From a virus, in IMG/VR virus record IMGVR_UViG_3300021062_000001: 64,000 nucleotides of DNA; one strand, given 5' to 3'. Every line of letters starts with the position of its first letter. The stretch's first letter is position 1. Below are positions 1 through 64,000 of the stretch, piece after piece. The translations under genes and the position numbers were made by a program. The notes beneath the pieces are model-generated. The model was given only the letters and a program-made list of their open reading frames with translations, made no database searches and had not been told where the DNA came from.

Positions 1-7
1 GAAGAAG

Positions 8-241
8 ATGAACGTGCTCCCGCTGTCGATGTGGTACCCTAACTCGGACCACCGCGACATCGAGGAGGCGGTGAAGCCCCGGGATTATAAGTACCTCACC
101 TGGAACTCGGTCCTGAAGGCACGCGGCTTGCGGGACGAGTTCAAGGATTGGAAAGGTCCGGGAATTGACGTAGGATTGGATCTGAAGTTGGCTACCCGGT
201 TGGCGTCGCAGCTGGGGATGCTGAACGAGACGGACGGGTGA
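8..241 (+). CDS. hypothetical protein (frame stays open to the window edge, true start may be upstream)
   Basis: ORF track 8..241; strong G/C at codon position 3; terminator hairpin follows at 292-326. Confidence 0.5.
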   Translation: MNVLPLSMWYPNSDHRDIEEAVKPRDYKYLTWNSVLKARGLRDEFKDWKGPGIDVGLDLKLATRLASQLGMLNETDG

Positions 242-291
242 CGGCGGAGCGTGGTAACGACGCGGCGACGCCGTCAGCCTAGTGAGAGGGA

Positions 292-326
292 AGCCCCGGC
301 CGGTGGCCGGTCCGGGGCTTTTCTTT
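292..326 (+). terminator. intrinsic terminator-like hairpin
   Basis: GC stem AGCCCCGG...CCGGGGCT with inner CCGG/CCGG pairs, followed by TTTTCTTT. Confidence 0.65.
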
Positions 327-362
327 AGCCATCGGAGGGGCGTCGGTTTTTGGAGGCCTGTA

Positions 363-665
363 ATGGCAGCGATCTGCTCGTGCCGCTACTGCAACGTGAC
401 CATCTGCGACGCCACCCGGTGCGACGACTGCACCGCCGTCCTCGCCGACGCCCAGGAGCGGGGCGAGACGCTGACGACCGCCGAGGTCGCCGCCCGCGCG
501 ATGTCCAGGCGTGCCACCCGCGTAACGTGCCAGACGTCCGCCAACGTCCGCAAGCTCTCCTCGATCGCGATCAAGCTGCCGTCGCTGCCGCCCGCCCCTC
601 AACCATCGTTCGGCATGAGGCCGAACTTCTTGACCCAAGGACGGGTTCGTCATGCAGTCACCTGA
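363..665 (+). CDS. small Cys-rich protein (putative zinc-binding N-terminus)
   Basis: Internal ATG 363 of ORF 282..665 with GGAGG about 8 nt upstream; GC3-rich; MAAICSCRYCNVTICDATRCDDC. Confidence 0.55.
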   Translation: MAAICSCRYCNVTICDATRCDDCTAVLADAQERGETLTTAEVAARAMSRRATRVTCQTSANVRKLSSIAIKLPSLPPAPQPSFGMRPNFLTQGRVRHAVT

Positions 666-1377
666 GATCGCGCCCAAGTACGAGATGACGTTCGGCCGGG
701 CCGAGCGTCTCGGCGTGTTCGAGCAGTACCGGTTCTTCACCCCGGCGCTGCTGTACCTCCACGGCCGGCTGACCGACGCCCACCTGCTCGACTTCCTCCG
801 CGACGTGGCCGGCAGCTGCCGGCTGATGTTCCACAAGTTCGACCGCCCGATCTTCCGCGGGCTGCAGACCCCGGACGGCGACAAGGACTGGAACCACGGG
901 CTGTGGGCCGTCGAGGCCGACGCGTACCCGCACCTGGAGAGCTTCCTCCTCTCGCTGACCCTCGTCGACCAGCGGGCCAAGCGCGTCTACCGGGCCGGAG
1001 CCCAGGACGTGCTGGTCGCCGACCCGCTGCACGTCGACCGCCGCCCGGCCCTCTCGGCCGCGTGCCCGCTGCTGCCGATCGTGGCGTTCGGGGTCAACGC
1101 CAGCCACCGCCGCGTGAGCCTGTACTGGGACGACAAGGCCCCGGCGGCGTCGCTCCCGATCCTCCGGTACAACCCGCCCGACCCGGACATGGTCGCGTTT
1201 GCCAAGGACGTGCTCGTCGAGGAGAATCTCGACGCGGCGCTGGGCACGCCGGACCCGATGGCCACGGCCGCGGACGAGGGCGACCTCCAGCTGATCGACA
1301 TCCAATCTCTACCGCAGGCGGAGCAGGCGAACCTGATCCGCGACATCGAGGCGTACAAACAGAAGGATCGACGATGA
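652..1377 (+). CDS. hypothetical protein
   Basis: ORF track, 241 aa, GC3-rich, normal amino-acid composition unlike overlapping R/P/G-rich frames. Confidence 0.7.
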   Translation: MQSPEIAPKYEMTFGRAERLGVFEQYRFFTPALLYLHGRLTDAHLLDFLRDVAGSCRLMFHKFDRPIFRGLQTPDGDKDWNHGLWAVEADAYPHLESFLLSLTLVDQRAKRVYRAGAQDVLVADPLHVDRRPALSAACPLLPIVAFGVNASHRRVSLYWDDKAPAASLPILRYNPPDPDMVAFAKDVLVEENLDAALGTPDPMATAADEGDLQLIDIQSLPQAEQANLIRDIEAYKQKDRR

Positions 1378-1748
1378 AGGTGACACTCAAGCCGGCCGCA
1401 GGGTCCGTGCTCAAGATCACGACCAAGGATGGGACCGTCCTCACGAACGACGACGTCAAGGCGATCGAGGTGACGCCGTTCTTCTCGCTGGCCAACGGCC
1501 CGGGCGAGGTCGTGCGGGGCGAGGCGCTGACCGAGGGCGGCGAGTCGCTCGACACGTTCACGCTCACGGCGAGCGGGTCGAACGGGAAGGTCAAGCGGAC
1601 CGACGTGATCGAGCGCGTCGTGCCGCTGGTGGACAAGAAGAAGGCCGAGCCCAAGGCCGTCCCCAAGGCCACGCCCCCGGCGGCCGCGACCACCCCCGGC
1701 GTCAGCTCACAGCCGGTCGGCCGGCGGGAAGGTAACGACCGCCGATGA
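1374..1748 (+). CDS. hypothetical protein
   Basis: ATG 1374 overlaps upstream stop (ATGA); MKVTLKPAAGSVLKITTKDG...; tail of ORF 903..1748. Confidence 0.65.
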   Translation: MKVTLKPAAGSVLKITTKDGTVLTNDDVKAIEVTPFFSLANGPGEVVRGEALTEGGESLDTFTLTASGSNGKVKRTDVIERVVPLVDKKKAEPKAVPKATPPAAATTPGVSSQPVGRREGNDRR

Positions 1749-2161
1749 ACACGATCATCCCCACCCGGCTACACCGGGTGAAGACGTTCGAGTGCCGCGA
1801 GCACTTCCAGTCCGAGAACGGCGGCCGCACGCGGATCGACACGCTCTCGCAGGAGGCTTCGATCGAGGTGCAGATCGACGCCTGGGTGAACGAGACCAAG
1901 AACCTGATCGTCGCCACCGGGCCGCTCCACGTTCAGCAGAGCTACCCGAGCGGCGGCGTCGTGCAGGAGACGCGTACGCTGGCCGTGACCTACGTGCCCG
2001 CCGTGGAGCAGTCCAATGTCAAATACCCCGGAGAGCCCGGAGCGGGACCGATTCAACCAGTGGCTCAGCTCCGTGAGCCCGTCCGCCCGGCACCAGTTGA
2101 AGGGGACGGCGGAGCTGGTGGTCGAGCCCGAGGACCGCTCCGCCTTCCGCCAGTTTCATGA
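1745..2161 (+). CDS. hypothetical protein (3' end overlaps next gene by about 145 nt)
   Basis: ATGA overlap with upstream stop; plausible composition up to about 2015, after which the coding signal moves to the 2016 frame. Confidence 0.55.
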   Translation: MNTIIPTRLHRVKTFECREHFQSENGGRTRIDTLSQEASIEVQIDAWVNETKNLIVATGPLHVQQSYPSGGVVQETRTLAVTYVPAVEQSNVKYPGEPGAGPIQPVAQLREPVRPAPVEGDGGAGGRARGPLRLPPVS

Positions 2162-2648
2162 CGACCTCGACCCGGCGGCCCAGCAGGCGGCCAGGGACGA
2201 GGCGGCGACGAAGAGCGAGTGGCCGCAGGGCCGCAAGCCGAAGTATTGCCTCGCCCTCCAGAAGGACGGGGAGTGGCTGGCCCTCAAGATCTTCCCGGAC
2301 CTCGACACGATGGTCGCCCGGCTGAAGGAGCTTGAGGGCACGGACACCGTCGCGATCCCGTTCCTCGGCATCCCGCTCCCGCTCACCAAGGGGCCGGAAC
2401 GCCTCGTCATGCTGCCGGACAACTCGGCCGTGCGGGCGCGGGACGGCAAGGTGATCGAGGAGATCCACGACGAGGTCACGCTGCAGGACGACTGGTTCCT
2501 CGGGCCGCCCGAGCTGTCGATCGTGACCAGCCGGCCGGACGACGAGGACGAGGACTCGAAGAAGGCGAAGAAGGGCAAGATCCCCGGCCCGCCCGAGGAC
2601 GACGACGAGGACGACGAGCCCGACGAGGCCGGGGAGGACGGCGACTAA
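2016..2648 (+). CDS. hypothetical protein with acidic D/E-rich C-terminal tail
   Basis: ORF track, 210 aa, GC3-rich; ends PPEDDDEDDEPDEAGEDGD. Confidence 0.7.
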   Translation: MSNTPESPERDRFNQWLSSVSPSARHQLKGTAELVVEPEDRSAFRQFHDDLDPAAQQAARDEAATKSEWPQGRKPKYCLALQKDGEWLALKIFPDLDTMVARLKELEGTDTVAIPFLGIPLPLTKGPERLVMLPDNSAVRARDGKVIEEIHDEVTLQDDWFLGPPELSIVTSRPDDEDEDSKKAKKGKIPGPPEDDDEDDEPDEAGEDGD

Positions 2649-2716
2649 ATCCCCGGCCGAAACGCGGCATAATAGGTGAGCAGACGCTTACAGCTTCCGC
2701 TCGGCTCCCCCTAGCT

Positions 2717-2755
2717 AACCGGGACGTGCCCCACGGGCGTCCCGGTTTTCTATTG
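2717..2755 (+). terminator. intrinsic terminator
   Basis: Stem AACCGGGACG / CGTCCCGGTT, 11-nt loop, then TTTTCTATT. Confidence 0.7.
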
Positions 2756-2844
2756 CGCCGTTGCGTTGACGGCGTTCGGAGCTAACGTGCTCGTCGCGCG
2801 GCCGACGTTACCCGGCCGACGAGCGAAGGTCTCTCACTAGGAGT

Positions 2845-4509
2845 TTGGCCATGAGCCAACAGAATCACCCCGCGTCGTTCACGTCCTTCGATGCGTTCAA
2901 GCAGGCCGGCGAGAGCCCCCTGCACGCACAGTGGCGGCAGGACCGGACGGTCCGCCACCGCGTCCCCCTCACCGAGGCGTGGCGCGGCTGCGTCGGCCTC
3001 GCGGCGTTGTTCCGCAACGCGGAGCACGCGCTGAACCACGGCGACCTGATGCTGATGCCGAACAGCCACATGCAGTGGCTGGTCCTGCGGGACGTGCCGA
3101 TCGGGCACTTCCCCGGCAGCCAGCCGATGAACCGCCGGGACGTGAACCTCGCCTCCCTGGCCCAGGCGGAGTTCCGCTACGGCATGCCGGTGATCGACTT
3201 CACCCGCGACCCGCGTAACAGCTGGGACTTCAAGTTCGAGCCGTCGACGGGGCTGGTCCCGCCGAGCCCGGCCGAACTCGACACCCTGGCCAAGCTGGGC
3301 TTCAAGCCCGAGGAGATGACGAAGCTCCTGTCCGCCGAGCTGCCCGTGCCGGGCGACACGCTCCACGCGGTCAAGGACGCCCGCGAGTTCGGCGTGCTGA
3401 ACAAGCTCAGCGCCGAGATGACCCGGTTCGCGTTCGCGGCCAAGGACCACCAGGGCCGCCCCGTGCGGCCCAGCTGGCACAAGGCCAAGCCCGAGGGCGT
3501 CGGCACCGTCGAGGTGGAGCCGCCGTACAAGTGGTTCCCGTCCTCGTACCTCGGCTTCCCGATCGCCAAGGCCGACCAGATCTACTGGGAGGCGACCGAG
3601 TCGAAGCCGGAGGGCCACGCGATCATGTGCTCCAAGTGCAAGGAGCACGTCGACGCGAAGGTGTTCCGGTTCCGGGCGAAGAGCTTGCACGTCCAGACGT
3701 TCGAGAGCGGCGACTTCGTGGCCGACTGCCCGGCCTGCCGCCAGCGTCACAAGTGGCACCTGGAGGACATGGTGCCGGCGAAGATCGTGCGTCACTTCCC
3801 GATCGCGTTCAAGGACCGGTTCACCCGGGACCTGGGGGAGGGGCTCCCGCTGCGGAGCGTCGGGAAGAGCGTGTACTGCGGCCCGCTGCAGTACGCCCGC
3901 GAGCGGGACAACGCCAACCTGCCCGACGCGGTCACGCGGTGCGCGGCCGACCTGGTGCCGCACCGGTTCCGGTCCGAGGTGACGGGCGACAAGTACCTCG
4001 TGTACCTGCCGGCCTTCTCGCGGATCGTGGCCAAGCAGGGCCAGGTGCTCGACGCCGGCGAGGTCTGGGCGTACGGGCTGCACGAGAACCCGAGCCCGAG
4101 CTGGTCGTCGCAGGACCGGCTGGCGAAGTGGCAGCAGCTCGAAGGCGTCTGCGGCGGGCACGACTACGTCGGCCTGTTCCAGCAGGCGTGGTTCGAGCAC
4201 CAGGCCGTCGTCGACGCCGACGCGCCCGGCCAGATCCTGTGGCCGTCCGACCTCGTCGGGCTGGCGGCCAAGGGCATCGAGCCCACGGGCATCTGGTGGG
4301 ACATCTGCCCCGCCGGCCGCTTCACGGACTCGGACCTGGACGCGATCGTGTTCCCGCCCCTGCGGGTGCACGAGTGGGACAAGCTGCGGTTCAGCCTCCC
4401 CGGCGACGTCGCCTTGGACGCCGGGATCAACGACGACCGGTTCGACCGCCGGGTCGGACGCGGTGAGCTGAAGAAGCACAAGGCGCGTCGGGCTACCGTC
4501 AAGGCCTGA
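2845..4509 (+). CDS. hypothetical protein with internal zinc-ribbon-like CxxC...CxxC
   Basis: 554 aa ORF, GGAG upstream of ATG; CSKCKEH...CPACRQRH; no Walker A seen, so not called terminase. Confidence 0.75.
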   Translation: MAMSQQNHPASFTSFDAFKQAGESPLHAQWRQDRTVRHRVPLTEAWRGCVGLAALFRNAEHALNHGDLMLMPNSHMQWLVLRDVPIGHFPGSQPMNRRDVNLASLAQAEFRYGMPVIDFTRDPRNSWDFKFEPSTGLVPPSPAELDTLAKLGFKPEEMTKLLSAELPVPGDTLHAVKDAREFGVLNKLSAEMTRFAFAAKDHQGRPVRPSWHKAKPEGVGTVEVEPPYKWFPSSYLGFPIAKADQIYWEATESKPEGHAIMCSKCKEHVDAKVFRFRAKSLHVQTFESGDFVADCPACRQRHKWHLEDMVPAKIVRHFPIAFKDRFTRDLGEGLPLRSVGKSVYCGPLQYARERDNANLPDAVTRCAADLVPHRFRSEVTGDKYLVYLPAFSRIVAKQGQVLDAGEVWAYGLHENPSPSWSSQDRLAKWQQLEGVCGGHDYVGLFQQAWFEHQAVVDADAPGQILWPSDLVGLAAKGIEPTGIWWDICPAGRFTDSDLDAIVFPPLRVHEWDKLRFSLPGDVALDAGINDDRFDRRVGRGELKKHKARRATVKA

Positions 4510-4564
4510 CGCTGTCCTGGGGCCGCCGCCCGTGCGGGGCGGCCCCGCAACAGCCAACGCAAGG

Positions 4565-4605
4565 AAGGCAGGGTGGCCCCGCGAGGGGCCGCCTTGCTTT
4601 TCTTT
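4565..4605 (+). terminator. intrinsic terminator (second of two hairpins; first is a 9-bp GC hairpin at 4519-4546)
   Basis: GGCCCC-GCGA-GGGGCC core with outer AAGGC/GCCTT pairs, followed by GCTTTTCTTT. Confidence 0.65.
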
Positions 4606-4681
4606 ACCTATCAGCGGAACCTACCCCTTTGTGGGGGAGGGCTCGCGTTGCTAAGATGCCCGGGGCATCGAGGTCAAGGAC

Positions 4682-4707
4682 GATCTAAAAACCGGTTTTG
4701 AGAAGGA
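4682..4707 (+). promoter_or_regulatory. palindromic box copy 1 (GATCTAAAAACCGGTTTTGAGAAGGA)
   Basis: Core AAAACCGGTTTT 4688-4699; 14 nt before ATG 4714; preceded by terminator. Confidence 0.6.
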
Positions 4708-4713
4708 ACTCCA

Positions 4714-6405
4714 ATGTCCCGAGCAGGCATGCGAAGCTCAGCGGCCGGCGGCCACGTCGCACCGTGGTGGCAGGCGAACAACCAGGGCGGCGACAACGAC
4801 GTCGTCGCCCACACGCCCGACCCGACCAAGTACCACTCGACCAGCTCGGACGGCGACCAGGCGAACAAGCTCGGGCACGGCCCCCGCGGCCTGATGGGTG
4901 CCGTGATCCCCCGGGCACGCAACGACGGCAGCTCCCGCGGCTTCGACCACAACCGCGCGGGCGTCGTCGTCGTCGACCCCAACGCCCCGGACGGCGGCGT
5001 CGTGCTCGACCTCGACAACCTCCAGAACGCCGAGACGCAGGACGCGCTCGAACAGGTCGGCTACAACGTCGGCTACGGCCGCGAGACGGACCAGGAGACG
5101 TACGCCGCGATCGCGATGCTCAGCAAGCCGATCAGCGAGGCGACGCTGGAGGACGTGACGCCCGAGTACCTGATCGACTCGGTGGCGTCCGGCCCCGTCA
5201 AGCGTGCCGCCGACCAGGCCGTCAACCAGATGCGGTCGAACCGGTACGCCCCCAACTCGTACGTCACCCCGCGGGGCGACAGCGAGGGCCGCCAGCGTCA
5301 CGACCTCGGCACCTCGGCCAACCGGCCCGTCCGCCGCCGCGTCGAGCCCGTGCGGGACGAGCCCGTCGCCCGCCCCGCCCCGCAGCGGCGGGCACCGGCG
5401 CACGCCAAGCCCGCGCCGCAGCCCCAGCGCCGGGCGGTCACCCGCCCGCAACCGACAGCCCCGGTGCTCGACGTCGAGCCCGAGTACGAAGAGAAACTCC
5501 CCTACGAAGAGGAAGCACCAGTCATGGCCAAGCAAGGAAGCGCCCGCCCCGCCCAACGCCCCGCCCCGCAGCAGCCGGCCCGCCGGCCAGCCGCCCGCCC
5601 GCAGCCCGTCGCCGAGGAGGTCGAGGTCGACCCGCTGGAGCTGCTGACCAAGCTGGCCGCGTCGCAGGGCATGAAGCTCGCCCCCGCCCGCCCGCAGCCC
5701 CGCCGCCGCGTGGCCGAGCTGCCGCCCGAGGAGGAGGCGTACGACGAGCAGCCGGAGGCGTTCGTCGACGAGGACGAGGAGATCCTCGACGAGCAGGAGG
5801 TCGACTTCCCGCCCCAGGCCCAGGCCCCTCGCCGGGCTCAGCAGCCGGCCCACCGCCACCCGCCCACGTCGGCGATCCACCGCCCCGGGACGCCCACGCC
5901 CCGCCAGGGCCGCGCCCAGGCCCCGCAGCGTCGCCCGGTGCCCCGCCAGCGGCCGCAGGAGCAGTTCTACGAGGAGGACGCCCCCGAGGCCGCGCAGCGT
6001 GGCCCGGACATGGGCGAGCTGTTCTCCGCCCTGGCCCTGTCGTTCGTCTCGGGCGTCGAGGCGGAGAAGCCGAAGAAGACCGCCGTGTTCGACCTCGGGC
6101 CGGGCGGCATCCTCCGCAAGCGGTACCACGAGATCATCCAAGGTGCGGACTGCGTGGTTCTGGTGTACGATACTCGTTACGAGGACGGCGAGCAGTGGGT
6201 GCCGCCCCAGACCGACGAGGCGTTCACCGTCGCGATCCCGGACGCCAAGAAGGCCGGGAAGCCGGGCGACCCGATCGCCGTCCGGTCGTTCGGGCTGCAG
6301 TTCAGCCTCGGCTGCATGGACGTGATCGTCCTCGTCAACGCCGAGGACGCCGCCCCCGAACACGCCCTGATGGGCGACGCCGACGAGGAGGACCTGAACG
6401 GCTGA
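4714..6405 (+). CDS. hypothetical protein with long P/A/Q/R-rich disordered middle
   Basis: 563 aa; globular-looking N and C ends; competing frame 4698..6431 is an R/P/G artefact. Confidence 0.7.
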   Translation: MSRAGMRSSAAGGHVAPWWQANNQGGDNDVVAHTPDPTKYHSTSSDGDQANKLGHGPRGLMGAVIPRARNDGSSRGFDHNRAGVVVVDPNAPDGGVVLDLDNLQNAETQDALEQVGYNVGYGRETDQETYAAIAMLSKPISEATLEDVTPEYLIDSVASGPVKRAADQAVNQMRSNRYAPNSYVTPRGDSEGRQRHDLGTSANRPVRRRVEPVRDEPVARPAPQRRAPAHAKPAPQPQRRAVTRPQPTAPVLDVEPEYEEKLPYEEEAPVMAKQGSARPAQRPAPQQPARRPAARPQPVAEEVEVDPLELLTKLAASQGMKLAPARPQPRRRVAELPPEEEAYDEQPEAFVDEDEEILDEQEVDFPPQAQAPRRAQQPAHRHPPTSAIHRPGTPTPRQGRAQAPQRRPVPRQRPQEQFYEEDAPEAAQRGPDMGELFSALALSFVSGVEAEKPKKTAVFDLGPGGILRKRYHEIIQGADCVVLVYDTRYEDGEQWVPPQTDEAFTVAIPDAKKAGKPGDPIAVRSFGLQFSLGCMDVIVLVNAEDAAPEHALMGDADEEDLNG

Positions 6406-6465
6406 GCCGCCGGGTCCGTACTGACAACTGAAGCCTGACCCTTAGCCGACACGGAGGTCGCTACC

Positions 6466-6678
6466 ATGATCGAGAAGAACGGCGCTATCACGGACGAGAC
6501 GCCCGAGGAGATCACGCCCGTCAAGGGCACGCCCGGCGGCCGGTTCTACGGCTCGCCCAGCGGGTGTGCCAAGCCCAACTGCTGCCGCACGAAGGCCGCG
6601 AACGACGCCAACAGCTCGCGGACCGACCACGCCGCCACCCGGGCGGCCGACGCGGTGGCCAACGCCGCCCGCAAGTGA
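6466..6678 (+). CDS. small hypothetical protein
   Basis: 70 aa ORF with GGAGG upstream of the ATG. Confidence 0.45.
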   Translation: MIEKNGAITDETPEEITPVKGTPGGRFYGSPSGCAKPNCCRTKAANDANSSRTDHAATRAADAVANAARK

Positions 6679-6734
6679 CTGAGTAGGACCGGCACGGACT
6701 CGCCGGTCACCGCACTCGTTCAAGGACGAACACG

Positions 6735-8663
6735 ATGAGCGCTGGCATCATGCGCGGGATCGGTCGGGGCAGTGGTGGTCTCGACAACTTCCCCGACCCC
6801 TTCCTCGACGTCGCCTCACTCAGCATGCCGCAGTCGATGCGGAACGCGCTGCAGTGGTGCGAGTACATTTACATGTCCCACGGGACGTACCGGATGGCCC
6901 TTGAGCGGATCATCTCGTACTTCCTCACGGACATCGAGTTCGTCGACGACGAGGCCAGCGACGACGAGAAGGACAAGTGGGAAGAGTTCATGCGTGACAC
7001 GCTCGACGTGTTCACGAACCTGCAGTGCTGCTACCGCAACCGGATGTGCTACGGCAACGGCTTCACGAGCGTGCTCGTGCCGTTCAAGCGGTTTCTGGTG
7101 TGCCCGAAGTGCGGCAGCTCCTACCCGCTCAAGGTCGTCTACAACAACAAGGTCTTCAACTTCGCCTGGCAGGAGATGAAGTTCACGGCCACCTGCCCCG
7201 TGTGCAAGGTGGGCCGCGGGTACCGGGGGCCGTGGAAGGTCGACGACAAGCCGGACGACGAGGAGCGGAAGATCCGCATCAAGCACTGGAACCCGCACGA
7301 GATCGAGATCCTCGAAGACTACTACACGAACGAGACCGCCTACCTCTGGCGCATCCCCGAGGACTACAAGCAACAGGTCCGCAAGGGCAACCTGTACCAC
7401 CTGGAGCGGGCGAGCGTCCCGGTCCTCGACGCGATCAAGAAGAACCAGATGTTCCGCTTCAACGCGGACGTCATCCACCACATGAAGGAGCCGACGCTCG
7501 CCGGCATCCGCAACCGCGGGTGGGGCATCCCCCGCACGCTGTCGAACTTCAGGCAGATCTACTACGTGCAGGTGCTGCGTCGCTACAACGAAGCGATCGC
7601 CCTCGACTACGTCATCCCCTTCCGCCTCATCACGCCCGCACCCCGGCCCGGGGCCGGCGGCGCTGGCGGCGGTGCCCAGACGATGGACCCGATGATGGCG
7701 TTCAACATGGGCGACTTCCGCTCGTCGGTGCAGTCGATGCTCCGCAAGCGGCGGCGTGACCCGGCGAGCTGGAACGTGCTGCCCTTTCCGGTGCAGTACC
7801 AGATGCTCGGCGGCGACGCCTCGAACCTCGCCCCGGTCGACCTGATCGCCAACGGCACCGAGCAGCTCCTGAACGACGTCGGCACGCCCGTCGAGCTGTA
7901 CAAGGGCACGCTCCAGCTCCAGACCGCCCCGGTCGCCCTCCGCCTGTTCGAGGCGACGTGGCACCCGCTCGTGCACGACGGGAACAACTGGCTGCGGTGG
8001 CTGGCCCGCCAGGTCGGCCAGATCATGAGCTGGGAGGTCGTCAAGCCGACCCTGCAGCGCGTGACGATCGCCGACGACATCCAGAAGCAGATGATGCGGC
8101 TGCAGCTCATGATGGGCCAGCAGGTGTCGGGCACGGACGGCCTCAAGAGCGTCGGCCTCGACTGGAAGCAGCAGCAGAAGCGGATGTCCGAGGAGGCACG
8201 CTTCCAGGCCGAGCAGCAGGCCCGCATGCAGGAGGAGATGGACCAGGCGGGCTTCGCCGCACAGATGGCCAAGGGCAACGTCAGCCCGGGGCCGGGCGGC
8301 GGGCCGCAGCAGAGCGGGCCGGGCGGGGCACCTCCGGGACAAGGCGGCGGGGCTCAGGGGGGAGCCCCTGCCGCCGCCCCGGGCATGATGCCGGGCGGCG
8401 GTCCCGTGGACCAGTGGCTGGCGAACATGGGGCCGAACACGCCCGTGCAGCCGCAGGAGATGGTGGCGGCGGCCGACAGCCTCGCCCAGCAGCTCCTCGG
8501 CCAGCCCGAGGGCGTCAAGGACAGCCAGCTCCGGCTGCTCAAGCAGAAGAACGAGGTCATGCACGCGATCGTGCGGTCGCGACTCGACACGATCCGCAAC
8601 CAGGCCAAGACGCAGGGCGGGGCTCAGGTGCTCGCCCAGGCGGGGGGACAAGCCCCGGCGTAA
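6735..8663 (+). CDS. large hypothetical protein, possible portal/head-tail connector (call weak)
   Basis: 642 aa; N-terminal block FPDPFLDVASLSMPQSMRNALQWCEYIY; zinc-ribbon insert CPKCG...CPVCK; Q/G/P-rich tail. Size and virion-like neighbourhood only, not verified. Confidence 0.4.
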   Translation: MSAGIMRGIGRGSGGLDNFPDPFLDVASLSMPQSMRNALQWCEYIYMSHGTYRMALERIISYFLTDIEFVDDEASDDEKDKWEEFMRDTLDVFTNLQCCYRNRMCYGNGFTSVLVPFKRFLVCPKCGSSYPLKVVYNNKVFNFAWQEMKFTATCPVCKVGRGYRGPWKVDDKPDDEERKIRIKHWNPHEIEILEDYYTNETAYLWRIPEDYKQQVRKGNLYHLERASVPVLDAIKKNQMFRFNADVIHHMKEPTLAGIRNRGWGIPRTLSNFRQIYYVQVLRRYNEAIALDYVIPFRLITPAPRPGAGGAGGGAQTMDPMMAFNMGDFRSSVQSMLRKRRRDPASWNVLPFPVQYQMLGGDASNLAPVDLIANGTEQLLNDVGTPVELYKGTLQLQTAPVALRLFEATWHPLVHDGNNWLRWLARQVGQIMSWEVVKPTLQRVTIADDIQKQMMRLQLMMGQQVSGTDGLKSVGLDWKQQQKRMSEEARFQAEQQARMQEEMDQAGFAAQMAKGNVSPGPGGGPQQSGPGGAPPGQGGGAQGGAPAAAPGMMPGGGPVDQWLANMGPNTPVQPQEMVAAADSLAQQLLGQPEGVKDSQLRLLKQKNEVMHAIVRSRLDTIRNQAKTQGGAQVLAQAGGQAPA

Positions 8664-8757
8664 TTCGATTTGATACGGGCTCGGCCGAGGGTATGATTGC
8701 CCGCCGATCCAGGGCCAATTCAAGGAAGAGGTCACGCCGCGTCCGCCGCTGGCCGGT

Positions 8758-9579
8758 GTGCCGTCTGCACCGATGCGAGACGACGACTGCCCGAACATCC
8801 TGGTGATCGTCCCGACCTACGGGGCGTTCGATTACGCACGCAAGACGCTCCAGTCCATGTTCGAGCACTCGAACAAGGAGCGGGTGGCCGCCGTGGTCGT
8901 CGACGACGGCAGCCCCGACTGGCACGACCAGTGGTACAAGGACGTGGGCGGCGGCTCGATCGGGATCATCAACTACTTGAACAACGGCGGGCTGACCAAG
9001 GCGTGGAACGTCGGGTTCCACTTCGCCTTCGACCAGTGCGCGGAGGCGGCGGACTTCGTCGTCGCCACGAACAGCGACGTGATCTTCACCGCCGGCTGGT
9101 GGCGGCCGATGGTCCACGCCCTCGAACACGGGTGGGACCTCGTCGGCCCGCTGTCCAACGCCCCGGGTGCCAGCTCCAAGGGCGTGCAGGACATCAAGCG
9201 GTGGGCGAGGGGCGTGGGCACCACCGACACGCGGACCTCGCTCGCCAACGTCCCCCGCATCGTCCAGAAGGCGTACGGCAACAACGTCGCCCCGTGCGAC
9301 GTCAACGGCTTCTTCATGATGGCGAAGAAGTCGACGTGGCTCGCCCACGCCCACGACGCCCCGCTGCACATGTTCCCGCCCTCGATCGACGTCATGCCCA
9401 GCGGCCGGCGGAACCCCACGCCCCTGATGACGGGGCAGGAGGACTGGCTCAACCACAGGATCAAGAAGGCGGGCGGCCGCACCGGGGCGTGCACCGGCTC
9501 GTACATCTTCCACTACCGCTCGGTCACCCGCGGCGAGCAACACGCGCAGGGGGACTGGCACAGGATGAAGGCAGGATGA
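8758..9579 (+). CDS. glycosyltransferase family 2-like (GT-A fold)
   Basis: ILVIVPTYGAFDYARKTLQS...VVVDDGSPD...ATNSDVIF matches the GT2 N-terminal pattern. Confidence 0.8.
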   Translation: MPSAPMRDDDCPNILVIVPTYGAFDYARKTLQSMFEHSNKERVAAVVVDDGSPDWHDQWYKDVGGGSIGIINYLNNGGLTKAWNVGFHFAFDQCAEAADFVVATNSDVIFTAGWWRPMVHALEHGWDLVGPLSNAPGASSKGVQDIKRWARGVGTTDTRTSLANVPRIVQKAYGNNVAPCDVNGFFMMAKKSTWLAHAHDAPLHMFPPSIDVMPSGRRNPTPLMTGQEDWLNHRIKKAGGRTGACTGSYIFHYRSVTRGEQHAQGDWHRMKAG

Positions 9580-9580
9580 G

Positions 9581-10282
9581 ATGCTCGTCGTGTACACCGC
9601 CATCATCGGCGGCAAAGGACCAGACCGGCTCCGGCCGCTGCCGGTAGCCCGCGACCCGATGGGCCGCCCGGTGAAGTACGTGTGCTTCACGGACGGCTTC
9701 AGCTTCAACTTCACCGACCCGCCCAACCCGCCCGGTGCCCCCGACTGGGAACTCCGCCTCCCGGCGTGGGAGCACGAGGACTCGCCCCGCCGCACCGCCC
9801 GCTGGCACAAGGTCATGGCCCACCAGGCCCTGGCCGCCGACGCCCCGCACTACAGCCTCTGGCTCGACGGGTCGCACCAGCTCGACGTCGAGCCGTGGTC
9901 GCTCGTCGACCGCTACCTCTCCAGGACGGCGGCGATCGCCACGTTCAAGCACTGCCAACGGGACTGCGTGTACGAGGAGGGCAAGGCGTGCGTACAGCTC
10001 CGCAAGGACGACCCGGCCGTGATCGCCCGGCAGCTCGACCGCTACCGCAAGGAAGGCGTGAAGCCGCACGCCGGGCTGTTCGAGACCAGCGTGTTCCTCC
10101 GCCGCCACCACCAACGGCCCGAGGTCGACCGGTTCAACGAACTGTGGTGGGCCGAGATGACGGCCGACAGCCTGAGGGACCAGCTCAGCGTGAACTACGC
10201 CGCGCGCAAGGTCGGGCTGCCGTACAACCACGTCGCCGGCACCAGGTACAAGAGCCCCTACTTCACCTTCTACCCCCACTGA
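9581..10282 (+). CDS. DUF616-type putative glycosyltransferase
   Basis: MLVVYTAIIGGKGPDRL...CFTD...ARWHKV...LWLDGS resembles the DUF616 (TOD1/MUCI70-like) pattern. Confidence 0.55.
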   Translation: MLVVYTAIIGGKGPDRLRPLPVARDPMGRPVKYVCFTDGFSFNFTDPPNPPGAPDWELRLPAWEHEDSPRRTARWHKVMAHQALAADAPHYSLWLDGSHQLDVEPWSLVDRYLSRTAAIATFKHCQRDCVYEEGKACVQLRKDDPAVIARQLDRYRKEGVKPHAGLFETSVFLRRHHQRPEVDRFNELWWAEMTADSLRDQLSVNYAARKVGLPYNHVAGTRYKSPYFTFYPH

Positions 10283-10292
10283 GGTGAACCAC

Positions 10293-11363
10293 ATGCGTCT
10301 GGGCATCTTCGCACCCTACAACCGTGGCGAGGCGACGGCGATGGCCGTCCGCCTGGCCTTCGCGGCCATGCGCGGCGGCTGGACCGTCCGCTGGCTCGCC
10401 CCCTGCAAGACGGACCGCATCCACCCGTACTGGGACGACAACGTCCGCCTCGCCACCCGCGGCCGCGTGCCCGAGTGGTCGAGGAAGACGGACTGCCGCG
10501 TGTGGTTCGGCCTCGACAACAAGATCCTCCGCCTCGCCCAGTCGGCCAACCACCGGGCCAAGGACATCCTCGTGCCGCCCTGGCACTCGATCGTCGCCGC
10601 CGACCACGCGACGATCGCCGCGTTCAACACGATCGTGTGCCCCAACCGCCCGATGATGCGAGCCCTTGAGGCGGCCTTCGGCAACCAGGGGGCCTTCCGG
10701 GTGTGCGAGTGGCCCAGCGGCATCAAGCCCACGCTCCGCCACGGCTTCCTCCGCCACGGCAGCCCCAAGGCGATCCTCGTCGCCGACTCGCACACCTGCC
10801 GGCACCACGGGCTCGACGTGCTGACGGCCGCCGGCCGCCTGCTGGCCGACATGCCCACGCTCCGGCTCGCCCTCGCCCTCGACCTCGCCCCCGACCGCCG
10901 GGAGCACGCCGCCCTCCGCCGGCTCATGGCCGACAACGAGGACCGCCTCTCCGCCGGCCTGCGGGTCGGAGTCGACACGCTGATGTCCGAGATCAACCAG
11001 GCCGACTGGCTGGTGGACGCGAGCCTGCGGCACGGGAGCGGGCTGCTCGTCAGCCAGGCCCGGGCGATGGGCGTGGCCCCGGTGGCGTGGCGGGTCAACC
11101 CGATGGACGGCGTGATCTGCGACGACCTGTTGCGGGGCCGCGACGGCCTGCTGGTCGACTGCGGGCACACGACGAGCATGTGCGGGGCCGAGACGGCCGA
11201 GTGGGACACGGACGCCCTGGTGGCGGCCTGCGACGACACGCTGTGCGACCCGCACAAGCTGATCCGCAAGCAGACGTACAGCTTCCGCCGGGCCGAGATG
11301 ACGCACGACGAGATCTTCCGGTCCTTCTGGCAGGAGGCCCTGGAAGTGCAGACGGTCCGCTGA
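10293..11363 (+). CDS. putative GT-B (GT4-like) glycosyltransferase
   Basis: ATG 10293 after GAGGTG; MRLGIFAPYNRGEATAMAVRLA start and HGSGLLVSQARAMGVAPVAW resemble GT4 N- and C-terminal motifs. Confidence 0.5.
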   Translation: MRLGIFAPYNRGEATAMAVRLAFAAMRGGWTVRWLAPCKTDRIHPYWDDNVRLATRGRVPEWSRKTDCRVWFGLDNKILRLAQSANHRAKDILVPPWHSIVAADHATIAAFNTIVCPNRPMMRALEAAFGNQGAFRVCEWPSGIKPTLRHGFLRHGSPKAILVADSHTCRHHGLDVLTAAGRLLADMPTLRLALALDLAPDRREHAALRRLMADNEDRLSAGLRVGVDTLMSEINQADWLVDASLRHGSGLLVSQARAMGVAPVAWRVNPMDGVICDDLLRGRDGLLVDCGHTTSMCGAETAEWDTDALVAACDDTLCDPHKLIRKQTYSFRRAEMTHDEIFRSFWQEALEVQTVR

Positions 11364-11391
11364 CTCGCTATTGTCACCCTTTTGTGGGATA

Positions 11392-11420
11392 GTTTTCAAA
11401 ACCGGTTTTTAGAAGAAGGA
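11392..11420 (+). promoter_or_regulatory. palindromic box copy 2 (GTTTTCAAAACCGGTTTTTAGAAGAAGGA)
   Basis: Core 11398-11409; 22 nt before ATG 11432 (tubulin gene). Confidence 0.6.
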
Positions 11421-11431
11421 GCTTCGCACCG

Positions 11432-12703
11432 ATGTCCAACGACGCAGAACAACGCATGGCCGCCAGCACCGACGCCGCCGCCCGCAAGCCCGCCGCCGTG
11501 GCCGTCTCGGCCCCGCGGCCCCGCCCCGGGATCGCGAACGTGGCCGCCCAGGTCGCCAACGCAAACCGCTCGACCGCCACCAAGCCCCAGAAGATCGAGG
11601 ACGCGTTCGACCACGAGGTCGCGTTCCGCTTCGCCTTCCTCGGTGCCGGGCAGGGCGGCGGCCGGATCGCCAACGCGTTCTACGAGCTGGGCTACCGCCG
11701 GGTGGGCGTGTTCAACACGACCGACTCCGACTTCAACGGGCTGAACGAGGACATCGTCAAGCTGAACCTGAAGACGGGCGGGTCGGCCAAGGACACCGAG
11801 CTGGCCCGCCGCTCGCTCTCGGGCCGGGAAGAGGAGGTCCGCGACCTCCTGACCAAGGCGTGGGGCCAGGACGTCGACGTCGCCATGATCTCGGCCAGCC
11901 TCGGCGGCGGCACGGGCAGCGGCACGGCCCCCGAGCTGGTGAAGATCGCCCGCCAGTACCTCAAGGACCAGGGCAAGCCCGCCCGCGTCGGCGCGATCGT
12001 CAGCCTGCCCAACCGGGCCGAGGGCTTCCAGGTCTGCCGCAACGCCGTGAACGGGTTCAAGGCCCTGCAGGAGATGGGGGTCAGCCCGCTGATCGTCATC
12101 GACAACGCCCGGGTCGAACAGGTCTACCAGCCGTCGTTCACGAAGGTGTTCGCCACGGCCAACCAGACGGCCAGCACCTACCTGCACCTGTTCAACCAGC
12201 TCGCCGCCGTCCACTCCGAGTTCATCACGTTCGACAAGAGCGAGTTCGCCCAGCTGCTCGACAGCGGGCTCGTCGTGATGGGCACGAGCGACATCCAGCA
12301 GATCGACAGCCCGGCCGACATCAGCTCGGCCATCCGCGACCAGATCGCCGGCAGCGTGCTCGCCCAGGTCGACCTGACCACGGGCAACACGGCCGCCTGC
12401 CTGTTCGTCGGGTCGCAGGACGTGCTCGACCGCTTCACCACGGCGTACTTCGACGCCGGGTTCACCCAGCTCAACCGTACGCTCGCCACGAACAAGCCCG
12501 AGGGCACGCGGACCGTCGTGCACCGGGGCGTGTACCTCGGGGCCGACCCGGGGCTGCAGGCGTACGTCATGGTCGGCGGGCTCGCCCTGCCGTTCGCGTT
12601 GCTCGCCGATCTGGCCAAGGAGGGCGGTATCCCCGCCGGCGGGGGCGGCAACAGCCGTCTCGCCTCGTACCTGGGAGTGGAAGACGCACAGGCCCCGAAG
12701 TAG
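11432..12703 (+). CDS. tubulin/FtsZ-superfamily GTPase (PhuZ/TubZ-like)
   Basis: GAGQGGGRIANAF (T1-like), tubulin signature SLGGGTGSGTAPE (GGGTGSG), VIDNARV. Confidence 0.85.
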   Translation: MSNDAEQRMAASTDAAARKPAAVAVSAPRPRPGIANVAAQVANANRSTATKPQKIEDAFDHEVAFRFAFLGAGQGGGRIANAFYELGYRRVGVFNTTDSDFNGLNEDIVKLNLKTGGSAKDTELARRSLSGREEEVRDLLTKAWGQDVDVAMISASLGGGTGSGTAPELVKIARQYLKDQGKPARVGAIVSLPNRAEGFQVCRNAVNGFKALQEMGVSPLIVIDNARVEQVYQPSFTKVFATANQTASTYLHLFNQLAAVHSEFITFDKSEFAQLLDSGLVVMGTSDIQQIDSPADISSAIRDQIAGSVLAQVDLTTGNTAACLFVGSQDVLDRFTTAYFDAGFTQLNRTLATNKPEGTRTVVHRGVYLGADPGLQAYVMVGGLALPFALLADLAKEGGIPAGGGGNSRLASYLGVEDAQAPK

Positions 12704-12765
12704 GGTTTCCCGGTCGCGCCTAACATCCCGGGCCGTCTGACGTGTCATGGTCATGGAGGACCGAG

Positions 12766-13113
12766 ATGCGACTGCTGCTCGTGGAGGATACGCCGTGCAT
12801 CGGTAGGGCGTTCCAACGCCTACTCCAGTCTCTCGGCCACGAGGTCGAGTGGGCGCAGACGTTCTCGGCCGGCGTGGCGCTGTGCAGGGAGTGCGAGTAC
12901 GACCTCGTGCTCACGGACATCGGGTTGCCGGACGGCGACGGCATGGACCTGATCCCCACCGTGGGGCGGGTCCGTGCCGTCGTCATTTCCGCCTACTCCG
13001 ACCCCGAGCGCATCGCGGCGGCCCGAGCCCTCGGCTACCTCGACTACATCGTGAAGCCGTGCGACTTCGACATGCTCAAAGCGGTCGTCGAGCGGTGTGC
13101 CCTCGCCTCTTGA
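12766..13113 (+). CDS. stand-alone response-regulator receiver (CheY-like REC) domain
   Basis: ATG 12766 after GGAGG; MRLLLVEDT, DLVLTDIGLPDGDG (phospho-acceptor Asp), VISAYS, YIVKP (Lys). Confidence 0.85.
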   Translation: MRLLLVEDTPCIGRAFQRLLQSLGHEVEWAQTFSAGVALCRECEYDLVLTDIGLPDGDGMDLIPTVGRVRAVVISAYSDPERIAAARALGYLDYIVKPCDFDMLKAVVERCALAS

Positions 13114-13138
13114 CTTCCACCCGTTCGGGGGAGAGACT
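13110..13138 (+). promoter_or_regulatory. sigma70-like promoter candidate with GC mini-hairpin spacer
   Basis: TTGACT-N17(tccaCCCGTTCGGGGGa)-GAGACT; -10 ends 8 nt before ATG 13147 (possibly leaderless). Confidence 0.35.
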
Positions 13139-13146
13139 CCTCCCCC

Positions 13147-13542
13147 ATGCCACCTCCGAACAAACCCATCCCGACCCTGATGCAGCACCTGCGTCGGGCG
13201 TACGGCGAGCGTGTGCTGGAGCTTCGCAAGGCCTCCGACGCGTCTCGCTCCCCGGCCCCGGAAGGGACCAAGCACGCCTCGGCCTACCCGGACACGCCCG
13301 AGGGCAAGGCGTACCAGGCCGCGATCAGCCTCGACGGGTTCGTCGGCTTCTGCGAGGACTACCTCAACGAGCACCGCGTCACGGCCCCGTGGTACGCCGA
13401 CGACGGGCTCGGGCTCATCTTCGCCGACAACACCCGGGTCACGATCAACGTGCAGGGCGAGAACGCCAACAGCGGGCAGATGCAGCCCAGCGGGGCGGTC
13501 GACGTGATGGAAGGCAAGGGGTTCGGCTCCCACCCGATCTGA
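13147..13542 (+). CDS. hypothetical protein
   Basis: 131 aa ORF, GC3-rich. Confidence 0.65.
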   Translation: MPPPNKPIPTLMQHLRRAYGERVLELRKASDASRSPAPEGTKHASAYPDTPEGKAYQAAISLDGFVGFCEDYLNEHRVTAPWYADDGLGLIFADNTRVTINVQGENANSGQMQPSGAVDVMEGKGFGSHPI

Positions 13543-13546
13543 CGCC

Positions 13547-13861
13547 ATGGTCGACTCCACCGACACCGACGTGGTCTACTTCGCCAGCATGTACGGCGGC
13601 GGGGACCTCATCCGCGTCGACGCCTGCACGCTGGAGAAGTTCGAGGCGTTCGCTCGCCGCAAGTACGGCACGCCCGAGGATCACAAGGACTGGTTCTCGA
13701 AGCTGTTCGTCGACGAGCGGCCCATGCAGATGCTGGAGCTGCTCAAGGCCGGCAAGCCGGTCGAGGCGTGGGAGAGCAAGCAGGGCTGGATCGCCGCCGC
13801 ACGGTCGAGGATCGAGGCCGTCCGGCAGCTGATCGGCGTGATGGAGCGGCTGAAACTATGA
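13547..13861 (+). CDS. hypothetical protein
   Basis: 104 aa ORF, GC3-rich; stop overlaps next start (ATGA). Confidence 0.65.
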   Translation: MVDSTDTDVVYFASMYGGGDLIRVDACTLEKFEAFARRKYGTPEDHKDWFSKLFVDERPMQMLELLKAGKPVEAWESKQGWIAAARSRIEAVRQLIGVMERLKL

Positions 13862-14577
13862 AGAACCACGGATACTTCAAGACGCCCGAGCACGGCCTCC
13901 AGCTGGAGGAGACGATCACGGCCAACGACGCCGAGGGCGTGCGTCACCTGTTCCGCTACTGGTGGGCGTTCGACGTCGGCCGGCTGATGAACACGGCCCG
14001 CGTCCACGACCTCGGGTGCGGCGGCGGGTACGGCTCCCGCATCCTGCTGGAAATCCCCGAGGTCAAGCGGGTCGTCGGCGTGGACCTGCAGCCCGCCGCC
14101 CTGAACATGGCCCGGGGCGACTACGCCGATCCGCGGCTGGCGTGGGCCGAGTTCCACCTGGAGAACCACTGGGAGGACCACAAGGAGACGGCGGAGCCGG
14201 CCGACCTGATCGCCGCCTTCGAGGTCTTCGAGATGCTCAAGCACCGGGAGTTCTTCCTGGAGCAGGCGGCGGCCAAGCTCGCCAACGACGGCGTCCTGCT
14301 GCTGTCGGCGAACTTCGTCGGCCGGCAGAAGTGCCACTCGGCCCCGACCGACGCGTACTTCCATTACAACCGCCCGGTCCTCGAACGGCTGCTGAAGCGG
14401 TACTTCGGCGTCGTGAAGTTCGCCCAGGACTCCAAGCCCGAGGACGGCGACGTCCTGTTCAAGCTGAAGCACCACTACGACGCGGTCGTCCGCAAGGCGG
14501 CCGTGAACACCACGAAGAAGTTCGAGCCCTACCCCGTGGGCGACAACGCGATCTTCTGTGCCCAGCCGCTGCGGTAA
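13858..14577 (+). CDS. class I SAM-dependent methyltransferase
   Basis: ATG 13858; motif I VHDLGCGGGYGSRILLE, then VVGVDL; Rossmann-type layout. Confidence 0.75.
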   Translation: MKNHGYFKTPEHGLQLEETITANDAEGVRHLFRYWWAFDVGRLMNTARVHDLGCGGGYGSRILLEIPEVKRVVGVDLQPAALNMARGDYADPRLAWAEFHLENHWEDHKETAEPADLIAAFEVFEMLKHREFFLEQAAAKLANDGVLLLSANFVGRQKCHSAPTDAYFHYNRPVLERLLKRYFGVVKFAQDSKPEDGDVLFKLKHHYDAVVRKAAVNTTKKFEPYPVGDNAIFCAQPLR

Positions 14578-14629
14578 GGTCCGCACGCGGCACGTTCCCC
14601 TGACCCGTAAAGAAGAGAAGGAGCCCACC

Positions 14630-15487
14630 ATGGGCGGTAGCAACCACGCCTCCGAGCCCGAGCAGAAGCCCGAGCCCGTCGAGTCGAAGCAGATGGGCAA
14701 GATCCCTCGGCCCGACATCCGCGACGAGCACCTGAAGGCGATCGGCGGCCTGTTCTTCGACAACTTCTGCGCCGAGCACAACGTGCCCGACCAGATGCGG
14801 CCGAGCGTCGACCCCAAGCCGTTCATGAACTGGCTGCCGACGCAGGTGGCGAAGTACACGTACGAGACCCTGCAGGCGGCGCTGGAGCCGGTGAAGATCA
14901 CGCCCGACTCCGCCCGGTTCATGCTGGAGCTGCCGTTCAAGGGCTACGGGCCGAACCACATCATCGCCCTGTGGCCGTTCCTGACGCTCAAGGACCGCCC
15001 CCGCAGGCACCAGGTCCACAGCGTGAACATGATGGTGGCGATCCAGTTCGTCGACGGCACGGTCGTGCCGATCAACATGCTGGCCCACAAGGACGTCAGC
15101 AGCGAGCCGCTCGACGACGCCCACGTCGTGCACCTGGTCATCACCCGCACGCCGGACATCGCCACCCAGATCAGCCTCGCCGGCCTCGACGTGCTGCACG
15201 ACAAGCACGCCCCCAAGATGCAGGGCTTCGTCTCGCCGAAGATCGTGGGCCTGGTCAGGCAGCTGATCGCCAAGGCACCCACGGCCGCGGGGCACAGCGG
15301 CGAGGGCGTCGTGGACGTCGCCGACCCGACCGCGATCCGCCTCACCGACGAGGACCGGCACAAGGCCAACATGCTGATCTCGTTCGTCGAGCAGCTCTTC
15401 CCGGGCGAGATCCCGGACAACGTGAAGGCCAAGATCACCGGCCAGCACCTGAAGCAGGAGACGCCGGGCGGGTTCGACGAGGGTTGA
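14630..15487 (+). CDS. hypothetical protein
   Basis: ATG 14630 after AAGGAG; 285 aa; GC3-rich. Confidence 0.65.
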   Translation: MGGSNHASEPEQKPEPVESKQMGKIPRPDIRDEHLKAIGGLFFDNFCAEHNVPDQMRPSVDPKPFMNWLPTQVAKYTYETLQAALEPVKITPDSARFMLELPFKGYGPNHIIALWPFLTLKDRPRRHQVHSVNMMVAIQFVDGTVVPINMLAHKDVSSEPLDDAHVVHLVITRTPDIATQISLAGLDVLHDKHAPKMQGFVSPKIVGLVRQLIAKAPTAAGHSGEGVVDVADPTAIRLTDEDRHKANMLISFVEQLFPGEIPDNVKAKITGQHLKQETPGGFDEG

Positions 15488-15533
15488 GCCCCCGAAACGA
15501 GTTGCACGCCTCCGTGCGATGTGAGGAAGCGGG

Positions 15534-15564
15534 CCGTCCCGGTCGGGGCGGCTCGTCTTCGTTG
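15534..15564 (+). terminator. weak terminator-like hairpin
   Basis: CCGTCCC-GGTC-GGGGCGG stem-loop followed by CTCGTCTTCGTT. Confidence 0.35.
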
Positions 15565-15590
15565 ACGCTAAACGTGCGGGCGGCGATGAT
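15562..15590 (+). promoter_or_regulatory. sigma70-like promoter candidate
   Basis: TTGACG-N17-GATGAT upstream of the 15638 gene. Confidence 0.35.
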
Positions 15591-15596
15591 GGGTTC

Positions 15597-15610
15597 TGTC
15601 AAGGATGACA
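15597..15610 (+). promoter_or_regulatory. leader hairpin with AAGGAU hexaloop (candidate CsrA site)
   Basis: UGUC-AAGGAU-GACA; second GGA in the SD at 15628-15630, 25 nt away. Confidence 0.4.
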
Positions 15611-15637
15611 ACGCCCCCGAAGTCAAAGGAGTGACAG

Positions 15638-16237
15638 ATGCCCGCCAAGAGTAAGAGCCAGCAGCGGTTCTTCGGTATGGTCCACGCCGCGCAGAAGGGC
15701 GGGAAGGGGACCAAGAACCCCGCCGTCGCCTCCGCCGCCAAGAAGATGAGCCCCGACAGCGTCGGGCACTTCGCCAAGACGAAGCACAAGGGCCTGCCGG
15801 ACAAGAAGGCCGCCGCCAAGTTCGCCGCCGACGCCGCCACCGTGCTCGCCGTCGAGGAGCCCGCGTTCTCGAAGGTGGCCGCGGACGTGCTCCGCTCCCA
15901 CGACCTCCACTGGGCGATCTTCAACGCCTTCCCCACCCGGACCAAGCAGGCCCGGGAGCGGATCTTCTCCGTCATCGTCAAGGCCGCCTCCGCCCTCCAG
16001 AAGCGGGCGAACGGCATGGGCATGGGCGGGGCCGCCCCGATGCCGGCCGGTGCCGACGCCGGCGGGGCGGGCGGGGACATGATGGGCATGGGGGCCGCCC
16101 TCGGCGGCATGGGCGCTGCCCCGGGCGGGATGGCCAGCGCCGGCAGCGGCATGGGCTCGCCGCCCGCCCAGAACGTCCCGACCACGAGCCCGATGAGCTT
16201 CAACGGCAGCCCCACCCAGGGCTTCGCAGGCTTCTAA
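15638..16237 (+). CDS. DUF3008-like protein with Met/Gly-rich C-terminal half
   Basis: KSKSQQRFFGMVHAAQKGGKG...MSPDSVGHFAKTKHKGLP resembles the DUF3008 pattern common in phages. Confidence 0.6.
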   Translation: MPAKSKSQQRFFGMVHAAQKGGKGTKNPAVASAAKKMSPDSVGHFAKTKHKGLPDKKAAAKFAADAATVLAVEEPAFSKVAADVLRSHDLHWAIFNAFPTRTKQARERIFSVIVKAASALQKRANGMGMGGAAPMPAGADAGGAGGDMMGMGAALGGMGAAPGGMASAGSGMGSPPAQNVPTTSPMSFNGSPTQGFAGF

Positions 16238-16325
16238 CCACCTCGTCGTGATCTGTCCGAGACGGCTTTACCTTAGGACCGGCGGGCGGGGCCTGGTAAT
16301 CCCGCCCGCCGCCTGAGGTGACCGC

Positions 16326-16349
16326 GATCTCAAAACCGGTTTTTGGATC
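16326..16349 (+). promoter_or_regulatory. palindromic box copy 3 (GATCTCAAAACCGGTTTTTGGATC)
   Basis: Core 16332-16343; 29 nt before ATG 16373; GATC on both flanks. Confidence 0.6.
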
Positions 16350-16372
16350 TCCTCAAGGAAGAGGGTATTCGC

Positions 16373-17410
16373 ATGCAACACAACGCCCGCATGGACGCGA
16401 ACAAGCTGTACGTCGTCACCGCGATCTCGAACCCGGTGAGGTACGCCAGCCGCTACAAGCTGTACTTCGAGTTCGAGAAGCGGATGCGGGACGCCGGCGT
16501 CACGCTCATCACGGTCGAGGTGCAGCTGGGCGACCGCCCGTTCTGCGTCACCGAGCGTGACAACGTGAACCACGTCCAGCTCCGCACCTGGTCCGAGATC
16601 TGGCACAAGGAGAACGCCCTCAACATCGGCGTGCAGCACCTGTCGCAGATCCACCCGGACTGGGAGTACGTCGGCTGGTTCGACGCGGACATCAGCTTCG
16701 CCAACCCGGCCTGGGCCACGGAGACGATCCAGGCCCTCCAGCACCACATGCTCGTGCAGCCGTGGTCGCACACGCTCGACCTGAAGCCGGACTTCGCCCC
16801 GTGCGAGTGGTTCTACAAGACGGGGAAGGAGACGCTGAAGCCCGCGAGCTGGGGCTACTGCCACGTCAACGGCGTGCCGATGGCCAACACGGACCTGGGC
16901 AAGAGCCTGGCCAACGGCGGGAAGATGGACCGCAGCTGTGACGGGTACGGCGAGCAGGGCGGCACGTACTACTGGCACCCGGGCTTCGCCTGGGCCGCGC
17001 GGCGTGAGGCGTGGGACCACCTGGGCGGGCTGATCGACTACAGCATCCTCGGGGCCGCGGACTACATCATGGGGGCGGCGCTCACGGGGAAGGGAGAGGT
17101 CGGCCTCGCCTCGTGGATGCACCCGAACTACGTCCGGTGGATCAAGCAGTGGAAGGACCGGGCCGACAAGTACATCCAGGGCGACGTCGGGTACGTGCCC
17201 GGCCTGCTCCTGCACTACTGGCACGGGAAGAAGGCCCAGCGGGGCTACAAGGACCGGTGGCGGATCTTCCACGACCACGGCTTCGACCCCGAGCTGGACC
17301 TGAAGCGTGACAGCCAGGGCCTGTACCAGCTGACCGACCGCAGCCCCGGCCTCCGCGACGGGTGCCGGGCGTACTTCCGCCAGCGGAACGAGGACAGCGT
17401 CGACTGCTAG
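16373..17410 (+). CDS. putative GT-A fold glycosyltransferase
   Basis: ATG 16373 after AAGGAAGAGG; LYVVTAISNPVRY..., DxD-like WFDADISF. Confidence 0.5.
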   Translation: MQHNARMDANKLYVVTAISNPVRYASRYKLYFEFEKRMRDAGVTLITVEVQLGDRPFCVTERDNVNHVQLRTWSEIWHKENALNIGVQHLSQIHPDWEYVGWFDADISFANPAWATETIQALQHHMLVQPWSHTLDLKPDFAPCEWFYKTGKETLKPASWGYCHVNGVPMANTDLGKSLANGGKMDRSCDGYGEQGGTYYWHPGFAWAARREAWDHLGGLIDYSILGAADYIMGAALTGKGEVGLASWMHPNYVRWIKQWKDRADKYIQGDVGYVPGLLLHYWHGKKAQRGYKDRWRIFHDHGFDPELDLKRDSQGLYQLTDRSPGLRDGCRAYFRQRNEDSVDC

Positions 17411-17495
17411 GGGCGACCGTCCCCGCAAACGACCCTCGGCGGTTTTCAGACCCCGTTAGACCAGTAGCATCACCAGCACAGAGGAGACCAGACAG

Positions 17496-20400
17496 ATGAG
17501 CATGATCCCCGGACAGCAGATGGGCGGACCGATGGGTAGCCCCGGCATGGGCATGGCCCCGAGCATGAGCGGCAGCATGGCGTTCCCCCGCAGCCTGTTC
17601 GGTGGCATGGGGCGAGGCATGAAGGCACCGCCCAACCCGGCCGCACACCCCCAGGCACCCCAGAGCCAGCCCGCCACCGCAGACGTGGTCGGGCAGATGG
17701 CACAGCAGGCCCACCAGCAGAACGCCCAGGCCAAGATCGCCGGTTTCGAGGCGCGCCGTAACGAGCCCGGTCTGCAGCAGCCCAGCAGCGTCGACCCGGT
17801 GAAGACGGCCTACGAGCAGTATCAGGCCCAGCTAGGCCAGAGCCAGAGCACGGGGAGCACCGTTGCCCAGGCCCAAACCGGGGTGGACGGCCTCCCCAAG
17901 GGCCAGAAGACGGCGGCGGCTGCCGTAACTGCTGCTGCCTCGACGGCGGCGGCGGATTTCCACGGCAATCCGTCCACATGGGCCGCCCTTCGAGCCCTGC
18001 CACTAACGAACAAGCGCGCCAGCGCCGTGCCGCCCCCCGCCCAGGCCCTCCCCGCCGACCCGGGCATGGGGCCGATGAGCACGGCCATCTCCGCACCGCC
18101 CGCAGCACCGGCAGCGGCGGCTCCGGCACCCGTTGGAGGGACGCCCCCAGCGCAGCCGGACCCCGCCATGGGCGGACAGGCGGGCGGGATGGCCCAGGCT
18201 CCGGCCCCTGCCCCGGCGGCGGGCGGGATGGCGGCACCGGCACCGGCACCGGGCATGCCGCCCGTCCCCGGTCAGGCACCGGCCCAGATGCCCCCGGGCA
18301 CGATGCAGCAGGACGCCGGCGTGCAGCAGTCCATGGGGGAACTCTTTCAGGAAGCGAACGCTCCCGACTCCGCAGGTGACGACATGAAGTTCCAGAACAT
18401 CGTGCAGGCCTCCGACCACTGGGGGCTCGAACGCTTCGCGAAGACCGCCGCGCCGGGCGACCTGTTCGACGTCGAGGGCGACCTCGCCGCGATGGACGCC
18501 GAGCAGCAGCCCGCCGTGAAGCAGAAGCCCGCCCTCCCGCCCGTGGCCGCCAAGCCGCCCGCGACGCGTCCGGCGGCCCCCGCCACGCAGCCCGCAGGAG
18601 CCCCGCAGGGCGTTCGACCCCCTCAGGGCACACCCCAGGCCCCGAAAATCGCTCCTGGGCCGTCTGGTAGCCTCCCCGGGGCATCCCGGCCGCCCGTCCA
18701 GCCGCGTCCCGTGCCGGTTCAGCCCGGTGCGGGGCGGGCTCAGCCGCTGCCGACCGCCCCGCCGGCCGCCAAGCCCGTGCCCGTGCGTCCGCCCGCCACC
18801 CGTCCGGCCCCGGTCGCCCCCGGCTCGGGGATGATTAACGGGAAGCCGGCGAGCCAGGTGCTCAAGGGCATCCCGAAGCAGGGCTCGACCGTGCAGGACG
18901 ACGCGGCCGAGGCGGCCCTCCGCACGTTCGTGTTCGGCAAGCAGGCGTGGCAGGACAACGGCGTGAAGGACCGCACCTCGGCGAGCGGCGAGAGCACGAA
19001 CGTCGGGTTCGCCCACCGCAACGACGACTACGACCGCGGCCCGGCCGCGTGGGAGAACAGCGCGAAGTACCTGAAGCACGGGGCCAAGGGCGGCGACCGC
19101 CGCATCCCGTCGAGCAGCACCACGAAGCTCGCCAAGGCCCGCCAGGGCGAGACGACGTTCGGGCAGGACAGCAAGCCGGGCGACAAGCTCGCCCAGCTCG
19201 TGAAGAAGATCCTGTCCAAGCGGGGCGTGAAGCCCGCCCCGGGGACCAAGCAGGCGGCCAACCTCGCCAACGAGGCCAAGCGGCAGGGCATCTACCAGGG
19301 GGCGACGCAGGCCCCGGCACCGGCCCCCGCCGGCCGCCCCGCCGCCGCGACCAAGCTCCCGCCGATGGTGACGGGTGCCGCCCCGGCCATGCCGAAGGCG
19401 GCCGGGTACGGCGCGTTGGCCGGTGTCGGGGCCGCCCTCGGCGGCCTGCTCGGCGGCGGGGCGTACGTGGCTGCGAACCCGACCGCCCCCTCGCGGCTGG
19501 CGGCGATGGGCACGGACTCCACCGCCTTCCCCGGGGCGGTCAACAGCGTCGGCGGCGGGGCGTTGCTCGGCGGGGCCGGCGGTGCCCTCGTCGAATACCT
19601 CCGCCGCCGCAAGGCCGAGGCGGAACAGCCGGCGACGCTCCCGGGCACGGCCAAGGCGGCCGCCGCGGTCGCCGCCAAGAAGCCGTTCCCCGCCACGGCC
19701 GGGCTCCTGCAGACGGAGAACGACCTGCGGGAGGACGAGGAGGCCGAGAAGGTGGCCCTGACCGTCGAGGACGGCGGGCTGCCGAGCCGCGCCCTGGCGA
19801 ACACGGTCGGGCACGTCGGCAACACGCTCGGGCTGGCCGGGCCGATCATGTCCCTGCGGTCGTACGTGAACCCGCAGGGCACGCCGCAGCGGCGGCAGAA
19901 GCACGAGGAGTCGGCCGGGCTGCTGGAGGCGGCCGAGCCGGACGCCCTCTCGGGCACGAAGCTCCGCCTCGGCGGGTCGGACCTGGTCGACGACCTCCTG
20001 TGGAAGCGGGAGGAGCCCGGGCAGGACCTCCCGTGGACGCAGCAGATCGGCGGGCGGAACTTCCAGAACCCCCGCACCGGGCCGCTCGGCAAGGCGCTGG
20101 GACTGATCTCGACCCCGCTGGCCGCCCTGCAGGGCAACCTGCTGCGTGCGCCGCACTACAACCCCGAGACCGACGTCGCCACGAACTACTGGGACGAGCG
20201 GGGCGTGACCGAGCACGAGCTGGGCCACGCGATCGACTTCAACACCGTGTCGAGCGAGAAGGGCAAGGGCAAGGTCAGCGACTCGTGGCTCGGCCGCCAG
20301 GGCCGCGGGACGGTGCGGGACCTGTACCGCCTCGCCTACGGCATCCCGGGCGTCAACCTGTGGCACGAGGCCCAGGCGAACCGCAAGAGCTGGAAGGCCC

Positions 20401-21140
20401 TCGAATCGCAGCTCGGCAAGGGGAGCGACAAGCTCCTGGAGCACGAGTACGACCGGGCGAAGGTCCTGCCGGCCGGGTACGGCTCGTACATCGGCAACAC
20501 GCTGTCCCCGCTCCTCGGCCCGGCCGGGGCGATCGGCGGCATGGTCGGCGGCAAGGTGGTCGGCACCGCCCGCCGCGACGCGATCGAGAGCGAGCAGCGA
20601 GCCCGGGCCGCCGAGAAGCGCCGGGGGTGGAGCGAGCGTGACGGCGACAACGACGGGCACGTCAACGACGGCCGCCCGGACGAGCGGGACTACCGCAAGG
20701 CCGCCGGCTTCCTCGACAACGTCAAGAACACGGACTGGAAGGCCGCCCTCCCGGGCGTCGCCGGCCGGGCCGGGGTCGGGGCGGCGCTGGGCGGCGGCGT
20801 GGCCGGGATCGCCCACCTGATGAAGGGCGACGAGGAGAAGAAGCGGAAGGGCAACGGTGCCCTGGCCACGGTCGGCAAGGGAGCCCTGCTCGGCGGCGGG
20901 ATCGGGACGGGCATCGGCCTGTCCCGCGAGGTGGTCGGCCCGGCCCTGAAGAAGGGGTCGGCCGTCGACCGGCTCGTCAAGCGTGCCGCCCTCCGCGCGT
21001 TCGTGAAGAAGGCGGCCGTCACGCCGGGCCTGGCCCAGCGGCTGCGGAAGATGAAGGCGGAGAAGACCGTCCGCCAGTACCAGCCCGCCACGGACTCGAT
21101 CCGCAGCGGGGACAGCGACAACGACGTGAAGGCGGCCTGA
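17496..21140 (+). CDS. giant low-complexity protein with zincin-like metallopeptidase module
   Basis: 1214 aa; M/G/P/Q/A-rich N-terminal ~550 aa; HExxH in GVTEHELGHAIDFN with downstream WHEAQAN; Gly-rich hydrophobic segments. Confidence 0.75.
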   Translation: MSMIPGQQMGGPMGSPGMGMAPSMSGSMAFPRSLFGGMGRGMKAPPNPAAHPQAPQSQPATADVVGQMAQQAHQQNAQAKIAGFEARRNEPGLQQPSSVDPVKTAYEQYQAQLGQSQSTGSTVAQAQTGVDGLPKGQKTAAAAVTAAASTAAADFHGNPSTWAALRALPLTNKRASAVPPPAQALPADPGMGPMSTAISAPPAAPAAAAPAPVGGTPPAQPDPAMGGQAGGMAQAPAPAPAAGGMAAPAPAPGMPPVPGQAPAQMPPGTMQQDAGVQQSMGELFQEANAPDSAGDDMKFQNIVQASDHWGLERFAKTAAPGDLFDVEGDLAAMDAEQQPAVKQKPALPPVAAKPPATRPAAPATQPAGAPQGVRPPQGTPQAPKIAPGPSGSLPGASRPPVQPRPVPVQPGAGRAQPLPTAPPAAKPVPVRPPATRPAPVAPGSGMINGKPASQVLKGIPKQGSTVQDDAAEAALRTFVFGKQAWQDNGVKDRTSASGESTNVGFAHRNDDYDRGPAAWENSAKYLKHGAKGGDRRIPSSSTTKLAKARQGETTFGQDSKPGDKLAQLVKKILSKRGVKPAPGTKQAANLANEAKRQGIYQGATQAPAPAPAGRPAAATKLPPMVTGAAPAMPKAAGYGALAGVGAALGGLLGGGAYVAANPTAPSRLAAMGTDSTAFPGAVNSVGGGALLGGAGGALVEYLRRRKAEAEQPATLPGTAKAAAAVAAKKPFPATAGLLQTENDLREDEEAEKVALTVEDGGLPSRALANTVGHVGNTLGLAGPIMSLRSYVNPQGTPQRRQKHEESAGLLEAAEPDALSGTKLRLGGSDLVDDLLWKREEPGQDLPWTQQIGGRNFQNPRTGPLGKALGLISTPLAALQGNLLRAPHYNPETDVATNYWDERGVTEHELGHAIDFNTVSSEKGKGKVSDSWLGRQGRGTVRDLYRLAYGIPGVNLWHEAQANRKSWKALESQLGKGSDKLLEHEYDRAKVLPAGYGSYIGNTLSPLLGPAGAIGGMVGGKVVGTARRDAIESEQRARAAEKRRGWSERDGDNDGHVNDGRPDERDYRKAAGFLDNVKNTDWKAALPGVAGRAGVGAALGGGVAGIAHLMKGDEEKKRKGNGALATVGKGALLGGGIGTGIGLSREVVGPALKKGSAVDRLVKRAALRAFVKKAAVTPGLAQRLRKMKAEKTVRQYQPATDSIRSGDSDNDVKAA

Positions 21141-21162
21141 TCTCAAAACCGGTTTTGGGATC
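21139..21162 (+). promoter_or_regulatory. palindromic box copy 4 (GATCTCAAAACCGGTTTTGGGATC)
   Basis: Core 21145-21156; starts inside the stop codon of the 17496 gene; 41 nt before GTG 21198. Confidence 0.6.
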
Positions 21163-21197
21163 GCTCGCCGCCCGGGGCTCGGACAAGGAGGTCCACC

Positions 21198-21773
21198 GTG
21201 CGTAGGCGAACAGCCCTTAGCGTTGCAGCGTTCATCCTCGCCCTCCTGACCGGGTGCATCGCCCGGCAGGAGGCGAGGATGCACGACCCCGAGCCGATCC
21301 GGCTTGAGGTCACGCTGCCGGTCCCGAAGCCGCAGGCCCCCCGGCCGTCGTACGCCGCGAGCACGCAGCCCACGACCAGGCCCGGCCCGCCCGTCTGGTC
21401 GAAGCACACGCAGTGGGTGACCCTGAACGGGGACATCAGCGGCGGCGAGCAGATGTGGGCCGACGAGTTCCGCTACCACCTGACCGAGGCCCCGATCGTC
21501 CTCGTCTGCCACGGGGACACGGTCACGCACAAGGGCCAGTGGTGGCTGATCCCCGACGTCGGCCCCTCGATCAGGGCGGACGGCGAGGACGGGGCGATCG
21601 CCAGGCTGCAGCGGAAGTACCCGGGGCAGCCGGTCGTCCTGATCTCGTGCAACGAGGCGGGCATGGAGCTGCGGATGCCCGGCGTCTGGTACGCCCGCCA
21701 GAAGGTCTGGAGCCGCCCCACCACCAAGCCCGAGCACGCAAAGCGGTGGAGCGACTTTGAGGTCGGCCGCTGA
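21198..21773 (+). CDS. lipoprotein
   Basis: Signal peptide plus lipobox: MRRRTALSVAAFILALLTGC; AAGGAGG upstream. Confidence 0.75.
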   Translation: MRRRTALSVAAFILALLTGCIARQEARMHDPEPIRLEVTLPVPKPQAPRPSYAASTQPTTRPGPPVWSKHTQWVTLNGDISGGEQMWADEFRYHLTEAPIVLVCHGDTVTHKGQWWLIPDVGPSIRADGEDGAIARLQRKYPGQPVVLISCNEAGMELRMPGVWYARQKVWSRPTTKPEHAKRWSDFEVGR

Positions 21774-21790
21774 CCGGGTACGATGAACGG

Positions 21791-24085
21791 GTGCCACGGA
21801 CGGCACGGGACGCTAGGCAAGGACGCCCACGCATGACCCTCGACTTCAGCACGCTCGCCAGGGAAGCCGCCGTCAGCCTGACCAAGCAGGCCAAGGGTCC
21901 GGGCTTCGGCATGGCCGCCGTCAGCGCCGCCACGACCGCCGACGAGCCCCGCCGCCGCCGTGCCCCCGCGATCGAGCCCGACCCGATCGTCGCCCCCGAC
22001 GACGTCCGCCGCCTCGGCGAGGTGCTCACCCCGCCCCGCCGCCGCCCCCGCCCCCGCCAGACGATCCGCCGCCGGCCCGCCGCCCCGGTGAAGGCCGCCG
22101 GGCTGGTCAACCTCCCGCAGTTCGACCTGGACATCAGCCAGCCGACCATCGACGCCGCGATCGACGCGAGCTACCCCCGCACCACGCTGACCGACAAGGG
22201 GCTGTGGGAGTCGCTCAAGGGCATGTTCCGCGGCCCCGACGAAGAGGAGGACGACAAGCAGGCCCTGGACCTCCGCTGGCTGGCCAAGCAGGCGGCCGGC
22301 GGCGGTGCCGTGGCGGACGACGTGGCCCGCGTCGCCGGCCCGGTCGCCCAGAAGGTCGCCCCCAAGGCCACGCAGGCCCTGACGGCCGCCGCCGCCAAGG
22401 CCGCCCCCGCCGTCGCCCAGCCCGTGGCCGGTGCGGCCGGCGGTGCGATGAAGCTCAACCTGGGCGGGCTCGCCGACGAGGCGGCCGGCGCTGCCAACGC
22501 CGTGCGTCCCCCGACGCCCGGCGGCACGTTCTCCCTGCCCGCGGGCGGCCCCAAGCCCGTCACGCCCCCGCCGGCGGCCCCCGCGGCCCCTGCCGTCGCC
22601 CCTGCGGCCCAGCAGGCGGCACAGGCGGCCACCACGGGCATGCGGGGCCAGACCGCCCTGAACATGGCCGCCCGCACGCCCGGTGCCGTGGGCTCCGGCG
22701 CGTCCGCCTACTTCGACCCCAACTGGGACCGGAACAACGTCGGGTACGCCGACCCCCGCCGGCTCGCGACGGCGGCCGGTGCGACGGCGGCCGGGTACAC
22801 CGGAGCGGGCCAGCGGATGGCGGTCGGGCACTCGGTCGGGTTCGGCGGCGACATGGTCCGCGGGATGGCCGGTGCCGAGGGCGACGCGGGCCTGCGGTAC
22901 TTCGGTGCCATGGCGGGCCTCGGGACGAACGCCCCGGGCCTCCGCCAGCGGACCGGCAACATGTTCGCCCCCGGCACGGTGGGCGGGACGCTCGGCCCCA
23001 AGGCCCTGATGGCCGGCGGGATGGCCGCGACCGGCGTGGGCGGCGTGCAGCTCGCCCGGGACGTCGTCGGGCGGGAGATCACGACCCGGGCCACGCAGGA
23101 GACGGACAAGGCGTTCCGCCAGGCCGGGATCGGCGACGCGGCCCGCCAGCGGTTCGCCCAGATCACGGACGCCGAGAACGCGATCTTCCACGGGGCGAAC
23201 GACGGGTACGCGAAGCTCAAGCAGCTCCGCCCCGACCTGTACGAGGCGAGCATCGACCCGCAGACCGGCCAGTTCAACCCCGAGCTGGCCGCCAACGCCC
23301 TCCGCACGGAGAAGCTGGGCGTCGGGATGCAGAACTACGGCGTCCCGATCAACCCCCAGCAGGCGGCGGGGCTGATGGACACGGTCAGCCAGTTCCGGGA
23401 GAACCCCTCGGCCCTGATCGACCACGCGGTCAAGAGCGTCACGCCCGAGCAGAAGACGCAGTGGCTCGCCCAGCTCGTGCGGGGCACGCCCGTCGAGGGC
23501 CTGCTCGGCGGGGCCGGCGGCGGGCTGCTCGGGCTCCTGAGCGGCGGGGGCGGCGCTGCGGCGGGGATCATGGGCGTGCTCGACGGCGTCGCCAACAAGA
23601 TGCTCGGGCTCTTCGGCATGGACGGCTCGAAGATGAGCGGCGTGCAGAAGGTCCTGGTCATGCTGGGCGGGATCGGCGTGGTCGCCGGCGGCGTGTCGGC
23701 CCTGCTGGGCGGCAAGGGCCTCGGGGCCGGGCTGGCCGTCGTCGGCGGGCTCGGGATGGCCGCCGGGCTGTTCGGGGACAAGCTGGGCATCGGCAAGGAA
23801 CAACCGGCGGCCGGCGGCGGGGGCGGCGACGCCAACCCGACCGCCGCCGCCCCCAAGCAACAGCAGGGCGACCAGGGCTTCGAGTCCGCCCTGCAGTCCG
23901 AGGTCGTCAGCCTGCTGCAGGGCAACGGCCTGCCCCCGGACGCGTTCACGAGCCAGGACCCGGCCGTGAAGCAGCTGCTGGAGGTGAAGATGCAGGACCC
24001 GCAGTTCCGCCAGCAGCTCGAACAGCTGCAGCAGGCGGGCGAGGCGGGCGTTCTACCGCCGCGGGAGACGGGGAACATGATGTGA
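21791..24085 (+). CDS. large Gly/Ala-rich protein with glycine-zipper membrane segments (internal virion/ejection or tape-measure-like, unverified)
   Basis: 764 aa; VLVMLGGIGVVAGGVSALLGGKGLGAGLAVVGGLGMAAGLFG; start may be ATG 21833. Confidence 0.65.
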   Translation: MPRTARDARQGRPRMTLDFSTLAREAAVSLTKQAKGPGFGMAAVSAATTADEPRRRRAPAIEPDPIVAPDDVRRLGEVLTPPRRRPRPRQTIRRRPAAPVKAAGLVNLPQFDLDISQPTIDAAIDASYPRTTLTDKGLWESLKGMFRGPDEEEDDKQALDLRWLAKQAAGGGAVADDVARVAGPVAQKVAPKATQALTAAAAKAAPAVAQPVAGAAGGAMKLNLGGLADEAAGAANAVRPPTPGGTFSLPAGGPKPVTPPPAAPAAPAVAPAAQQAAQAATTGMRGQTALNMAARTPGAVGSGASAYFDPNWDRNNVGYADPRRLATAAGATAAGYTGAGQRMAVGHSVGFGGDMVRGMAGAEGDAGLRYFGAMAGLGTNAPGLRQRTGNMFAPGTVGGTLGPKALMAGGMAATGVGGVQLARDVVGREITTRATQETDKAFRQAGIGDAARQRFAQITDAENAIFHGANDGYAKLKQLRPDLYEASIDPQTGQFNPELAANALRTEKLGVGMQNYGVPINPQQAAGLMDTVSQFRENPSALIDHAVKSVTPEQKTQWLAQLVRGTPVEGLLGGAGGGLLGLLSGGGGAAAGIMGVLDGVANKMLGLFGMDGSKMSGVQKVLVMLGGIGVVAGGVSALLGGKGLGAGLAVVGGLGMAAGLFGDKLGIGKEQPAAGGGGGDANPTAAAPKQQQGDQGFESALQSEVVSLLQGNGLPPDAFTSQDPAVKQLLEVKMQDPQFRQQLEQLQQAGEAGVLPPRETGNMM

Positions 24086-24127
24086 TCGAGCTGTAGCGTG
24101 CGGGGTCCACCGAACGTGGAGGCGGTC

Positions 24128-24337
24128 ATGGAGGACCGAGGCCCGTGTCTCTGGTGGTTCATGTGCGAGGTCACGATGGTGGCGACGGCCTGCCAGGCCC
24201 TCGGCGTGACCCCCGCGGACGTGCTGTACAGGCGTCACCAGATCGGCGTGGTCGACGACCCGCTGCGGCTGGCGACCGAGACCGAACTGCGTGCGGAGGG
24301 CTGGCAAGTCGTGCTGCCCCTCCAGCACCGAATGTAA
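24128..24337 (+). CDS. small hypothetical protein
   Basis: ATG 24128 within ORF 24098..24337; GC3-rich. Confidence 0.45.
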   Translation: MEDRGPCLWWFMCEVTMVATACQALGVTPADVLYRRHQIGVVDDPLRLATETELRAEGWQVVLPLQHRM

Positions 24338-24619
24338 GTGTGCGAGGCACGAGGCCTCTCCGCCGGCTGGGCAGGGCGACTAACGGGACGCCCGAGACCA
24401 TGGCGGCGGGGCCTTAGCGGCGGCGGGTGGCGGGAAACCGCCCGCCGTCGCAGGTGCCCTCCCCGGGAGGAAGCCCCAGCCAGCAGGGGCACCCGGCACG
24501 GACGTGGCGTGGCGGGGCGAGGGTTATCACCCCGCCCCGGGCGGACCCTTCGCCCTTCGACCCCCGCCCGCGCGAACGTACGGTGAAAGCCCTGCGTGCG
24601 TCCGTGTCGCCTCGCACCC

Positions 24620-24645
24620 GATCCAAAAGCCGGTTTTTGAAAGGA
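24620..24645 (+). promoter_or_regulatory. palindromic box copy 5, variant (GATCCAAAAGCCGGTTTTTGAAAGGA)
   Basis: One-base insertion in the left arm; 17 nt before GTG 24656. Confidence 0.55.
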
Positions 24646-24655
24646 CTCATCCACC

Positions 24656-25348
24656 GTGCAAGCCACCACCTTCGAGACGTACACCCCGCCGCTCACCCCC
24701 GACCTCGGCCTCCGCGTCGGCGACCAGGCCCTGTTCGGCGTGTTCCTCGCCACCGACCAGGACCTCGACCGCCCGGTGCGGGTGTGGGTCAAGCCGAGCG
24801 ACGGCCTCCAGGTCACGCCCCGCCTGCTCCAGCTCTCCCCGCAGGCCCGCTCGGCCACGTTCGGCGTGACCGCCGCGGCCGTGGGGCGGAACACGCTGCG
24901 GTTCGAGAACGACGGGGACCTGCGGAACCCGCCGCCGGTCGAGTTCGGGTCGTACCGCCTGCGGGAGGACGGCCAGCCGCTGGTCCTGCCGCCCGCCGTC
25001 GAGCCCGAGCCCAAGGCCGAGGAGCGGAAGCCCGAGCCGACGCCGCCGGCCGTGGACGCGCAGCCGGCCAGCCCGCCGCCCCCGCCGGACGACGGCTCGG
25101 CCCCGATGCCCCCGGAGATCGTCCCGAACGGCGGGCCGTTCACCCACCCGGTCACGGTCGAGCTGCGGTGCGAGATCCCGGCCTGCGAGATCTGGTACAC
25201 GCTCAACGGGGCGGACCCCGGCGTGAACGAGGGCTACCCGTACGTCGAGCCGTTCGTCGTGCACAAGAACACCATGGTGCGCGCCGTGGCCGTCCGCAAC
25301 GGGCTGGCCAGCCAGCACGCGGTCGCCCGGTTCGTGAAGCGAGGCTGA
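24656..25348 (+). CDS. protein with C-terminal chitobiase/beta-hexosaminidase C-terminal-like (carbohydrate-associated) domain
   Basis: CEIWYTLNGADPGVNEGYPYVEPFVVHKNTMVRAVAVRNGLASQ resembles the IYYTLDGSDP...Y..P pattern; P-rich linker. Confidence 0.55.
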   Translation: MQATTFETYTPPLTPDLGLRVGDQALFGVFLATDQDLDRPVRVWVKPSDGLQVTPRLLQLSPQARSATFGVTAAAVGRNTLRFENDGDLRNPPPVEFGSYRLREDGQPLVLPPAVEPEPKAEERKPEPTPPAVDAQPASPPPPPDDGSAPMPPEIVPNGGPFTHPVTVELRCEIPACEIWYTLNGADPGVNEGYPYVEPFVVHKNTMVRAVAVRNGLASQHAVARFVKRG

Positions 25349-25351
25349 GCC

Positions 25352-26062
25352 GTGGCCGACGAGACGATCGTGCTGTTCGGCACCCACGCGTGGGACGACC
25401 TGGCCCGCCACCACTGGGCGCTGCTGACGCGGCACAACCCGGGCCTGCGGTGCGTGCCCGTGGCGTGGGCGGGCCGCAACCTGCCGGCCGAGGTGCGGAC
25501 GGTGCGGCACCCGCCGTTCCGCACCAGGGAGCCCGACTGGGAGTGGGCGAGCCCCGACAAGCTGCTCGTCGGGGCCGTCCGCCAGCTCGACCTGCGGGCG
25601 GACCGCTACCTGTGGCTGGAGTACGACACCGAGGTCACCGGGGACCTGTCCGTCGCCCTCGCCGCCGCCTGGCACGCGGAGCTGGGCTGCAGCCGGTTCT
25701 TCACCCGCAAGGACGTCCCGGTGTGGAACCACTGGCACCGGTGCCCGAGCTTCCACCGCGGGTGGACCGACCCGGCGAGCTACGCGGTCTGCCACCCGTT
25801 CAACGGCCTGCTGTTCGACCGCCGCACGATGGAGCGGTTCTGCCACCACGGCGACGAGCTTGACTACTGCGAGGCCCGCGTCGGGACGTTCGCCCTCCGC
25901 CACGGTATTGTGCCCGTCCAATACGACCCGCAGATGCGGTTCAACCACTGGATGGAGTCGCGGCTCGACCCGAAGGTCAGCTGCGGCATGCGGCACCCCA
26001 CGAAGACGATCCGAGGAGAGACGCCCCGTGCTCATGTTCACCTACGTCTACCGGGATGCTGA
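25352..26062 (+). CDS. hypothetical protein (adjacent to glycosyltransferase genes)
   Basis: 236 aa ORF, GTG start, GC3-rich. Confidence 0.6.
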   Translation: MADETIVLFGTHAWDDLARHHWALLTRHNPGLRCVPVAWAGRNLPAEVRTVRHPPFRTREPDWEWASPDKLLVGAVRQLDLRADRYLWLEYDTEVTGDLSVALAAAWHAELGCSRFFTRKDVPVWNHWHRCPSFHRGWTDPASYAVCHPFNGLLFDRRTMERFCHHGDELDYCEARVGTFALRHGIVPVQYDPQMRFNHWMESRLDPKVSCGMRHPTKTIRGETPRAHVHLRLPGC

Positions 26063-28019
26063 CCTCCTCCCGCACTTCGTCGACCACTACGCCGCCCGGG
26101 GCTGCCGGGTCGTCGCGATCGTCAACCTGAACACCGCCCCGCCCGGCCTCCGCGAGAAGGTCGAGGCCGTCCTCGCCTCCCGCCCGGCCGAGTTCCAGGT
26201 GCTGGCGTGGGAGGACGTGCCGTACGACGTCCGCACCGCCACCGACGTGCGGCTGGAGGCCCACCGCCGGCGGCTCGTGCCCGAGGGCGGCTGGTGGGCC
26301 AAGGCGGACGTGGACGAGCTGGTCGAGCTGCCGGCCGGGCACGCGTCGTTCCCCGCCCTCGCCGGGGCCGCCGATGCCTCGGGGGCGAACTGCGTGCACG
26401 GCTACTGGGTCGACCGCGTGGCCGCCGGCGGCGAGATGCCCGCCGTGCTGCCGGGCGTCCCGCTCGACTGGCAGTTCCCGCTCGGCGGGGACGTGACCCG
26501 CCGCCTGTGCCCCCGGGTGAACCACCGCAAGCTCGTCCTGTTCAAGGCCGTGCCGGGCATGACGATGATCGGCGGCTGCCACGGCTGCCCCGGCGTCGAG
26601 CAGCGGCTGCGGGGCGTCGACCTACGCGTCCACCACTTCAAGTGGACGGCGACGCTCGGGGACCGCCTGCGGGACCGGTGGGAGCGGTACCGCGACCTGG
26701 ACGTGCCGTGGTGGCGGGAGAGCAAGGACATCTGCGAGGCGCTGGAGCGGAACGGGTGGCGGGTGCCGACCGACCGGCTCCGCGAGGTCAAGCCGGCCCC
26801 CAGGCACTCGCACAAGGGCTGGTCGGTCGATGCCCAGGACGTGGCGGCCATGCGGGAGGTGGCGACGACGCACGGGGCCAGGACGGTGCTGGAGTTCGGC
26901 CCCGGGGCGAGCACGGCCGCCTTCCTCGACCTCGGGCTCGACGTGACCTCGTACGAGCACGACCCGGCGTGGCTGGCGAAGCTGCGGGCCGAGCTGCCGG
27001 CGGGGGCCAAGCTGCACGGGTACGCCAACGCCGAGCGGCTGTCGCTGCCGGAGATCGAGGGGCGGGCGTTCGACCTCGCCCTCGTCGACGGCCCGCCCGG
27101 CATCCCCGAGGCCCCGCCGTACAACCGGTTCAACGCCGCCGCCGTCTGCGCCGCCGCCTCGCCGCTGGTGCTCGTGCACGACGCCCGCCGCGACCGCGAG
27201 CGCGCCCTGGTCGCCGGGTACGCCGCCAGGGGCTGGGGCGTGCGGGCGTGGGACACGCACCGGGGGCTCGCCCTGCTGACCCGCCCCGTGCGGATCTCGT
27301 ACTGCACGACGTGCGGCAACCGCCTCGACGACCTGAAGGCCACGCTGCCGGTCAACCTGTCCCTGCTCGGCCCCGGCGAGGAGCTGGTGCTCGTCGTGTA
27401 CGCCGACCGCAGCGGCACGGCCGAGTGGGTCACGGCCGCGTTCCCCCGCGAGCTGGCCGCCGGCCGCCTCCGCCTTTACACGGCCAGCGCCGACCGCTTC
27501 CTCCGATCGCACGCCAAGAACGTCTGCCACCTGCTCGGGCGGGGCTCGGTGCTGGTCAACGTCGACGCCGACAACCGCCTGGACCCCCGCTACCTGTACA
27601 AGCTCCGCCGCCACGACTTCCGGCACGCCGCCGTCCTGTACGCCGGCTACGGCGCGGGCGGGCACAAGGGGCGGGTGGCGATCACGTCGGCCCTCTTCCG
27701 CCAGATGGGCGGGCACAACGAGCAGCTGCGGGGGTACGGGCAGGAGGAGGTCGACCTGATCCGCCGCGTGTGGGCCGTGGGCGTGAACACCGTGCCGCTC
27801 TGGGTCGACCCGGCGACGGCCATCCCGACCAGCGACGAGGTGCGGGCCGAGGCGAACGACCCGGGCCTCTCCGCCCAGGACTCCGACCGCCTCCACGCCG
27901 AGCTGACGCAGGCCGACGTGGACGCCGGCCGGCTCGTGGCGAACGCCGGCCAGCCGTGGGGCGTCGCCGACCTCGTCGACCACGCCGGCAGGGCTCGGGC
28001 GGCGGGTTGTTTTCCCTGA
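26034..28019 (+). CDS. three-module glycosyltransferase / methyltransferase-like / glycosyltransferase protein
   Basis: ATG 26034 after GAGGAGAG. N-terminal GT-A-like (MFTYVYRDADLLPHFVDHY...DVDELV). Middle Rossmann VLEFGPGASTAAFL...LVDGPPG. C-terminal GT-A-like VNVDADN...GYGQEEVDLIRR. Confidence 0.65.
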   Translation: MFTYVYRDADLLPHFVDHYAARGCRVVAIVNLNTAPPGLREKVEAVLASRPAEFQVLAWEDVPYDVRTATDVRLEAHRRRLVPEGGWWAKADVDELVELPAGHASFPALAGAADASGANCVHGYWVDRVAAGGEMPAVLPGVPLDWQFPLGGDVTRRLCPRVNHRKLVLFKAVPGMTMIGGCHGCPGVEQRLRGVDLRVHHFKWTATLGDRLRDRWERYRDLDVPWWRESKDICEALERNGWRVPTDRLREVKPAPRHSHKGWSVDAQDVAAMREVATTHGARTVLEFGPGASTAAFLDLGLDVTSYEHDPAWLAKLRAELPAGAKLHGYANAERLSLPEIEGRAFDLALVDGPPGIPEAPPYNRFNAAAVCAAASPLVLVHDARRDRERALVAGYAARGWGVRAWDTHRGLALLTRPVRISYCTTCGNRLDDLKATLPVNLSLLGPGEELVLVVYADRSGTAEWVTAAFPRELAAGRLRLYTASADRFLRSHAKNVCHLLGRGSVLVNVDADNRLDPRYLYKLRRHDFRHAAVLYAGYGAGGHKGRVAITSALFRQMGGHNEQLRGYGQEEVDLIRRVWAVGVNTVPLWVDPATAIPTSDEVRAEANDPGLSAQDSDRLHAELTQADVDAGRLVANAGQPWGVADLVDHAGRARAAGCFP

Positions 28020-28062
28020 GGCACCGGAGTAACCTATCCCCCGAAAGGGTGAGAGGTCTCCT

Positions 28063-29217
28063 ATGCCGAAGATCCGCTACCAGAAGATCACGATCCGCGA
28101 CGCCGACAAGCTCGACGCCATCGAGAAGGCGAACGTGCTGATCGAGTCCTACCAGTCGCAGGGGTACATGCTCACCCTGCGGCAGCTCTACTACCGGTTC
28201 GTCGCCGGCGACCTCTTCCCCGCCAGCCGCAAGTGGTCCAAGATCCCGGGCACGGACAAGTGGGTCCGCGACCCGAACGGGACGATCAACGCCGAGCCGA
28301 ACTACAAGTGGCTCGGGGACGTCGTCAGCGACGCGCGGATGGGCGGGTTCATGGACTGGGAGGCGATCGAGGACCGCACCCGCGAGGTCGACGAGGTCCC
28401 GCACTGGGAGACGCCGGCCGCGATCCTCTCGGCCTGCCACAACAGCTTCCGCGTCGACAAGTGGCTGACCCAGCGGAACCGGATCGAGGTCTGGGTCGAG
28501 AAGGACGCCGTCGAGGGCATCGCCAAGCAGGCCGCCCACGCCCACGACGTGCCGATCTTCTCGTGCCGCGGGTACAGCAGCCTGTCGAGCCTGTGGGAGT
28601 CGGCCAACCGCCTGAAGAAGCACATCAAGAACCGCCAGCGGGTCGTAATTCTCCACCTGGGCGACCACGACCCCTCGGGCATCGACATGAGCCGGGACAT
28701 CGAGGACCGGCTGAACACGTTCATCCACACCGACCTCCTGCACGAGACGATGGAGGACATCAAGGACTCGGGGCTGACGTTCCGCGACGACAAGGGCAAG
28801 GTGAAGGTCGACATGGTCTGCGCCCGGGCCGAGGACCTGTTCGGCATCCCCGCCGGCCGCTTCCTCGAAGGCAAGATGATCGAGGTCCGCCGCATCGCCC
28901 TGACCATGGAGCAGGTGGAGCAGTACAATCCCCCGCCCAACCCGGCGAAGACGACCGACGCCCGGTACAAGAAGTACCAGGAGGAGCACGGCGACGAGAG
29001 CTGGGAGCTGGACGCGCTGGAGCCCTCGGTGCTGGACCAGCTGATCCAGGACTCGATCGAGGGGATCAAGGACGCCGACCTGTACGCCGACCGCGAGGAG
29101 CTGGAGAACAAGCACCGGAAGAACCTCAAGATCTGCTGCGACAACTGGGACAACGGGCTGGCCGAGGTCGTGGCGAACTACAAACCCAAGCCCGCCAAGA
29201 AGGGTAAGAAGAAATGA
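28063..29217 (+). CDS. Topo VI subunit A/Spo11-like protein (mini-A type; 5Y-CAP plus Toprim)
   Basis: LTLRQLYYRFV (catalytic Tyr context), VWVEKDAVEG (Toprim Glu), LGDHDPSGIDM (DxD). Confidence 0.7.
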   Translation: MPKIRYQKITIRDADKLDAIEKANVLIESYQSQGYMLTLRQLYYRFVAGDLFPASRKWSKIPGTDKWVRDPNGTINAEPNYKWLGDVVSDARMGGFMDWEAIEDRTREVDEVPHWETPAAILSACHNSFRVDKWLTQRNRIEVWVEKDAVEGIAKQAAHAHDVPIFSCRGYSSLSSLWESANRLKKHIKNRQRVVILHLGDHDPSGIDMSRDIEDRLNTFIHTDLLHETMEDIKDSGLTFRDDKGKVKVDMVCARAEDLFGIPAGRFLEGKMIEVRRIALTMEQVEQYNPPPNPAKTTDARYKKYQEEHGDESWELDALEPSVLDQLIQDSIEGIKDADLYADREELENKHRKNLKICCDNWDNGLAEVVANYKPKPAKKGKKK

Positions 29218-29429
29218 CGATCACCGGCACCGTGAAGTCCGTCCAGATCATCAGCTACACCAACGGCGGCCCGAACAAGGAGCCCACGCCGGGCACCGTG
29301 GAGGTCGGCGTCGTGCTGGGCGAGTGGCACAACGACGGGGAGCTGAAGTTCCGCGTCCCGCACGGCAAGGCGGCCCCGTACCAGGTCGGCCGCGAGGTCA
29401 CCCTCACCATCAAGCCGAAGGGCAAGTGA
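29214..29429 (+). CDS. small hypothetical protein
   Basis: 71 aa; ATGA overlap with upstream stop. Confidence 0.55.
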   Translation: MTITGTVKSVQIISYTNGGPNKEPTPGTVEVGVVLGEWHNDGELKFRVPHGKAAPYQVGREVTLTIKPKGK

Positions 29430-29433
29430 CGCC

Positions 29434-29691
29434 ATGGCAGACGAGGTCGAGTTCGTCGAGATCACGATCGAGAAGGCCCCGCGGTGCCACTGGCACTCGA
29501 ACTGCACGACCCCGAGGGCGGGGAGCGGCGTCATGAAGATCGTGCGGGAGGACGCCGAGGCCCAGCGCACGGTCTTCGAGTGCCTGGGCTGCGGCAAGTG
29601 GGGCTACGTTCCCTACGGCCACTCCTTCGGCGTCCCGTTCCGCTCGCCCCCTCTACCGCCGGAGGCCGTCGCATGTGCACCGGAACCCTGA
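29434..29691 (+). CDS. small protein with zinc-ribbon-like Cys/His pairs
   Basis: CHWHSNC...CLGCGKWG. Confidence 0.55.
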   Translation: MADEVEFVEITIEKAPRCHWHSNCTTPRAGSGVMKIVREDAEAQRTVFECLGCGKWGYVPYGHSFGVPFRSPPLPPEAVACAPEP

Positions 29692-29900
29692 TCGAGATCC
29701 GACGTGACGCGGAGCTGATCCACGCCGAGCTTGTCGCCGGCGGGATGCAGGACTTCGACGTCTTCCTCTACCGGTACGCCAACGCCTGCTGTGCCCTCGA
29801 ACTCCTCCGGGAGGAGGGACGGGTGACCCGCAGCGCGTTCATGGTGTTGGCGGCCGATCCAAAAACCAGTTTTGAGAAGGAGCAACAGCCATGTGGATGA
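29673..29900 (+). CDS. small hypothetical protein
   Basis: ATG 29673 inside ORF 29484..29900; its 3' end runs through box copy 6. Confidence 0.45.
   Translation: MCTGTLIEIRRDAELIHAELVAGGMQDFDVFLYRYANACCALELLREEGRVTRSAFMVLAADPKTSFEKEQQPCG
29856..29881 (+). promoter_or_regulatory. palindromic box copy 6, variant (GATCCAAAAACCAGTTTTGAGAAGGA)
   Basis: G to A change in the core; 17 nt before ATG 29891. Confidence 0.55.
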
Positions 29901-30556
29901 TCGAGTTCTTCGCCGGCGTTCACCTCGTGACCAAGGGCGTCAAGAAGCCGGGCCGGACGCTGACCCCGCGGATCAACGCCGACGTCGGCGAGTGGTCGAG
30001 CCCCCGAGCCTTCGTCGACCAGGTCGGCGAGATGTGCGGGGCCGTGGTCGCCGAGGTCCACGCCAAGATGCAGCACGTCGCCCAGACGGCCGGCGACAAG
30101 GAGTTCCTCCCGTTCACGGCCGAGCCGTTCATCTACTTCGTGTTCGGCGGCCGCCCGCTGACGTTCCGGTCGTGGACGCCGACGTCGTTCATCGACCCGC
30201 GCGCCGACTTGGAGGCCGGGCTCGAAGGCGGGCACCTGCTCGTGCTCCGCAAGCGGTTCGGAGCCCTGCTCGGCGAGCTGCACGAGGAGATCCGCAAGGC
30301 GGGCGGCCTGCAGTTCATGTGCCCGACGATCCGCAACGACGGCATGGGCATCCCGGTGCCGGTCACCAACCTGCCCCGCGCCGTGTCCGTGCCGTTCGCC
30401 ACGCACCCGACCGCCCTGTACATGAAGCCGAGGGACAAGCATGAAGACCAGACTGGCGATCCTGCGGGAGTACCGGCGGGCGAACCTGGCGGTGGCGCAG
30501 AGCAGCCTGCGGCTCCGGGGCCTGCGGCTCCGGGGCCTGCGGCTCCTGTCGCCTGA
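29891..30556 (+). CDS. hypothetical protein
   Basis: 221 aa; last ~115 nt overlap the next gene. Confidence 0.65.
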   Translation: MWMIEFFAGVHLVTKGVKKPGRTLTPRINADVGEWSSPRAFVDQVGEMCGAVVAEVHAKMQHVAQTAGDKEFLPFTAEPFIYFVFGGRPLTFRSWTPTSFIDPRADLEAGLEGGHLLVLRKRFGALLGELHEEIRKAGGLQFMCPTIRNDGMGIPVPVTNLPRAVSVPFATHPTALYMKPRDKHEDQTGDPAGVPAGEPGGGAEQPAAPGPAAPGPAAPVA

Positions 30557-30770
30557 CGCCAAGCAGCAGCTCGAACGTCACGCCCAGCTCCAGGCGATCC
30601 AACAGTCGCTCGCCTGGGTGCTGGGGGACAACGCGATGGCCCCACTGAGGTCCCTATGCAGCCACAGCTCGTCCCAGCCGACCGGAGCACCGTCAGGGCG
30701 AACCCGCACGCCGGCCGCACCGCGTACCCGATCGCCGGCCGCCCGCGGACGCACCAGATCGGGGACATGA
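30441..30770 (+). CDS. hypothetical protein
   Basis: GC3-rich from ATG 30441 to about 30655; tail overlaps next gene. Confidence 0.5.
   Translation: MKTRLAILREYRRANLAVAQSSLRLRGLRLRGLRLLSPDAKQQLERHAQLQAIQQSLAWVLGDNAMAPLRSLCSHSSSQPTGAPSGRTRTPAAPRTRSPAARGRTRSGT
30506..30546. repeat. 15-bp tandem repeat, about 2.7 copies (CCTGCGGCTCCGGGG)
   Basis: Read directly; lies in the overlap of two ORFs (PAAPG x3 in one frame, LRLRG x3 in the other). Confidence 0.9.
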
Positions 30771-31120
30771 CGCTGGTCGTCAACGAGATCCAGTACGTCT
30801 ACAGCCTCTCCCCGGAGCCGGCGTACTTCTACGAGCACGTCCCGACCCGGCTGGCGTGCGGGTGCGAGGTCGGGCCGCTGCACACGGACGTCGAGCACGA
30901 CGAGGTGGGCGACGGGGAGGGCGGCGAGATCCCGATCGTCGTCTGCCCCGTGTGCCGCGAGGTCGTGGCGTTTACACTGGAGCGGCTGACGGACCAACAG
31001 TGCAAGGAGGCGCTCGATGGGGCTGGCGAGGCAACACAAGCTGGACGAGCTGCGGCGGCGGTTCAAGATGGCGGCCAAGCGGAAGCGCATGGCGGCCCGG
31101 GACACGTCCGTCTACCGTAA
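30656..31120 (+). CDS. hypothetical protein with CxC...CxxC
   Basis: LACGCEV...VCPVCREV; tail overlaps next gene. Confidence 0.55.
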   Translation: MQPQLVPADRSTVRANPHAGRTAYPIAGRPRTHQIGDMTLVVNEIQYVYSLSPEPAYFYEHVPTRLACGCEVGPLHTDVEHDEVGDGEGGEIPIVVCPVCREVVAFTLERLTDQQCKEALDGAGEATQAGRAAAAVQDGGQAEAHGGPGHVRLP

Positions 31121-31199
31121 CGCCGACGACGAGATGCGTAAGGTCGAGCAGGAGATGCGGGAGTTCTTCCGCGGGCAGAAGAAGCAAGGAGGCAAGTGA
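31017..31199 (+). CDS. small basic coiled-coil-like protein
   Basis: 60 aa; K/R/E-rich; GC3-rich. Confidence 0.55.
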   Translation: MGLARQHKLDELRRRFKMAAKRKRMAARDTSVYRNADDEMRKVEQEMREFFRGQKKQGGK

Positions 31200-31909
31200 T
31201 GGCCGGCGAGCTGACCGTCGTGATGCTGAACTGGATGCGGCCGGAGAACGTCCGCCGCTTCGTGCACTTCTACGCCATGCACGACGCCGTGGCCCAGGTG
31301 CTGGTGGGCGACAACAACCCGCACGCCGGCCCGAGGCCGCACAGCCTGAACCTGGCGAACCACCTGCCGCCCGACGCAGCCGAGAAGATCGTCGTGGCGT
31401 CGTTCAGCCAGGACGTCGGCCTGCCGTCGCGGTTCGCCCTGGCCGCCATGGCACGCACGGACCACGTCCTGATCTGCGACGACGACATCGACCTCCCCGA
31501 CGACACGGTCCGCCGGCTGCTCGCCGAGTTCCAGCGGAACAACGCCGGGGCCGTGGGCCTGCACGGCCGCAAGCCGGCGGAGGACGGGCGGTACACGATC
31601 GACAACCACTACGGCCCGGTGCCGATCCTGCTGACGCGGGCCGTCGTCACCACGCCCCGCGTCGCCGGCGAGGCGCTGTGGCAGAGCGTCCGCATGGCCC
31701 GAGCCCTCGGCGGCGTCCCGTTCGGCAACGGCGAGGACATCGTGATGAGCTACGTCGCGATGCGGCAGGCGGGCCGCCCGAACATCGCCGTGAGGCTGCC
31801 GTACAAGAACGTGGGGTTCAACGACGCCAACGCGATCAGCGTCCGCTACCCCAAGCACGAGGAGCACCGATCGAAAGTAGTTCAATGGTGCCGCGAGCAC
31901 GTTCTCTGA
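31199..31909 (+). CDS. GT64/exostosin-like GT-A glycosyltransferase
   Basis: TGATG overlap, AAGGAGG upstream; VVMLNWMRPEN, ICDDDIDLPDD (DxD), GNGEDIVMSY (compare NCEDI.MN of GT64). Confidence 0.6.
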   Translation: MAGELTVVMLNWMRPENVRRFVHFYAMHDAVAQVLVGDNNPHAGPRPHSLNLANHLPPDAAEKIVVASFSQDVGLPSRFALAAMARTDHVLICDDDIDLPDDTVRRLLAEFQRNNAGAVGLHGRKPAEDGRYTIDNHYGPVPILLTRAVVTTPRVAGEALWQSVRMARALGGVPFGNGEDIVMSYVAMRQAGRPNIAVRLPYKNVGFNDANAISVRYPKHEEHRSKVVQWCREHVL

Positions 31910-31915
31910 AGTTTC

Positions 31916-31944
31916 TTGACACGTCCCCCCATCGGGGGTAACTT
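31916..31944 (+). promoter_or_regulatory. sigma70-like promoter candidate with GC mini-hairpin spacer
   Basis: TTGACA-N17(cgtCCCCCcatcGGGGG)-TAACTT, immediately after the stop of the 31199 gene. Confidence 0.45.
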
Positions 31945-32212
31945 TCCTGACGCTGGACGGGCATGGACGTGGAACGGGGCCAGGGATGGCCACTGGGGAC
32001 AAGGATGTCACCACCGCGTCCGGCCGGTTCGGTGGGCGTTTTGACGGACGCCCTAAGAGCCGCAGAGGAGATGAGGTGTGCCGACGCAGCTCGACCCTGC
32101 GACGGGAGCCTCAACAAGAAACGGGGGCGGCCAGTGACTCCTTGGCCGCCCCTACATTGAAATCTTCCCTCCACAGCCCGACCGGCTCACCCACGCGGTC
32201 GGGCTTCTTTGT
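31945..32212 (+). ncRNA. candidate GGA-rich small RNA (possible CsrA/RsmA-titrating decoy)
   Basis: About 270 nt with low GC3 in all frames. 9 GGA. Hairpins with AGGGAU (31978-31991) and AAGGAU (31994-32013) hexaloops. ACAAGGATGT at 31999-32008. Ends at terminator 32176-32212. Confidence 0.4.
32176..32212 (+). terminator. intrinsic terminator
   Basis: Stem GCCCGACCG / CGGTCGGGC, 11-nt loop, then TTCTTTGT. Confidence 0.65.
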
Positions 32213-32277
32213 AACTGGAGGTTCTAACCCGCCCCGGCCCAGCCGGCACGGGGCATACTCGTAGCAAGGAGGCTCAG

Positions 32278-33939
32278 ATGCCTGACCTTCGCCCGCCGCC
32301 CGGTTCCGACCTGTCCAAGCTCCGCAACCTCAAGGACACGCGCGTCGTCCTGCAGCGCGGGGCGACCTACCAGGCCTCCAGCGACTGGGGGCTCAAACGC
32401 AACGTCGAGGTCGTGGCCGAGGGGACCGGCGGCCCACGCCCGCGGGTCGACTTCCTCGACAGCGGTGCCGGCGTCCACCTCCTCGGCGCGCAGAACATTG
32501 CCGTCTCCGACGTCGCCCTGATCTGCGTCCACCCCCAGCCGTCCTCGGGCGGCGTCCGCTCGGTCAGCTCGAAGGACGTCCGCCTCACCCGCGTCGAGGT
32601 CGCCGGCTTCCGCAACGGCATGACCAGCGAGGGCAAGCCCGGCGAGCGCAGCTCGAACTTCACGGTCGAGCAGTGCTACGTCCACAACAACTTCAACGCC
32701 AAGCCGCCTACCGGCAGCCCGCACGGCGGCGGCCACAGCCAGGGCATCTTCACGAGCTACACGGACGGCCTCCGGCTCCTCCGCACGGTCTGGGACACCA
32801 ACGGGTGGACGCCGGGCAAGGGGATCGCGACGCAGTTCAACCACAACGCCTACCTGAACGCCTCGTGCGGACCGGCCGAGGTGGTCGGCAACCTGTTCTA
32901 CAACGGGGCGGCGACCGGCCTGCAGCACCGGTGCGGCGGGCCGAACTCGTACAACCTGTTCCTCAACAACCCGATCGGCCTGACGTACGGCCTGGTCAAC
33001 GGCGGCGGCCCGCTGTGCCAGGGCGGCGTCAGCGGCGACGTGCACCACCTCGTGTTCGTCGGCGGCCGGGACATCAACGGCAGCCCGCGCGGCAACGCGA
33101 TGTCGTTCGCCAACTGCAAGCGGGTCCGCGTACGCGACGTGCTGATCGCCCACGCCCCGCAGGACAAGTTCCAGGCCGTTGCCCTCGAACGGTGCCGGAT
33201 GGGTGCCGACAGCGAGTACCTGAACAAGCCGGGCGGCATCGACATCGGGATCGCCGACCTGGAGTTCGACCGGGTCTACGTCTGGGACTGGCCCAAGGGC
33301 GAGTGGATTCAGTCGATCGGCGGCCAGGACGTGAAGCGGCTGGTCAAGCCGCAGAGCTGGGCTCCGCCGAAGCGGCCCGACCTCCGCGAGTGGATCGAGG
33401 AGCGGGGCGTGCTCGCCAACGCCCGGGCGAGCTACGCGACGTTCGACGCCAAGCCGCTGATCGACCAGATGTTCGCCCTCGCCGGCGCTGGCCAGGCCCC
33501 GACGCCCACGCCGACCCCGCCGCCCCCGCCCACCCCGCAGCCGACCCCGCCGAGCGAGCCGCGGCTCGACCTGATCGCGGTCAAGCTCGACGGCAAGCCG
33601 GTCGGCCGGCTGCAGGGCTCGTCGCTGCACTCCCCGGTCGCGGTCAAGGCCGTGCCCGTGCTGCCGGGCGGCCGGGGCATCGACCGCGTGCACTTCAGCC
33701 TCGACAAGCTCGGGGACGAGAAGCCGCCGCTGCTGGAGAAGGAGGAGCGGACCCCGCCCTACGCCTTCCCCGGCGACACGGGCGGCGACCGGTTCACCAA
33801 GTTCCCGTGGACCAGCGGGGCGTACCGCATGGTCGCCCGGGGGTACGCCGGGACCAAGGAGGTCGTCAAGCAGGTGGCGGAGTTCAGCGTCTGCACCGAC
33901 GAGGAGGTCGCGGCCGCGCTGGCGGCGAAGGACGACTAG
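32278..33939 (+). CDS. right-handed beta-helix protein (tailspike/polysaccharide depolymerase-like)
   Basis: Repeated beta-helix-type segments (VHNNFN, NHNAYLN, GNLFYNG, NLFLNNP); PTPTPTPPPPPTPQPTPP linker; C-terminal extra domain. Confidence 0.65.
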   Translation: MPDLRPPPGSDLSKLRNLKDTRVVLQRGATYQASSDWGLKRNVEVVAEGTGGPRPRVDFLDSGAGVHLLGAQNIAVSDVALICVHPQPSSGGVRSVSSKDVRLTRVEVAGFRNGMTSEGKPGERSSNFTVEQCYVHNNFNAKPPTGSPHGGGHSQGIFTSYTDGLRLLRTVWDTNGWTPGKGIATQFNHNAYLNASCGPAEVVGNLFYNGAATGLQHRCGGPNSYNLFLNNPIGLTYGLVNGGGPLCQGGVSGDVHHLVFVGGRDINGSPRGNAMSFANCKRVRVRDVLIAHAPQDKFQAVALERCRMGADSEYLNKPGGIDIGIADLEFDRVYVWDWPKGEWIQSIGGQDVKRLVKPQSWAPPKRPDLREWIEERGVLANARASYATFDAKPLIDQMFALAGAGQAPTPTPTPPPPPTPQPTPPSEPRLDLIAVKLDGKPVGRLQGSSLHSPVAVKAVPVLPGGRGIDRVHFSLDKLGDEKPPLLEKEERTPPYAFPGDTGGDRFTKFPWTSGAYRMVARGYAGTKEVVKQVAEFSVCTDEEVAAALAAKDD

Positions 33940-34027
33940 GGGTAGCATTTATGGTCTCATGCGGTTTCGGGCCGCCCGCAACCCCACAGCGGCCCAGTCC
34001 AGCGTTTCGTGAAAGGAGTCACGCACC

Positions 34028-34435
34028 ATGCGGACTTTCCGTTCCCGGTTCTCGGCCCTCGTGGCCGTCGCGTTCCTGTCCTCGCTCCTGCTCGGCCTGA
34101 CCGGCTGCGGCGGGAAGAACATCAACACCGCCAACACCGGCGGCACGCTGACCGGCGTCGTCGACCGGCACGACAAGTACGTGCAGGCCGACCCCAACGT
34201 CGACCAGGCCGAGGCCCTCGCCGACTCGGCGGTGCTCAGGCAGGCGTGGCAGGCGGAAAGCGTACCGGCCAACGCGATCGAGGCCCCCTTAAACCGCGTC
34301 GCCGACCGGCACGACGGGTACGTCCAGTCGGACGGGACCCTGCCGCCCTACAAGCAACGCGCGAACCTACGCGACACCGCGATCCTGCGGGAGCTGCTGA
34401 AGGTCGGGAGGGCGACACCCGCCACCAACCCCTAA
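34028..34435 (+). CDS. lipoprotein
   Basis: MRTFRSRFSALVAVAFLSSLLLGLTGC lipobox. Confidence 0.75.
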   Translation: MRTFRSRFSALVAVAFLSSLLLGLTGCGGKNINTANTGGTLTGVVDRHDKYVQADPNVDQAEALADSAVLRQAWQAESVPANAIEAPLNRVADRHDGYVQSDGTLPPYKQRANLRDTAILRELLKVGRATPATNP

Positions 34436-34513
34436 CGGCCGTCGCCCCGTAGCGGCGGCCCGCACCGCGTCCACGGACGGACGCACGAGACGACGTGACA
34501 AGGAGGTCACCCA

Positions 34514-34837
34514 GTGCCCAACCCCGAGAACGACAACCTCAAGCAGCAGGCGACGCAGGCCCTCGTCGAGAGCCTGAACGACCTGATCGTCGGTGCCCGG
34601 TCCGACCTGCAGAACTTCGCCCAGGCGATCATCGCCGACTCGGTCGACGCGGCGGCGGCCGGCGACCAGGAGACGTTGGCCCAGCTCCGCAACCAGACGA
34701 AGTCCCTCATGGAACTGAACCGCCTCCGGGCGGTACACGGTGCCGAGCGGACGATCTTCCGGCTGGTGGGGCTGGCCCTGAACCTGGTCCTGAAGTTCGT
34801 GGTCCCGATCCCCCTCACCGGCGTCCAGCAGATCTAA
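34514..34837 (+). CDS. hypothetical protein with C-terminal hydrophobic segment
   Basis: 107 aa; GTG start after AAGGAGG; IFRLVGLALNLVLKFVVPIPL. Confidence 0.6.
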   Translation: MPNPENDNLKQQATQALVESLNDLIVGARSDLQNFAQAIIADSVDAAAAGDQETLAQLRNQTKSLMELNRLRAVHGAERTIFRLVGLALNLVLKFVVPIPLTGVQQI

Positions 34838-34868
34838 CCCACCTGCTGATCCCACGACGCCACCGCCC

Positions 34869-34904
34869 AGAGCCCCCGGTCCGCCGCCGGGGGCTCTTTG
34901 TTTT
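34869..34904 (+). terminator. strong intrinsic terminator
   Basis: 11-bp stem AGAGCCCCCGG / CCGGGGGCTCT, 7-nt loop, then TTTGTTTT. Confidence 0.8.
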
Positions 34905-34910
34905 CCCTCG

Positions 34911-34934
34911 GATCTCAAAACCGGTTTTTGGGAC
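34911..34934 (+). promoter_or_regulatory. palindromic box copy 7 (GATCTCAAAACCGGTTTTTGGGAC)
   Basis: Core 34917-34928; directly after the terminator; next start codon is 134 nt away (35063). Confidence 0.6.
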
Positions 34935-35062
34935 TTTGCCGTAGACCCGATCGGGGGATGGTGGTTAAGATGGCCTCGCTCGAAGGAGTGTCACGGCACG
35001 GATGCCCCGCCCGCGTTGGGCGGTAAACAAGGACTTCTCTTGACCGTACCAGGCCCGCAATC

Positions 35063-35302
35063 ATGTTCTCAGTGGCCGCGAAAGTTCGGCCCTACTGCCC
35101 GGACGAGCACATCACCGCTCGCCAGCTCCGGGGGTTAGGCTTCTACCTCTCCGAGATGATCCCGGACGAGGCCTTCGTGCGCCGGGTGGCCGTGGGGTTG
35201 AACGACGACGAGGAGCTGGACGACGGCTCCTCGACCCTCGGCCTCCGGGTGGACGAGCCGTTCGCAGTCGCGAGTGAGCTGGAGCTGGCAGCCGTGGCAT
35301 AA
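35063..35302 (+). CDS. small acidic hypothetical protein
   Basis: 79 aa ORF. Confidence 0.45.
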   Translation: MFSVAAKVRPYCPDEHITARQLRGLGFYLSEMIPDEAFVRRVAVGLNDDEELDDGSSTLGLRVDEPFAVASELELAAVA

Positions 35303-35331
35303 TGCCCTCGACGTGCAAAGGAGTGCACACC

Positions 35332-35742
35332 ATGAACCGCATCGGCTTCCTCTTCCGTTCCCTGCTCGCCCTGGTCGTCTCCCTGTTCCGCGTCTCGCGA
35401 CGGCGGTACCGGGCCGCCCGCGCGAGCTGGTTCCCCCGCCAGCGGCCCGCGAACGCCTACGCCAAGCCGCTCCAGACCTGTAAGGACATCGCCCGGATCA
35501 CGGCGACGGCGATGCGGCAGAACCGCAGCGCCAACATCGTCGTCGACGCCGGCGGGTACGTGTACGAGTCGGACGTGACCATCCCGCAGGGGAAGGGTTA
35601 CATGCCGCTCGAAGGCGTGCTCGTCGACGACTCGGCCTACTACGTCGGGGCCAAGTTCGACGTGCGGCACGACGGCCGCAAGAGCGTGGTCAACCTGGGC
35701 CGGTCTCGGCCCGCCACGCTGAAGACGCTCACCGCCGCCTGA
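35332..35742 (+). CDS. hypothetical protein with N-terminal signal-anchor
   Basis: ATG 35332 after AAGGAG; MNRIGFLFRSLLALVVSLF. Confidence 0.6.
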   Translation: MNRIGFLFRSLLALVVSLFRVSRRRYRAARASWFPRQRPANAYAKPLQTCKDIARITATAMRQNRSANIVVDAGGYVYESDVTIPQGKGYMPLEGVLVDDSAYYVGAKFDVRHDGRKSVVNLGRSRPATLKTLTAA

Positions 35743-35825
35743 AGACGCGGCCGGCTGACACACAGAGACCAGCGGGGACGGCCGTCGCGCGTGCGGCGGC
35801 CGTCTTCGCGTCACGAGGAGACGCC

Positions 35826-36056
35826 ATGGAAGAGAGCACGGACAACAAGACGTTCGCCACCGAGGTGAAGGACCACGTCCACACGATCACGGTCCACGGG
35901 GCCGACGACAGCCTCCAGTGGGCCGTGGCCGACAAGGGGGCCAAGGCACCGGTCGCGGTGACCCGCTCGGGCTCGACCCTGACCGCCACGACCCGCGACG
36001 AGGCCACCGCCGCCGAGATCCAGGCCTTGCTGAAGGCTGCCGGGTACCGCGGGTAG
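35826..36056 (+). CDS. small hypothetical protein
   Basis: 76 aa ORF, GGAG upstream. Confidence 0.5.
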   Translation: MEESTDNKTFATEVKDHVHTITVHGADDSLQWAVADKGAKAPVAVTRSGSTLTATTRDEATAAEIQALLKAAGYRG

Positions 36057-36065
36057 GCCGTTTCC

Positions 36066-36094
36066 TTGCCCGTTATCCCCCGTTCGGGTACTGT
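36066..36094 (+). promoter_or_regulatory. sigma70-like promoter candidate with GC mini-hairpin spacer
   Basis: TTGCCC-N17(gttatCCCCCGTTCGGG)-TACTGT; SD AAAGGAG and ATG 36117 follow. Confidence 0.4.
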
Positions 36095-36116
36095 CTTGCG
36101 TCAAAGGAGACCCCCG

Positions 36117-37163
36117 ATGAACTCACGACGCGACTTCCTCCGAACGGCCGTGGCGGCCGGGACTGCAGCCTTGGTCCCGGCCGCCGCTTTCGGGCACGTC
36201 CAGAAGCGAACCGTGCTCAACAAGGAGTGGGCGGTCACGCTCGCCCCCGAGCTGCCGCCCAACCCGTTCGTCATCACGACGGACTTCGGCCGCAACACGA
36301 CCTTCAGCCTCGACGACGCGAAGCTCTCCGGCCTGTGCGTCCAGTCGGTGACCGCCTTTCACCACCGGGCCAACGGCCCCGGGCGTGACGACGAGTACCA
36401 CGTCACGATCGACGCGATCTACGTCACCCCGCCCAAGACCAAGCCCAAGCGGGAGCCGGTCACCCGCACGGTCATCCTGGCCCGCGCCGACATCGCCAAG
36501 GCCGAGCGCGGCCTGACGCCGCGGATCTCGCGGCTGGAGTGCTACGACGTCGTGAAGTGGATGCGGCACCCGGACCTCGACATCACCCAGCCGGTCGTCC
36601 CCCAGGTGCTCAAGTACCTGCACCGCGTCACCGACATTCACTGGGCCGCCTACAACGACATCTTCGAGCAGGCCCCGATCGAGCCGACGTACGCCGGCCA
36701 CGCGATCGTCGACCCCGTCGTCGGCAAGGTGCCGATGCTGGCGGACGGCACGAAGCTCCCGCTCCGGGTCATCTCGACCAACCGCGACGACTTCAGCTGC
36801 GTCCACAAGGTGACGCTGTGCGGCGTGGCGACCGTGAAGTTCGCCGTCGACATCGAGGCGGACTACTGGAAGGCCCTGCCGGTCGGCCGGCACACGTTCA
36901 AGAGCTTCCGGCTGGCCGTCCACGAGGACGGCTTCCTGCACGTCTTCAGCGAGCCCGAGGGCGAGGCCGACCCCAAGCTGTTCAGCTTCGGGCTGCCGGC
37001 GACCTACGGCCCGCCGCTGCGGTACATCACCCCGCGCGTCGACGTCAACCCGGACACGGTGGCCAAGATCAGGTCGATGTTCCAGGAGAGCCGCAAGGGC
37101 GACTGGCACGTCATGCCGTACCCGGTCGAGTACCAGCCCCTGACGCCCACGATCGGAGGCTGA
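36117..37163 (+). CDS. exported protein with twin-arginine (Tat) signal
   Basis: MNSRRDFLRTAVAAGTAALVPAAAFG. Confidence 0.7.
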   Translation: MNSRRDFLRTAVAAGTAALVPAAAFGHVQKRTVLNKEWAVTLAPELPPNPFVITTDFGRNTTFSLDDAKLSGLCVQSVTAFHHRANGPGRDDEYHVTIDAIYVTPPKTKPKREPVTRTVILARADIAKAERGLTPRISRLECYDVVKWMRHPDLDITQPVVPQVLKYLHRVTDIHWAAYNDIFEQAPIEPTYAGHAIVDPVVGKVPMLADGTKLPLRVISTNRDDFSCVHKVTLCGVATVKFAVDIEADYWKALPVGRHTFKSFRLAVHEDGFLHVFSEPEGEADPKLFSFGLPATYGPPLRYITPRVDVNPDTVAKIRSMFQESRKGDWHVMPYPVEYQPLTPTIGG

Positions 37164-37166
37164 CCC

Positions 37167-38054
37167 GTGACGACGCTGCCCGTCATCGGCGTGATGCTGA
37201 CGCAGCCGTCCCGCGAGGGCCTGGCGGTGCGGGCGATCACTGACTTCGTCAACCAGACGGTCCCCCGCAAGTCGCTGTACGTCTACACGACGGACCACGA
37301 CTACGCGATCCGCCTGATGAACCGGTTCATGCCGCAGCTCGGCACCGTGTTCGTCGTCGCGGCCCGCCCGGGCTCGACCCCGCAGGACATGCTGCGGGCC
37401 GGGCTCTCGCAGGCCCGGGAGACGATGGGGTACGTCGCCCTCTGGGACGACGACATCCGCCACCACCCGGGCCGGCTGGAGCGGCAGACCGTCCAGACGG
37501 ACGACGCGAACCGCCCCAGCCTGCTCAGCTCCGGCGTCTGGCACTTCTTCGACAGCGACGAGCTGTTCGTGTACCGCCTCGACAAGCGGCACGAGCCGCT
37601 GAAGGTGCGGCTGGTCGGCTCCACGCTCGTCTGCCGGGCCGAGCGGGTGACGGACGACCTGATCCCGGTGAAGTACACTGGCAGCCCGACGCACGCCCTC
37701 GGCATGTCGGTCGTGCAGCGGTACGACGCCGTGCGGCCCACGGACGAGTGGTGGTGGATGGTGTTCGGCGTCCGCGGCGACAACGCGGGCGGTTACGAGT
37801 TTCACAGGAAGTGGGCCACGAACAAGGACCGGTGCCCTAGCGCCGCGTGGCTCCGAGAGAACCAGGTACTCCTGCGGCACTGGCTCGGTCAGTACGCGTG
37901 GGACGTTCCCAGGCTGGACGTCTGTGGCCAGGACGGCGTGGCGTTCCAGTTCGAGCCGCCCACGCTGTGGGGTCCAGAGGTGCCGCCGGTCGGCGAGCCC
38001 GAGGGCTTCGAGCGCGTGCGGGAAGTGCTGCAAGAGGAAACCAACAATGGCTAA
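37167..38054 (+). CDS. GT2-like glycosyltransferase
   Basis: LPVIGVMLTQPSREGLAVRAITDFVNQT...ALWDDDIRHHPGRLERQ (DxD). Confidence 0.55.
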   Translation: MTTLPVIGVMLTQPSREGLAVRAITDFVNQTVPRKSLYVYTTDHDYAIRLMNRFMPQLGTVFVVAARPGSTPQDMLRAGLSQARETMGYVALWDDDIRHHPGRLERQTVQTDDANRPSLLSSGVWHFFDSDELFVYRLDKRHEPLKVRLVGSTLVCRAERVTDDLIPVKYTGSPTHALGMSVVQRYDAVRPTDEWWWMVFGVRGDNAGGYEFHRKWATNKDRCPSAAWLRENQVLLRHWLGQYAWDVPRLDVCGQDGVAFQFEPPTLWGPEVPPVGEPEGFERVREVLQEETNNG

Positions 38055-38334
38055 GAAGACCAACGCCCTCGACCCCGAGACGACGCCGAACCACCCGGAG
38101 CTGACGCTGCGGGAGGTGCAGATCGCCATCGGGATCGCCGAGGGCAAGACCTACCCCGAGATCGGCGACGCGCTGGGCCTCGGGTACGAGACCGTCCGGT
38201 CGTACGTCAACCGGCTCCGCGAGAAGACCTGCAGGCGGCGGAAGGCCGAGCTGGCCATCTGGGCGTCGCAGGAGCGGAGCTGGCTCGAACACCAACAGAC
38301 CGACCTCACCGCGAAGGGCCAGACCGATGTTTGA
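38047..38334 (+). CDS. LuxR/GerE-type HTH transcription regulator (no receiver domain)
   Basis: ATG 38047; LTLREVQIAIGIAEGKTYPEIGDALGLGYETVRSYVNRLREK. Confidence 0.8.
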   Translation: MAKKTNALDPETTPNHPELTLREVQIAIGIAEGKTYPEIGDALGLGYETVRSYVNRLREKTCRRRKAELAIWASQERSWLEHQQTDLTAKGQTDV

Positions 38335-38878
38335 ACTCGTCAAGGGCTGGAACCTGCTCAAGGGGCAGGACGACTGGGAGGAGTACCGGAAGCAGTTCGC
38401 CGAGAACCAGGGCTGGGCCACCGACCAGGTCGCGTGGGGTGCCGGCCCGGTGAAGTTCCCGGCGATGGTCGTGTCGTACGCCCCGATGTACGCCAAGGTG
38501 GTCAGCTGCTACTTCTACGACGACGAGGCACGCAAGCTGCTGTCGGCCGCGACCGGCGTGCCCCTGCGGCCGCTGAAGGGCTGGCCGCCGCCGCAGACGC
38601 TCGACGGCCCGCAGCCCGAGCGGATCGTCGAGCGGGTCAACACGGTCGGCCCCAACCAGGGCGAGACGAACAAGCACGTCGCGGCGACCCTGCTGAGCGT
38701 CGTGCAGGTGCTGCTCGACAAGCGGCTCATCACGGCCGAGGCGTTCGAGGCCAAGATGCAGGCGAACCTCGCGGCCGTCGACGGGTTCAAGACCGAGCAC
38801 CAGGCGACGATCGCGTCCCTGGTCGACCCCACGCACATGCTCGGCGGCCTGCTGCCCGAGCCCGACACCGAGGGCTGA
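38327..38878 (+). CDS. hypothetical protein
   Basis: 183 aa ORF, GC3-rich. Confidence 0.65.
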   Translation: MFELVKGWNLLKGQDDWEEYRKQFAENQGWATDQVAWGAGPVKFPAMVVSYAPMYAKVVSCYFYDDEARKLLSAATGVPLRPLKGWPPPQTLDGPQPERIVERVNTVGPNQGETNKHVAATLLSVVQVLLDKRLITAEAFEAKMQANLAAVDGFKTEHQATIASLVDPTHMLGGLLPEPDTEG

Positions 38879-39172
38879 GTGGTCGACGAGATCATCGACG
38901 TCGAGTTCGTGCAGGCCGGACCGGTGATCGTCCACGCTCACCGGTCCGCCCTCGTCTGCATCACGATCGAGAGCCCCAAACCGCCGACCAAGCAGGAGCT
39001 GATCGCCAAGGTCCTGTACAATGCCGGGTACGACCCGGTCGCCTTCGCGGCCAACCCCGCGGGCCAGATGATGATCCAGGAGTGCGTCGCCGGCCGGATG
39101 AACCGCGACGGGCTCCTGCACACGGCGAAGAACATCGCCGTGCTGGACCCGACGATCATCCGGCGTCGCTGA
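38879..39172 (+). CDS. hypothetical protein
   Basis: 97 aa; GTG start abutting the upstream stop. Confidence 0.55.
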   Translation: MVDEIIDVEFVQAGPVIVHAHRSALVCITIESPKPPTKQELIAKVLYNAGYDPVAFAANPAGQMMIQECVAGRMNRDGLLHTAKNIAVLDPTIIRRR

Positions 39173-39194
39173 TCCAAAAACCGGTTTTGAGATG
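39171..39194 (+). promoter_or_regulatory. palindromic box copy 8 (GATCCAAAAACCGGTTTTGAGATG)
   Basis: Core 39177-39188; begins at the stop of the upstream gene; 18 nt before ATG 39207. Confidence 0.6.
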
Positions 39195-39206
39195 TGAGGG
39201 AGAGAC

Positions 39207-40109
39207 ATGGACGTCGGTATCCCCGGCAAGATCTGGCCCGCCCGGCTGCTGGAGCCGCCGGTGCCGTGCCCCAACTGCCAGCAGCCCGTCAACGGGTTCG
39301 TCAGCGGCGAGAGCCTGTACAGCGGCAACTCGATCACCCGGTCGGAGTCGATCGAGGGCGTGCCCGCCTCGAAGCTCAAGTCGACGATCGTCTACACCCT
39401 CCACCCGTGCTACTGCCAGGTCGACCAATACTGGATGAGCGCGTTCTCCGAGGAGATGGGCCGCCGCGAGAAGGGCCGCCCGCCCCGCAGCGTCGAGGGC
39501 CGGTCCCAGGCGAACAAGGAGGCGATGGTCGAGGAGCTGCAGGGCCGGCTCCGCGCCCTGTACACGAAGCGGGACGCCGCGATCGTGGCCGACATCCCCA
39601 GCCGCAAGGCCGCGATCGAGCGGGAGATCTGCCTGCTGGTCACCGAGCTGGCCCGGGCGATCCCCGGGTCGCACAACAAGGTCGCCGCGATCGCGCTGGA
39701 GCCCGAGGTCCTGCAGTGGGCCAGGCAGTCCAAGCTGAACGTCCCGCCCGGCTCCGGCTCCAACCCCGAGCGGGCCGTTAAGCTCACGCTGGAGCAGATC
39801 CACAAGCACCTGCAGCTCGACCCGGAGTTCAACGAGAAGCAGACCGGCCGCCGGCTGCTCGTGCTCGCCCAGGCGATGTTCAAGGAGCTGCAGGACTTCG
39901 TGAACAAGGGCAAGCCGGTCAGCCAGCAGACCCTTCGCGTCGCCGGCAAGCTAGTACCCGGGGCCGAGGGCTTCATCGTCGGCCGCGAGGTCGAGGGGCC
40001 GGTGATCGACGACCCGGAGACCGTCTTCCAGGACTCCTTCGCCCGCCGCCGGCGTCGGCGGCTCGACGTGCGGAACGACGACGACGGCAAGGATGTGGAT
40101 GACGAGTGA
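39207..40109 (+). CDS. hypothetical protein (N-terminal CPNC...CYC, basic/acidic tail)
   Basis: 300 aa ORF, GAGGGAGAG upstream. Confidence 0.65.
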   Translation: MDVGIPGKIWPARLLEPPVPCPNCQQPVNGFVSGESLYSGNSITRSESIEGVPASKLKSTIVYTLHPCYCQVDQYWMSAFSEEMGRREKGRPPRSVEGRSQANKEAMVEELQGRLRALYTKRDAAIVADIPSRKAAIEREICLLVTELARAIPGSHNKVAAIALEPEVLQWARQSKLNVPPGSGSNPERAVKLTLEQIHKHLQLDPEFNEKQTGRRLLVLAQAMFKELQDFVNKGKPVSQQTLRVAGKLVPGAEGFIVGREVEGPVIDDPETVFQDSFARRRRRRLDVRNDDDGKDVDDE

Positions 40110-40453
40110 GGTCGCGGTGGACGGGACACGCTTCGGCGGGGTATGCTAGTAGCAGGTAAGCCGTTGGCCGCGAGCGTCGGCCGGTAATGGACGGGTGGCG
40201 ATGCCAAGGATGGCGACACCACCCACGGAACGGCGTCATGGCGTGAAGGCCCGACGCCCGGTGGTGCGACGGAACGCTCAATTCGCCGTCGCAAACGGAG
40301 TCACGCTTAGCGGCGTGATACCACGGAGCCGGAAACCGACTCGGACGCGGCGGGCGAACCGCCGTGACAACCCCGAGGTGGCTGGGGAAACCGGCAGCGA
40401 GCTTACCGCAGTACAACGCACGGACGTACCCGTAGAGTCACGGAGGACTCGCC
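40110..40453 (+). ncRNA. GGA-rich structured non-coding region (candidate CsrA-titrating RNA or long CsrA-controlled leader of the 40454 gene)
   Basis: 344 nt with no credible ORF. 14 GGA, including six ACGGA. Long imperfect hairpin 40193-40224 capped by an AAGGAU hexaloop. 7-bp stem GCGACGG/CCGTCGC at 40266-40291. CGGCGG-GCGAA-CCGCCG at 40348-40364. Confidence 0.35.
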
Positions 40454-40927
40454 ATGCCCGGCCACATTCTCGCCCAGAGCCTCGACACCTGGAACCCGCT
40501 GACCGTCATCATCGCAGCGGCGGTCCTGATCTACGTCGCCTGCCAGGGGGCCGTGATGGTCATCCGCGCCCTCCGCGGCGACAAGGAGAAGACCAGCTTC
40601 GAGCAGCAGATGGGCGGCATCCTGAGCCGGCTCGGCAACGTCGAGCAGCAGACCGGGAGCATCGCCAAGGACTTCGTCCCGCCCGACGCCTTCGCCGGGA
40701 TGCTCAAAGGCCAGGTCCTCGACACGATCCTCGAAATCCAGCGGAGCCAGGACCAGCACGCGGCACTCGCGCGGCCGGTCGTCCCCCCGGCTCCGGTGGG
40801 CACCACGCAGACCACGGTCGCCGCCACGACGACCACGACGCAGCCCGTTCGGGCCGCAGCCCCCCGCCCGGCTCCAGCGCCGGGCACCGCCGTCCACACG
40901 GCGGCCGGGGCACTCGGTCAGCGATAG
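40454..40927 (+). CDS. membrane protein (one N-terminal TM)
   Basis: LTVIIAAAVLIYVACQGAVMVI; GGAGGA SD. Confidence 0.65.
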   Translation: MPGHILAQSLDTWNPLTVIIAAAVLIYVACQGAVMVIRALRGDKEKTSFEQQMGGILSRLGNVEQQTGSIAKDFVPPDAFAGMLKGQVLDTILEIQRSQDQHAALARPVVPPAPVGTTQTTVAATTTTTQPVRAAAPRPAPAPGTAVHTAAGALGQR

Positions 40928-40959
40928 ACCAGCGGGGAAGGAAGGCGTGACGGGTCAGG

Positions 40960-41544
40960 ATGGCCAAGTCGCGACGTAAACCCGAACGCACGGAGGCGTT
41001 TGTGCCAGTCAACGAAACCGAGTTTGACGCCGTTAAGGATCGGCTCACACGCACGGAGTCGACCCTCTCCCAGGTCGTCGACTCGGTGGGCCAGGTAGCC
41101 GCCACCCAGCAGCAGCAGCAGGCGGCCCTCGGCTCCCTGTCGAGCGACATGCAATCGCTGCTGACGCTGATGAAGACCAAGGACGGCCGCCTGGACATCC
41201 GCCTGCTGATGGCGGTGATCGGCGGGCTGGCCGCCGTCATCGTCCCGCTCGGGGCCATGTTCCTCGCCCCGCTCAAGACCCAGGTCGACAACCTGCAGCT
41301 GCAGATGATCCGCGATTTGGGCAACACCCGGACGGACATCGACGTGCTTCGCAAGGACGGGGCACCCGTGATCCGCGAGCGGCTGGCGGTCGACGAGGAG
41401 CGGGCTAGGATCACCGCCGCTCAGATCGCCGAGCTGCAGGACCGTGAGCGGGCCAGGCTGGAGGCGGAGGCCGCCGCCGGCCGGCGGTTCCTCTACGGCG
41501 GCACCCCGGCCCCGCACGTCCCCGCCCCGAAGGACACGCCATGA
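40960..41544 (+). CDS. coiled-coil protein with central TM segment
   Basis: LLMAVIGGLAAVIVPLGAMFLAPL flanked by Q/E/R-rich helices. Confidence 0.65.
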   Translation: MAKSRRKPERTEAFVPVNETEFDAVKDRLTRTESTLSQVVDSVGQVAATQQQQQAALGSLSSDMQSLLTLMKTKDGRLDIRLLMAVIGGLAAVIVPLGAMFLAPLKTQVDNLQLQMIRDLGNTRTDIDVLRKDGAPVIRERLAVDEERARITAAQIAELQDRERARLEAEAAAGRRFLYGGTPAPHVPAPKDTP

Positions 41545-42095
41545 TCGAAGTGCTCGACGGCCCCGGCTACTGGGACAGGCAGGCGTACGCCCTCGGCAGG
41601 CTCAAGGCCGCCGAGGACGACACGCCGACGCCCTCCTACAGCATGTCCGGCCTCCTGTACGTCTCCGAGGCGTCGGGGCGGCCGTGGGCGTGCCTGTCCG
41701 TGCCGAACGCCCTGGTCCGTGGCATGTTCGACGCGCTGACCGAGCCGGGGATCGAGCTGCCGATGACGGACGGGAAGCTGAACGCGCACATCAGCGTCTT
41801 CCGGCCCGAAGAGATCGAGATGCTGGGCGGACCCGAGGCACTAAAAAACGACCGAGGGAAGCCCTTTCGGTACTCCCTCGGTCGTCTGGTCGAGTTGACC
41901 CCGGCGGCTTGGGCCGACATGGCCAAGTGCTGGGTGCTTAGGGTTCATTCGCCCGAGCTGCAACAGCTGCGTCGAAGCCATGGGCTCTCGGGGCTGCCGA
42001 AGGACGGCGAGTACGACTTCCACATCACGGTGGCTGTCAGGCGGAAGGGCGTACTCGGTCGCAACGACACCGCCAAGGCTACGGACGCGGCTTAG
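41541..42095 (+). CDS. 2H phosphoesterase superfamily protein (LigT/cyclic phosphodiesterase-like)
   Basis: Two HxT/S motifs: NAHISVF and DFHITVAV; ATGA overlap with the upstream gene. Confidence 0.6.
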   Translation: MIEVLDGPGYWDRQAYALGRLKAAEDDTPTPSYSMSGLLYVSEASGRPWACLSVPNALVRGMFDALTEPGIELPMTDGKLNAHISVFRPEEIEMLGGPEALKNDRGKPFRYSLGRLVELTPAAWADMAKCWVLRVHSPELQQLRRSHGLSGLPKDGEYDFHITVAVRRKGVLGRNDTAKATDAA

Positions 42096-42583
42096 CAGGC
42101 CAGGCTAGGGGCGAAAGGGGACGGGGCCGCCTGACGGTTCTCGCGGCGGATCGCCTCGTACACTTCCTTACGGTGGACCGGGACGTCGGCCGGGGCCACG
42201 AACCCGAGCCGGACCTTGTCGCCGCGGATGTCGACGACCGTGTACTCGCAGGCCGTGGGTACCTTGTACCCCTCGCCCCTGCCGGCCGCGACCGCGTCGG
42301 CGAACTTCTGCAGCTCCGCGGGCTCCACCAGCACGATCGACTCGTCCCGCTGGCGGGAGAGGACGAGGTTGCCCCCGCCCTTGCGCTCGCGGACCGGCGG
42401 CGGCTGGTTGCCCCGGGCGATGTCCTGTAGGATCTGGACGTAGAGTTCCTTGCGGTAGACCTGGTACTGCTCCGGGGCCTTGATGCCGGTACGGACCTTG
42501 TCGCCGCGGATGTCAACGACGGTGACCTCGACGTCATCGCCGATGAGCGTGGACTCGTCTCGTTGACGGGAGAGAACGAGCAT
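42092..42583 (-). CDS. csrA: tandem (two-domain, single-chain) CsrA/RsmA-family RNA-binding protein
   Basis: MLVLSRQRDESTLIGDDVEVTVVDIRGDKVRTGIKAPEQYQVYRKELY, then NLVLSRQRDESIVL...EYTVVDIRGDKVRLGFVAPADVPVHRKEVY; AAGGAG SD on the minus strand. Confidence 0.85.
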   Translation of the reverse strand: MLVLSRQRDESTLIGDDVEVTVVDIRGDKVRTGIKAPEQYQVYRKELYVQILQDIARGNQPPPVRERKGGGNLVLSRQRDESIVLVEPAELQKFADAVAAGRGEGYKVPTACEYTVVDIRGDKVRLGFVAPADVPVHRKEVYEAIRRENRQAAPSPFAPSLAC

Positions 42584-42619
42584 GATCGACTCCTTTCGAT
42601 GCAGGAAGAATCGGGAAAA

Positions 42620-42648
42620 TTGACTTCCTGACAGCCGGTAAAGATACT
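42620..42648 (+). promoter_or_regulatory. sigma70-like promoter candidate for the 42693 gene
   Basis: TTGACT-N17-GATACT in a locally AT-rich intergenic island. Confidence 0.5.
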
Positions 42649-42672
42649 ACCCCCGAACGGGGGACGACACAA
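42644..42672 (-). promoter_or_regulatory. sigma70-like promoter candidate for csrA, GC mini-hairpin spacer
   Basis: Minus strand reads TTGTGT-N17(cgtCCCCCgttcGGGGG)-TAGTAT; its -10 overlaps the + strand -10. Confidence 0.45.
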
Positions 42673-42692
42673 GCAACACTGGACACATTGCC

Positions 42693-44396
42693 ATGGATGG
42701 CACGACGACCGCGCAAATCTGTCTTCCGCGGGTGGAGCTGCCCCCGAGCGGACTGAACAACGCCCGCTTGGCCTTGTCGAAGCTGGGTGAGGCCCGAGCC
42801 CTCGCCGAAGAGGTGGCTTCCGCGGCTGCCGCCACGGACGTAAAACCCACCCTCGCTCAGCGTAAAGCCGGTAACTACAAGAAGGGGAAGGTCGCCATCC
42901 ATGGCCTTGTGGTCTCCGTCGAAAACCCTCGGGGCTCATACCGCGAGGGGACCGCACCGGACGGAAGCAAGTGGCGTACCAAGATGGAGCACCACTACGG
43001 CGCGATCACGGGTACGACAGGACGTGACGGCGACGCGGTCGACGTGTTCGTCGGCCCCGACCCCGACTGCGAGCTGGTGTTCGTGGTCAACCAGAACGAC
43101 CCGGCGACCGGCCGGTTCGACGAGCACAAGGTCATGCTCGGGTTCACGACCGAGGCCGACGCGCGGGCCGGGTACCTGGCCTGCTACGAGAAGGGGTGGA
43201 AGGGGCTCGGCTCGATCAAGCCGATGACCCTCGACGATTTCAAAAACCGGTTTTTGAAAGGCGACCTCACCAAGAGGGCCAAGGAAGGCGACCATGCCCG
43301 TAGCGAAGATGCCGCCGCAGAAGGTGAACCTGACCGGGAAGATCCTGCGGGGGAAGGACGGCCGCCGGCGGCAGATGGTCAGCGGCCAGCTCGTGATGCT
43401 CGACGGCCCGACGACGCCGGCGAGCAGGGCGGCGACTCCATCCTCGCCGGCCTCCCCGACGCCGCCGACCGGGAACCACCTGCTGTCGCCGCCGATGGTG
43501 ATCGCGGACGCGGACGGCCTGGCGAAGGCGGCGAGCCGGGGGCTGAAGGTGGGCGTGCTGCGGTACCCGGACGGGTCGCTGGCGGTGGTGCACGGCCTGT
43601 CGGGGAAGAACCTGCTGACGGACCGCGGCCGGATCGACATGATGGTGACGCAGGCGGGCCACGACCCGAAGCGGCTGGTGAAGTTCGGGGAGATGAAGGC
43701 GGCGGACGTGATCCGCTACCGGCGGGAGAACGCGAAGCTCGCGAACCAGCCGAGCGGGCGGATGAAGGAGGCGGACGCGGACGCTGGACCGATCTACTCG
43801 CTGGTCTCGTCGGGCCTGCTGACGAGCGAGGAGGCGATGGCGATCCTGGGGACGATCACGACGCCGACGCCGCAGACGCCGCACGGCCGGCTCCGGGCGA
43901 TGGGCTTCAAGGACGAGCTGATCGAGACGATCGTGCGGGACAGCCCGGCGTCGCCGACGATGCTGGCGTCGCCGGCGGCGGCCCCGCCGATGATCCCCAA
44001 GCCGGCCAAGGAGAGGAAGCGGCGGATCGACCAGCTCCCCGACCCAAGACCGTAGCCGTCGACCTCGACGGCACGCTCGCCGAGGAGTACGAGACGTTCG
44101 ACCCGAAGGTGATCGGCGAGCCGATGCCCGACGTCGTCGCCTGGCTCCGCAAGTTCAAGGCGACCGGGGCCGTCGTCATCATCTGGACCGTCCGCGGCGA
44201 CGACGCCCTGGTCAAGGCCTGGGCCGACAAGCACCAGATCCCGTACGACTACATCAACGAGAACCCGCACCAGCCGCCGGACAGCAGCGGCAAGCTCGTC
44301 GCCGACGTCTACCTCGACAACCGGGCGATCCGGGCGGAGGGGACGTGGGACGAGTTCGCGCCGGCGGTGCTGGAGCAACTTCAGGAGGCCGCATGA
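42693..44396 (+). CDS. open frame joining an InPase-like domain (N-terminus) and a HAD-phosphatase domain (C-terminus) through a ~260-codon off-frame-looking linker; gene structure unresolved
   Basis: N-terminus: AGNYKKGKVAIHGLVVSVENPRGSYREG...GRDGDAVDVFVGP. C-terminus: VAVDLDGTLAEE...IIWTVRGD. No stop in between and no start codon in front of the HAD part. Confidence 0.5.
   Translation: MDGTTTAQICLPRVELPPSGLNNARLALSKLGEARALAEEVASAAAATDVKPTLAQRKAGNYKKGKVAIHGLVVSVENPRGSYREGTAPDGSKWRTKMEHHYGAITGTTGRDGDAVDVFVGPDPDCELVFVVNQNDPATGRFDEHKVMLGFTTEADARAGYLACYEKGWKGLGSIKPMTLDDFKNRFLKGDLTKRAKEGDHARSEDAAAEGEPDREDPAGEGRPPAADGQRPARDARRPDDAGEQGGDSILAGLPDAADREPPAVAADGDRGRGRPGEGGEPGAEGGRAAVPGRVAGGGARPVGEEPADGPRPDRHDGDAGGPRPEAAGEVRGDEGGGRDPLPAGEREAREPAERADEGGGRGRWTDLLAGLVGPADERGGDGDPGDDHDADAADAARPAPGDGLQGRADRDDRAGQPGVADDAGVAGGGPADDPQAGQGEEAADRPAPRPKTVAVDLDGTLAEEYETFDPKVIGEPMPDVVAWLRKFKATGAVVIIWTVRGDDALVKAWADKHQIPYDYINENPHQPPDSSGKLVADVYLDNRAIRAEGTWDEFAPAVLEQLQEAA
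43236..43261 (+). promoter_or_regulatory. palindromic box copy 9 (GATTTCAAAAACCGGTTTTTGAAAGG)
   Basis: Core 43243-43254; inside ORF 42693..44396; 39 nt before ATG 43294. Confidence 0.55.
43294..44055 (+). CDS. hypothetical protein embedded in another frame of ORF 42693..44396
   Basis: AAGGAAGG SD. Very strong G at codon position 3 (GCG, CCG, ACG, CTG, GTG), unlike the GCC/GTC preference of flanking genes. Confidence 0.65.
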   Translation: MPVAKMPPQKVNLTGKILRGKDGRRRQMVSGQLVMLDGPTTPASRAATPSSPASPTPPTGNHLLSPPMVIADADGLAKAASRGLKVGVLRYPDGSLAVVHGLSGKNLLTDRGRIDMMVTQAGHDPKRLVKFGEMKAADVIRYRRENAKLANQPSGRMKEADADAGPIYSLVSSGLLTSEEAMAILGTITTPTPQTPHGRLRAMGFKDELIETIVRDSPASPTMLASPAAAPPMIPKPAKERKRRIDQLPDPRP

Positions 44397-44872
44397 CGTT
44401 CGATCCGAACAAGGTCCAGGTCGTTCCCGCGACCGAGGGCACGACCTACTCGATGATCCTCGGGCCGGACGGCAAGCCCGCCCCGGTCCCGCCCCCGGAG
44501 CCGCCGAAGCACCAGGTCGGCTTCTACGCCTACGAGACGGTCGGCTACACGCCGGTCGACCCGTACCCGCAGCCGGTGCCGACCGTCGAGGAGATCGCGG
44601 CCCGGTTCCGCGAGGCGCTGGTGCCGTTCATCGGGAAGACGAACGTGACGCAGCAGCTCGTCACGGCGATCAAGGAGCAGGTGGCAGACATCCTCGACGC
44701 GCACGGCCCGCGGTTCACGGTCGAGGCGGTGCCCGAGGAGTCGACGCCCGACAAGCTGACCGTGCGGATCAGGACCGACGACCCGGTCCTCGGCGCGATG
44801 CTCCGCGAGGCGATGAACGCCCCGACCGGCGACGCGTCGATCGAGATGGACTTCCAACCCGAGAAGCAGTGA
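44393..44872 (+). CDS. hypothetical protein
   Basis: ATG 44393 (ATGA overlap), CAGGAGG upstream. Confidence 0.65.
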   Translation: MTFDPNKVQVVPATEGTTYSMILGPDGKPAPVPPPEPPKHQVGFYAYETVGYTPVDPYPQPVPTVEEIAARFREALVPFIGKTNVTQQLVTAIKEQVADILDAHGPRFTVEAVPEESTPDKLTVRIRTDDPVLGAMLREAMNAPTGDASIEMDFQPEKQ

Positions 44873-45216
44873 TGCCCACAGCACAAGAGAAGGCCCACCG
44901 CCTGGAACGGCTGATCGCCCTGTACGGAACCGACGACGTCGAGGAGATCGCCCGCGCGCTGGGCTGCTCCGTCAACGACGTGACGCTCGACCACCTGCCC
45001 AACATGGGCGGCGACGGGTTCGGCAACCCGCCCCTCCCGCTGGTCATGAACACAACAACGGACAACACCCAAAATCCGTTGTTCAAATTGTGGCAGGACG
45101 GACAGACGAGGCCGTTGCATCCCCCGAAGAGGGGGTCCACAATAGGCGGTGCCGCACTGGAGGCCGCGGTGGCCGCAGTGGTAGACGGCTTGAAGGGTCC
45201 GGGTTTGCGTAAGTAG
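44869..45216 (+). CDS. hypothetical protein (possible HTH at N-terminus); 3' half has atypical low-GC3 codons
   Basis: GTG 44869 or ATG 44872; RLIALYGTDDVEEIARALGCSVNDV. Confidence 0.45.
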   Translation: MMPTAQEKAHRLERLIALYGTDDVEEIARALGCSVNDVTLDHLPNMGGDGFGNPPLPLVMNTTTDNTQNPLFKLWQDGQTRPLHPPKRGSTIGGAALEAAVAAVVDGLKGPGLRK

Positions 45217-45234
45217 CTGCCGCTCAGCTATACT
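45205..45234 (+). promoter_or_regulatory. sigma70-like promoter candidate upstream of nrdB
   Basis: TTGCGT-N18-TATACT. Confidence 0.4.
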
Positions 45235-45368
45235 GCCCCGGGCAATTTCAACGAATCGTGCGAAGGCAAGGAGGCCACACGTCAGCCTCCTCTTCGCGAC
45301 TATGTCAGGCCCGACCTAACCGCCGGCAAACGGTGGGTCGGGCGAGGAAGTTCTAGGAGAGCTGGACT

Positions 45369-46694
45369 ATGTCCCAGGTTCCAACAGCCGCGTCGCCGTC
45401 CCCCGACATCAAGGTCCGCAAGCGGTCGGGCAAGGTGGTCGACTTCGCGACGAAGAAGATCGTGCAGGCCGTGCGGCTCTGCCTCGTGAACGGGTGCCGC
45501 CGCGAGGACAACGACGACACGACGACGCTCGCCACGCGGGTCGCCGAACGCATCACGGTGATCCTCTCCCGCAACCCCGGCTCCACCGTCACGGTCGAGC
45601 ACATCCAAGACCTCGCCGAGACGGTGCTCATGTCGTTCGGCGAGCACGACGCCGCCAAGCACTACATCCTGTTCCGCGACGAGCGCCGCCGCCTGCGGGA
45701 AGAGCAGGAGGCCAAGCGGGTCTCGATCTTCAAGAAGCGCGAGGCGTTCAAGCCGTTCGAGTACCCCGACGTCGTCGCCTACAAGAAGGCGATCCAGCAC
45801 GCCTACTGGACCGTCGACGAGTTCGAGTTCATCAGCGACCACCACGAGTTCCACGTCAAGCTGCAGCCGTACGAGCGGGAGGCGATCACCCGCGCCCTGC
45901 TCGCCATCGCGCAGATCGAGGTCAGCGTCAAGCGGTTCTGGGCGAACATCGGGCTCCGCTTCCCGAAGGCCGAGATCGAGCAGGTGGGCATGGTGTTCGC
46001 GGAGAGCGAGGTCCGCCACGCCGACGCCTACTCGCACCTGCTGCAGGTCCTCGGGCTCGACAGCGCGTTCGACGACATCCTCAAGGTCCCGGCCATCCGC
46101 GCCCGCGTCGACTACCTGCAGGAGTCCCTCAAGGGGGCCGGCAAGTCGGAGGACGACGAGTACGCCATGACCCTCGCCCTGTTCTCCCTGTTCGTGGAGA
46201 ACGTCTCGCTGTTCAGCCAGTTCGCGATCGTGAAGAGCTTCAACAAGCACCGGCAGGTGCTCAAGGACGTCGACAACGTCGTCCAGGCGACGCAGAAGGA
46301 AGAGCAGGTTCACGCCCTGTTCGGCGTCTGCCTCGTCAACCACATCCGCGCCGAGCGGCCCGAGTGGTTCGGGTCCGACTTCTACGACAGGCTCAACGCC
46401 ATCGCCCAACGGGCGTTCGAGGCGGAGTCCAAGATCATCGACTGGATCTTCGCGGAGGGCGAGCTGCCCTTCCTCCCGAAGGCGTCGCTGGTCGAGTTCA
46501 TCAAGCACCGCATGAACGAGAGCATCGCCATGATCGGCGGCTCGGGCCACTTCATCGTGGACGAGCAGGCGATCGAGGGCATGCGGTGGTTCACCGACGA
46601 GATCGCGGCCGACGTTCGCGCTGACTTCTTCCACAAGCGGAACGTGCTGTACACGCAGGGCGAGAAGGCGTACGACGCCAACTCGCTCTTCTGA
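45369..46694 (+). CDS. nrdB: class I ribonucleotide reductase small (radical-generating) subunit with N-terminal ATP-cone
   Basis: ATP-cone-like IKVRKRSGKVVDFATKKI...AAKHYILFR. Di-metal ligands ESEVRHADAY (E..H, Tyr at H+4), LFVENVSLF, KEEQVHALF. Confidence 0.85.
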   Translation: MSQVPTAASPSPDIKVRKRSGKVVDFATKKIVQAVRLCLVNGCRREDNDDTTTLATRVAERITVILSRNPGSTVTVEHIQDLAETVLMSFGEHDAAKHYILFRDERRRLREEQEAKRVSIFKKREAFKPFEYPDVVAYKKAIQHAYWTVDEFEFISDHHEFHVKLQPYEREAITRALLAIAQIEVSVKRFWANIGLRFPKAEIEQVGMVFAESEVRHADAYSHLLQVLGLDSAFDDILKVPAIRARVDYLQESLKGAGKSEDDEYAMTLALFSLFVENVSLFSQFAIVKSFNKHRQVLKDVDNVVQATQKEEQVHALFGVCLVNHIRAERPEWFGSDFYDRLNAIAQRAFEAESKIIDWIFAEGELPFLPKASLVEFIKHRMNESIAMIGGSGHFIVDEQAIEGMRWFTDEIAADVRADFFHKRNVLYTQGEKAYDANSLF

Positions 46695-46771
46695 TTTCCC
46701 GGCGGACGCTTCCCGACACTCGACCGGACCACGGCGGCCCCGCGCCGCCACGACGACCTTTGGGACAACTC

Positions 46772-48499
46772 ATGAGCACGAACGATTACGTCTGGCTGAA
46801 CCCCGACTCGCAACGCTTCCTCGAAATGGACTACCTGCTGCCCGGCCAGACGGTCGACCAGCGGGTCGACATCATCTGCAACCGCGCCGAAGAGATCCTG
46901 AACCGCGACGGCGTGAAGCGGCCGGGGTGGGCCGCGAGGTTCAAGGCGAACGTCAAGAAGGGCTGGTACAGCTTCTCGTCGCCGGTGTGGGCCAACTTCG
47001 GCGTCACCCGCGGGCTGCCGATCAGCTGCTTCGGCTGCAACATCAACGACAGCGTGAAGAGCATCATGCAGGCCCACTACGAGGCCGGCATGATGTCCAA
47101 GTACGGCGGCGGGACCAGCGGCTACTTCGGCAACATCCGACCGCGCGGCACCCCGATCAAGGACAACGGCGAGTCGGCCGGCACGGCCAACTTCGCCCTG
47201 ATGTTCGAGACGCTCATCAAGGTCATCAGCCAGGGCAGCACCCGCCGCGGGCAGTTCGCCGGCTACTGGCCGATCGAGCACGGCGACATCATGGAGGTCC
47301 TGCAGTTCCGCTCGAAGGGGCACGACATCAAGCAGATGTCCTTCGGCGTGTGCGTCCCCGACGAGTTCATGGAGCGGATGATCGGCGGCGACATGAAGGC
47401 CCGCCAGATCTGGGCCGAGGTCCTCAAGGCCCGCGCCCGCACCGGCTACCCGTACATCCTGTTCATCGACAACGCGAACAAGTACGCCGTCGACGTCTAC
47501 CGCGACAAGGGGATGCGGATCGTCGCGAGCAACCTGTGCACGGAGATCATGCTCCCGGCGACGGCCGGCGACTCGCTGACCGAGCAGGCGACCGGCGTCC
47601 GCACGACGGGCGGCGCGGCCGAGGAGGGCGAGAGCTTCGTGTGCGACCTCGGCTCGATGAACGACCGGTACTACGACGACTGGAAGGACACCGACGCCGT
47701 CCAGCTGAAGGTCGAGTTCCTCGACGCCGTCATGACGGACTTCATCGACCGGGCCACGGGCAAGGCCGGGATGGAGCGGGCCGTGCGGTTCGCGACCCGA
47801 CACCGCGCCCTCGGACTCGGACAGCTCGGGTACCACGACTACCTGCAGTACAAGAACGTGCCGTTCGAGAGCATGCAGGCCAAGCGGTACAACGCCGAGA
47901 TCTCGCAGACGATCCAGCGGCAGGCCCTCGAAGCGTCCCGCCGGCTCGCGGCCGACTACGGCGAGCCGGAAGTGCTCAAGGGGTACGGCCGGCGGAACAC
48001 GACGCTGACCGCGATCGCCCCGACGATGTCGTCCAGCTTCATCCTCGGCGGCGCGTCGCAGGGCATCGAGCCGTGGCAGGCGAACTACTTCATCCGCGAC
48101 CTGCAGAAGGGGAAGTTCACCATCGTCAACCAGCAGCTCAAGGCGGTGCTGGCGGCGAAGGGCAAGGACGACCGCGAGACGTGGGAGTCGATCCTCAAGC
48201 ACGGCGGCAGCGTCCAGCACCTCGACTGCCTCGACGCCCACGAGAAGGACGTCTACAAGACGTTCGCCGAGATCAACCCGATGGAGATCGTCGTGCAGGC
48301 GGCGCAGCGGCAGAAGTACCTGTGCCAGGGCCAGTCGACGAACCTGCTGATCGACCCCAAGGTGTCGGTGAAGGACGTCAACGCCCTGTACGTCGAGGCC
48401 TGGCGTCTCGGGGTGAAGTCGCTGTACTATCAGATCAACGAGAACGCCGCGCAGCAGTTGAGCCGGTCGATCCTCACCTGTTCGAGCTGCGAGGGCTGA
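46772..48499 (+). CDS. nrdA: class I ribonucleotide reductase large subunit (short form, no ATP-cone)
   Basis: ATG 46772; active-site SNLCTEIMLP; C-terminal CSSCEG Cys pair. Confidence 0.85.
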   Translation: MSTNDYVWLNPDSQRFLEMDYLLPGQTVDQRVDIICNRAEEILNRDGVKRPGWAARFKANVKKGWYSFSSPVWANFGVTRGLPISCFGCNINDSVKSIMQAHYEAGMMSKYGGGTSGYFGNIRPRGTPIKDNGESAGTANFALMFETLIKVISQGSTRRGQFAGYWPIEHGDIMEVLQFRSKGHDIKQMSFGVCVPDEFMERMIGGDMKARQIWAEVLKARARTGYPYILFIDNANKYAVDVYRDKGMRIVASNLCTEIMLPATAGDSLTEQATGVRTTGGAAEEGESFVCDLGSMNDRYYDDWKDTDAVQLKVEFLDAVMTDFIDRATGKAGMERAVRFATRHRALGLGQLGYHDYLQYKNVPFESMQAKRYNAEISQTIQRQALEASRRLAADYGEPEVLKGYGRRNTTLTAIAPTMSSSFILGGASQGIEPWQANYFIRDLQKGKFTIVNQQLKAVLAAKGKDDRETWESILKHGGSVQHLDCLDAHEKDVYKTFAEINPMEIVVQAAQRQKYLCQGQSTNLLIDPKVSVKDVNALYVEAWRLGVKSLYYQINENAAQQLSRSILTCSSCEG

Positions 48500-48576
48500 G
48501 CACGCCGGTAGTCGTGCGGGTGACGTAGCCCGCCGACGCTCACGGCAAGAGACCCCTCCGTTCTAGGAGACGCGCC

Positions 48577-48654
48577 ATGGCCACGAAGAAGGCTCCCGCG
48601 AAGAAGCCGGCCGCCAAGAAGCCGGCCGCGAAGAAGACGACCAAGGGCAAGTAA
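48577..48654 (+). CDS. 25-aa lysine-rich micro-ORF (MATKKAPAKKPAAKKPAAKKTTKGK)
   Basis: Not on the ORF track; AGGAG 7 nt upstream; followed by a strong terminator. Confidence 0.45.
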   Translation: MATKKAPAKKPAAKKPAAKKTTKGK

Positions 48655-48680
48655 GCCCGGTCGCCACGCACCACGAACAC

Positions 48681-48718
48681 GGACGCCCCGGGCCACGCTC
48701 GGGGCGTCCTGCTTTATT
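48681..48718 (+). terminator. strong intrinsic terminator
   Basis: 10-bp stem GGACGCCCCG / CGGGGCGTCC, 9-nt loop, then TGCTTTATT. Confidence 0.8.
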
Positions 48719-48771
48719 AGTCGGCCCCGCCCGTGGTATCATCGAAGGGCTGACAACACTGGAGACGCGAC

Positions 48772-49920
48772 ATGGAGGTCGAACCCATCCCCAGCGTTGA
48801 GGAGATGGCCGCTTGGATGCGGCTGCCCCTCGCCGCCCTCAAACAGGCAGAGGACCTGGCCGCGACGGCCTGGGACCTCCGCCAGTCGTTGCGCGGCGTC
48901 TACACGTCCGTCCCGGTCGGCGTGTACGTCCGCAGCCTGCACGACGGGTCGGTCAAGCTGGCCGCCGTCTGCGACGACACCGGCCTCGCCACCCCGCAGG
49001 ACCTCGCCCTCGTCAAGTCCGCCGTCTCCCGCGTGGCCGACAACGCCGGCTGCCTCGACCTCACCGAGTTCAACGCCGAGGCCGCCCTGAGCCAGTGGAC
49101 GAAGGTCGCGTACAGCCCCTTCCTCCGCCGCACCGGCGAGCTGCTGAACTTCTTCCCCGGCAAGTACCCCGGCGGCATCCCCAACTCGCCCGGCCCCGTC
49201 CAGTCGATGCTGACGAGCGGGCTGGTCGGCGCTGGCCTCGGGTACGGTGCCGGGTGGGCCGCCGAGAAGCTGATGCCGCAGACGTGGAAGAAGGGGCGGC
49301 TTCGCAAGACGCTGGCCGTCGCCGGCGGGCTGGCCGGGGCCGTGCCCGGGGCGATCTGGGCCGGCTCGAACCTGCAGCAGGGGAAGGGCTTCAACGACAA
49401 CTCGCTCCTCACGCAGCCCACGCAGATGAGCCCACAGGACATGCCGTGGAAGGCGGCGTTCGACTCGATCAAGCTGGGCACCCGGTACACCGAGGCGTGC
49501 GCCGCGTACGCCGAGAAGCTCGCCGCCGACAACGAGGGGATGCTCAAGGAGGCGTTCGGCGACTCCTTCGCGACCAGCTACGGCTCCGCCCCGCCGCCGA
49601 GCCCCATGAGCGTCAACGTCGACGCGATGGGCCGCACGCTGTGGGAGACCGGGGCCAGCCCGCAGACGGCGGGGATGACGATGGGTGCCCTCGCGGCCGC
49701 CCAGCAGATGCCCGGCGGCGACCAGCCCGGCTTCGTCACCCCGGCTCAGATGGCGAACCTGGCCGTCCACATGGGGGCCGGGTATCTTTCCGGGGCCGTC
49801 GTGGGTCACACGCTCGGCCTCCTCACCGGCATGCCGGATTCCACCGTGGATCGTCTGAAGCAGACGGGCATGTACCTCGGGATCGTGAAGTCCGTTGTCC
49901 CGAGGCTGTTCGGTCAGTGA
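48772..49920 (+). CDS. hypothetical protein with Gly-rich hydrophobic segments
   Basis: 382 aa; LTSGLVGAGLGYGAGWAA, LAVAGGLAGAVPGAIWAG. Confidence 0.65.
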   Translation: MEVEPIPSVEEMAAWMRLPLAALKQAEDLAATAWDLRQSLRGVYTSVPVGVYVRSLHDGSVKLAAVCDDTGLATPQDLALVKSAVSRVADNAGCLDLTEFNAEAALSQWTKVAYSPFLRRTGELLNFFPGKYPGGIPNSPGPVQSMLTSGLVGAGLGYGAGWAAEKLMPQTWKKGRLRKTLAVAGGLAGAVPGAIWAGSNLQQGKGFNDNSLLTQPTQMSPQDMPWKAAFDSIKLGTRYTEACAAYAEKLAADNEGMLKEAFGDSFATSYGSAPPPSPMSVNVDAMGRTLWETGASPQTAGMTMGALAAAQQMPGGDQPGFVTPAQMANLAVHMGAGYLSGAVVGHTLGLLTGMPDSTVDRLKQTGMYLGIVKSVVPRLFGQ

Positions 49921-49955
49921 GACGGACACGCGCGCGAAGCAAGGAGGCTTCGATC

Positions 49956-50300
49956 ATGGGACAGAAACAGCACGGCGTCGAAGGCCAGACCTCGGTCCCC
50001 CCGGGACTGCAGGCCCTTTACCGCTCGCTCAAGGAGATCAAGGACAGCGCCCAGTGCGGCGTCGACAAGCCCGAGGCCGTTACGCGGATGGTCGTGCTCG
50101 ACGCGCTCATGCTGTTCGCGAAGCTGACGGGCAGGCCGCCCCGCCTGATCCACATCCCGCCCTCGCTGGAGGCCGTGCTGCAGATCGACCGGGGCCAGAA
50201 CCTGGGCATGCCGTCCAAGACGCACGGCAAGCTCCGGGAGCACGAGCTGGTGTTCACCTGCCGCCCCGTGTGGGACGCGGCCGAGTTTCGTGTAGAATGA
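49956..50300 (+). CDS. hypothetical protein
   Basis: ATG 49956 after AAGGAGG; tail of ORF 48813..50300. Confidence 0.6.
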   Translation: MGQKQHGVEGQTSVPPGLQALYRSLKEIKDSAQCGVDKPEAVTRMVVLDALMLFAKLTGRPPRLIHIPPSLEAVLQIDRGQNLGMPSKTHGKLREHELVFTCRPVWDAAEFRVE

Positions 50301-50320
50301 ACCCGAACGGGGGGACGGGC

Positions 50321-50346
50321 GTTCTAAAAACCGGTTTTGAGAAGTT
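50321..50346 (+). promoter_or_regulatory. palindromic box copy 10 (GTTCTAAAAACCGGTTTTGAGAAGTT)
   Basis: Core 50327-50338; 29 nt before ATG 50368. Confidence 0.6.
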
Positions 50347-50367
50347 TCCCACGGAAGGGTTTGACAG

Positions 50368-50772
50368 ATGGCTATCCCGATCATTCGCGGCCGCAACGGC
50401 GTCATCTTCGAGTCCGTCGACCCCAAGACGGGCCGGACGAACGAACGGTACCGCTGGTGGGCCGAACGCGGGCTGATGCACTGGGAGAACCAGAGCAACG
50501 GCAACTACGGGTCGGTCTCGATCCGCCTCGTGCTCCAGCGGCTCCAGGCGATCCAGGACATGATCCGCAACAGCCGCACGGAGCGCGGCTACATGAAGCC
50601 GGACGACGTGAACCGCTACCAGCGGTACGTCGACGACATGATCGTCGAGATCCAGAAGGCGAAGGAGCAGGGCGACCCGCACAACGCCAAGCACTCGAAG
50701 CAACACGCCGAGGACTGGAAGGCCAAGCGGCACAGCCGCCTGGTCGTCGTCCCCGGCCTGCGGACGTTCTGA
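50368..50772 (+). CDS. hypothetical protein
   Basis: 134 aa ORF. Confidence 0.65.
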   Translation: MAIPIIRGRNGVIFESVDPKTGRTNERYRWWAERGLMHWENQSNGNYGSVSIRLVLQRLQAIQDMIRNSRTERGYMKPDDVNRYQRYVDDMIVEIQKAKEQGDPHNAKHSKQHAEDWKAKRHSRLVVVPGLRTF

Positions 50773-50810
50773 ACGACCGGTAACTGACTGACGGACCGAC
50801 AAGGAGGCGC

Positions 50811-51173
50811 ATGGACGCGCGTACCGCATTTAAGCAGGGCTTCATCGCCCACTGCATCGAGCTGGGACACACCGACCCGGCCGCGATCCGCGACATCGTC
50901 AAGCAGGCGTTCGTCACGGAGGCGGTCAACAAGGTCACGAACTTCGCCACCGGGGCCGGCAAGCTCGGCCTCGGGCTCGCCCTCGCCGCCCCGCCGATCG
51001 TCGGCGGCGTCGCCGGCCACCTCGCGGCCAAGGCGACCGACGTCTCGGACTACGACGTCGAGGAGGCCAAGAAGCAAGAGGTCATCGACGAGTACCGCCG
51101 CCAGGCCGAGCGCATGCGGCGGTCCGGGCTGCTGCGTCGGTACACGGCGGGCGGGCCGGGCAACCTGCTCTAA
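50811..51173 (+). CDS. hypothetical protein with central TM segment
   Basis: GKLGLGLALAAPPIVGGVAGHLAA; AAGGAGG upstream. Confidence 0.6.
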   Translation: MDARTAFKQGFIAHCIELGHTDPAAIRDIVKQAFVTEAVNKVTNFATGAGKLGLGLALAAPPIVGGVAGHLAAKATDVSDYDVEEAKKQEVIDEYRRQAERMRRSGLLRRYTAGGPGNLL

Positions 51174-51182
51174 AGGACGGCC

Positions 51183-51584
51183 ATGGCCAGCTCCAGCATC
51201 TTCAAGTTCGCGAACCAGACGAACGGCGGCAAGGGCCGCATCCTGCACTGGGGCCGCGCCGACATCGACGGTGCCCCGTTCCGCGGGTCCGCCCCGCCGA
51301 TGCTGCAGGGCGAGGAGATGGAGGACCGGCTCGTGCGGGTCGCCGACCCGCACGTCCGCATCTTCGACCTGAGCAACGAGCACGACACGAAGGCCTACCT
51401 CGAAGTGCGGGACATGATCGTGAACGGGTGGGCGCACACGGTCTACTGCAAGCGGGTGGTGACACGGAACCGGAAGACGGACCTGATCCGCGTTCGCATC
51501 GTCCTTGAGTGGGTCCAGTTCTACATGCAAGACGGCCAGCCGATGATGTCGCAGCGGCCGTACATCGGGAGGTCCAATGACTAG
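51183..51584 (+). CDS. hypothetical protein
   Basis: 133 aa ORF. Confidence 0.6.
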   Translation: MASSSIFKFANQTNGGKGRILHWGRADIDGAPFRGSAPPMLQGEEMEDRLVRVADPHVRIFDLSNEHDTKAYLEVRDMIVNGWAHTVYCKRVVTRNRKTDLIRVRIVLEWVQFYMQDGQPMMSQRPYIGRSND

Positions 51585-52467
51585 CGCGAACCCCTTCGTC
51601 ACCCTCGGCCGCTTCGCCGCGAGCGAGAAGCAGGCCCTCGACCCGGCCGCGTACGAGCAGCAGCTCGCCAGCGCCGGCATGAAGGACATCATGCACACCG
51701 GGCTGGCCGCCCTCGGCGTCGGCGCGGCCGCCCGCGGCGCGATGGGCCTGGCGAACCTCGTCAAGCGGCACACGAACCCGCCCCGGCCGAAGTACCCGCA
51801 GGCGATCGTGACCCGCGTGCCCGTCCCCGTCGAGGAGGACGAGGAGAAGACCGCCGCGATCACGGCCAAGGACGCCCACCCGTGGTACTACCCGGGCATG
51901 CTGCTGGCCGGCGGGGCGGGCCTGGTCGGCGGGTGGAAGGGCGTGGACTTCCTGCTGGAGAAGCAGCGGACCGCCCAGAAGGAGCACGAGCTGCGGCGGG
52001 CCAAGGGCGACTTCGAGGAGGCCCTGCTGTCGAGCTACGGCCAGCCCCGCAAGATCGGGCCGGGCGGGGTCGCGACCAAGACGGCCGCCGCCGAGCTGGG
52101 CGAGCTGCTCGACGGCGTGTTCGACGGCATGCAGCAGAAGCAGGCGTTCAACTGGGACAACCTCAAGGGCCGGATCGGCGGCATGTACGGCATGTACGCC
52201 CTGGCGACCGGCATCCCCGCCGCGATGTGGCAGTACAACCGCACGAGCAGCACGGGCCGCGGGGCCACGCTCGACAAGGCGATGAAGCTCCGCAGCCGCA
52301 AGGCGTACATGAACCGCCCGAGCGAGATCTACGCGGTCCCGGAGCCGGTGCTGCGACGCAAGCCGGCCCCGGCCGCCGACGCCGCCGCGCTGGCCGAGGT
52401 CGAGGGCGAGCCGACGCTTGAGGGCGACGCGCCGCTCAAGCCCCGCCGCCGCGTCGACTTCCTGTAA
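51577..52467 (+). CDS. hypothetical membrane protein
   Basis: 296 aa; GLAALGVGAAARGAMGL, WYYPGMLLAGGAGLVGGW. Confidence 0.6.
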   Translation: MTSANPFVTLGRFAASEKQALDPAAYEQQLASAGMKDIMHTGLAALGVGAAARGAMGLANLVKRHTNPPRPKYPQAIVTRVPVPVEEDEEKTAAITAKDAHPWYYPGMLLAGGAGLVGGWKGVDFLLEKQRTAQKEHELRRAKGDFEEALLSSYGQPRKIGPGGVATKTAAAELGELLDGVFDGMQQKQAFNWDNLKGRIGGMYGMYALATGIPAAMWQYNRTSSTGRGATLDKAMKLRSRKAYMNRPSEIYAVPEPVLRRKPAPAADAAALAEVEGEPTLEGDAPLKPRRRVDFL

Positions 52468-52500
52468 CCGCCGCTGCCGCACGCTCAGGGAAAGGACGCC

Positions 52501-55500
52501 ATGGGCCGCCTCGGATCTGGCATCAACATCATGGGGGATTCGGACCTCGGCATCATGGACGCGATGCCGGGGTTCGTCTCCGCGCCCATGCAGCTGCAGG
52601 CCCCGAAGCCCGTCGAGGAGGTCGAGGCCGAGCCCGAGGGGCTGCGGGCGTTCGGCGACGTGGACGCGACCCGCAAGGCGATCTACGACTCCGTGTTCGA
52701 GGCCGCCTCGAAGATGGAGCCGACGAAGAACCAGAAGCACACGCTCCGGCTGACCGGCGTGCAGTGGCAGGACCCGGACAAGTTCACGATCCGCCAGCGG
52801 AAGGAGGCCCTGCTGCGGGGCGAGACGCTCGGCCGCCGGCTCAAGGGCACCTGGGAGCTGCTCGACAACGCGACGAACCAGGTGATCGACCGCCGCGAGC
52901 AGACCGTGCTCCGCGTCCCGCACCTGACCGGGGGCGGCACGTTCGTCCACAACGGAAGCGACTACGCGCTGGGCAACCAGCAGCGGCTCCGCTCGGGCAT
53001 CTTCGCCCGCGTGAAGGACAACGGCGAGTACGAGTCGCACGTCAACGTGCTGGAGGGCGGCCCCTCGCACAAGATCCAGCTGAACCCGGAGAAGGGCGTC
53101 TTCTACGTCAACATCGGGCAGGCGAACATCCCGCTGCTGCCGCTGCTGCAGACGCTCGGGGCGAGCGAGAAGGACCTCCGCGCGGCGTGGGGCGACGACC
53201 TGTACGCCCGGAACTACCAGAAGGCGGACGGGACGGCGATGGCGAAGATCGTCGCCAAGTTCCTGAAGAAGCCGCCGGTCGACGGCACGAGCACGGCCGA
53301 CGCCCTCCGCCAGACGTTCGAGAACATGCGGCTCGACCCCGAGGTCACCAAGCGGACGCTCGGCCAGCCGTACGACCGCCTGGGCAAGGACGCGCTGGTC
53401 GCCGCGACCGCCAAGCTCCTGCGGGTCCACCGCAAGGAGGAGGAGCCGGACGACCGCGACCACCTCGCGTACCAGACGTTCCTCGGCCCCGAGGACCTGT
53501 TCGCCGAGCGGCTCCGCAAGGACCGCGCCGGCGTCCGCCGCAACATGCTCTTCAAGATCAGCGGCAAGGGCAGCCTGCGGGCGATGGGCTCCAGCCCGCT
53601 GCAGGACCAGATCGACTCGGCGATCATGTCGTCGGGGCTCGGCCAGGCCCTCGAAGAGATCAACCCGGCGGAGATCCTCGACAAGAACACGAAGATCAGC
53701 CGGATGGGCGAGGGCGGCATCCCGAGCTACGACGCGGTCCCCGACGAGGCCCGCGCCGTGCAGCCGTCGCACTTCGGGTTCATGGACCCGCTCCGCACCC
53801 CGGAGAGCTTCAAGGCCGGCGTGGACGTGTTCCTGAGCGGCAACGTCCGCAAGGGCCGCGACGGGAAGCTGTACGGCCGGTTCGTCGACGCCCGCACCGG
53901 CAAGCCGGCGTGGAAGACGCCGCAGGAGGTCGCGGACGCCGTCGTCACGTTCCCGGGGGCCGACAAGCTCCCGTACAAGCGCATCCCCGCGATGAAGAAC
54001 GGGCGGATGGGCTGGGCGACCCGCGAGGAGGTCGGCCTGGTGCTGCCGACGATGGAGCACGCGTTCAGCCCGATCGACAACCTGATCCCGCTCAAGAGCC
54101 AGCTCAAGGGCCAGCGGGCCAGCATGGCGAGCCGGATGACCACCCAGGCCCTGCCGCTGGTCGGCGCTGAGGCCCCGCTGGTGCAGAGCGGCCTGCCCGG
54201 CTCCAAGGGCGAGCGGAGCTACGAGGAGGAGTACGCGAAGCACATGGGGGCCGTCGTCGCCGACCGCGGCGGCAAGGTCCTGGCCGTGACGCCGGACGCG
54301 ATGACGGTGAAGTACGACGACGGCAAGGTCGACACGATCGAGCTGTACAACAACTTCCCCTACAACCGCAAGACGGGCATCACGCAGACGCCGACCGTCA
54401 AGCCCGGCCAGCGGTTCGAGGCCAAGCAGCCGATCGCCCGGTCGAACTTCACGGACGACAAGGGGGCCGCCGCGCTGGGGCTCAACGCCCGCGTCGCGTA
54501 CATGCCGTGGGGCGGCCAGAACTTCGAGGACGCGATCGTCATCAGCGAGGGCATGGCCAAGCGGATGACGTCCGAGCACATGTACCAGAACGGGCTGGAG
54601 GTGAACGACCGCACGAAGGTCGGCCGCAAGGAGTTCATCTCGCTCTTCCCGTCGAAGTACGACAAGGCCACGCTGGCGAAGCTCGACGATAAGGGCCTCA
54701 TCAAGCCCGGCACCCAGGTCCACTTCGGCGACCCGCTGATCCTCGCCGCCGAGGAGCGGAGCACGGCCCAGAACAAGATCCACAAGAAGGGCACGCCCGC
54801 GTTCAACGACGTGTCCGTCACCTGGGACCACCACGACCCCGGCATCGTCACCGACGTCGTCGAGGGCAAGAACGGCCCGGTCGTCCTGGTGAAGAGCCAG
54901 CACCCGATGCAGGTCGGCGACAAGATGAGCGGGCGGTACGGCGACAAGGGCGTCGTCAGCGCGATCATCCCGGACGACCAGATGCCGCACGACAAGGACG
55001 GCAAGCCGTTCGAGGTGCTGCTGAACGACCTGGGCGTCATCAGCCGGACGAACCCGAGCCAGTGGGCCGAGGCCAAGCTCGGGGCGATCGCCGCCAAGCT
55101 GGGCAAGGCGATGAAGGTCGAGGACTTCGACCCGGCGGTCGAGGACCGCGCGGCGTGGGTCGAGGAGCAGATGCGGAAGCACGGCATCCCCGACCAGGAG
55201 GACGTGACCGACCCGGTGCGGGGGACGAAGATCCCGGGCATCTCGACCGGCAACCGCTTCTTCATGAAGCTCCACCACACGGCCGAGTCCAAGGGGCAGG
55301 GCCGCGGGTCGGGCGCGTACGCCTCGGACGACACGCCGGCCAAGGGCGGCGAGACGGGCAGCAAGCGGAACTCGCTGCTGAACGTGAACGCCCTGCTCTC
55401 GCACGGGGCGACCGACTACCTGCAGGACGTCGGGGCGATCAGCGGCCAGCGGAACGAGGACTACTGGCTCCAGTTCATGCAGGGGTTCTCGCCCCGCAAG

Positions 55501-57006
55501 CCGAAGGTCCCGCTCGTGTACGAGAAGTTCGTCAACGAGCTGAAGGGGGCCGGGATCAACGTCGTCCGCGAGGGCAGCCAGCTCCACGTCATGGCGCTGA
55601 CGGACAAGGACGTCGACCACCTGGCCGGCGACCGCGAGATCGAGGTCGGCGACACGGTCGACTTCTACAACGAGCTGAAGCCCGTGAAGGGCGGCCTGTT
55701 CGACAAGACGAAGACCGGCGGCCACCACGGCAACCGGTGGGCGGCGATCAAGCTCGCGGAGCCGATGCCGAACCCGGTCATGGAGGAGCCGATCCGCCGC
55801 GTGCTCGGGCTGACGCAGAAGCGGTTCGAGGACGTGATCGCCGGCCGCGAGCCGCTGAACCCGCAGACCGGGGCGACCGGCCCGCGGGCGATCGCCGAGG
55901 CCCTGAAGACGATGAACGTCGACCGGGAGATCGCGATCGCCCGGGCGAAGATCCAGAACGGCACGAAGGCCGAGCGGGACATGGCCGTGCGGAAGCTCGG
56001 CTACCTCAAGAGCGCGAAGAAGACGGGCGTCCTGCCGGGCGACTGGGTGCTGAACCGCGCCCCGGTCCTGCCGCCGCAGTTCCGCCCCGTGAACGTGATG
56101 GGCGGGAAGAACGTACCGCTCGTCGCGGACGCGAACTTCCTCTACAAGGAGCTGTTCGAGGCGAACAAGAACCTCCGCGACATGAGCGAGCAGGTGGGCG
56201 ACGACGTCGGCGACGAGCGGCTGGCGGTGTACCACGCGTTCAAGGCGGTCACGGGCCTCGGCGAGCCGATCACGCAGAAGAGCCAGGAGAAACAGGTCAA
56301 GGGAATCCTAAAATCGGTTTTTGGATCTTCGCCGAAGTTCGGCACCGTGCAGCGGAAGCTGATCGGCTCCACGGTCGACAACGTCGGCCGGGGCGTCGTC
56401 GTCCCGAACCCGGACCTCGACATGGACAGCGTCGGGCTCCCGGAGGACCGGGCGTTCGACGTCTACAGCCGGTTCGTCGTCCGCCGCCTCCGCCGCTCGG
56501 GCATGCCGATGGCCCAGGCCCTGCGGCACGTCAAGGACAAGAGCCCGCTGGCCCGGAAAGTGCTGGTCGAGGAGATGGACCACCGGCCGGTGGTCGTCAA
56601 CCGCGCCCCGGTGCTCCACCGGTTCGGCATCATGGCGTTCCGCCCCAAGCTCGTGAAGGGCTCGGTGCTGCACGTCCCGCCGCTGATCGTGAAGGGCTTC
56701 GGCATGGACTTCGACGGCGACGCGGTGCAGTACCACGTCCCGACGAGCGAGGACGCCCGGGCCGAGGCCCTCGACCGGATGCTGCCCAGCCGGCAGCTGC
56801 TGAGCCCCGGCGACTTCAAAAGCCCCGTGCACGTCCCGGGGCAGGAGTACGTCGGCGGGCTGTACAAGGCGACGAGCGGCCGCAGCAAGCGGCCGGTCCG
56901 CTACTTCCGCAGCGCCAAGGACGTCCGCCACGCCTGGGAGCACGGTGAGGTCGCGATCGACGACGTCATCAAGGTCCTGGGCGACGCGGTCGCGGCGAAG
57001 CGGTAG
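52501..57006 (+). CDS. multisubunit RNA polymerase: beta-like subunit fused to the N-terminal (RpoC1-like) half of beta'
   Basis: Beta motifs: RAVQPSHFGFMDPLRTPES, GQNFEDAIVISE, GDKMSGRYGDKGVVS, FFMKLHHTAESK. Beta' motifs: NRAPVLHRFGIMAF and catalytic MDFDGDAVQYHVP. Confidence 0.9.
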   Translation: MGRLGSGINIMGDSDLGIMDAMPGFVSAPMQLQAPKPVEEVEAEPEGLRAFGDVDATRKAIYDSVFEAASKMEPTKNQKHTLRLTGVQWQDPDKFTIRQRKEALLRGETLGRRLKGTWELLDNATNQVIDRREQTVLRVPHLTGGGTFVHNGSDYALGNQQRLRSGIFARVKDNGEYESHVNVLEGGPSHKIQLNPEKGVFYVNIGQANIPLLPLLQTLGASEKDLRAAWGDDLYARNYQKADGTAMAKIVAKFLKKPPVDGTSTADALRQTFENMRLDPEVTKRTLGQPYDRLGKDALVAATAKLLRVHRKEEEPDDRDHLAYQTFLGPEDLFAERLRKDRAGVRRNMLFKISGKGSLRAMGSSPLQDQIDSAIMSSGLGQALEEINPAEILDKNTKISRMGEGGIPSYDAVPDEARAVQPSHFGFMDPLRTPESFKAGVDVFLSGNVRKGRDGKLYGRFVDARTGKPAWKTPQEVADAVVTFPGADKLPYKRIPAMKNGRMGWATREEVGLVLPTMEHAFSPIDNLIPLKSQLKGQRASMASRMTTQALPLVGAEAPLVQSGLPGSKGERSYEEEYAKHMGAVVADRGGKVLAVTPDAMTVKYDDGKVDTIELYNNFPYNRKTGITQTPTVKPGQRFEAKQPIARSNFTDDKGAAALGLNARVAYMPWGGQNFEDAIVISEGMAKRMTSEHMYQNGLEVNDRTKVGRKEFISLFPSKYDKATLAKLDDKGLIKPGTQVHFGDPLILAAEERSTAQNKIHKKGTPAFNDVSVTWDHHDPGIVTDVVEGKNGPVVLVKSQHPMQVGDKMSGRYGDKGVVSAIIPDDQMPHDKDGKPFEVLLNDLGVISRTNPSQWAEAKLGAIAAKLGKAMKVEDFDPAVEDRAAWVEEQMRKHGIPDQEDVTDPVRGTKIPGISTGNRFFMKLHHTAESKGQGRGSGAYASDDTPAKGGETGSKRNSLLNVNALLSHGATDYLQDVGAISGQRNEDYWLQFMQGFSPRKPKVPLVYEKFVNELKGAGINVVREGSQLHVMALTDKDVDHLAGDREIEVGDTVDFYNELKPVKGGLFDKTKTGGHHGNRWAAIKLAEPMPNPVMEEPIRRVLGLTQKRFEDVIAGREPLNPQTGATGPRAIAEALKTMNVDREIAIARAKIQNGTKAERDMAVRKLGYLKSAKKTGVLPGDWVLNRAPVLPPQFRPVNVMGGKNVPLVADANFLYKELFEANKNLRDMSEQVGDDVGDERLAVYHAFKAVTGLGEPITQKSQEKQVKGILKSVFGSSPKFGTVQRKLIGSTVDNVGRGVVVPNPDLDMDSVGLPEDRAFDVYSRFVVRRLRRSGMPMAQALRHVKDKSPLARKVLVEEMDHRPVVVNRAPVLHRFGIMAFRPKLVKGSVLHVPPLIVKGFGMDFDGDAVQYHVPTSEDARAEALDRMLPSRQLLSPGDFKSPVHVPGQEYVGGLYKATSGRSKRPVRYFRSAKDVRHAWEHGEVAIDDVIKVLGDAVAAKR
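56304..56328 (+). promoter_or_regulatory. palindromic box copy 11, variant, inside the RNAP ORF (AATCCTAAAATCGGTTTTTGGATCT)
   Basis: AT-rich island in a GC-rich gene; nearly identical to copy 3; encodes ILKSVFGSS. Confidence 0.45.
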
Positions 57007-57026
57007 CGTCAAGGAGGACGCGCACC

Positions 57027-57341
57027 ATGGAACTGATCGCTCGACCACTGAAGTTCGGCGGGCCGAAGCTGCGGCGGGTCGCCCAGGCCGCCCGGGACCG
57101 CAGCGGGCGGCTGGCGGTGAACACCCCGATGCTCCACCTGATCGAGGCGTGCTACGCCGGCGGCCCCGACGACGTGCGGCTGGGCGTGGAGCACTACCAC
57201 GACCCGCTGCTCGACGGGCTGTACGCCGACCCCGTGGCCGTCGCGGTGACCGCCGACCGCTCGCTCGTCGGGCCGGGTCACCCGGACGACCAGTACCGAG
57301 GCATCCCGCCGGAGCGGGCCGCCTGTATCCTGTTCTCCTGA
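57027..57341 (+). CDS. hypothetical protein
   Basis: 104 aa; AAGGAGGA upstream. Confidence 0.6.
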   Translation: MELIARPLKFGGPKLRRVAQAARDRSGRLAVNTPMLHLIEACYAGGPDDVRLGVEHYHDPLLDGLYADPVAVAVTADRSLVGPGHPDDQYRGIPPERAACILFS

Positions 57342-57435
57342 CCGCCGCAGCGCACGGGGCTGGCGGCGGACCCGGTAGTTGTTACACTAACGGGTGAGCA
57401 CGCAAGGAAGCACTCAACACGCAAGGACGCGACCT

Positions 57436-58203
57436 ATGTCGAAGCACCTCGTCAACCCCCAGCTCCTCGGAATGGCGTACCAGAGCGTCGCCGGGTCGCT
57501 GGCCAAGCACGCCGCCGCACCGCAGCCCGTCGCGCGGTCGTTCAACCTGATGGACCCGAACGGGTACGACAAGGCAGCCTTCGTGCCGGCCGGCGACCCG
57601 AGCATGGACCCCGCGGCGGCGGCCGGCGGCGGCGCTCCCCCGCCCCCGGGTGGCGACCCTGCGGCCGGCGGCGGCGGTGCTCCCCCGGCCCCACCGGCGG
57701 CCCCGCCGGTCGACCCGAACATGATCGCCCAGCAGGTGCTGTCGATGATCCAGTCGCAGGGCGGCGGGATGGGCGGCGGCGGGGGCATGGGCGGCGTCGA
57801 GCCGATCAAGCCGAAGATCGACGTCAACGTCGAGATGCTCCAGATCAAGAAGATGCTCGCCAAGATCTGCGACACGCTCGGCATCGTCATCCCCGCGAGC
57901 GACATGGCCGTCACCAGCCAGGACCTGACCCAGATGGCCCAGCAGCAGGGCCAGGCGGGCGGGGCCGGCGGCGGTGCCCCGCAGCAGAGCGCGATCGCCC
58001 CGATCTCCCCGATGCAGCCGGCCGCGCCGGGCATGGGCGGGGGCGGCGACGCCGGCGGCGGCATGGGCGGCGGGCCGAAGATGGCCAGCGCCAAGCAGGC
58101 CGCGGTCAACAACGGCCGCGGGTTCAGCACCGAGGGCCTCGGCAACCTGACCAACAAGGCGGCCGCGATCGCTCAGCTCCGCAGCCGCCGCCGGGCGGGG
58201 TAA
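57436..58203 (+). CDS. hypothetical protein with Gly/Met/Pro-rich low-complexity blocks
   Basis: ATG 57436 (ORF from GTG 57394); QGGGMGGGGGMGG, GMGGGGDAGGGMGGG. Confidence 0.6.
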   Translation: MSKHLVNPQLLGMAYQSVAGSLAKHAAAPQPVARSFNLMDPNGYDKAAFVPAGDPSMDPAAAAGGGAPPPPGGDPAAGGGGAPPAPPAAPPVDPNMIAQQVLSMIQSQGGGMGGGGGMGGVEPIKPKIDVNVEMLQIKKMLAKICDTLGIVIPASDMAVTSQDLTQMAQQQGQAGGAGGGAPQQSAIAPISPMQPAAPGMGGGGDAGGGMGGGPKMASAKQAAVNNGRGFSTEGLGNLTNKAAAIAQLRSRRRAG

Positions 58204-58212
58204 GCAGCGACC

Positions 58213-58491
58213 ATGTTCGTCGAGATCCTGTCCAAGTTCGGGGGCGAGCCGATCCGCATCGAGGCGGCCCAGCTCGTCGTGCGTAACGACTCCGGCACGC
58301 CCGTGATGGTGGCGGGGGAGTACGGCCCGAACAGCACGATCCGCGTCTCGCACGGCGCGGACGAAGACTTCAACCAGTCGCTCAGGGCCTTCGGCTACGG
58401 TCAGGAGACCGTGGTCATGGAGACCGTGAGCACCAGCAACACGCCGATCCCGGCCGGTGCCCGCCGCGTTGGCGGCCCGTTTGGTCGGTGA
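58213..58491 (+). CDS. hypothetical protein
   Basis: 92 aa ORF. Confidence 0.55.
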   Translation: MFVEILSKFGGEPIRIEAAQLVVRNDSGTPVMVAGEYGPNSTIRVSHGADEDFNQSLRAFGYGQETVVMETVSTSNTPIPAGARRVGGPFGR

Positions 58492-58519
58492 CACCCCGTT
58501 CTCCGAAGGAGACACCCCG

Positions 58520-59536
58520 ATGGCAGCGAACGAAAGCTCGAACAAGGCCTACTACGGCAGCGGCCAGAAGTCCGTCATCAACAACAAGAACCCCCTGTAC
58601 CGCACGGGCAACGTCAACGACCCGCTCCAGGCCAACGCCTCCCCCGTCCACGTCGCCGGCGACACCTCGACCGACCAGTATTACAAGAACGGCGGCTCGA
58701 AGATGCAGCGGCGGGCGGCCGAGCCCGCGAAGTTCATCCCGGTCGACCCCCGCGCCGACTCCAAGGCCCGCCCGGCCGCCGGTGCCGCGTACACGACGCC
58801 GCTGGAGGGCGACCTCCGCCGGCCGCTGCTGGTGAAGGAGGGCCACCCCGCCGCGATCCGCGCCGCCGTCGCCCGCATCGTCGAGCTGCTGCTCGGCGGC
58901 ACGAGCCCGGTAATCGTCCACGTCGCCGACGTCGGCTTCGAGCCGGACATCCGCACGGGCCTCGACATCCGCGTCGCCCGCGAGGAGATCTCCCGCGACC
59001 AGTACCGCGACGTCCAGTTCTCCCTGGCCCCGAAGACCGGCACCGAGCTGGCCGACCAGACGTTCGGCGCGATCGACCCGGCGAGCCTGCCCGAGGTCAA
59101 GGTCGGCGAGGACCCCGAGGACGCGATCCCCGACGACATCGAGGCGTTCGTCAAGGGCAACACCGACGCGGACGACGTCGCCCCGGCCGCCCCCGAGGCG
59201 AGCCGCGTCCAGACGATCTCCGCCCCGGCCGCCCCGGCCGAGGACAACGACGACACGGACGACGACGTGACCAACACGCAGGGCTCGGACGGCCCGCAGG
59301 GTCCGGCCGGCGTCGCCGACGAGGCCCCGGTCGGCAACGTCCCCCGTCCCGAGGCCGTCAAGGCGGCCCCCGAGGCGAGCAACGAGGAGCCGGCGATCTC
59401 CACGACCGCCCCGGCGGCCGCCGACACCGACGACGAGGCCGAGACGGCCGACGAGCCGGCGGCCACGGGCGACGCCGCCCCCGCCGCCGCCGCCGACGCA
59501 CCGGCGACCGGCAAGAAGGGCCGCAACCGCCGCTGA
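58520..59536 (+). CDS. hypothetical protein with acidic disordered C-terminal half
   Basis: ATG 58520 after AAGGAG; 338 aa. Confidence 0.65.
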   Translation: MAANESSNKAYYGSGQKSVINNKNPLYRTGNVNDPLQANASPVHVAGDTSTDQYYKNGGSKMQRRAAEPAKFIPVDPRADSKARPAAGAAYTTPLEGDLRRPLLVKEGHPAAIRAAVARIVELLLGGTSPVIVHVADVGFEPDIRTGLDIRVAREEISRDQYRDVQFSLAPKTGTELADQTFGAIDPASLPEVKVGEDPEDAIPDDIEAFVKGNTDADDVAPAAPEASRVQTISAPAAPAEDNDDTDDDVTNTQGSDGPQGPAGVADEAPVGNVPRPEAVKAAPEASNEEPAISTTAPAAADTDDEAETADEPAATGDAAPAAAADAPATGKKGRNRR

Positions 59537-59560
59537 TCCTGACAGTCCGCACGCGACGAC

Positions 59561-59606
59561 GACGCACCCCGCGGACCGGCCTCGGCTGGCTACCACGGGG
59601 TGCGTC
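59561..59606 (+). terminator. terminator-like hairpin (no clear T-tract)
   Basis: 11-bp stem GACGCACCCCG / CGGGGTGCGTC with a 24-nt loop. Confidence 0.45.
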
Positions 59607-59613
59607 GTGTTAA

Positions 59614-59638
59614 GATCCAAAAACCGGTTTTGAGAAGC
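59614..59638 (+). promoter_or_regulatory. palindromic box copy 12 (GATCCAAAAACCGGTTTTGAGAAGC)
   Basis: Core 59620-59631; after a hairpin; 39 nt before GTG 59671. Confidence 0.6.
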
Positions 59639-59670
59639 CACGGACGGCGACACACAAGGCACGGAGGCCT

Positions 59671-62427
59671 GTGCAAACGACGGTCGGCCAACTCCTCGTC
59701 AACGAGCACCTGCCCGAGGACCTGCGGAACCACGACCGCGTCCTCGACAAGAAGGGCATCAACGCGCTCCTCCGCGACGTCGCCCAGCGGCACCCCGAGA
59801 AGTACCGCGAGATCTCCCACGCCCTCTCGACGATCGGCTGGCGGGCCGCCCAGGAGACGGGCGGCTACAGCTTCGGCATGCAGCACCTCCGCCCGGCGAA
59901 GGCCGCCCTGGCCCTGCGGGCGAAGCTCCGCGAGCAGATGCGGCAGGTGCTCGACGACGACAACCTCGACGACAAGACCCGCGAGGACCGCATCACCCGG
60001 CTGGCCGGCGCGCTCCAGAAGCAGCAGCAGGAGGATGTGTTCAACGAGAGCCTGGCCGAGAAGAACCCGCTCGCCTACCAAGTGCTCTCCGGCTCCCGCG
60101 GCAACAAGATGAACCTCGCGAGCCTGCGGGGCTCGGACATGCTGTACGCCGACCACCGGGACAACGTGATCCCGGTGCCGGTCCTGTCGAGCTACAGCGA
60201 GGGGCTGAAGCCGTGGGAGTATTGGGCCGGGACGTACGGTGCCCGCAAGGGTGTCATGGACGTGAAGTTCGCGACGCAGGACGCCGGCTTCCTGTCCAAG
60301 CAGCTGAACCAGGTCACGCACCGGCTCGTGGTCGAGGCCCTCGACCGCGACGGCGACGGCGAGCCGGACGCCCCGCCCCGCGGGCTCCCGGTCGACACGG
60401 ACGACATGGACAACGAGGGCTCGCTCCTCGCCCACGACGTCGGCCCGTACAAGCGGAACACGGTGCTGACCCCGAAGATCCTGTCGCACCTCCGGCAGAT
60501 CGGGCAGAAGCGCATCCTCGTGCGGAGCCCGGCCGTGGGCGGCACCCCGAACGGCGGCGTGTACGCCCGCGACGTCGGCGTCCGCGAGCACGGCACGCTC
60601 CCCGGCCGGGGCGAGATGCCCGGCCTCGCCGCCGTGCAGGCGCTGTCCGAGCCGCTGACGCAGGCCCAGATCTCCTCCAAGCACACGGGCGGCGTCGCCG
60701 GCGAGGGCAAGGCGATCTCCGGCTTCGAGTACGTCAACCAGCTCGTGCAGGTGCCGAAGAAGATGAAGGGCGGGGCGGCCCACTCCGACGAGGACGGCGT
60801 CGTCGGGCGGATCATCCCCGCCCCGGCCGGCGGCAACTACGTCTACGTGAACGGCAAGGAGCACTACGTCCCCGAGGGCGTCGAGCTGAAGGTCAAGCCG
60901 GGCGACCAGGTCGAGGCGGGCGACGTGCTGACCGCCGGCCTGCCGAACCCGTCCAAGATCGTCGAGCACAAGGGCATCGGCGAGGGCCGGCGGTACTTCG
61001 TCAAGGCGTTCCGGGAGGCGATGGGCGGGGCGAACATGACCGCCAACCGCCGGAACATCGAGCTGCTGTCGCGGGGGCTCATCAACCACGTCCGGCTGAC
61101 GGACGAGGTGGGCGAGCACGCGCCGGACGACCTCGTGCCCTACCACCTGGTCGAGAGCCGGTACCAGCCCCGCGACGACGCCGCCGAGGTCGAGCCGACG
61201 CTGGCCGGCAACCAGTACCTCGAACAGCCCGTGCTGCACTACACGGTCGGCACCCGCGTCCGCCCGAGCGTGATGCGGGACCTGCAGGAGTTCGGCGTGA
61301 AGAAGGTCCGCGTCCACCGCGACCCGCCGCCGTTCAAGGCCGAGATGGTCCGCGGCATGACCAGCCTGGCGAACGACCCGGACTGGATGACACGGATGTA
61401 CGGCTCGGGGCTCAAGGGCGGGCTGCTGAAGGCGGTCCACCGGGGCGGCACGAGCGACGAGGCGGGCACGAGCTTCGTCCCGAGCCTGGCCAAGGCCGTC
61501 GACTTCGGCCGCACGCCCGGCGGCATCGTCCGCAAGCCGTCGCCCGGGTGGGCACCCGAGCCGCCCGCCGCGATCAAGGTCGGCAGCTCCCCCGGCGTCC
61601 CGGGCGGACCGGCCGCCGGCGACGCCCCCGGCGCGCCGGGCGGGATCGGCTCGCCCCCGGGCGGGCTCGCCCCGCCGAAGCTCGCGCCGGCACCCGCCGC
61701 TCCGAAGCCCGCAGCGCCGGCCCCGCCGCCGGCGGCGACGCCCGCCCCCGCGCCGGCACCGGTGAAGCAGTACATGCCCGACACGGCCGCCCCGGAGCCA
61801 CAGGCCCCGCTGTGGTTCGGCGGGTACCAGCCGCAGCGCGGGTTCAACCAGCAGGCGGCGACCGCCCTGATGCCGTACGCCCAACACCTGGGGCCGCTCG
61901 CCCCGCTGGCGGTCATGGCCGGCGTCGACTTCAAGGCCCTCGGCACGCTGACCGGGCAGAAGGACTGGACGCACGGCACCGACTACACGCAGGGCCTTAG
62001 GACGCCGCAGACGCCCGCACCCGCCCTCCCGGCCCCTCCGACGCCCCCGGCGGCTCCTGCGACGCCCCAGGCCCCTCCGGCGGCCCCTGCGGTCCCGCCC
62101 CAGCAGCCGCCGGCACCCGTCCAGCCGCCGCCGGCCGCCCAACAACCGGGCTCAGCCGCTCCGAAGCCGCCTCTGCAGTTCAAGAGCGAGGCCGAGTTCT
62201 TCGCCCACCCGCCGGTGCAGACCGCGCTGCAGGGCTTCCGGGGCAAGCTGTTCAGCCAGGTGACGCCGCAGGGCTTCCACTGGGCAGGCGAGATCGCCGG
62301 CATGCCGCAGATGCAGCAGGCGGTGAAGTGGGAGCTGGAGCAGTACGTGCACCACCAGGACCCGGCCCGCCTGCAGGCCGGGCTCGACGCCGTGTACCAA
62401 GTCGTGATGAAGGCGAGGCAGCCATAA
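59671..62427 (+). CDS. multisubunit RNA polymerase beta' C-terminal (RpoC2-like) half with ~280-aa Pro/Ala-rich C-terminal extension
   Basis: Starts at the conserved TTVGQLLVNEHLP; trigger-loop region GLAAVQALSEPLTQAQISSKHTGGVAG; tail from about residue 630 is P/A-rich. Confidence 0.85.
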   Translation: MQTTVGQLLVNEHLPEDLRNHDRVLDKKGINALLRDVAQRHPEKYREISHALSTIGWRAAQETGGYSFGMQHLRPAKAALALRAKLREQMRQVLDDDNLDDKTREDRITRLAGALQKQQQEDVFNESLAEKNPLAYQVLSGSRGNKMNLASLRGSDMLYADHRDNVIPVPVLSSYSEGLKPWEYWAGTYGARKGVMDVKFATQDAGFLSKQLNQVTHRLVVEALDRDGDGEPDAPPRGLPVDTDDMDNEGSLLAHDVGPYKRNTVLTPKILSHLRQIGQKRILVRSPAVGGTPNGGVYARDVGVREHGTLPGRGEMPGLAAVQALSEPLTQAQISSKHTGGVAGEGKAISGFEYVNQLVQVPKKMKGGAAHSDEDGVVGRIIPAPAGGNYVYVNGKEHYVPEGVELKVKPGDQVEAGDVLTAGLPNPSKIVEHKGIGEGRRYFVKAFREAMGGANMTANRRNIELLSRGLINHVRLTDEVGEHAPDDLVPYHLVESRYQPRDDAAEVEPTLAGNQYLEQPVLHYTVGTRVRPSVMRDLQEFGVKKVRVHRDPPPFKAEMVRGMTSLANDPDWMTRMYGSGLKGGLLKAVHRGGTSDEAGTSFVPSLAKAVDFGRTPGGIVRKPSPGWAPEPPAAIKVGSSPGVPGGPAAGDAPGAPGGIGSPPGGLAPPKLAPAPAAPKPAAPAPPPAATPAPAPAPVKQYMPDTAAPEPQAPLWFGGYQPQRGFNQQAATALMPYAQHLGPLAPLAVMAGVDFKALGTLTGQKDWTHGTDYTQGLRTPQTPAPALPAPPTPPAAPATPQAPPAAPAVPPQQPPAPVQPPPAAQQPGSAAPKPPLQFKSEAEFFAHPPVQTALQGFRGKLFSQVTPQGFHWAGEIAGMPQMQQAVKWELEQYVHHQDPARLQAGLDAVYQVVMKARQP

Positions 62428-64000
62428 TGCGATCCACGTTCGCCCCTCTCCTCGAACCGTTGCTCAAGGCCGCCGAGGGCGTGCCCGGCAGCACCGGCGC
62501 GGCTACGGTCCCGGGCGGCGGCGGTGCCCCCAAGCCGATCGGCCTGAACTTCGGCGGCGGCGGTGCCGGCGGCGGCGGCACGAACCCGTACCTCAAGCCC
62601 GCGACCCAGCCCACGACCGTGCCGCCCGGCACGCTCGCCCCGGCCCCGAACCGGCCGGCGGCGGCGGCACCCGCCGCCCCCGCGCCCGCGCAGCCCGTGC
62701 AGCCCAACGCCAACGGCGGCGGCTTCCACCTGCCCGGACCCGGCGGCGGCCAGCCGCAACCGCAACAGCAGCAGCAGCCCGCGCCGGCACCGCCCCCGGC
62801 CGGCGGCAACCCGTTCCTGTCGAACCCGTACCTCCAGGGTCCGCCCAAGCTCGACCCGAGCGCGTACGACCAGCAGACGCTGGCCAACGCCGGCACGAGC
62901 TGGGCCGGCGGCACCCCGCCGCCCGAGGTCGCGGCCCGTTGGGATTCGGTGCGGAACCCGCCGTGGCGGCCGAGCGTGCGGTCGCAGATGAGCCGCGACC
63001 GGTGGCCCAACGTCCCGTTCGTGGGGCTGCAGGACCCGACGAACACCGGGCAGGGCGTCCCCGGCGGCGCGATGGCGATGCAGAACAACCTGTTCGCCGG
63101 CACGCTCGCCAACGACTTCGCCCTCCGCCCGACCGCGTGGGGCGCGGGCCAGGGCGCGAGGCTGCTCACCGGCTCGACCCCGGCGTGGCTCGGCGGCACG
63201 AGCCGGTTCCTCGGCGGGGCCAGCCACCTCGGCAACGCGGCCGCCCCGCTGATGCTGAACTACGACGTGACCGAGGACGGCAGCGGGAACATGAACCAGG
63301 CGGTCATGTCGCCGGCCATGCTCCGCATGCTCGCGACCGGGAAGTACGCCCCCACCGCTGCCCCCGGCGCGACGGCGCTCGGCCGGGCCGGTGCCGCCGG
63401 CGGTCGCGTCCTGCCGTACGCCTACTGGGCGGCCGAGCTGGGCAAGGAGGGGTACGGCAGCTACGCCCGGGGCAAGGAGCTGGACCCGAACGCGAACTGG
63501 CTCGTGGCGACCGGGAAGGGCAACGCCGACCGGTACATGCAGCTGACGCGGGCGAACGACCGGGCCGCCCACGGCAGCTGGGCCGACGTCATGGCCCAGG
63601 CGGGCGAGAACATGGACCACCCGGTCCAGATGCTCGAACACGCCCCCGAGGTCGTCTACCGGGGCGGGCAGGCGATCAACGCCGGTGCCGGGGCCTGGTC
63701 GTCCGCCCGCGACGTGAACGCCGGCTCGGGCCGACTGGACACGGCGCTGGAGGCCGCCAACGCCGCGCGGCAGCAGTCCGGGGCGACGCCGTACGAGCGG
63801 CGGATCGGCAGCACCCAGGTCGACTTCACCGACCGGACCTCGAACGCCTGGCAGCTCGGGTTCCTGCCCGACGACAAGCGGGTCCGGCCGAAGCACCTGG
63901 GCACGGGCGAGGTGTACGAGGACGAGCGGCTCTTGCCCCAGCGGTGGCAGGTTGCCCGCCGGCTCGACGCGGCCCGGCCGTTCATCCACCCGAACCTCCC
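62427..64000 (+). CDS. hypothetical protein, 3'-truncated by the window edge (not on ORF track)
   Basis: ATG 62427 overlaps the TAA of the upstream gene (TAATG). Frame is open and GC3-rich to position 64000. MRSTFAPLLEPLLKAAEG..., G/P/Q-rich N-terminus. Confidence 0.7.
   Translation, partial: MRSTFAPLLEPLLKAAEGVPGSTGAATVPGGGGAPKPIGLNFGGGGAGGGGTNPYLKPATQPTTVPPGTLAPAPNRPAAAAPAAPAPAQPVQPNANGGGFHLPGPGGGQPQPQQQQQPAPAPPPAGGNPFLSNPYLQGPPKLDPSAYDQQTLANAGTSWAGGTPPPEVAARWDSVRNPPWRPSVRSQMSRDRWPNVPFVGLQDPTNTGQGVPGGAMAMQNNLFAGTLANDFALRPTAWGAGQGARLLTGSTPAWLGGTSRFLGGASHLGNAAAPLMLNYDVTEDGSGNMNQAVMSPAMLRMLATGKYAPTAAPGATALGRAGAAGGRVLPYAYWAAELGKEGYGSYARGKELDPNANWLVATGKGNADRYMQLTRANDRAAHGSWADVMAQAGENMDHPVQMLEHAPEVVYRGGQAINAGAGAWSSARDVNAGSGRLDTALEAANAARQQSGATPYERRIGSTQVDFTDRTSNAWQLGFLPDDKRVRPKHLGTGEVYEDERLLPQRWQVARRLDAARPFIHPNL

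What the first reader, a model, noticed from the sequence alone, without database searches (positions are those of the whole stretch)
52501..62427. Minimal two-polypeptide multisubunit RNAP: beta fused to the N-terminal half of beta', with the C-terminal half encoded 2.7 kb downstream
**First polypeptide.** One 1501-aa ORF carries the beta hallmarks (RAVQPSHFGFMDPLRTPES, GQNFEDAIVISE, GDKMSGRYGDKGVVS, FFMKLHHTAESKGQGRGSG). It then runs directly into beta' hallmarks after YEKFVNELKGAGINV, which resembles the beta C-terminus: NRAPVLHRFGIMAF and the catalytic MDFDGDAVQYHVP.

**Second polypeptide.** The ORF at 59671 begins precisely at the conserved TTVG(Q/R) block and contains the trigger-loop-like SEPLTQAQISSKHTGGVAG. 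The break therefore falls at the same place as the cyanobacterial/plastid RpoC1/RpoC2 split, while the beta-beta' junction is fused as in Helicobacter-type rpoBC.

**Other points.**
- The usual beta' N-terminal zinc-finger cysteines seem absent (GGLFDKTKTGGHHGNRWAAIKL).
- No alpha or omega is visible.
- Four unknown genes (57027, 57436, 58213, 58520) sit between the halves and could be accessory or specificity subunits.
- Both polypeptides are much shorter than the bacterial subunits.
Basis: partly seen in the sequence, partly recalled or inferred. Interest (0 to 1): 0.7.

Follow-up and report, generated by a model that had tools for sequence, protein, structure and literature searches.

The report
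Fused-and-split, cysteine-free phage RNA polymerase
A large uncultured bacteriophage encodes its own bacterial-type RNA polymerase as two proteins (beta fused to the first half of beta', and the second half of beta' encoded separately); hundreds of uncultured phages and Salmonella phage Arash share this layout, so it is a real, little-described variant of a known kind of enzyme.

Summary
ORF 52501-57006 (1501 aa) is a complete RNAP beta joined directly to beta' residues ~18-589 (E. coli numbering). ORF 59671-62427 (918 aa) continues beta' from the TTVGQ motif, with no residues lost at the break.

All catalytic elements are present. The insertions SI1, SI2 and SI3 and both zinc sites are missing, and neither protein contains a cysteine.

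The window is part of a ~224-kb phage genome. More than 130 metagenomic homologs and 62 IMG/VR loci share the layout, as do the cultured Salmonella phage Arash (gp206/gp216) and Vibrio phage D69. The break position is invariant, and beta'C always lies downstream, never adjacent to the fusion gene.

Two of the four intervening genes are family-wide and tightly coupled: p240 at 57436 and p80 at 58213. Their function is unknown.

In Arash, the two RNAP proteins are among the most abundant proteins in virions. Together with the cysteine-free signature, this makes a capsid-packaged, co-injected polymerase the likeliest role, but that is an inference.

I found no paper describing this architecture, although it is present in deposited, annotated genomes. 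Verdict: a new variant of a known kind, of moderate interest.

The parts
52501..57006 (+). Gene for the beta-beta'N fusion polypeptide (1501 aa, no cysteine)
   Evidence: Pfam Rpb2_3, Rpb2_6, Rpb1_1 and Rpb1_2 occur in order. phmmer to E. coli beta and beta'. 136 homologs share the architecture.
52501..55578 (+). Beta module (aa 1-~1026). Complete from about E. coli residue 100 to the natural C-terminus. Insertions SI1 and SI2 are missing. Includes the active-site pair GQNFEDA (54514-54534) and the lysine pair GDKMSGRYGDKG (54916-54951).
   Evidence: Fusion aa 127-183, 294-750, 800-869 and 853-1024 align to E. coli beta 113-170, 420-887, 1057-1126 and 1162-1340. Cyanobacterial beta aligns collinearly over aa 121-1030. 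Motif coordinates.
55576..55614 (+). Beta/beta' junction (aa 1026-1038). The beta C-terminus (…AGINVVREG) runs into beta' at about E. coli residue 18.
   Evidence: Global alignment to concatenated E. coli beta and beta'. The AF2 model places the two flanking strands in one confident hairpin.
55702..55734 (+). Short loop DKTKTGGHHGN that replaces the beta' N-terminal zinc ribbon (E. coli C70, C72, C85, C88)
   Evidence: Alignment. The family consensus GGLFDxxLTGGHxGNRW shows the deletion is family-wide.
55606..57003 (+). Beta'N module (aa ~1036-1501), equivalent to E. coli beta' ~18-589. Contains the lid VLPPQFRP (56065-56088), NRAPVLHR (56599-56622) and the catalytic GMDFDGD (56701-56721).
   Evidence: phmmer aligns aa 1124-1459 to E. 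coli beta' 178-515. Foldseek on the AF2 model hits cyanobacterial gamma, plastid RpoC1 and bacterial beta' at E~1e-30.
57027..57341 (+). 104-aa ORF found in this phage only. Probably not part of the system.
   Evidence: tblastn and jackhmmer find no homolog in any of 63 related loci. It is a called gene on the source contig.
57436..58203 (+). p240 (255 aa; alternative start at 57394). A family-wide protein with an N-terminal helix, tandem MDPAAMGGAPP-type repeats, a central helix and a basic C-terminal tail.
   Evidence: jackhmmer finds a homolog between the fusion gene and beta'C in 62 of 63 loci. Sequences. Its stop overlaps or abuts the p80 start in 39 of 39 non-redundant loci. No Pfam or PHROG hit.
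58213..58491 (+). p80 (92 aa). A family-wide small beta-rich protein that always follows p240.
   Evidence: Present in 57 of 63 loci and 67 database homologs. AF2 gives pLDDT ~90 for residues 1-60, as five strands plus a helix. No structural neighbour in PDB or BFVD. Its stop lies within 10 nt of the beta'C start in 24 of 39 loci.
58520..59536 (+). 338-aa acidic, low-complexity protein (alternative start at 58457), found only in the window's subclade
   Evidence: jackhmmer finds it in 14 of 63 loci. It contains no cysteine.
59620..59631 (+). AT-rich palindrome AAAACCGGTTTT, 51 nt upstream of beta'C. One of 12 copies of a promoter- or operator-like motif, GATCyAAAACCGGTTTTkrGAAG.
   Evidence: 12 matches, all on the + strand, against 0.01 expected. 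Ten lie 11-53 nt upstream of a start codon. Analogous lineage-specific palindromes lie before beta'C in L002, L046, L067 and L005.
59671..61590 (+). Beta'C core (aa 1-640), equivalent to E. coli beta' 590 to ~1360 without SI3. Contains TTVGQ (59677-59691), the bridge helix (60238-60315) and the trigger loop (60646-60693). The former Zn2 positions (60340-60354, 60532-60579) are now R, G, Y and D.
   Evidence: Pfam Rpb1_4 and Rpb1_5. phmmer to Thermus and Streptomyces beta'. A query spanning the break aligns as one stretch to full-length beta'. Zn2 alignment.
61591..62427 (+). C-terminal tail of beta'C (aa 641-918). P/A/Q/G-rich linker regions plus two short, more ordinary segments. Not RNAP.
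   Evidence: Most family members end at 612-652 aa. Tails of 280-1200 aa occur only in the window's subclade, with short patches of similarity to L002 and L068 only.
51577..52467 (+). Conserved, cysteine-free ~300-aa gene immediately upstream of the fusion gene. Possibly part of the same module.
   Evidence: Homologs occupy the same position in many loci. It belongs to the cysteine-free block in L017.

Best explanation
The window is part of a ~224-kb genome of an uncultured tailed phage.

**Shown.** The phage carries its own bacterial-type, two-barrel RNA polymerase, whose catalytic core is made of two polypeptides. The first is a complete beta joined head-to-tail to beta' residues ~18-589 (E. 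coli numbering). The second is beta' from residue ~590 onward. All elements needed for catalysis are intact:
- the beta ED pair and lysine pair
- beta' NRAPxLHR and DFDGD
- lid, bridge helix and trigger-loop histidine

The lineage-specific insertions SI1-3 and both zinc sites have been removed, and the enzyme has no cysteine. The genes sit in a conserved, tightly packed module: fusion - p240 - p80 - (variable inserts) - beta'C.

**Inferred.**
- (i) The covalent beta-beta' tether replaces the assembly role of the alpha dimer. No alpha is encoded in the window, and none is annotated in the parts of the Arash genome I examined.
- (ii) The enzyme is packaged into the capsid and injected with the DNA, so that early phage genes are transcribed independently of host RNAP. 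It may be the phage's only RNAP.
- (iii) p240 and p80 are partners of the enzyme, for assembly, packaging or specificity.
- (iv) The AT-rich palindromes upstream of many genes, including beta'C, are sites of phage-specific transcription control.
For: **Architecture and integrity.**
- Pfam order and residue mapping to E. coli.
- A query spanning the break aligns as one stretch, residues 3-399, to 375-797 of a full-length beta'.
- Catalytic motifs are conserved across 136 fusion and 60 beta'C homologs, and beta'C always starts M-x-TT[LVIA]GQ.
- The junction is modelled confidently, and the best structural matches are gamma, RpoC1 and beta'.

**Phage origin.**
- All genes are on one strand.
- 62 IMG/VR loci, on contigs up to 235 kb.
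- A tail-tip-domain gene lies three genes downstream in L017.
- Only two hits in 185,579 GTDB species genomes, both on MAG contigs.

**Conserved module.**
- beta'C is downstream on the same strand in 63 of 67 loci (the other four are truncated), with a gap of 899-6669 bp.
- p240 is in 62 of 63 gaps and p80 in 57 of 63.
- p240-p80 are coupled in 39 of 39 loci and p80-beta'C in 24 of 39.

**Virion role.**
- In Arash, gp206 (the fusion) is the most-detected protein in purified virions (3516 spectra). gp216 (beta'C), the neighbouring helicase gp217 and sigma factor gp10 are also abundant (PMC10585845).
- In Arash and D69 the portal-sized gene lies just upstream of the fusion gene; it is annotated as portal in Arash only.
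- There are no cysteines in 2419 residues, against 1.01% in the other window proteins (P~2e-11). 119 of 136 family fusions also have none.
- In L017 a contiguous cysteine-free block covers the upstream genes, the fusion, p240, p80 and beta'C.
- In the Arash locus, virion-detected proteins have 0.30% Cys against 1.16% for the others (Fisher p=6e-4).
- The Zn2 cysteines are kept in Arash, D69 and the basal members L047 and L058, but all four are replaced in the crown group. The loss was therefore secondary.
- A cysteine-free SF2 helicase, 34% identical to the virion helicase Arash gp217, sits inside the module in L010, L011, L013 and L054.

**Single RNAP set.** Arash has only one matching place in its genome.

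**Motif.**
Against: - There are no proteomic or expression data for this phage or its close relatives. Arash is only ~30% identical, and its authors note that abundant non-structural proteins could contaminate virion preparations.
- Cysteine poverty is only a correlate of virion location, tested here on 19 proteins from one locus.
- p240 and p80 have no homolog in the Arash or D69 RNAP loci, and p80's fold matches nothing. Conserved gene order is common among phage core genes and does not prove physical association.
- No sigma factor, alpha or omega was found, but only 64 of ~224 kb was visible. The subunit composition and promoter specificity are therefore unknown.
- N458 of the NADFDGD motif is G in this phage (GMDFDGD). 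This occurs in 37 of 129 family members, and its effect is unknown.
Confidence: 0.7

Rival explanations
1. It is a non-virion phage polymerase. It is made after infection and transcribes middle or late genes, while host RNAP (or another enzyme encoded outside the window) transcribes early genes. The cysteine-free composition would have another cause.
For: - phiKZ-like phages have such a non-virion enzyme (PMC7598289).
- The Arash authors themselves raise possible carry-over of highly expressed proteins.
- The palindromic motif lies upstream of the polymerase's own beta'C gene, as expected if the genes are expressed during infection.
- About 160 kb of the genome was not seen and could hold a second RNAP.
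Against: - Arash gp206 is the most-detected virion protein, with 100% coverage and 128 unique peptides, and Arash has only one RNAP set.
- The polymerase genes lie beside portal and tail genes.
- The cysteine-free block and the secondary loss of Zn2 fit a protein that leaves the cell. A purely cytoplasmic enzyme would have no evident reason to lose them.
Confidence: 0.22
2. The catalytic core is as described, but p240 and p80 are unrelated to transcription. They would be head-internal, scaffold-like or ejection proteins that share a conserved late-gene block with the polymerase genes.
For: - p240 has a helix, a long low-complexity repeat region, another helix and a basic C-terminal tail, which resembles scaffolding or ejection proteins.
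- Neither protein has a homolog in the Arash or D69 RNAP loci.
- Upstream and downstream neighbours are also conserved in position, so synteny is general in this region.
- p80's fold matches no known RNAP subunit.
Against: - p240-p80 stay between the two polymerase genes in 57-62 of 63 loci, even though other genes are inserted and lost around them.
- The p80 stop abuts the beta'C start in 24 of 39 loci, an arrangement typical of subunits of one complex.
- Both proteins share the cysteine-free character of the polymerase.
Confidence: 0.45
3. The ORFs are an assembly or frameshift artefact, or a cellular rpoBC from a reduced bacterium that has been mis-assigned as viral.
For: - High-GC metagenome assemblies can contain frameshifts.
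- Two homologs lie on contigs binned into bacterial MAGs, and one relative is in an NCBI MAG assembly.
Against: - The same 1450-1530-aa fusion appears in 136 independent proteins and in two groups of cultured phages.
- The identical protein occurs on 5 contigs.
- The gene context is phage-like and Rfam finds no RNA gene of any kind.
- No isolate genome has it.
Confidence: 0.01
4. The protein pair is an inactive or exapted RNAP relic that serves a structural role in the particle.
For: - The canonical N of NADFDGD is replaced by G.
- Both zinc sites are lost.
- It is very abundant in Arash virions.
Against: - Every catalytic element is conserved across the family at 50-80% overall identity.
- Most relatives keep NADFDGD.
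- phiKZ and AR9 enzymes that are far more divergent are active (PMC7598289).
Confidence: 0.03

Closest known systems
Salmonella phage Arash gp206/gp216, and Vibrio phages D69/D181/D148
   Same: The architecture is the same: a 1525-1527-aa beta-beta'N fusion plus a separate ~606-aa beta'C downstream on the same strand. They also lack the N-terminal zinc ribbon. An SF2 helicase is linked to the cluster. This is the only group with experimental data, namely virion mass spectrometry.
   Different: - They are only ~30% and ~26% identical.
- They keep the four Zn2 cysteines.
- They have no p240 or p80 in the locus.
- Their intervening genes differ: nine in Arash, mostly on the other strand, and two tiny ORFs in D69.
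- A portal-sized gene lies directly upstream (annotated as portal in Arash only).
- Their genomes are ~180-187 kb rather than ~224 kb.
- The published description calls the two proteins 'beta' and 'beta'' and does not mention the fusion or the split.
phiKZ/AR9-type jumbo-phage multisubunit RNAPs (virion and non-virion)
   Same: They are phage-encoded two-barrel RNAPs without alpha or omega. Their beta' is split after the DPBB domain, a site reported to coincide with the cyanobacterial split (PMC7598289). One of their enzymes is packaged in the virion. An SF2 helicase is linked to the RNAP genes (PMC7824862).
   Different: - There beta is also split, giving 4-5 polypeptides, and nothing is fused.
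- Those sequences are far more divergent from bacterial RNAP. Here bacterial beta is hit at E~1e-67, while PHROG families of jumbo-phage RNAP pieces score much lower than phrog_24349 and phrog_25354.
- phiKZ-like phages have two RNAP sets. Arash has one.
mReC metagenomic phages (Weinheimer & Aylward 2020) and Kleczkowskaviridae such as Rhizobium phage RHph_Y65
   Same: They are tailed phages whose beta and beta' remain alignable to bacterial RNAP. They give the best PHROG matches.
   Different: Their beta (~1000-1420 aa) and beta' (~900-1300 aa) are separate and mostly adjacent, and RHph_Y65 has an unsplit 1127-aa beta'. None of the metagenome IDs I checked links my related contigs to the mReC list. 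That list was stored only in part, so this is not a complete test.
Natural rpoB-rpoC fusions of Helicobacter and Wolbachia (from my own knowledge of the literature)
   Same: The beta C-terminus is joined covalently to the beta' N-terminus in one polypeptide.
   Different: Those are cellular enzymes with a full-length beta', zinc sites, alpha and omega. Here the fused beta' stops after the DPBB domain.
Cyanobacterial and plastid RpoC1 (gamma) / RpoC2 split
   Same: beta' is divided into two polypeptides in the segment after the DPBB domain. Gamma and plastid RpoC1 are the top structural matches of the beta'N model.
   Different: From the coordinates, the break is about 16 residues further upstream in the phage. 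There is no SI3 insertion, the two genes are not adjacent, and beta'N is fused to beta.

Membership tests
Bacterial-type multisubunit (two double-psi beta-barrel) RNA polymerase catalytic core | Beta-subunit barrel with the conserved ED pair and two active-site lysines | tested here: met
   GQNFEDA (aa 672-678) and GDKMSGRYGDKG (aa 806-817) align to E. coli beta NFEDS and K1065/K1073. They are conserved in the family.
Bacterial-type multisubunit (two double-psi beta-barrel) RNA polymerase catalytic core | Beta' barrel with the Mg-binding DxDGD triad (NADFDGD) | tested here: met
   GMDFDGD at aa 1401-1407. The three aspartates are kept, but N458 is G and A459 is M. 91 of 129 relatives have NADFDGD.
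Bacterial-type multisubunit (two double-psi beta-barrel) RNA polymerase catalytic core | Bridge helix, trigger loop and lid | tested here: met
   Bridge helix at aa 190-215 and trigger loop with the conserved histidine at aa 326-341 of the second ORF. Lid VLPPQFRP in the fusion.
Bacterial-type multisubunit (two double-psi beta-barrel) RNA polymerase catalytic core | Two zinc sites in beta' (N-terminal ribbon and the C814/C888/C895/C898 site) | tested here: not met
   The ribbon is deleted and the four Zn2 positions are R, G, Y and D. Both proteins contain no cysteine.
Bacterial-type multisubunit (two double-psi beta-barrel) RNA polymerase catalytic core | Alpha dimer and omega as core subunits | tested here: inconclusive
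   No alpha or omega Pfam domain was found in the window genes I scanned; a few ORFs under 100 aa were not scanned. About 160 kb of the genome was not available.
Bacterial-type multisubunit (two double-psi beta-barrel) RNA polymerase catalytic core | Template-dependent RNA synthesis | not testable with these tools
   Needs biochemistry.
Arash/D69-type phage RNAP (beta-beta'N fusion plus separate beta'C) | One ORF holding a complete beta followed by beta' up to the end of the DPBB domain | tested here: met
   tblastn covers 96% of the fusion on Arash gp206 in one piece, and 92% on D69.
Arash/D69-type phage RNAP (beta-beta'N fusion plus separate beta'C) | Separate downstream gene for the rest of beta', on the same strand and not adjacent | tested here: met
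   Arash gp216 and D69 0264. The same holds in 63 of 67 related loci.
Arash/D69-type phage RNAP (beta-beta'N fusion plus separate beta'C) | Presence of the proteins in virions | not testable with these tools
   Shown only for Arash by mass spectrometry (PMC10585845). For this phage it is inferred from cysteine depletion and gene neighbourhood.
phiKZ/AR9-type jumbo-phage RNAP | Beta homolog split into two or three polypeptides | tested here: not met
   Beta is one continuous module of ~1026 aa.
phiKZ/AR9-type jumbo-phage RNAP | Beta' split after the DPBB domain | tested here: met
   The break falls at about E. coli beta' 589/590. The site in phiKZ-type enzymes is taken from PMC7598289 and was not aligned here.
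mReC clade (Weinheimer & Aylward 2020) | Separate beta and beta' genes, each matching its COG model | tested here: not met
   Subunit lengths and gene numbers in the mReC table show separate genes. Here beta is fused to half of beta'.
Cyanobacterial/plastid RpoC1-RpoC2 split | Break at the gamma/beta' boundary, with the large SI3 insertion in the second half | tested here: not met
   The break is about 16 residues upstream by coordinate transfer. SI3 is absent.

The most novel reading that the evidence does not exclude
This family is a distinct and widespread lineage of large tailed phages; the window's phage also encodes a tubulin. Its only RNA polymerase would be a completely zinc- and cysteine-free bacterial-type enzyme that travels in the capsid. 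The beta-beta' tether would replace alpha. Two dedicated new proteins (p240, with MDPAAMGGAPP-type repeats, and p80) would be integral partners for assembly, packaging or promoter choice. The enzyme would read lineage-specific AT-rich palindromic promoters. That would make it a third, independent solution to host-independent phage transcription, beside N4-type and phiKZ-type virion polymerases. It would also be the simplest known natural multisubunit RNAP core.
Probability: 0.25. Interest if true: 0.75.

Novelty: new variant of a known kind. Interest (0 to 1): 0.58.

Why it matters
Phage-encoded multisubunit RNAPs are used to study two questions: how small a cellular-type polymerase can be, and how phages escape dependence on the host.

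This family offers a core of just two chains that remains closely alignable to bacterial RNAP. It has no alpha or omega in view, no insertions, no zinc and no cysteine. That should make it an attractive minimal model for assembly, structural and engineering work.

The stepwise loss of the zinc sites is a clear natural experiment on what those sites are for. The ribbon is lost in all members, and Zn2 is lost only in the crown group.

If the virion role holds, the family adds a third type of injected polymerase and a large, uncharacterized group of phages that should be resistant to host-RNAP-targeting defences and to rifampicin.

Against this, the gene layout is already present in annotated public genomes. 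The enzyme class is known, and the functional claims rest on inference.

Tried and rejected
- **PHROG and Pfam scans** of the intervening and neighbouring conserved genes, in the window and in lower-GC relatives, gave nothing useful.
- **A single-sequence database search with p80** found only 2 proteins because of the word index. A profile search was needed.
- **The p80 structure** was predicted well for residues 1-60 but has no neighbour in PDB or BFVD. An omega-like or sigma-like identity is therefore not supported.
- **Identity with the published mReC clade** was considered and not supported.
- **A sigma factor** was sought by Pfam in most window genes and by tblastn with Arash gp10. None was found, but this is not conclusive.
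- **Repeated palindromes in L029, L015 and L013** turned out to lie inside coding sequence and were discarded as regulatory sites.
- **The three ARAGORN tRNAs** were rejected. They lie antisense inside ORFs, and Rfam finds no tRNA.
- **No sigma-70-type promoter** was found in 48-64 kb.
- **A cellular origin** was rejected.
- **The TM-scores of the junction model** against solved structures are low (~0.4). The isolated chain is multi-domain, so only the E-values and the identity of the hits were used.


Full report

Yes. The window has ~69% GC. Gene calling by third-position GC puts essentially all genes on the + strand, tightly packed.

The ORFs 52501-57006 (1501 aa) and 59671-62427 (918 aa) are present. 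Pfam finds, in order along the first, Rpb2_3, Rpb2_6, Rpb1_1 and Rpb1_2. In the second it finds Rpb1_4 and Rpb1_5.

**2. Residue-level anatomy.**

I aligned both proteins to E. coli rpoB and rpoC, fetched.

- Beta. Fusion aa 127-183, 294-750, 800-869 and 853-1024 match beta 113-170, 420-887, 1057-1126 and 1162-1340 of 1342. Beta is therefore complete to its natural C-terminus and lacks the SI1 and SI2 insertions.
- Junction. The beta C-terminus (AGINVVREG) runs straight into beta' at about residue 18.
- Zinc ribbon. The N-terminal ribbon (C70, C72, C85, C88) is replaced by an 11-residue loop.
- Beta'N. Fusion aa 1124-1459 match beta' 178-515.
- Break. The fusion ends ...DAVAAKR and the second ORF starts MQTTVGQ, matching E. 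coli ...SLKD|TTVGR. A query spanning the break aligns as one uninterrupted stretch to full-length bacterial beta' (3-399 against 375-797 of 9n9p_D). Nothing is lost at the break.
- Beta'C. The second ORF carries the bridge helix and a compact trigger loop without SI3. After about residue 640 it has a 278-aa P/A-rich tail.
- Second zinc site. The positions equivalent to C814, C888, C895 and C898 are R, G, Y and D.

An AlphaFold model of fusion aa 961-1501, built with a 65-sequence alignment, is confident across the junction. Its best structural matches are cyanobacterial gamma, plastid RpoC1 and bacterial beta' (E~1e-30).

By coordinate transfer from the hits to cyanobacterial gamma and beta', the cyanobacterial break lies about 16 residues downstream of the phage break. 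It is in the same segment but not at the same residue.

**3. What genome is this?**

The identical fusion protein lies on a 224,432-bp contig. The window also encodes a tubulin/FtsZ homolog, glycosyltransferases, a ribonucleotide reductase and other typical large-phage cargo. It has no RNA genes.

A protein search returned 797 relatives. Of the sequences retrieved, 136 are ~1450-1530 aa, at 54-81% identity on contigs up to ~250 kb, and a few carry inteins. IMG/VR holds 62 loci. Only two MAG contigs among 185,579 GTDB species genomes have it. This is a large family of uncultured tailed phages.

**4. Cultured relatives and literature.**

tblastn against 50,697 phage records finds the same architecture in Salmonella phage Arash and in Vibrio phages D69, D181 and D148.

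- Arash gp206 is 1525 aa, with 96% of the query covered at 30% identity. Arash gp216 is 606 aa.
- The Arash paper lists gp206 as the most-detected protein in purified virions. It also reports gp216, the neighbouring helicase gp217 and sigma factor gp10 as abundant (PMC10585845).
- That paper calls the two proteins beta and beta' and does not mention the fusion or the split.
- Arash has only one RNAP set.
- gp10 is a genuine sigma-70-family protein, with no detectable relative in the window or the related loci.

Other phage RNAPs are organized differently.

- Reviews of jumbo-phage RNAPs describe enzymes with both subunits split and none fused.
- The mReC phages have separate beta and beta' genes. 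None of the contig IDs I checked overlap with my family, though that table was stored only in part.
- Kleczkowskaviridae have an unsplit beta'.

Five literature searches found no description of this architecture.

**5. The conserved module.**

Across 67 related loci, beta'C lies downstream on the same strand in 63; the other four are truncated. The gap is 899-6669 bp, and the two genes are never adjacent.

Iterative profile searches show which of the four intervening genes are conserved:

| Gene | Loci with a homolog in the gap |
|---|---|
| 57436 (p240) | 62 of 63 |
| 58213 (p80) | 57 of 63 |
| 58520 | 14 of 63 |
| 57027 | none |

The shortest gaps contain exactly p240 and p80. The p240 stop overlaps or abuts the p80 start in 39 of 39 non-redundant loci. 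The p80 stop lies within 10 nt of the beta'C start in 24 of 39; the rest have inserted genes.

- p240 has an N-terminal helix, 3-6 tandem MDPAAMGGAPP-type repeats, a central helix and a basic C-terminal tail.
- p80 folds confidently over residues 1-60 into five strands and a helix, but matches nothing in PDB or BFVD.
- Neither has a relative in the Arash or D69 loci.

The tight coupling suggests partnership with the polymerase. However, neighbouring genes are also syntenic, so this remains an inference.

In L010, L011, L013 and L054 an SF2 helicase sits inside the module. It is 34% identical to Arash gp217. This echoes the RNAP-linked helicase of phiKZ-like phages.

**6. No cysteine, no zinc.**

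- Both polypeptides contain no cysteine in 2419 residues. The other window proteins average 1.01% (164 of 16,175), which gives P~2e-11.
- 119 of 136 family fusions also have none. The largest counts belong to the longer, intein- or endonuclease-bearing versions. Nearly all beta'C proteins also have none; cysteines occur mainly in the interrupted, intein-bearing copies and as the four Zn2 cysteines of the basal members.
- In L017 the cysteine-free genes form a contiguous block: two upstream genes, the fusion, p240, p80 and beta'C. The genes flanking the block contain cysteine.
- Arash gp216, D69 beta'C and the basal family members L047 and L058 contain exactly the four Zn2 cysteines and no others. 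The crown group has replaced all four. The ribbon was therefore lost early and Zn2 was lost later.
- In the Arash locus, virion-detected proteins have 0.30% cysteine against 1.16% for the rest (p=6e-4; p=0.01 without the RNAP).

This pattern is what one expects of proteins that leave the reducing cytoplasm. I take it as indirect support for capsid packaging.

**7. A candidate regulatory motif.**

AAAACCGGTTTT occurs 12 times (allowing one mismatch), always on the + strand, against 0.01 expected. The extended form is GATCyAAAACCGGTTTTkrGAAG.

Ten copies lie 11-53 nt upstream of a start codon, with a Shine-Dalgarno sequence in between. These include the tubulin gene, the operon that leads into the fusion gene (50327), and beta'C (59620).

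Relatives of the same subclade have their own AT-rich palindromes of the AAAA-N4-TTTT type 28-41 nt upstream of beta'C (L002, L046, L067, L005).

No sigma-70-type promoter is found in 48-64 kb, and the only strong terminator is at 48681-48709. Which protein reads these sites is unknown.

**8. Conclusion.**

The observation and the main interpretation hold. The catalytic core is a fused-and-split, insertion-free, zinc- and cysteine-free version of bacterial RNAP.

It belongs to the same architectural type as Arash gp206/gp216. That type sits in public databases but, as far as I could find, has not been described as such.

Its most likely role is as a capsid-borne polymerase for host-independent transcription (about 0.55 on that step). 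Two conserved small proteins are candidate partners (about 0.4-0.5).

It is a new variant of a known kind, not a new kind.

Noticed in passing
window 11432-12703: A tubulin/FtsZ-family protein (Pfam Tubulin 2e-14, Tubulin_2 8e-11), preceded by the palindromic motif at 11398. Tubulins are known from phiKZ-like nucleus-forming phages, whose RNAPs are organized quite differently.
   Followed up: no
window 4688, 11398, 16332, 21145, 24626, 29862, 34917, 39177, 43243, 50327, 56310, 59620: Twelve + strand copies of AAAACCGGTTTT (0.01 expected), with extended consensus GATCyAAAACCGGTTTTkrGAAG. Most lie 11-53 nt upstream of start codons. The copy at 56310 (one mismatch) lies inside the fusion ORF. Relatives have different AT-rich palindromes at equivalent places.
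   Followed up: partly
window 52501-57006 and 59671-62427; also 17496-21140, 21791-24085, 15638-16237, 51577-52467: Complete absence of cysteine in the RNAP and in several other large proteins, against 1% in the rest of the window. The 1214-aa and 764-aa cysteine-free proteins have no Pfam or PHROG hit and may be virion or ejected proteins.
   Followed up: partly
window 56701-56721: The catalytic motif reads GMDFDGD instead of the near-universal NADFDGD. The N-to-G change occurs in 37 of 129 family members. In E. coli this asparagine (N458) contacts the ribose of the incoming NTP (from my own knowledge).
   Followed up: partly
window 45369-46694 and 46760-48499: The ribonucleotide reductase small subunit carries an N-terminal ATP-cone, and the large subunit is short (579 aa) with no cone. 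This is the unusual arrangement in which allosteric control sits on the radical-generating subunit.
   Followed up: no
window 12742-13113: A stand-alone response-regulator receiver domain (Pfam Response_reg, 5.5e-18) encoded by a phage, directly after the tubulin gene.
   Followed up: no
window 42092-42583 (- strand): One of the very few minus-strand genes. On the source contig its product carries a CsrA (PF02599) hit, and a CsrA-like gene is also present in the 71% relative L002.
   Followed up: no
window 8758-11363, 13768-14577, 25860-28019, 31196-31909: At least five glycosyltransferase-family genes and a SAM methyltransferase. These suggest glycan or DNA/protein modification functions.
   Followed up: no
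window 61591-62427; L002, L005, L007, L044-L046, L066-L068: Only the window's subclade has a long, low-complexity P/A/G/Q-rich tail (280-1200 aa) on the C-terminus of beta'C. This is the same position as the C-terminal repeat domain of eukaryotic Rpb1. The tails share only short patches of similarity.
   Followed up: partly
window 62427-64000: A 734-aa G/P/Q-rich gene starts at the beta'C stop codon and runs off the window. It has no homolog in any related locus and sits in front of the family-wide ~800-865-aa gene of unknown function.
   Followed up: partly
relatives P0004, P0006, P0053, L004, L032, L051, L062, L067, L068: Inteins, LAGLIDADG and HNH elements interrupt the fusion or beta'C genes in several relatives. 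D181 and D148 have a homing endonuclease splitting the fusion gene region.
   Followed up: no
window 17822-17906, 34292-34380, 50921-51000 (- strand): The three ARAGORN tRNA calls lie antisense inside + strand ORFs and have odd lengths. Rfam finds no tRNA, so they are false positives.
   Followed up: yes
L010, L011, L013, L054 (about 14340-15900): A cysteine-free SNF2/SF2 helicase sits between the fusion gene and p240. It is 34% identical to Arash gp217, the virion-abundant helicase next to beta'C. No copy was seen in the window.
   Followed up: partly
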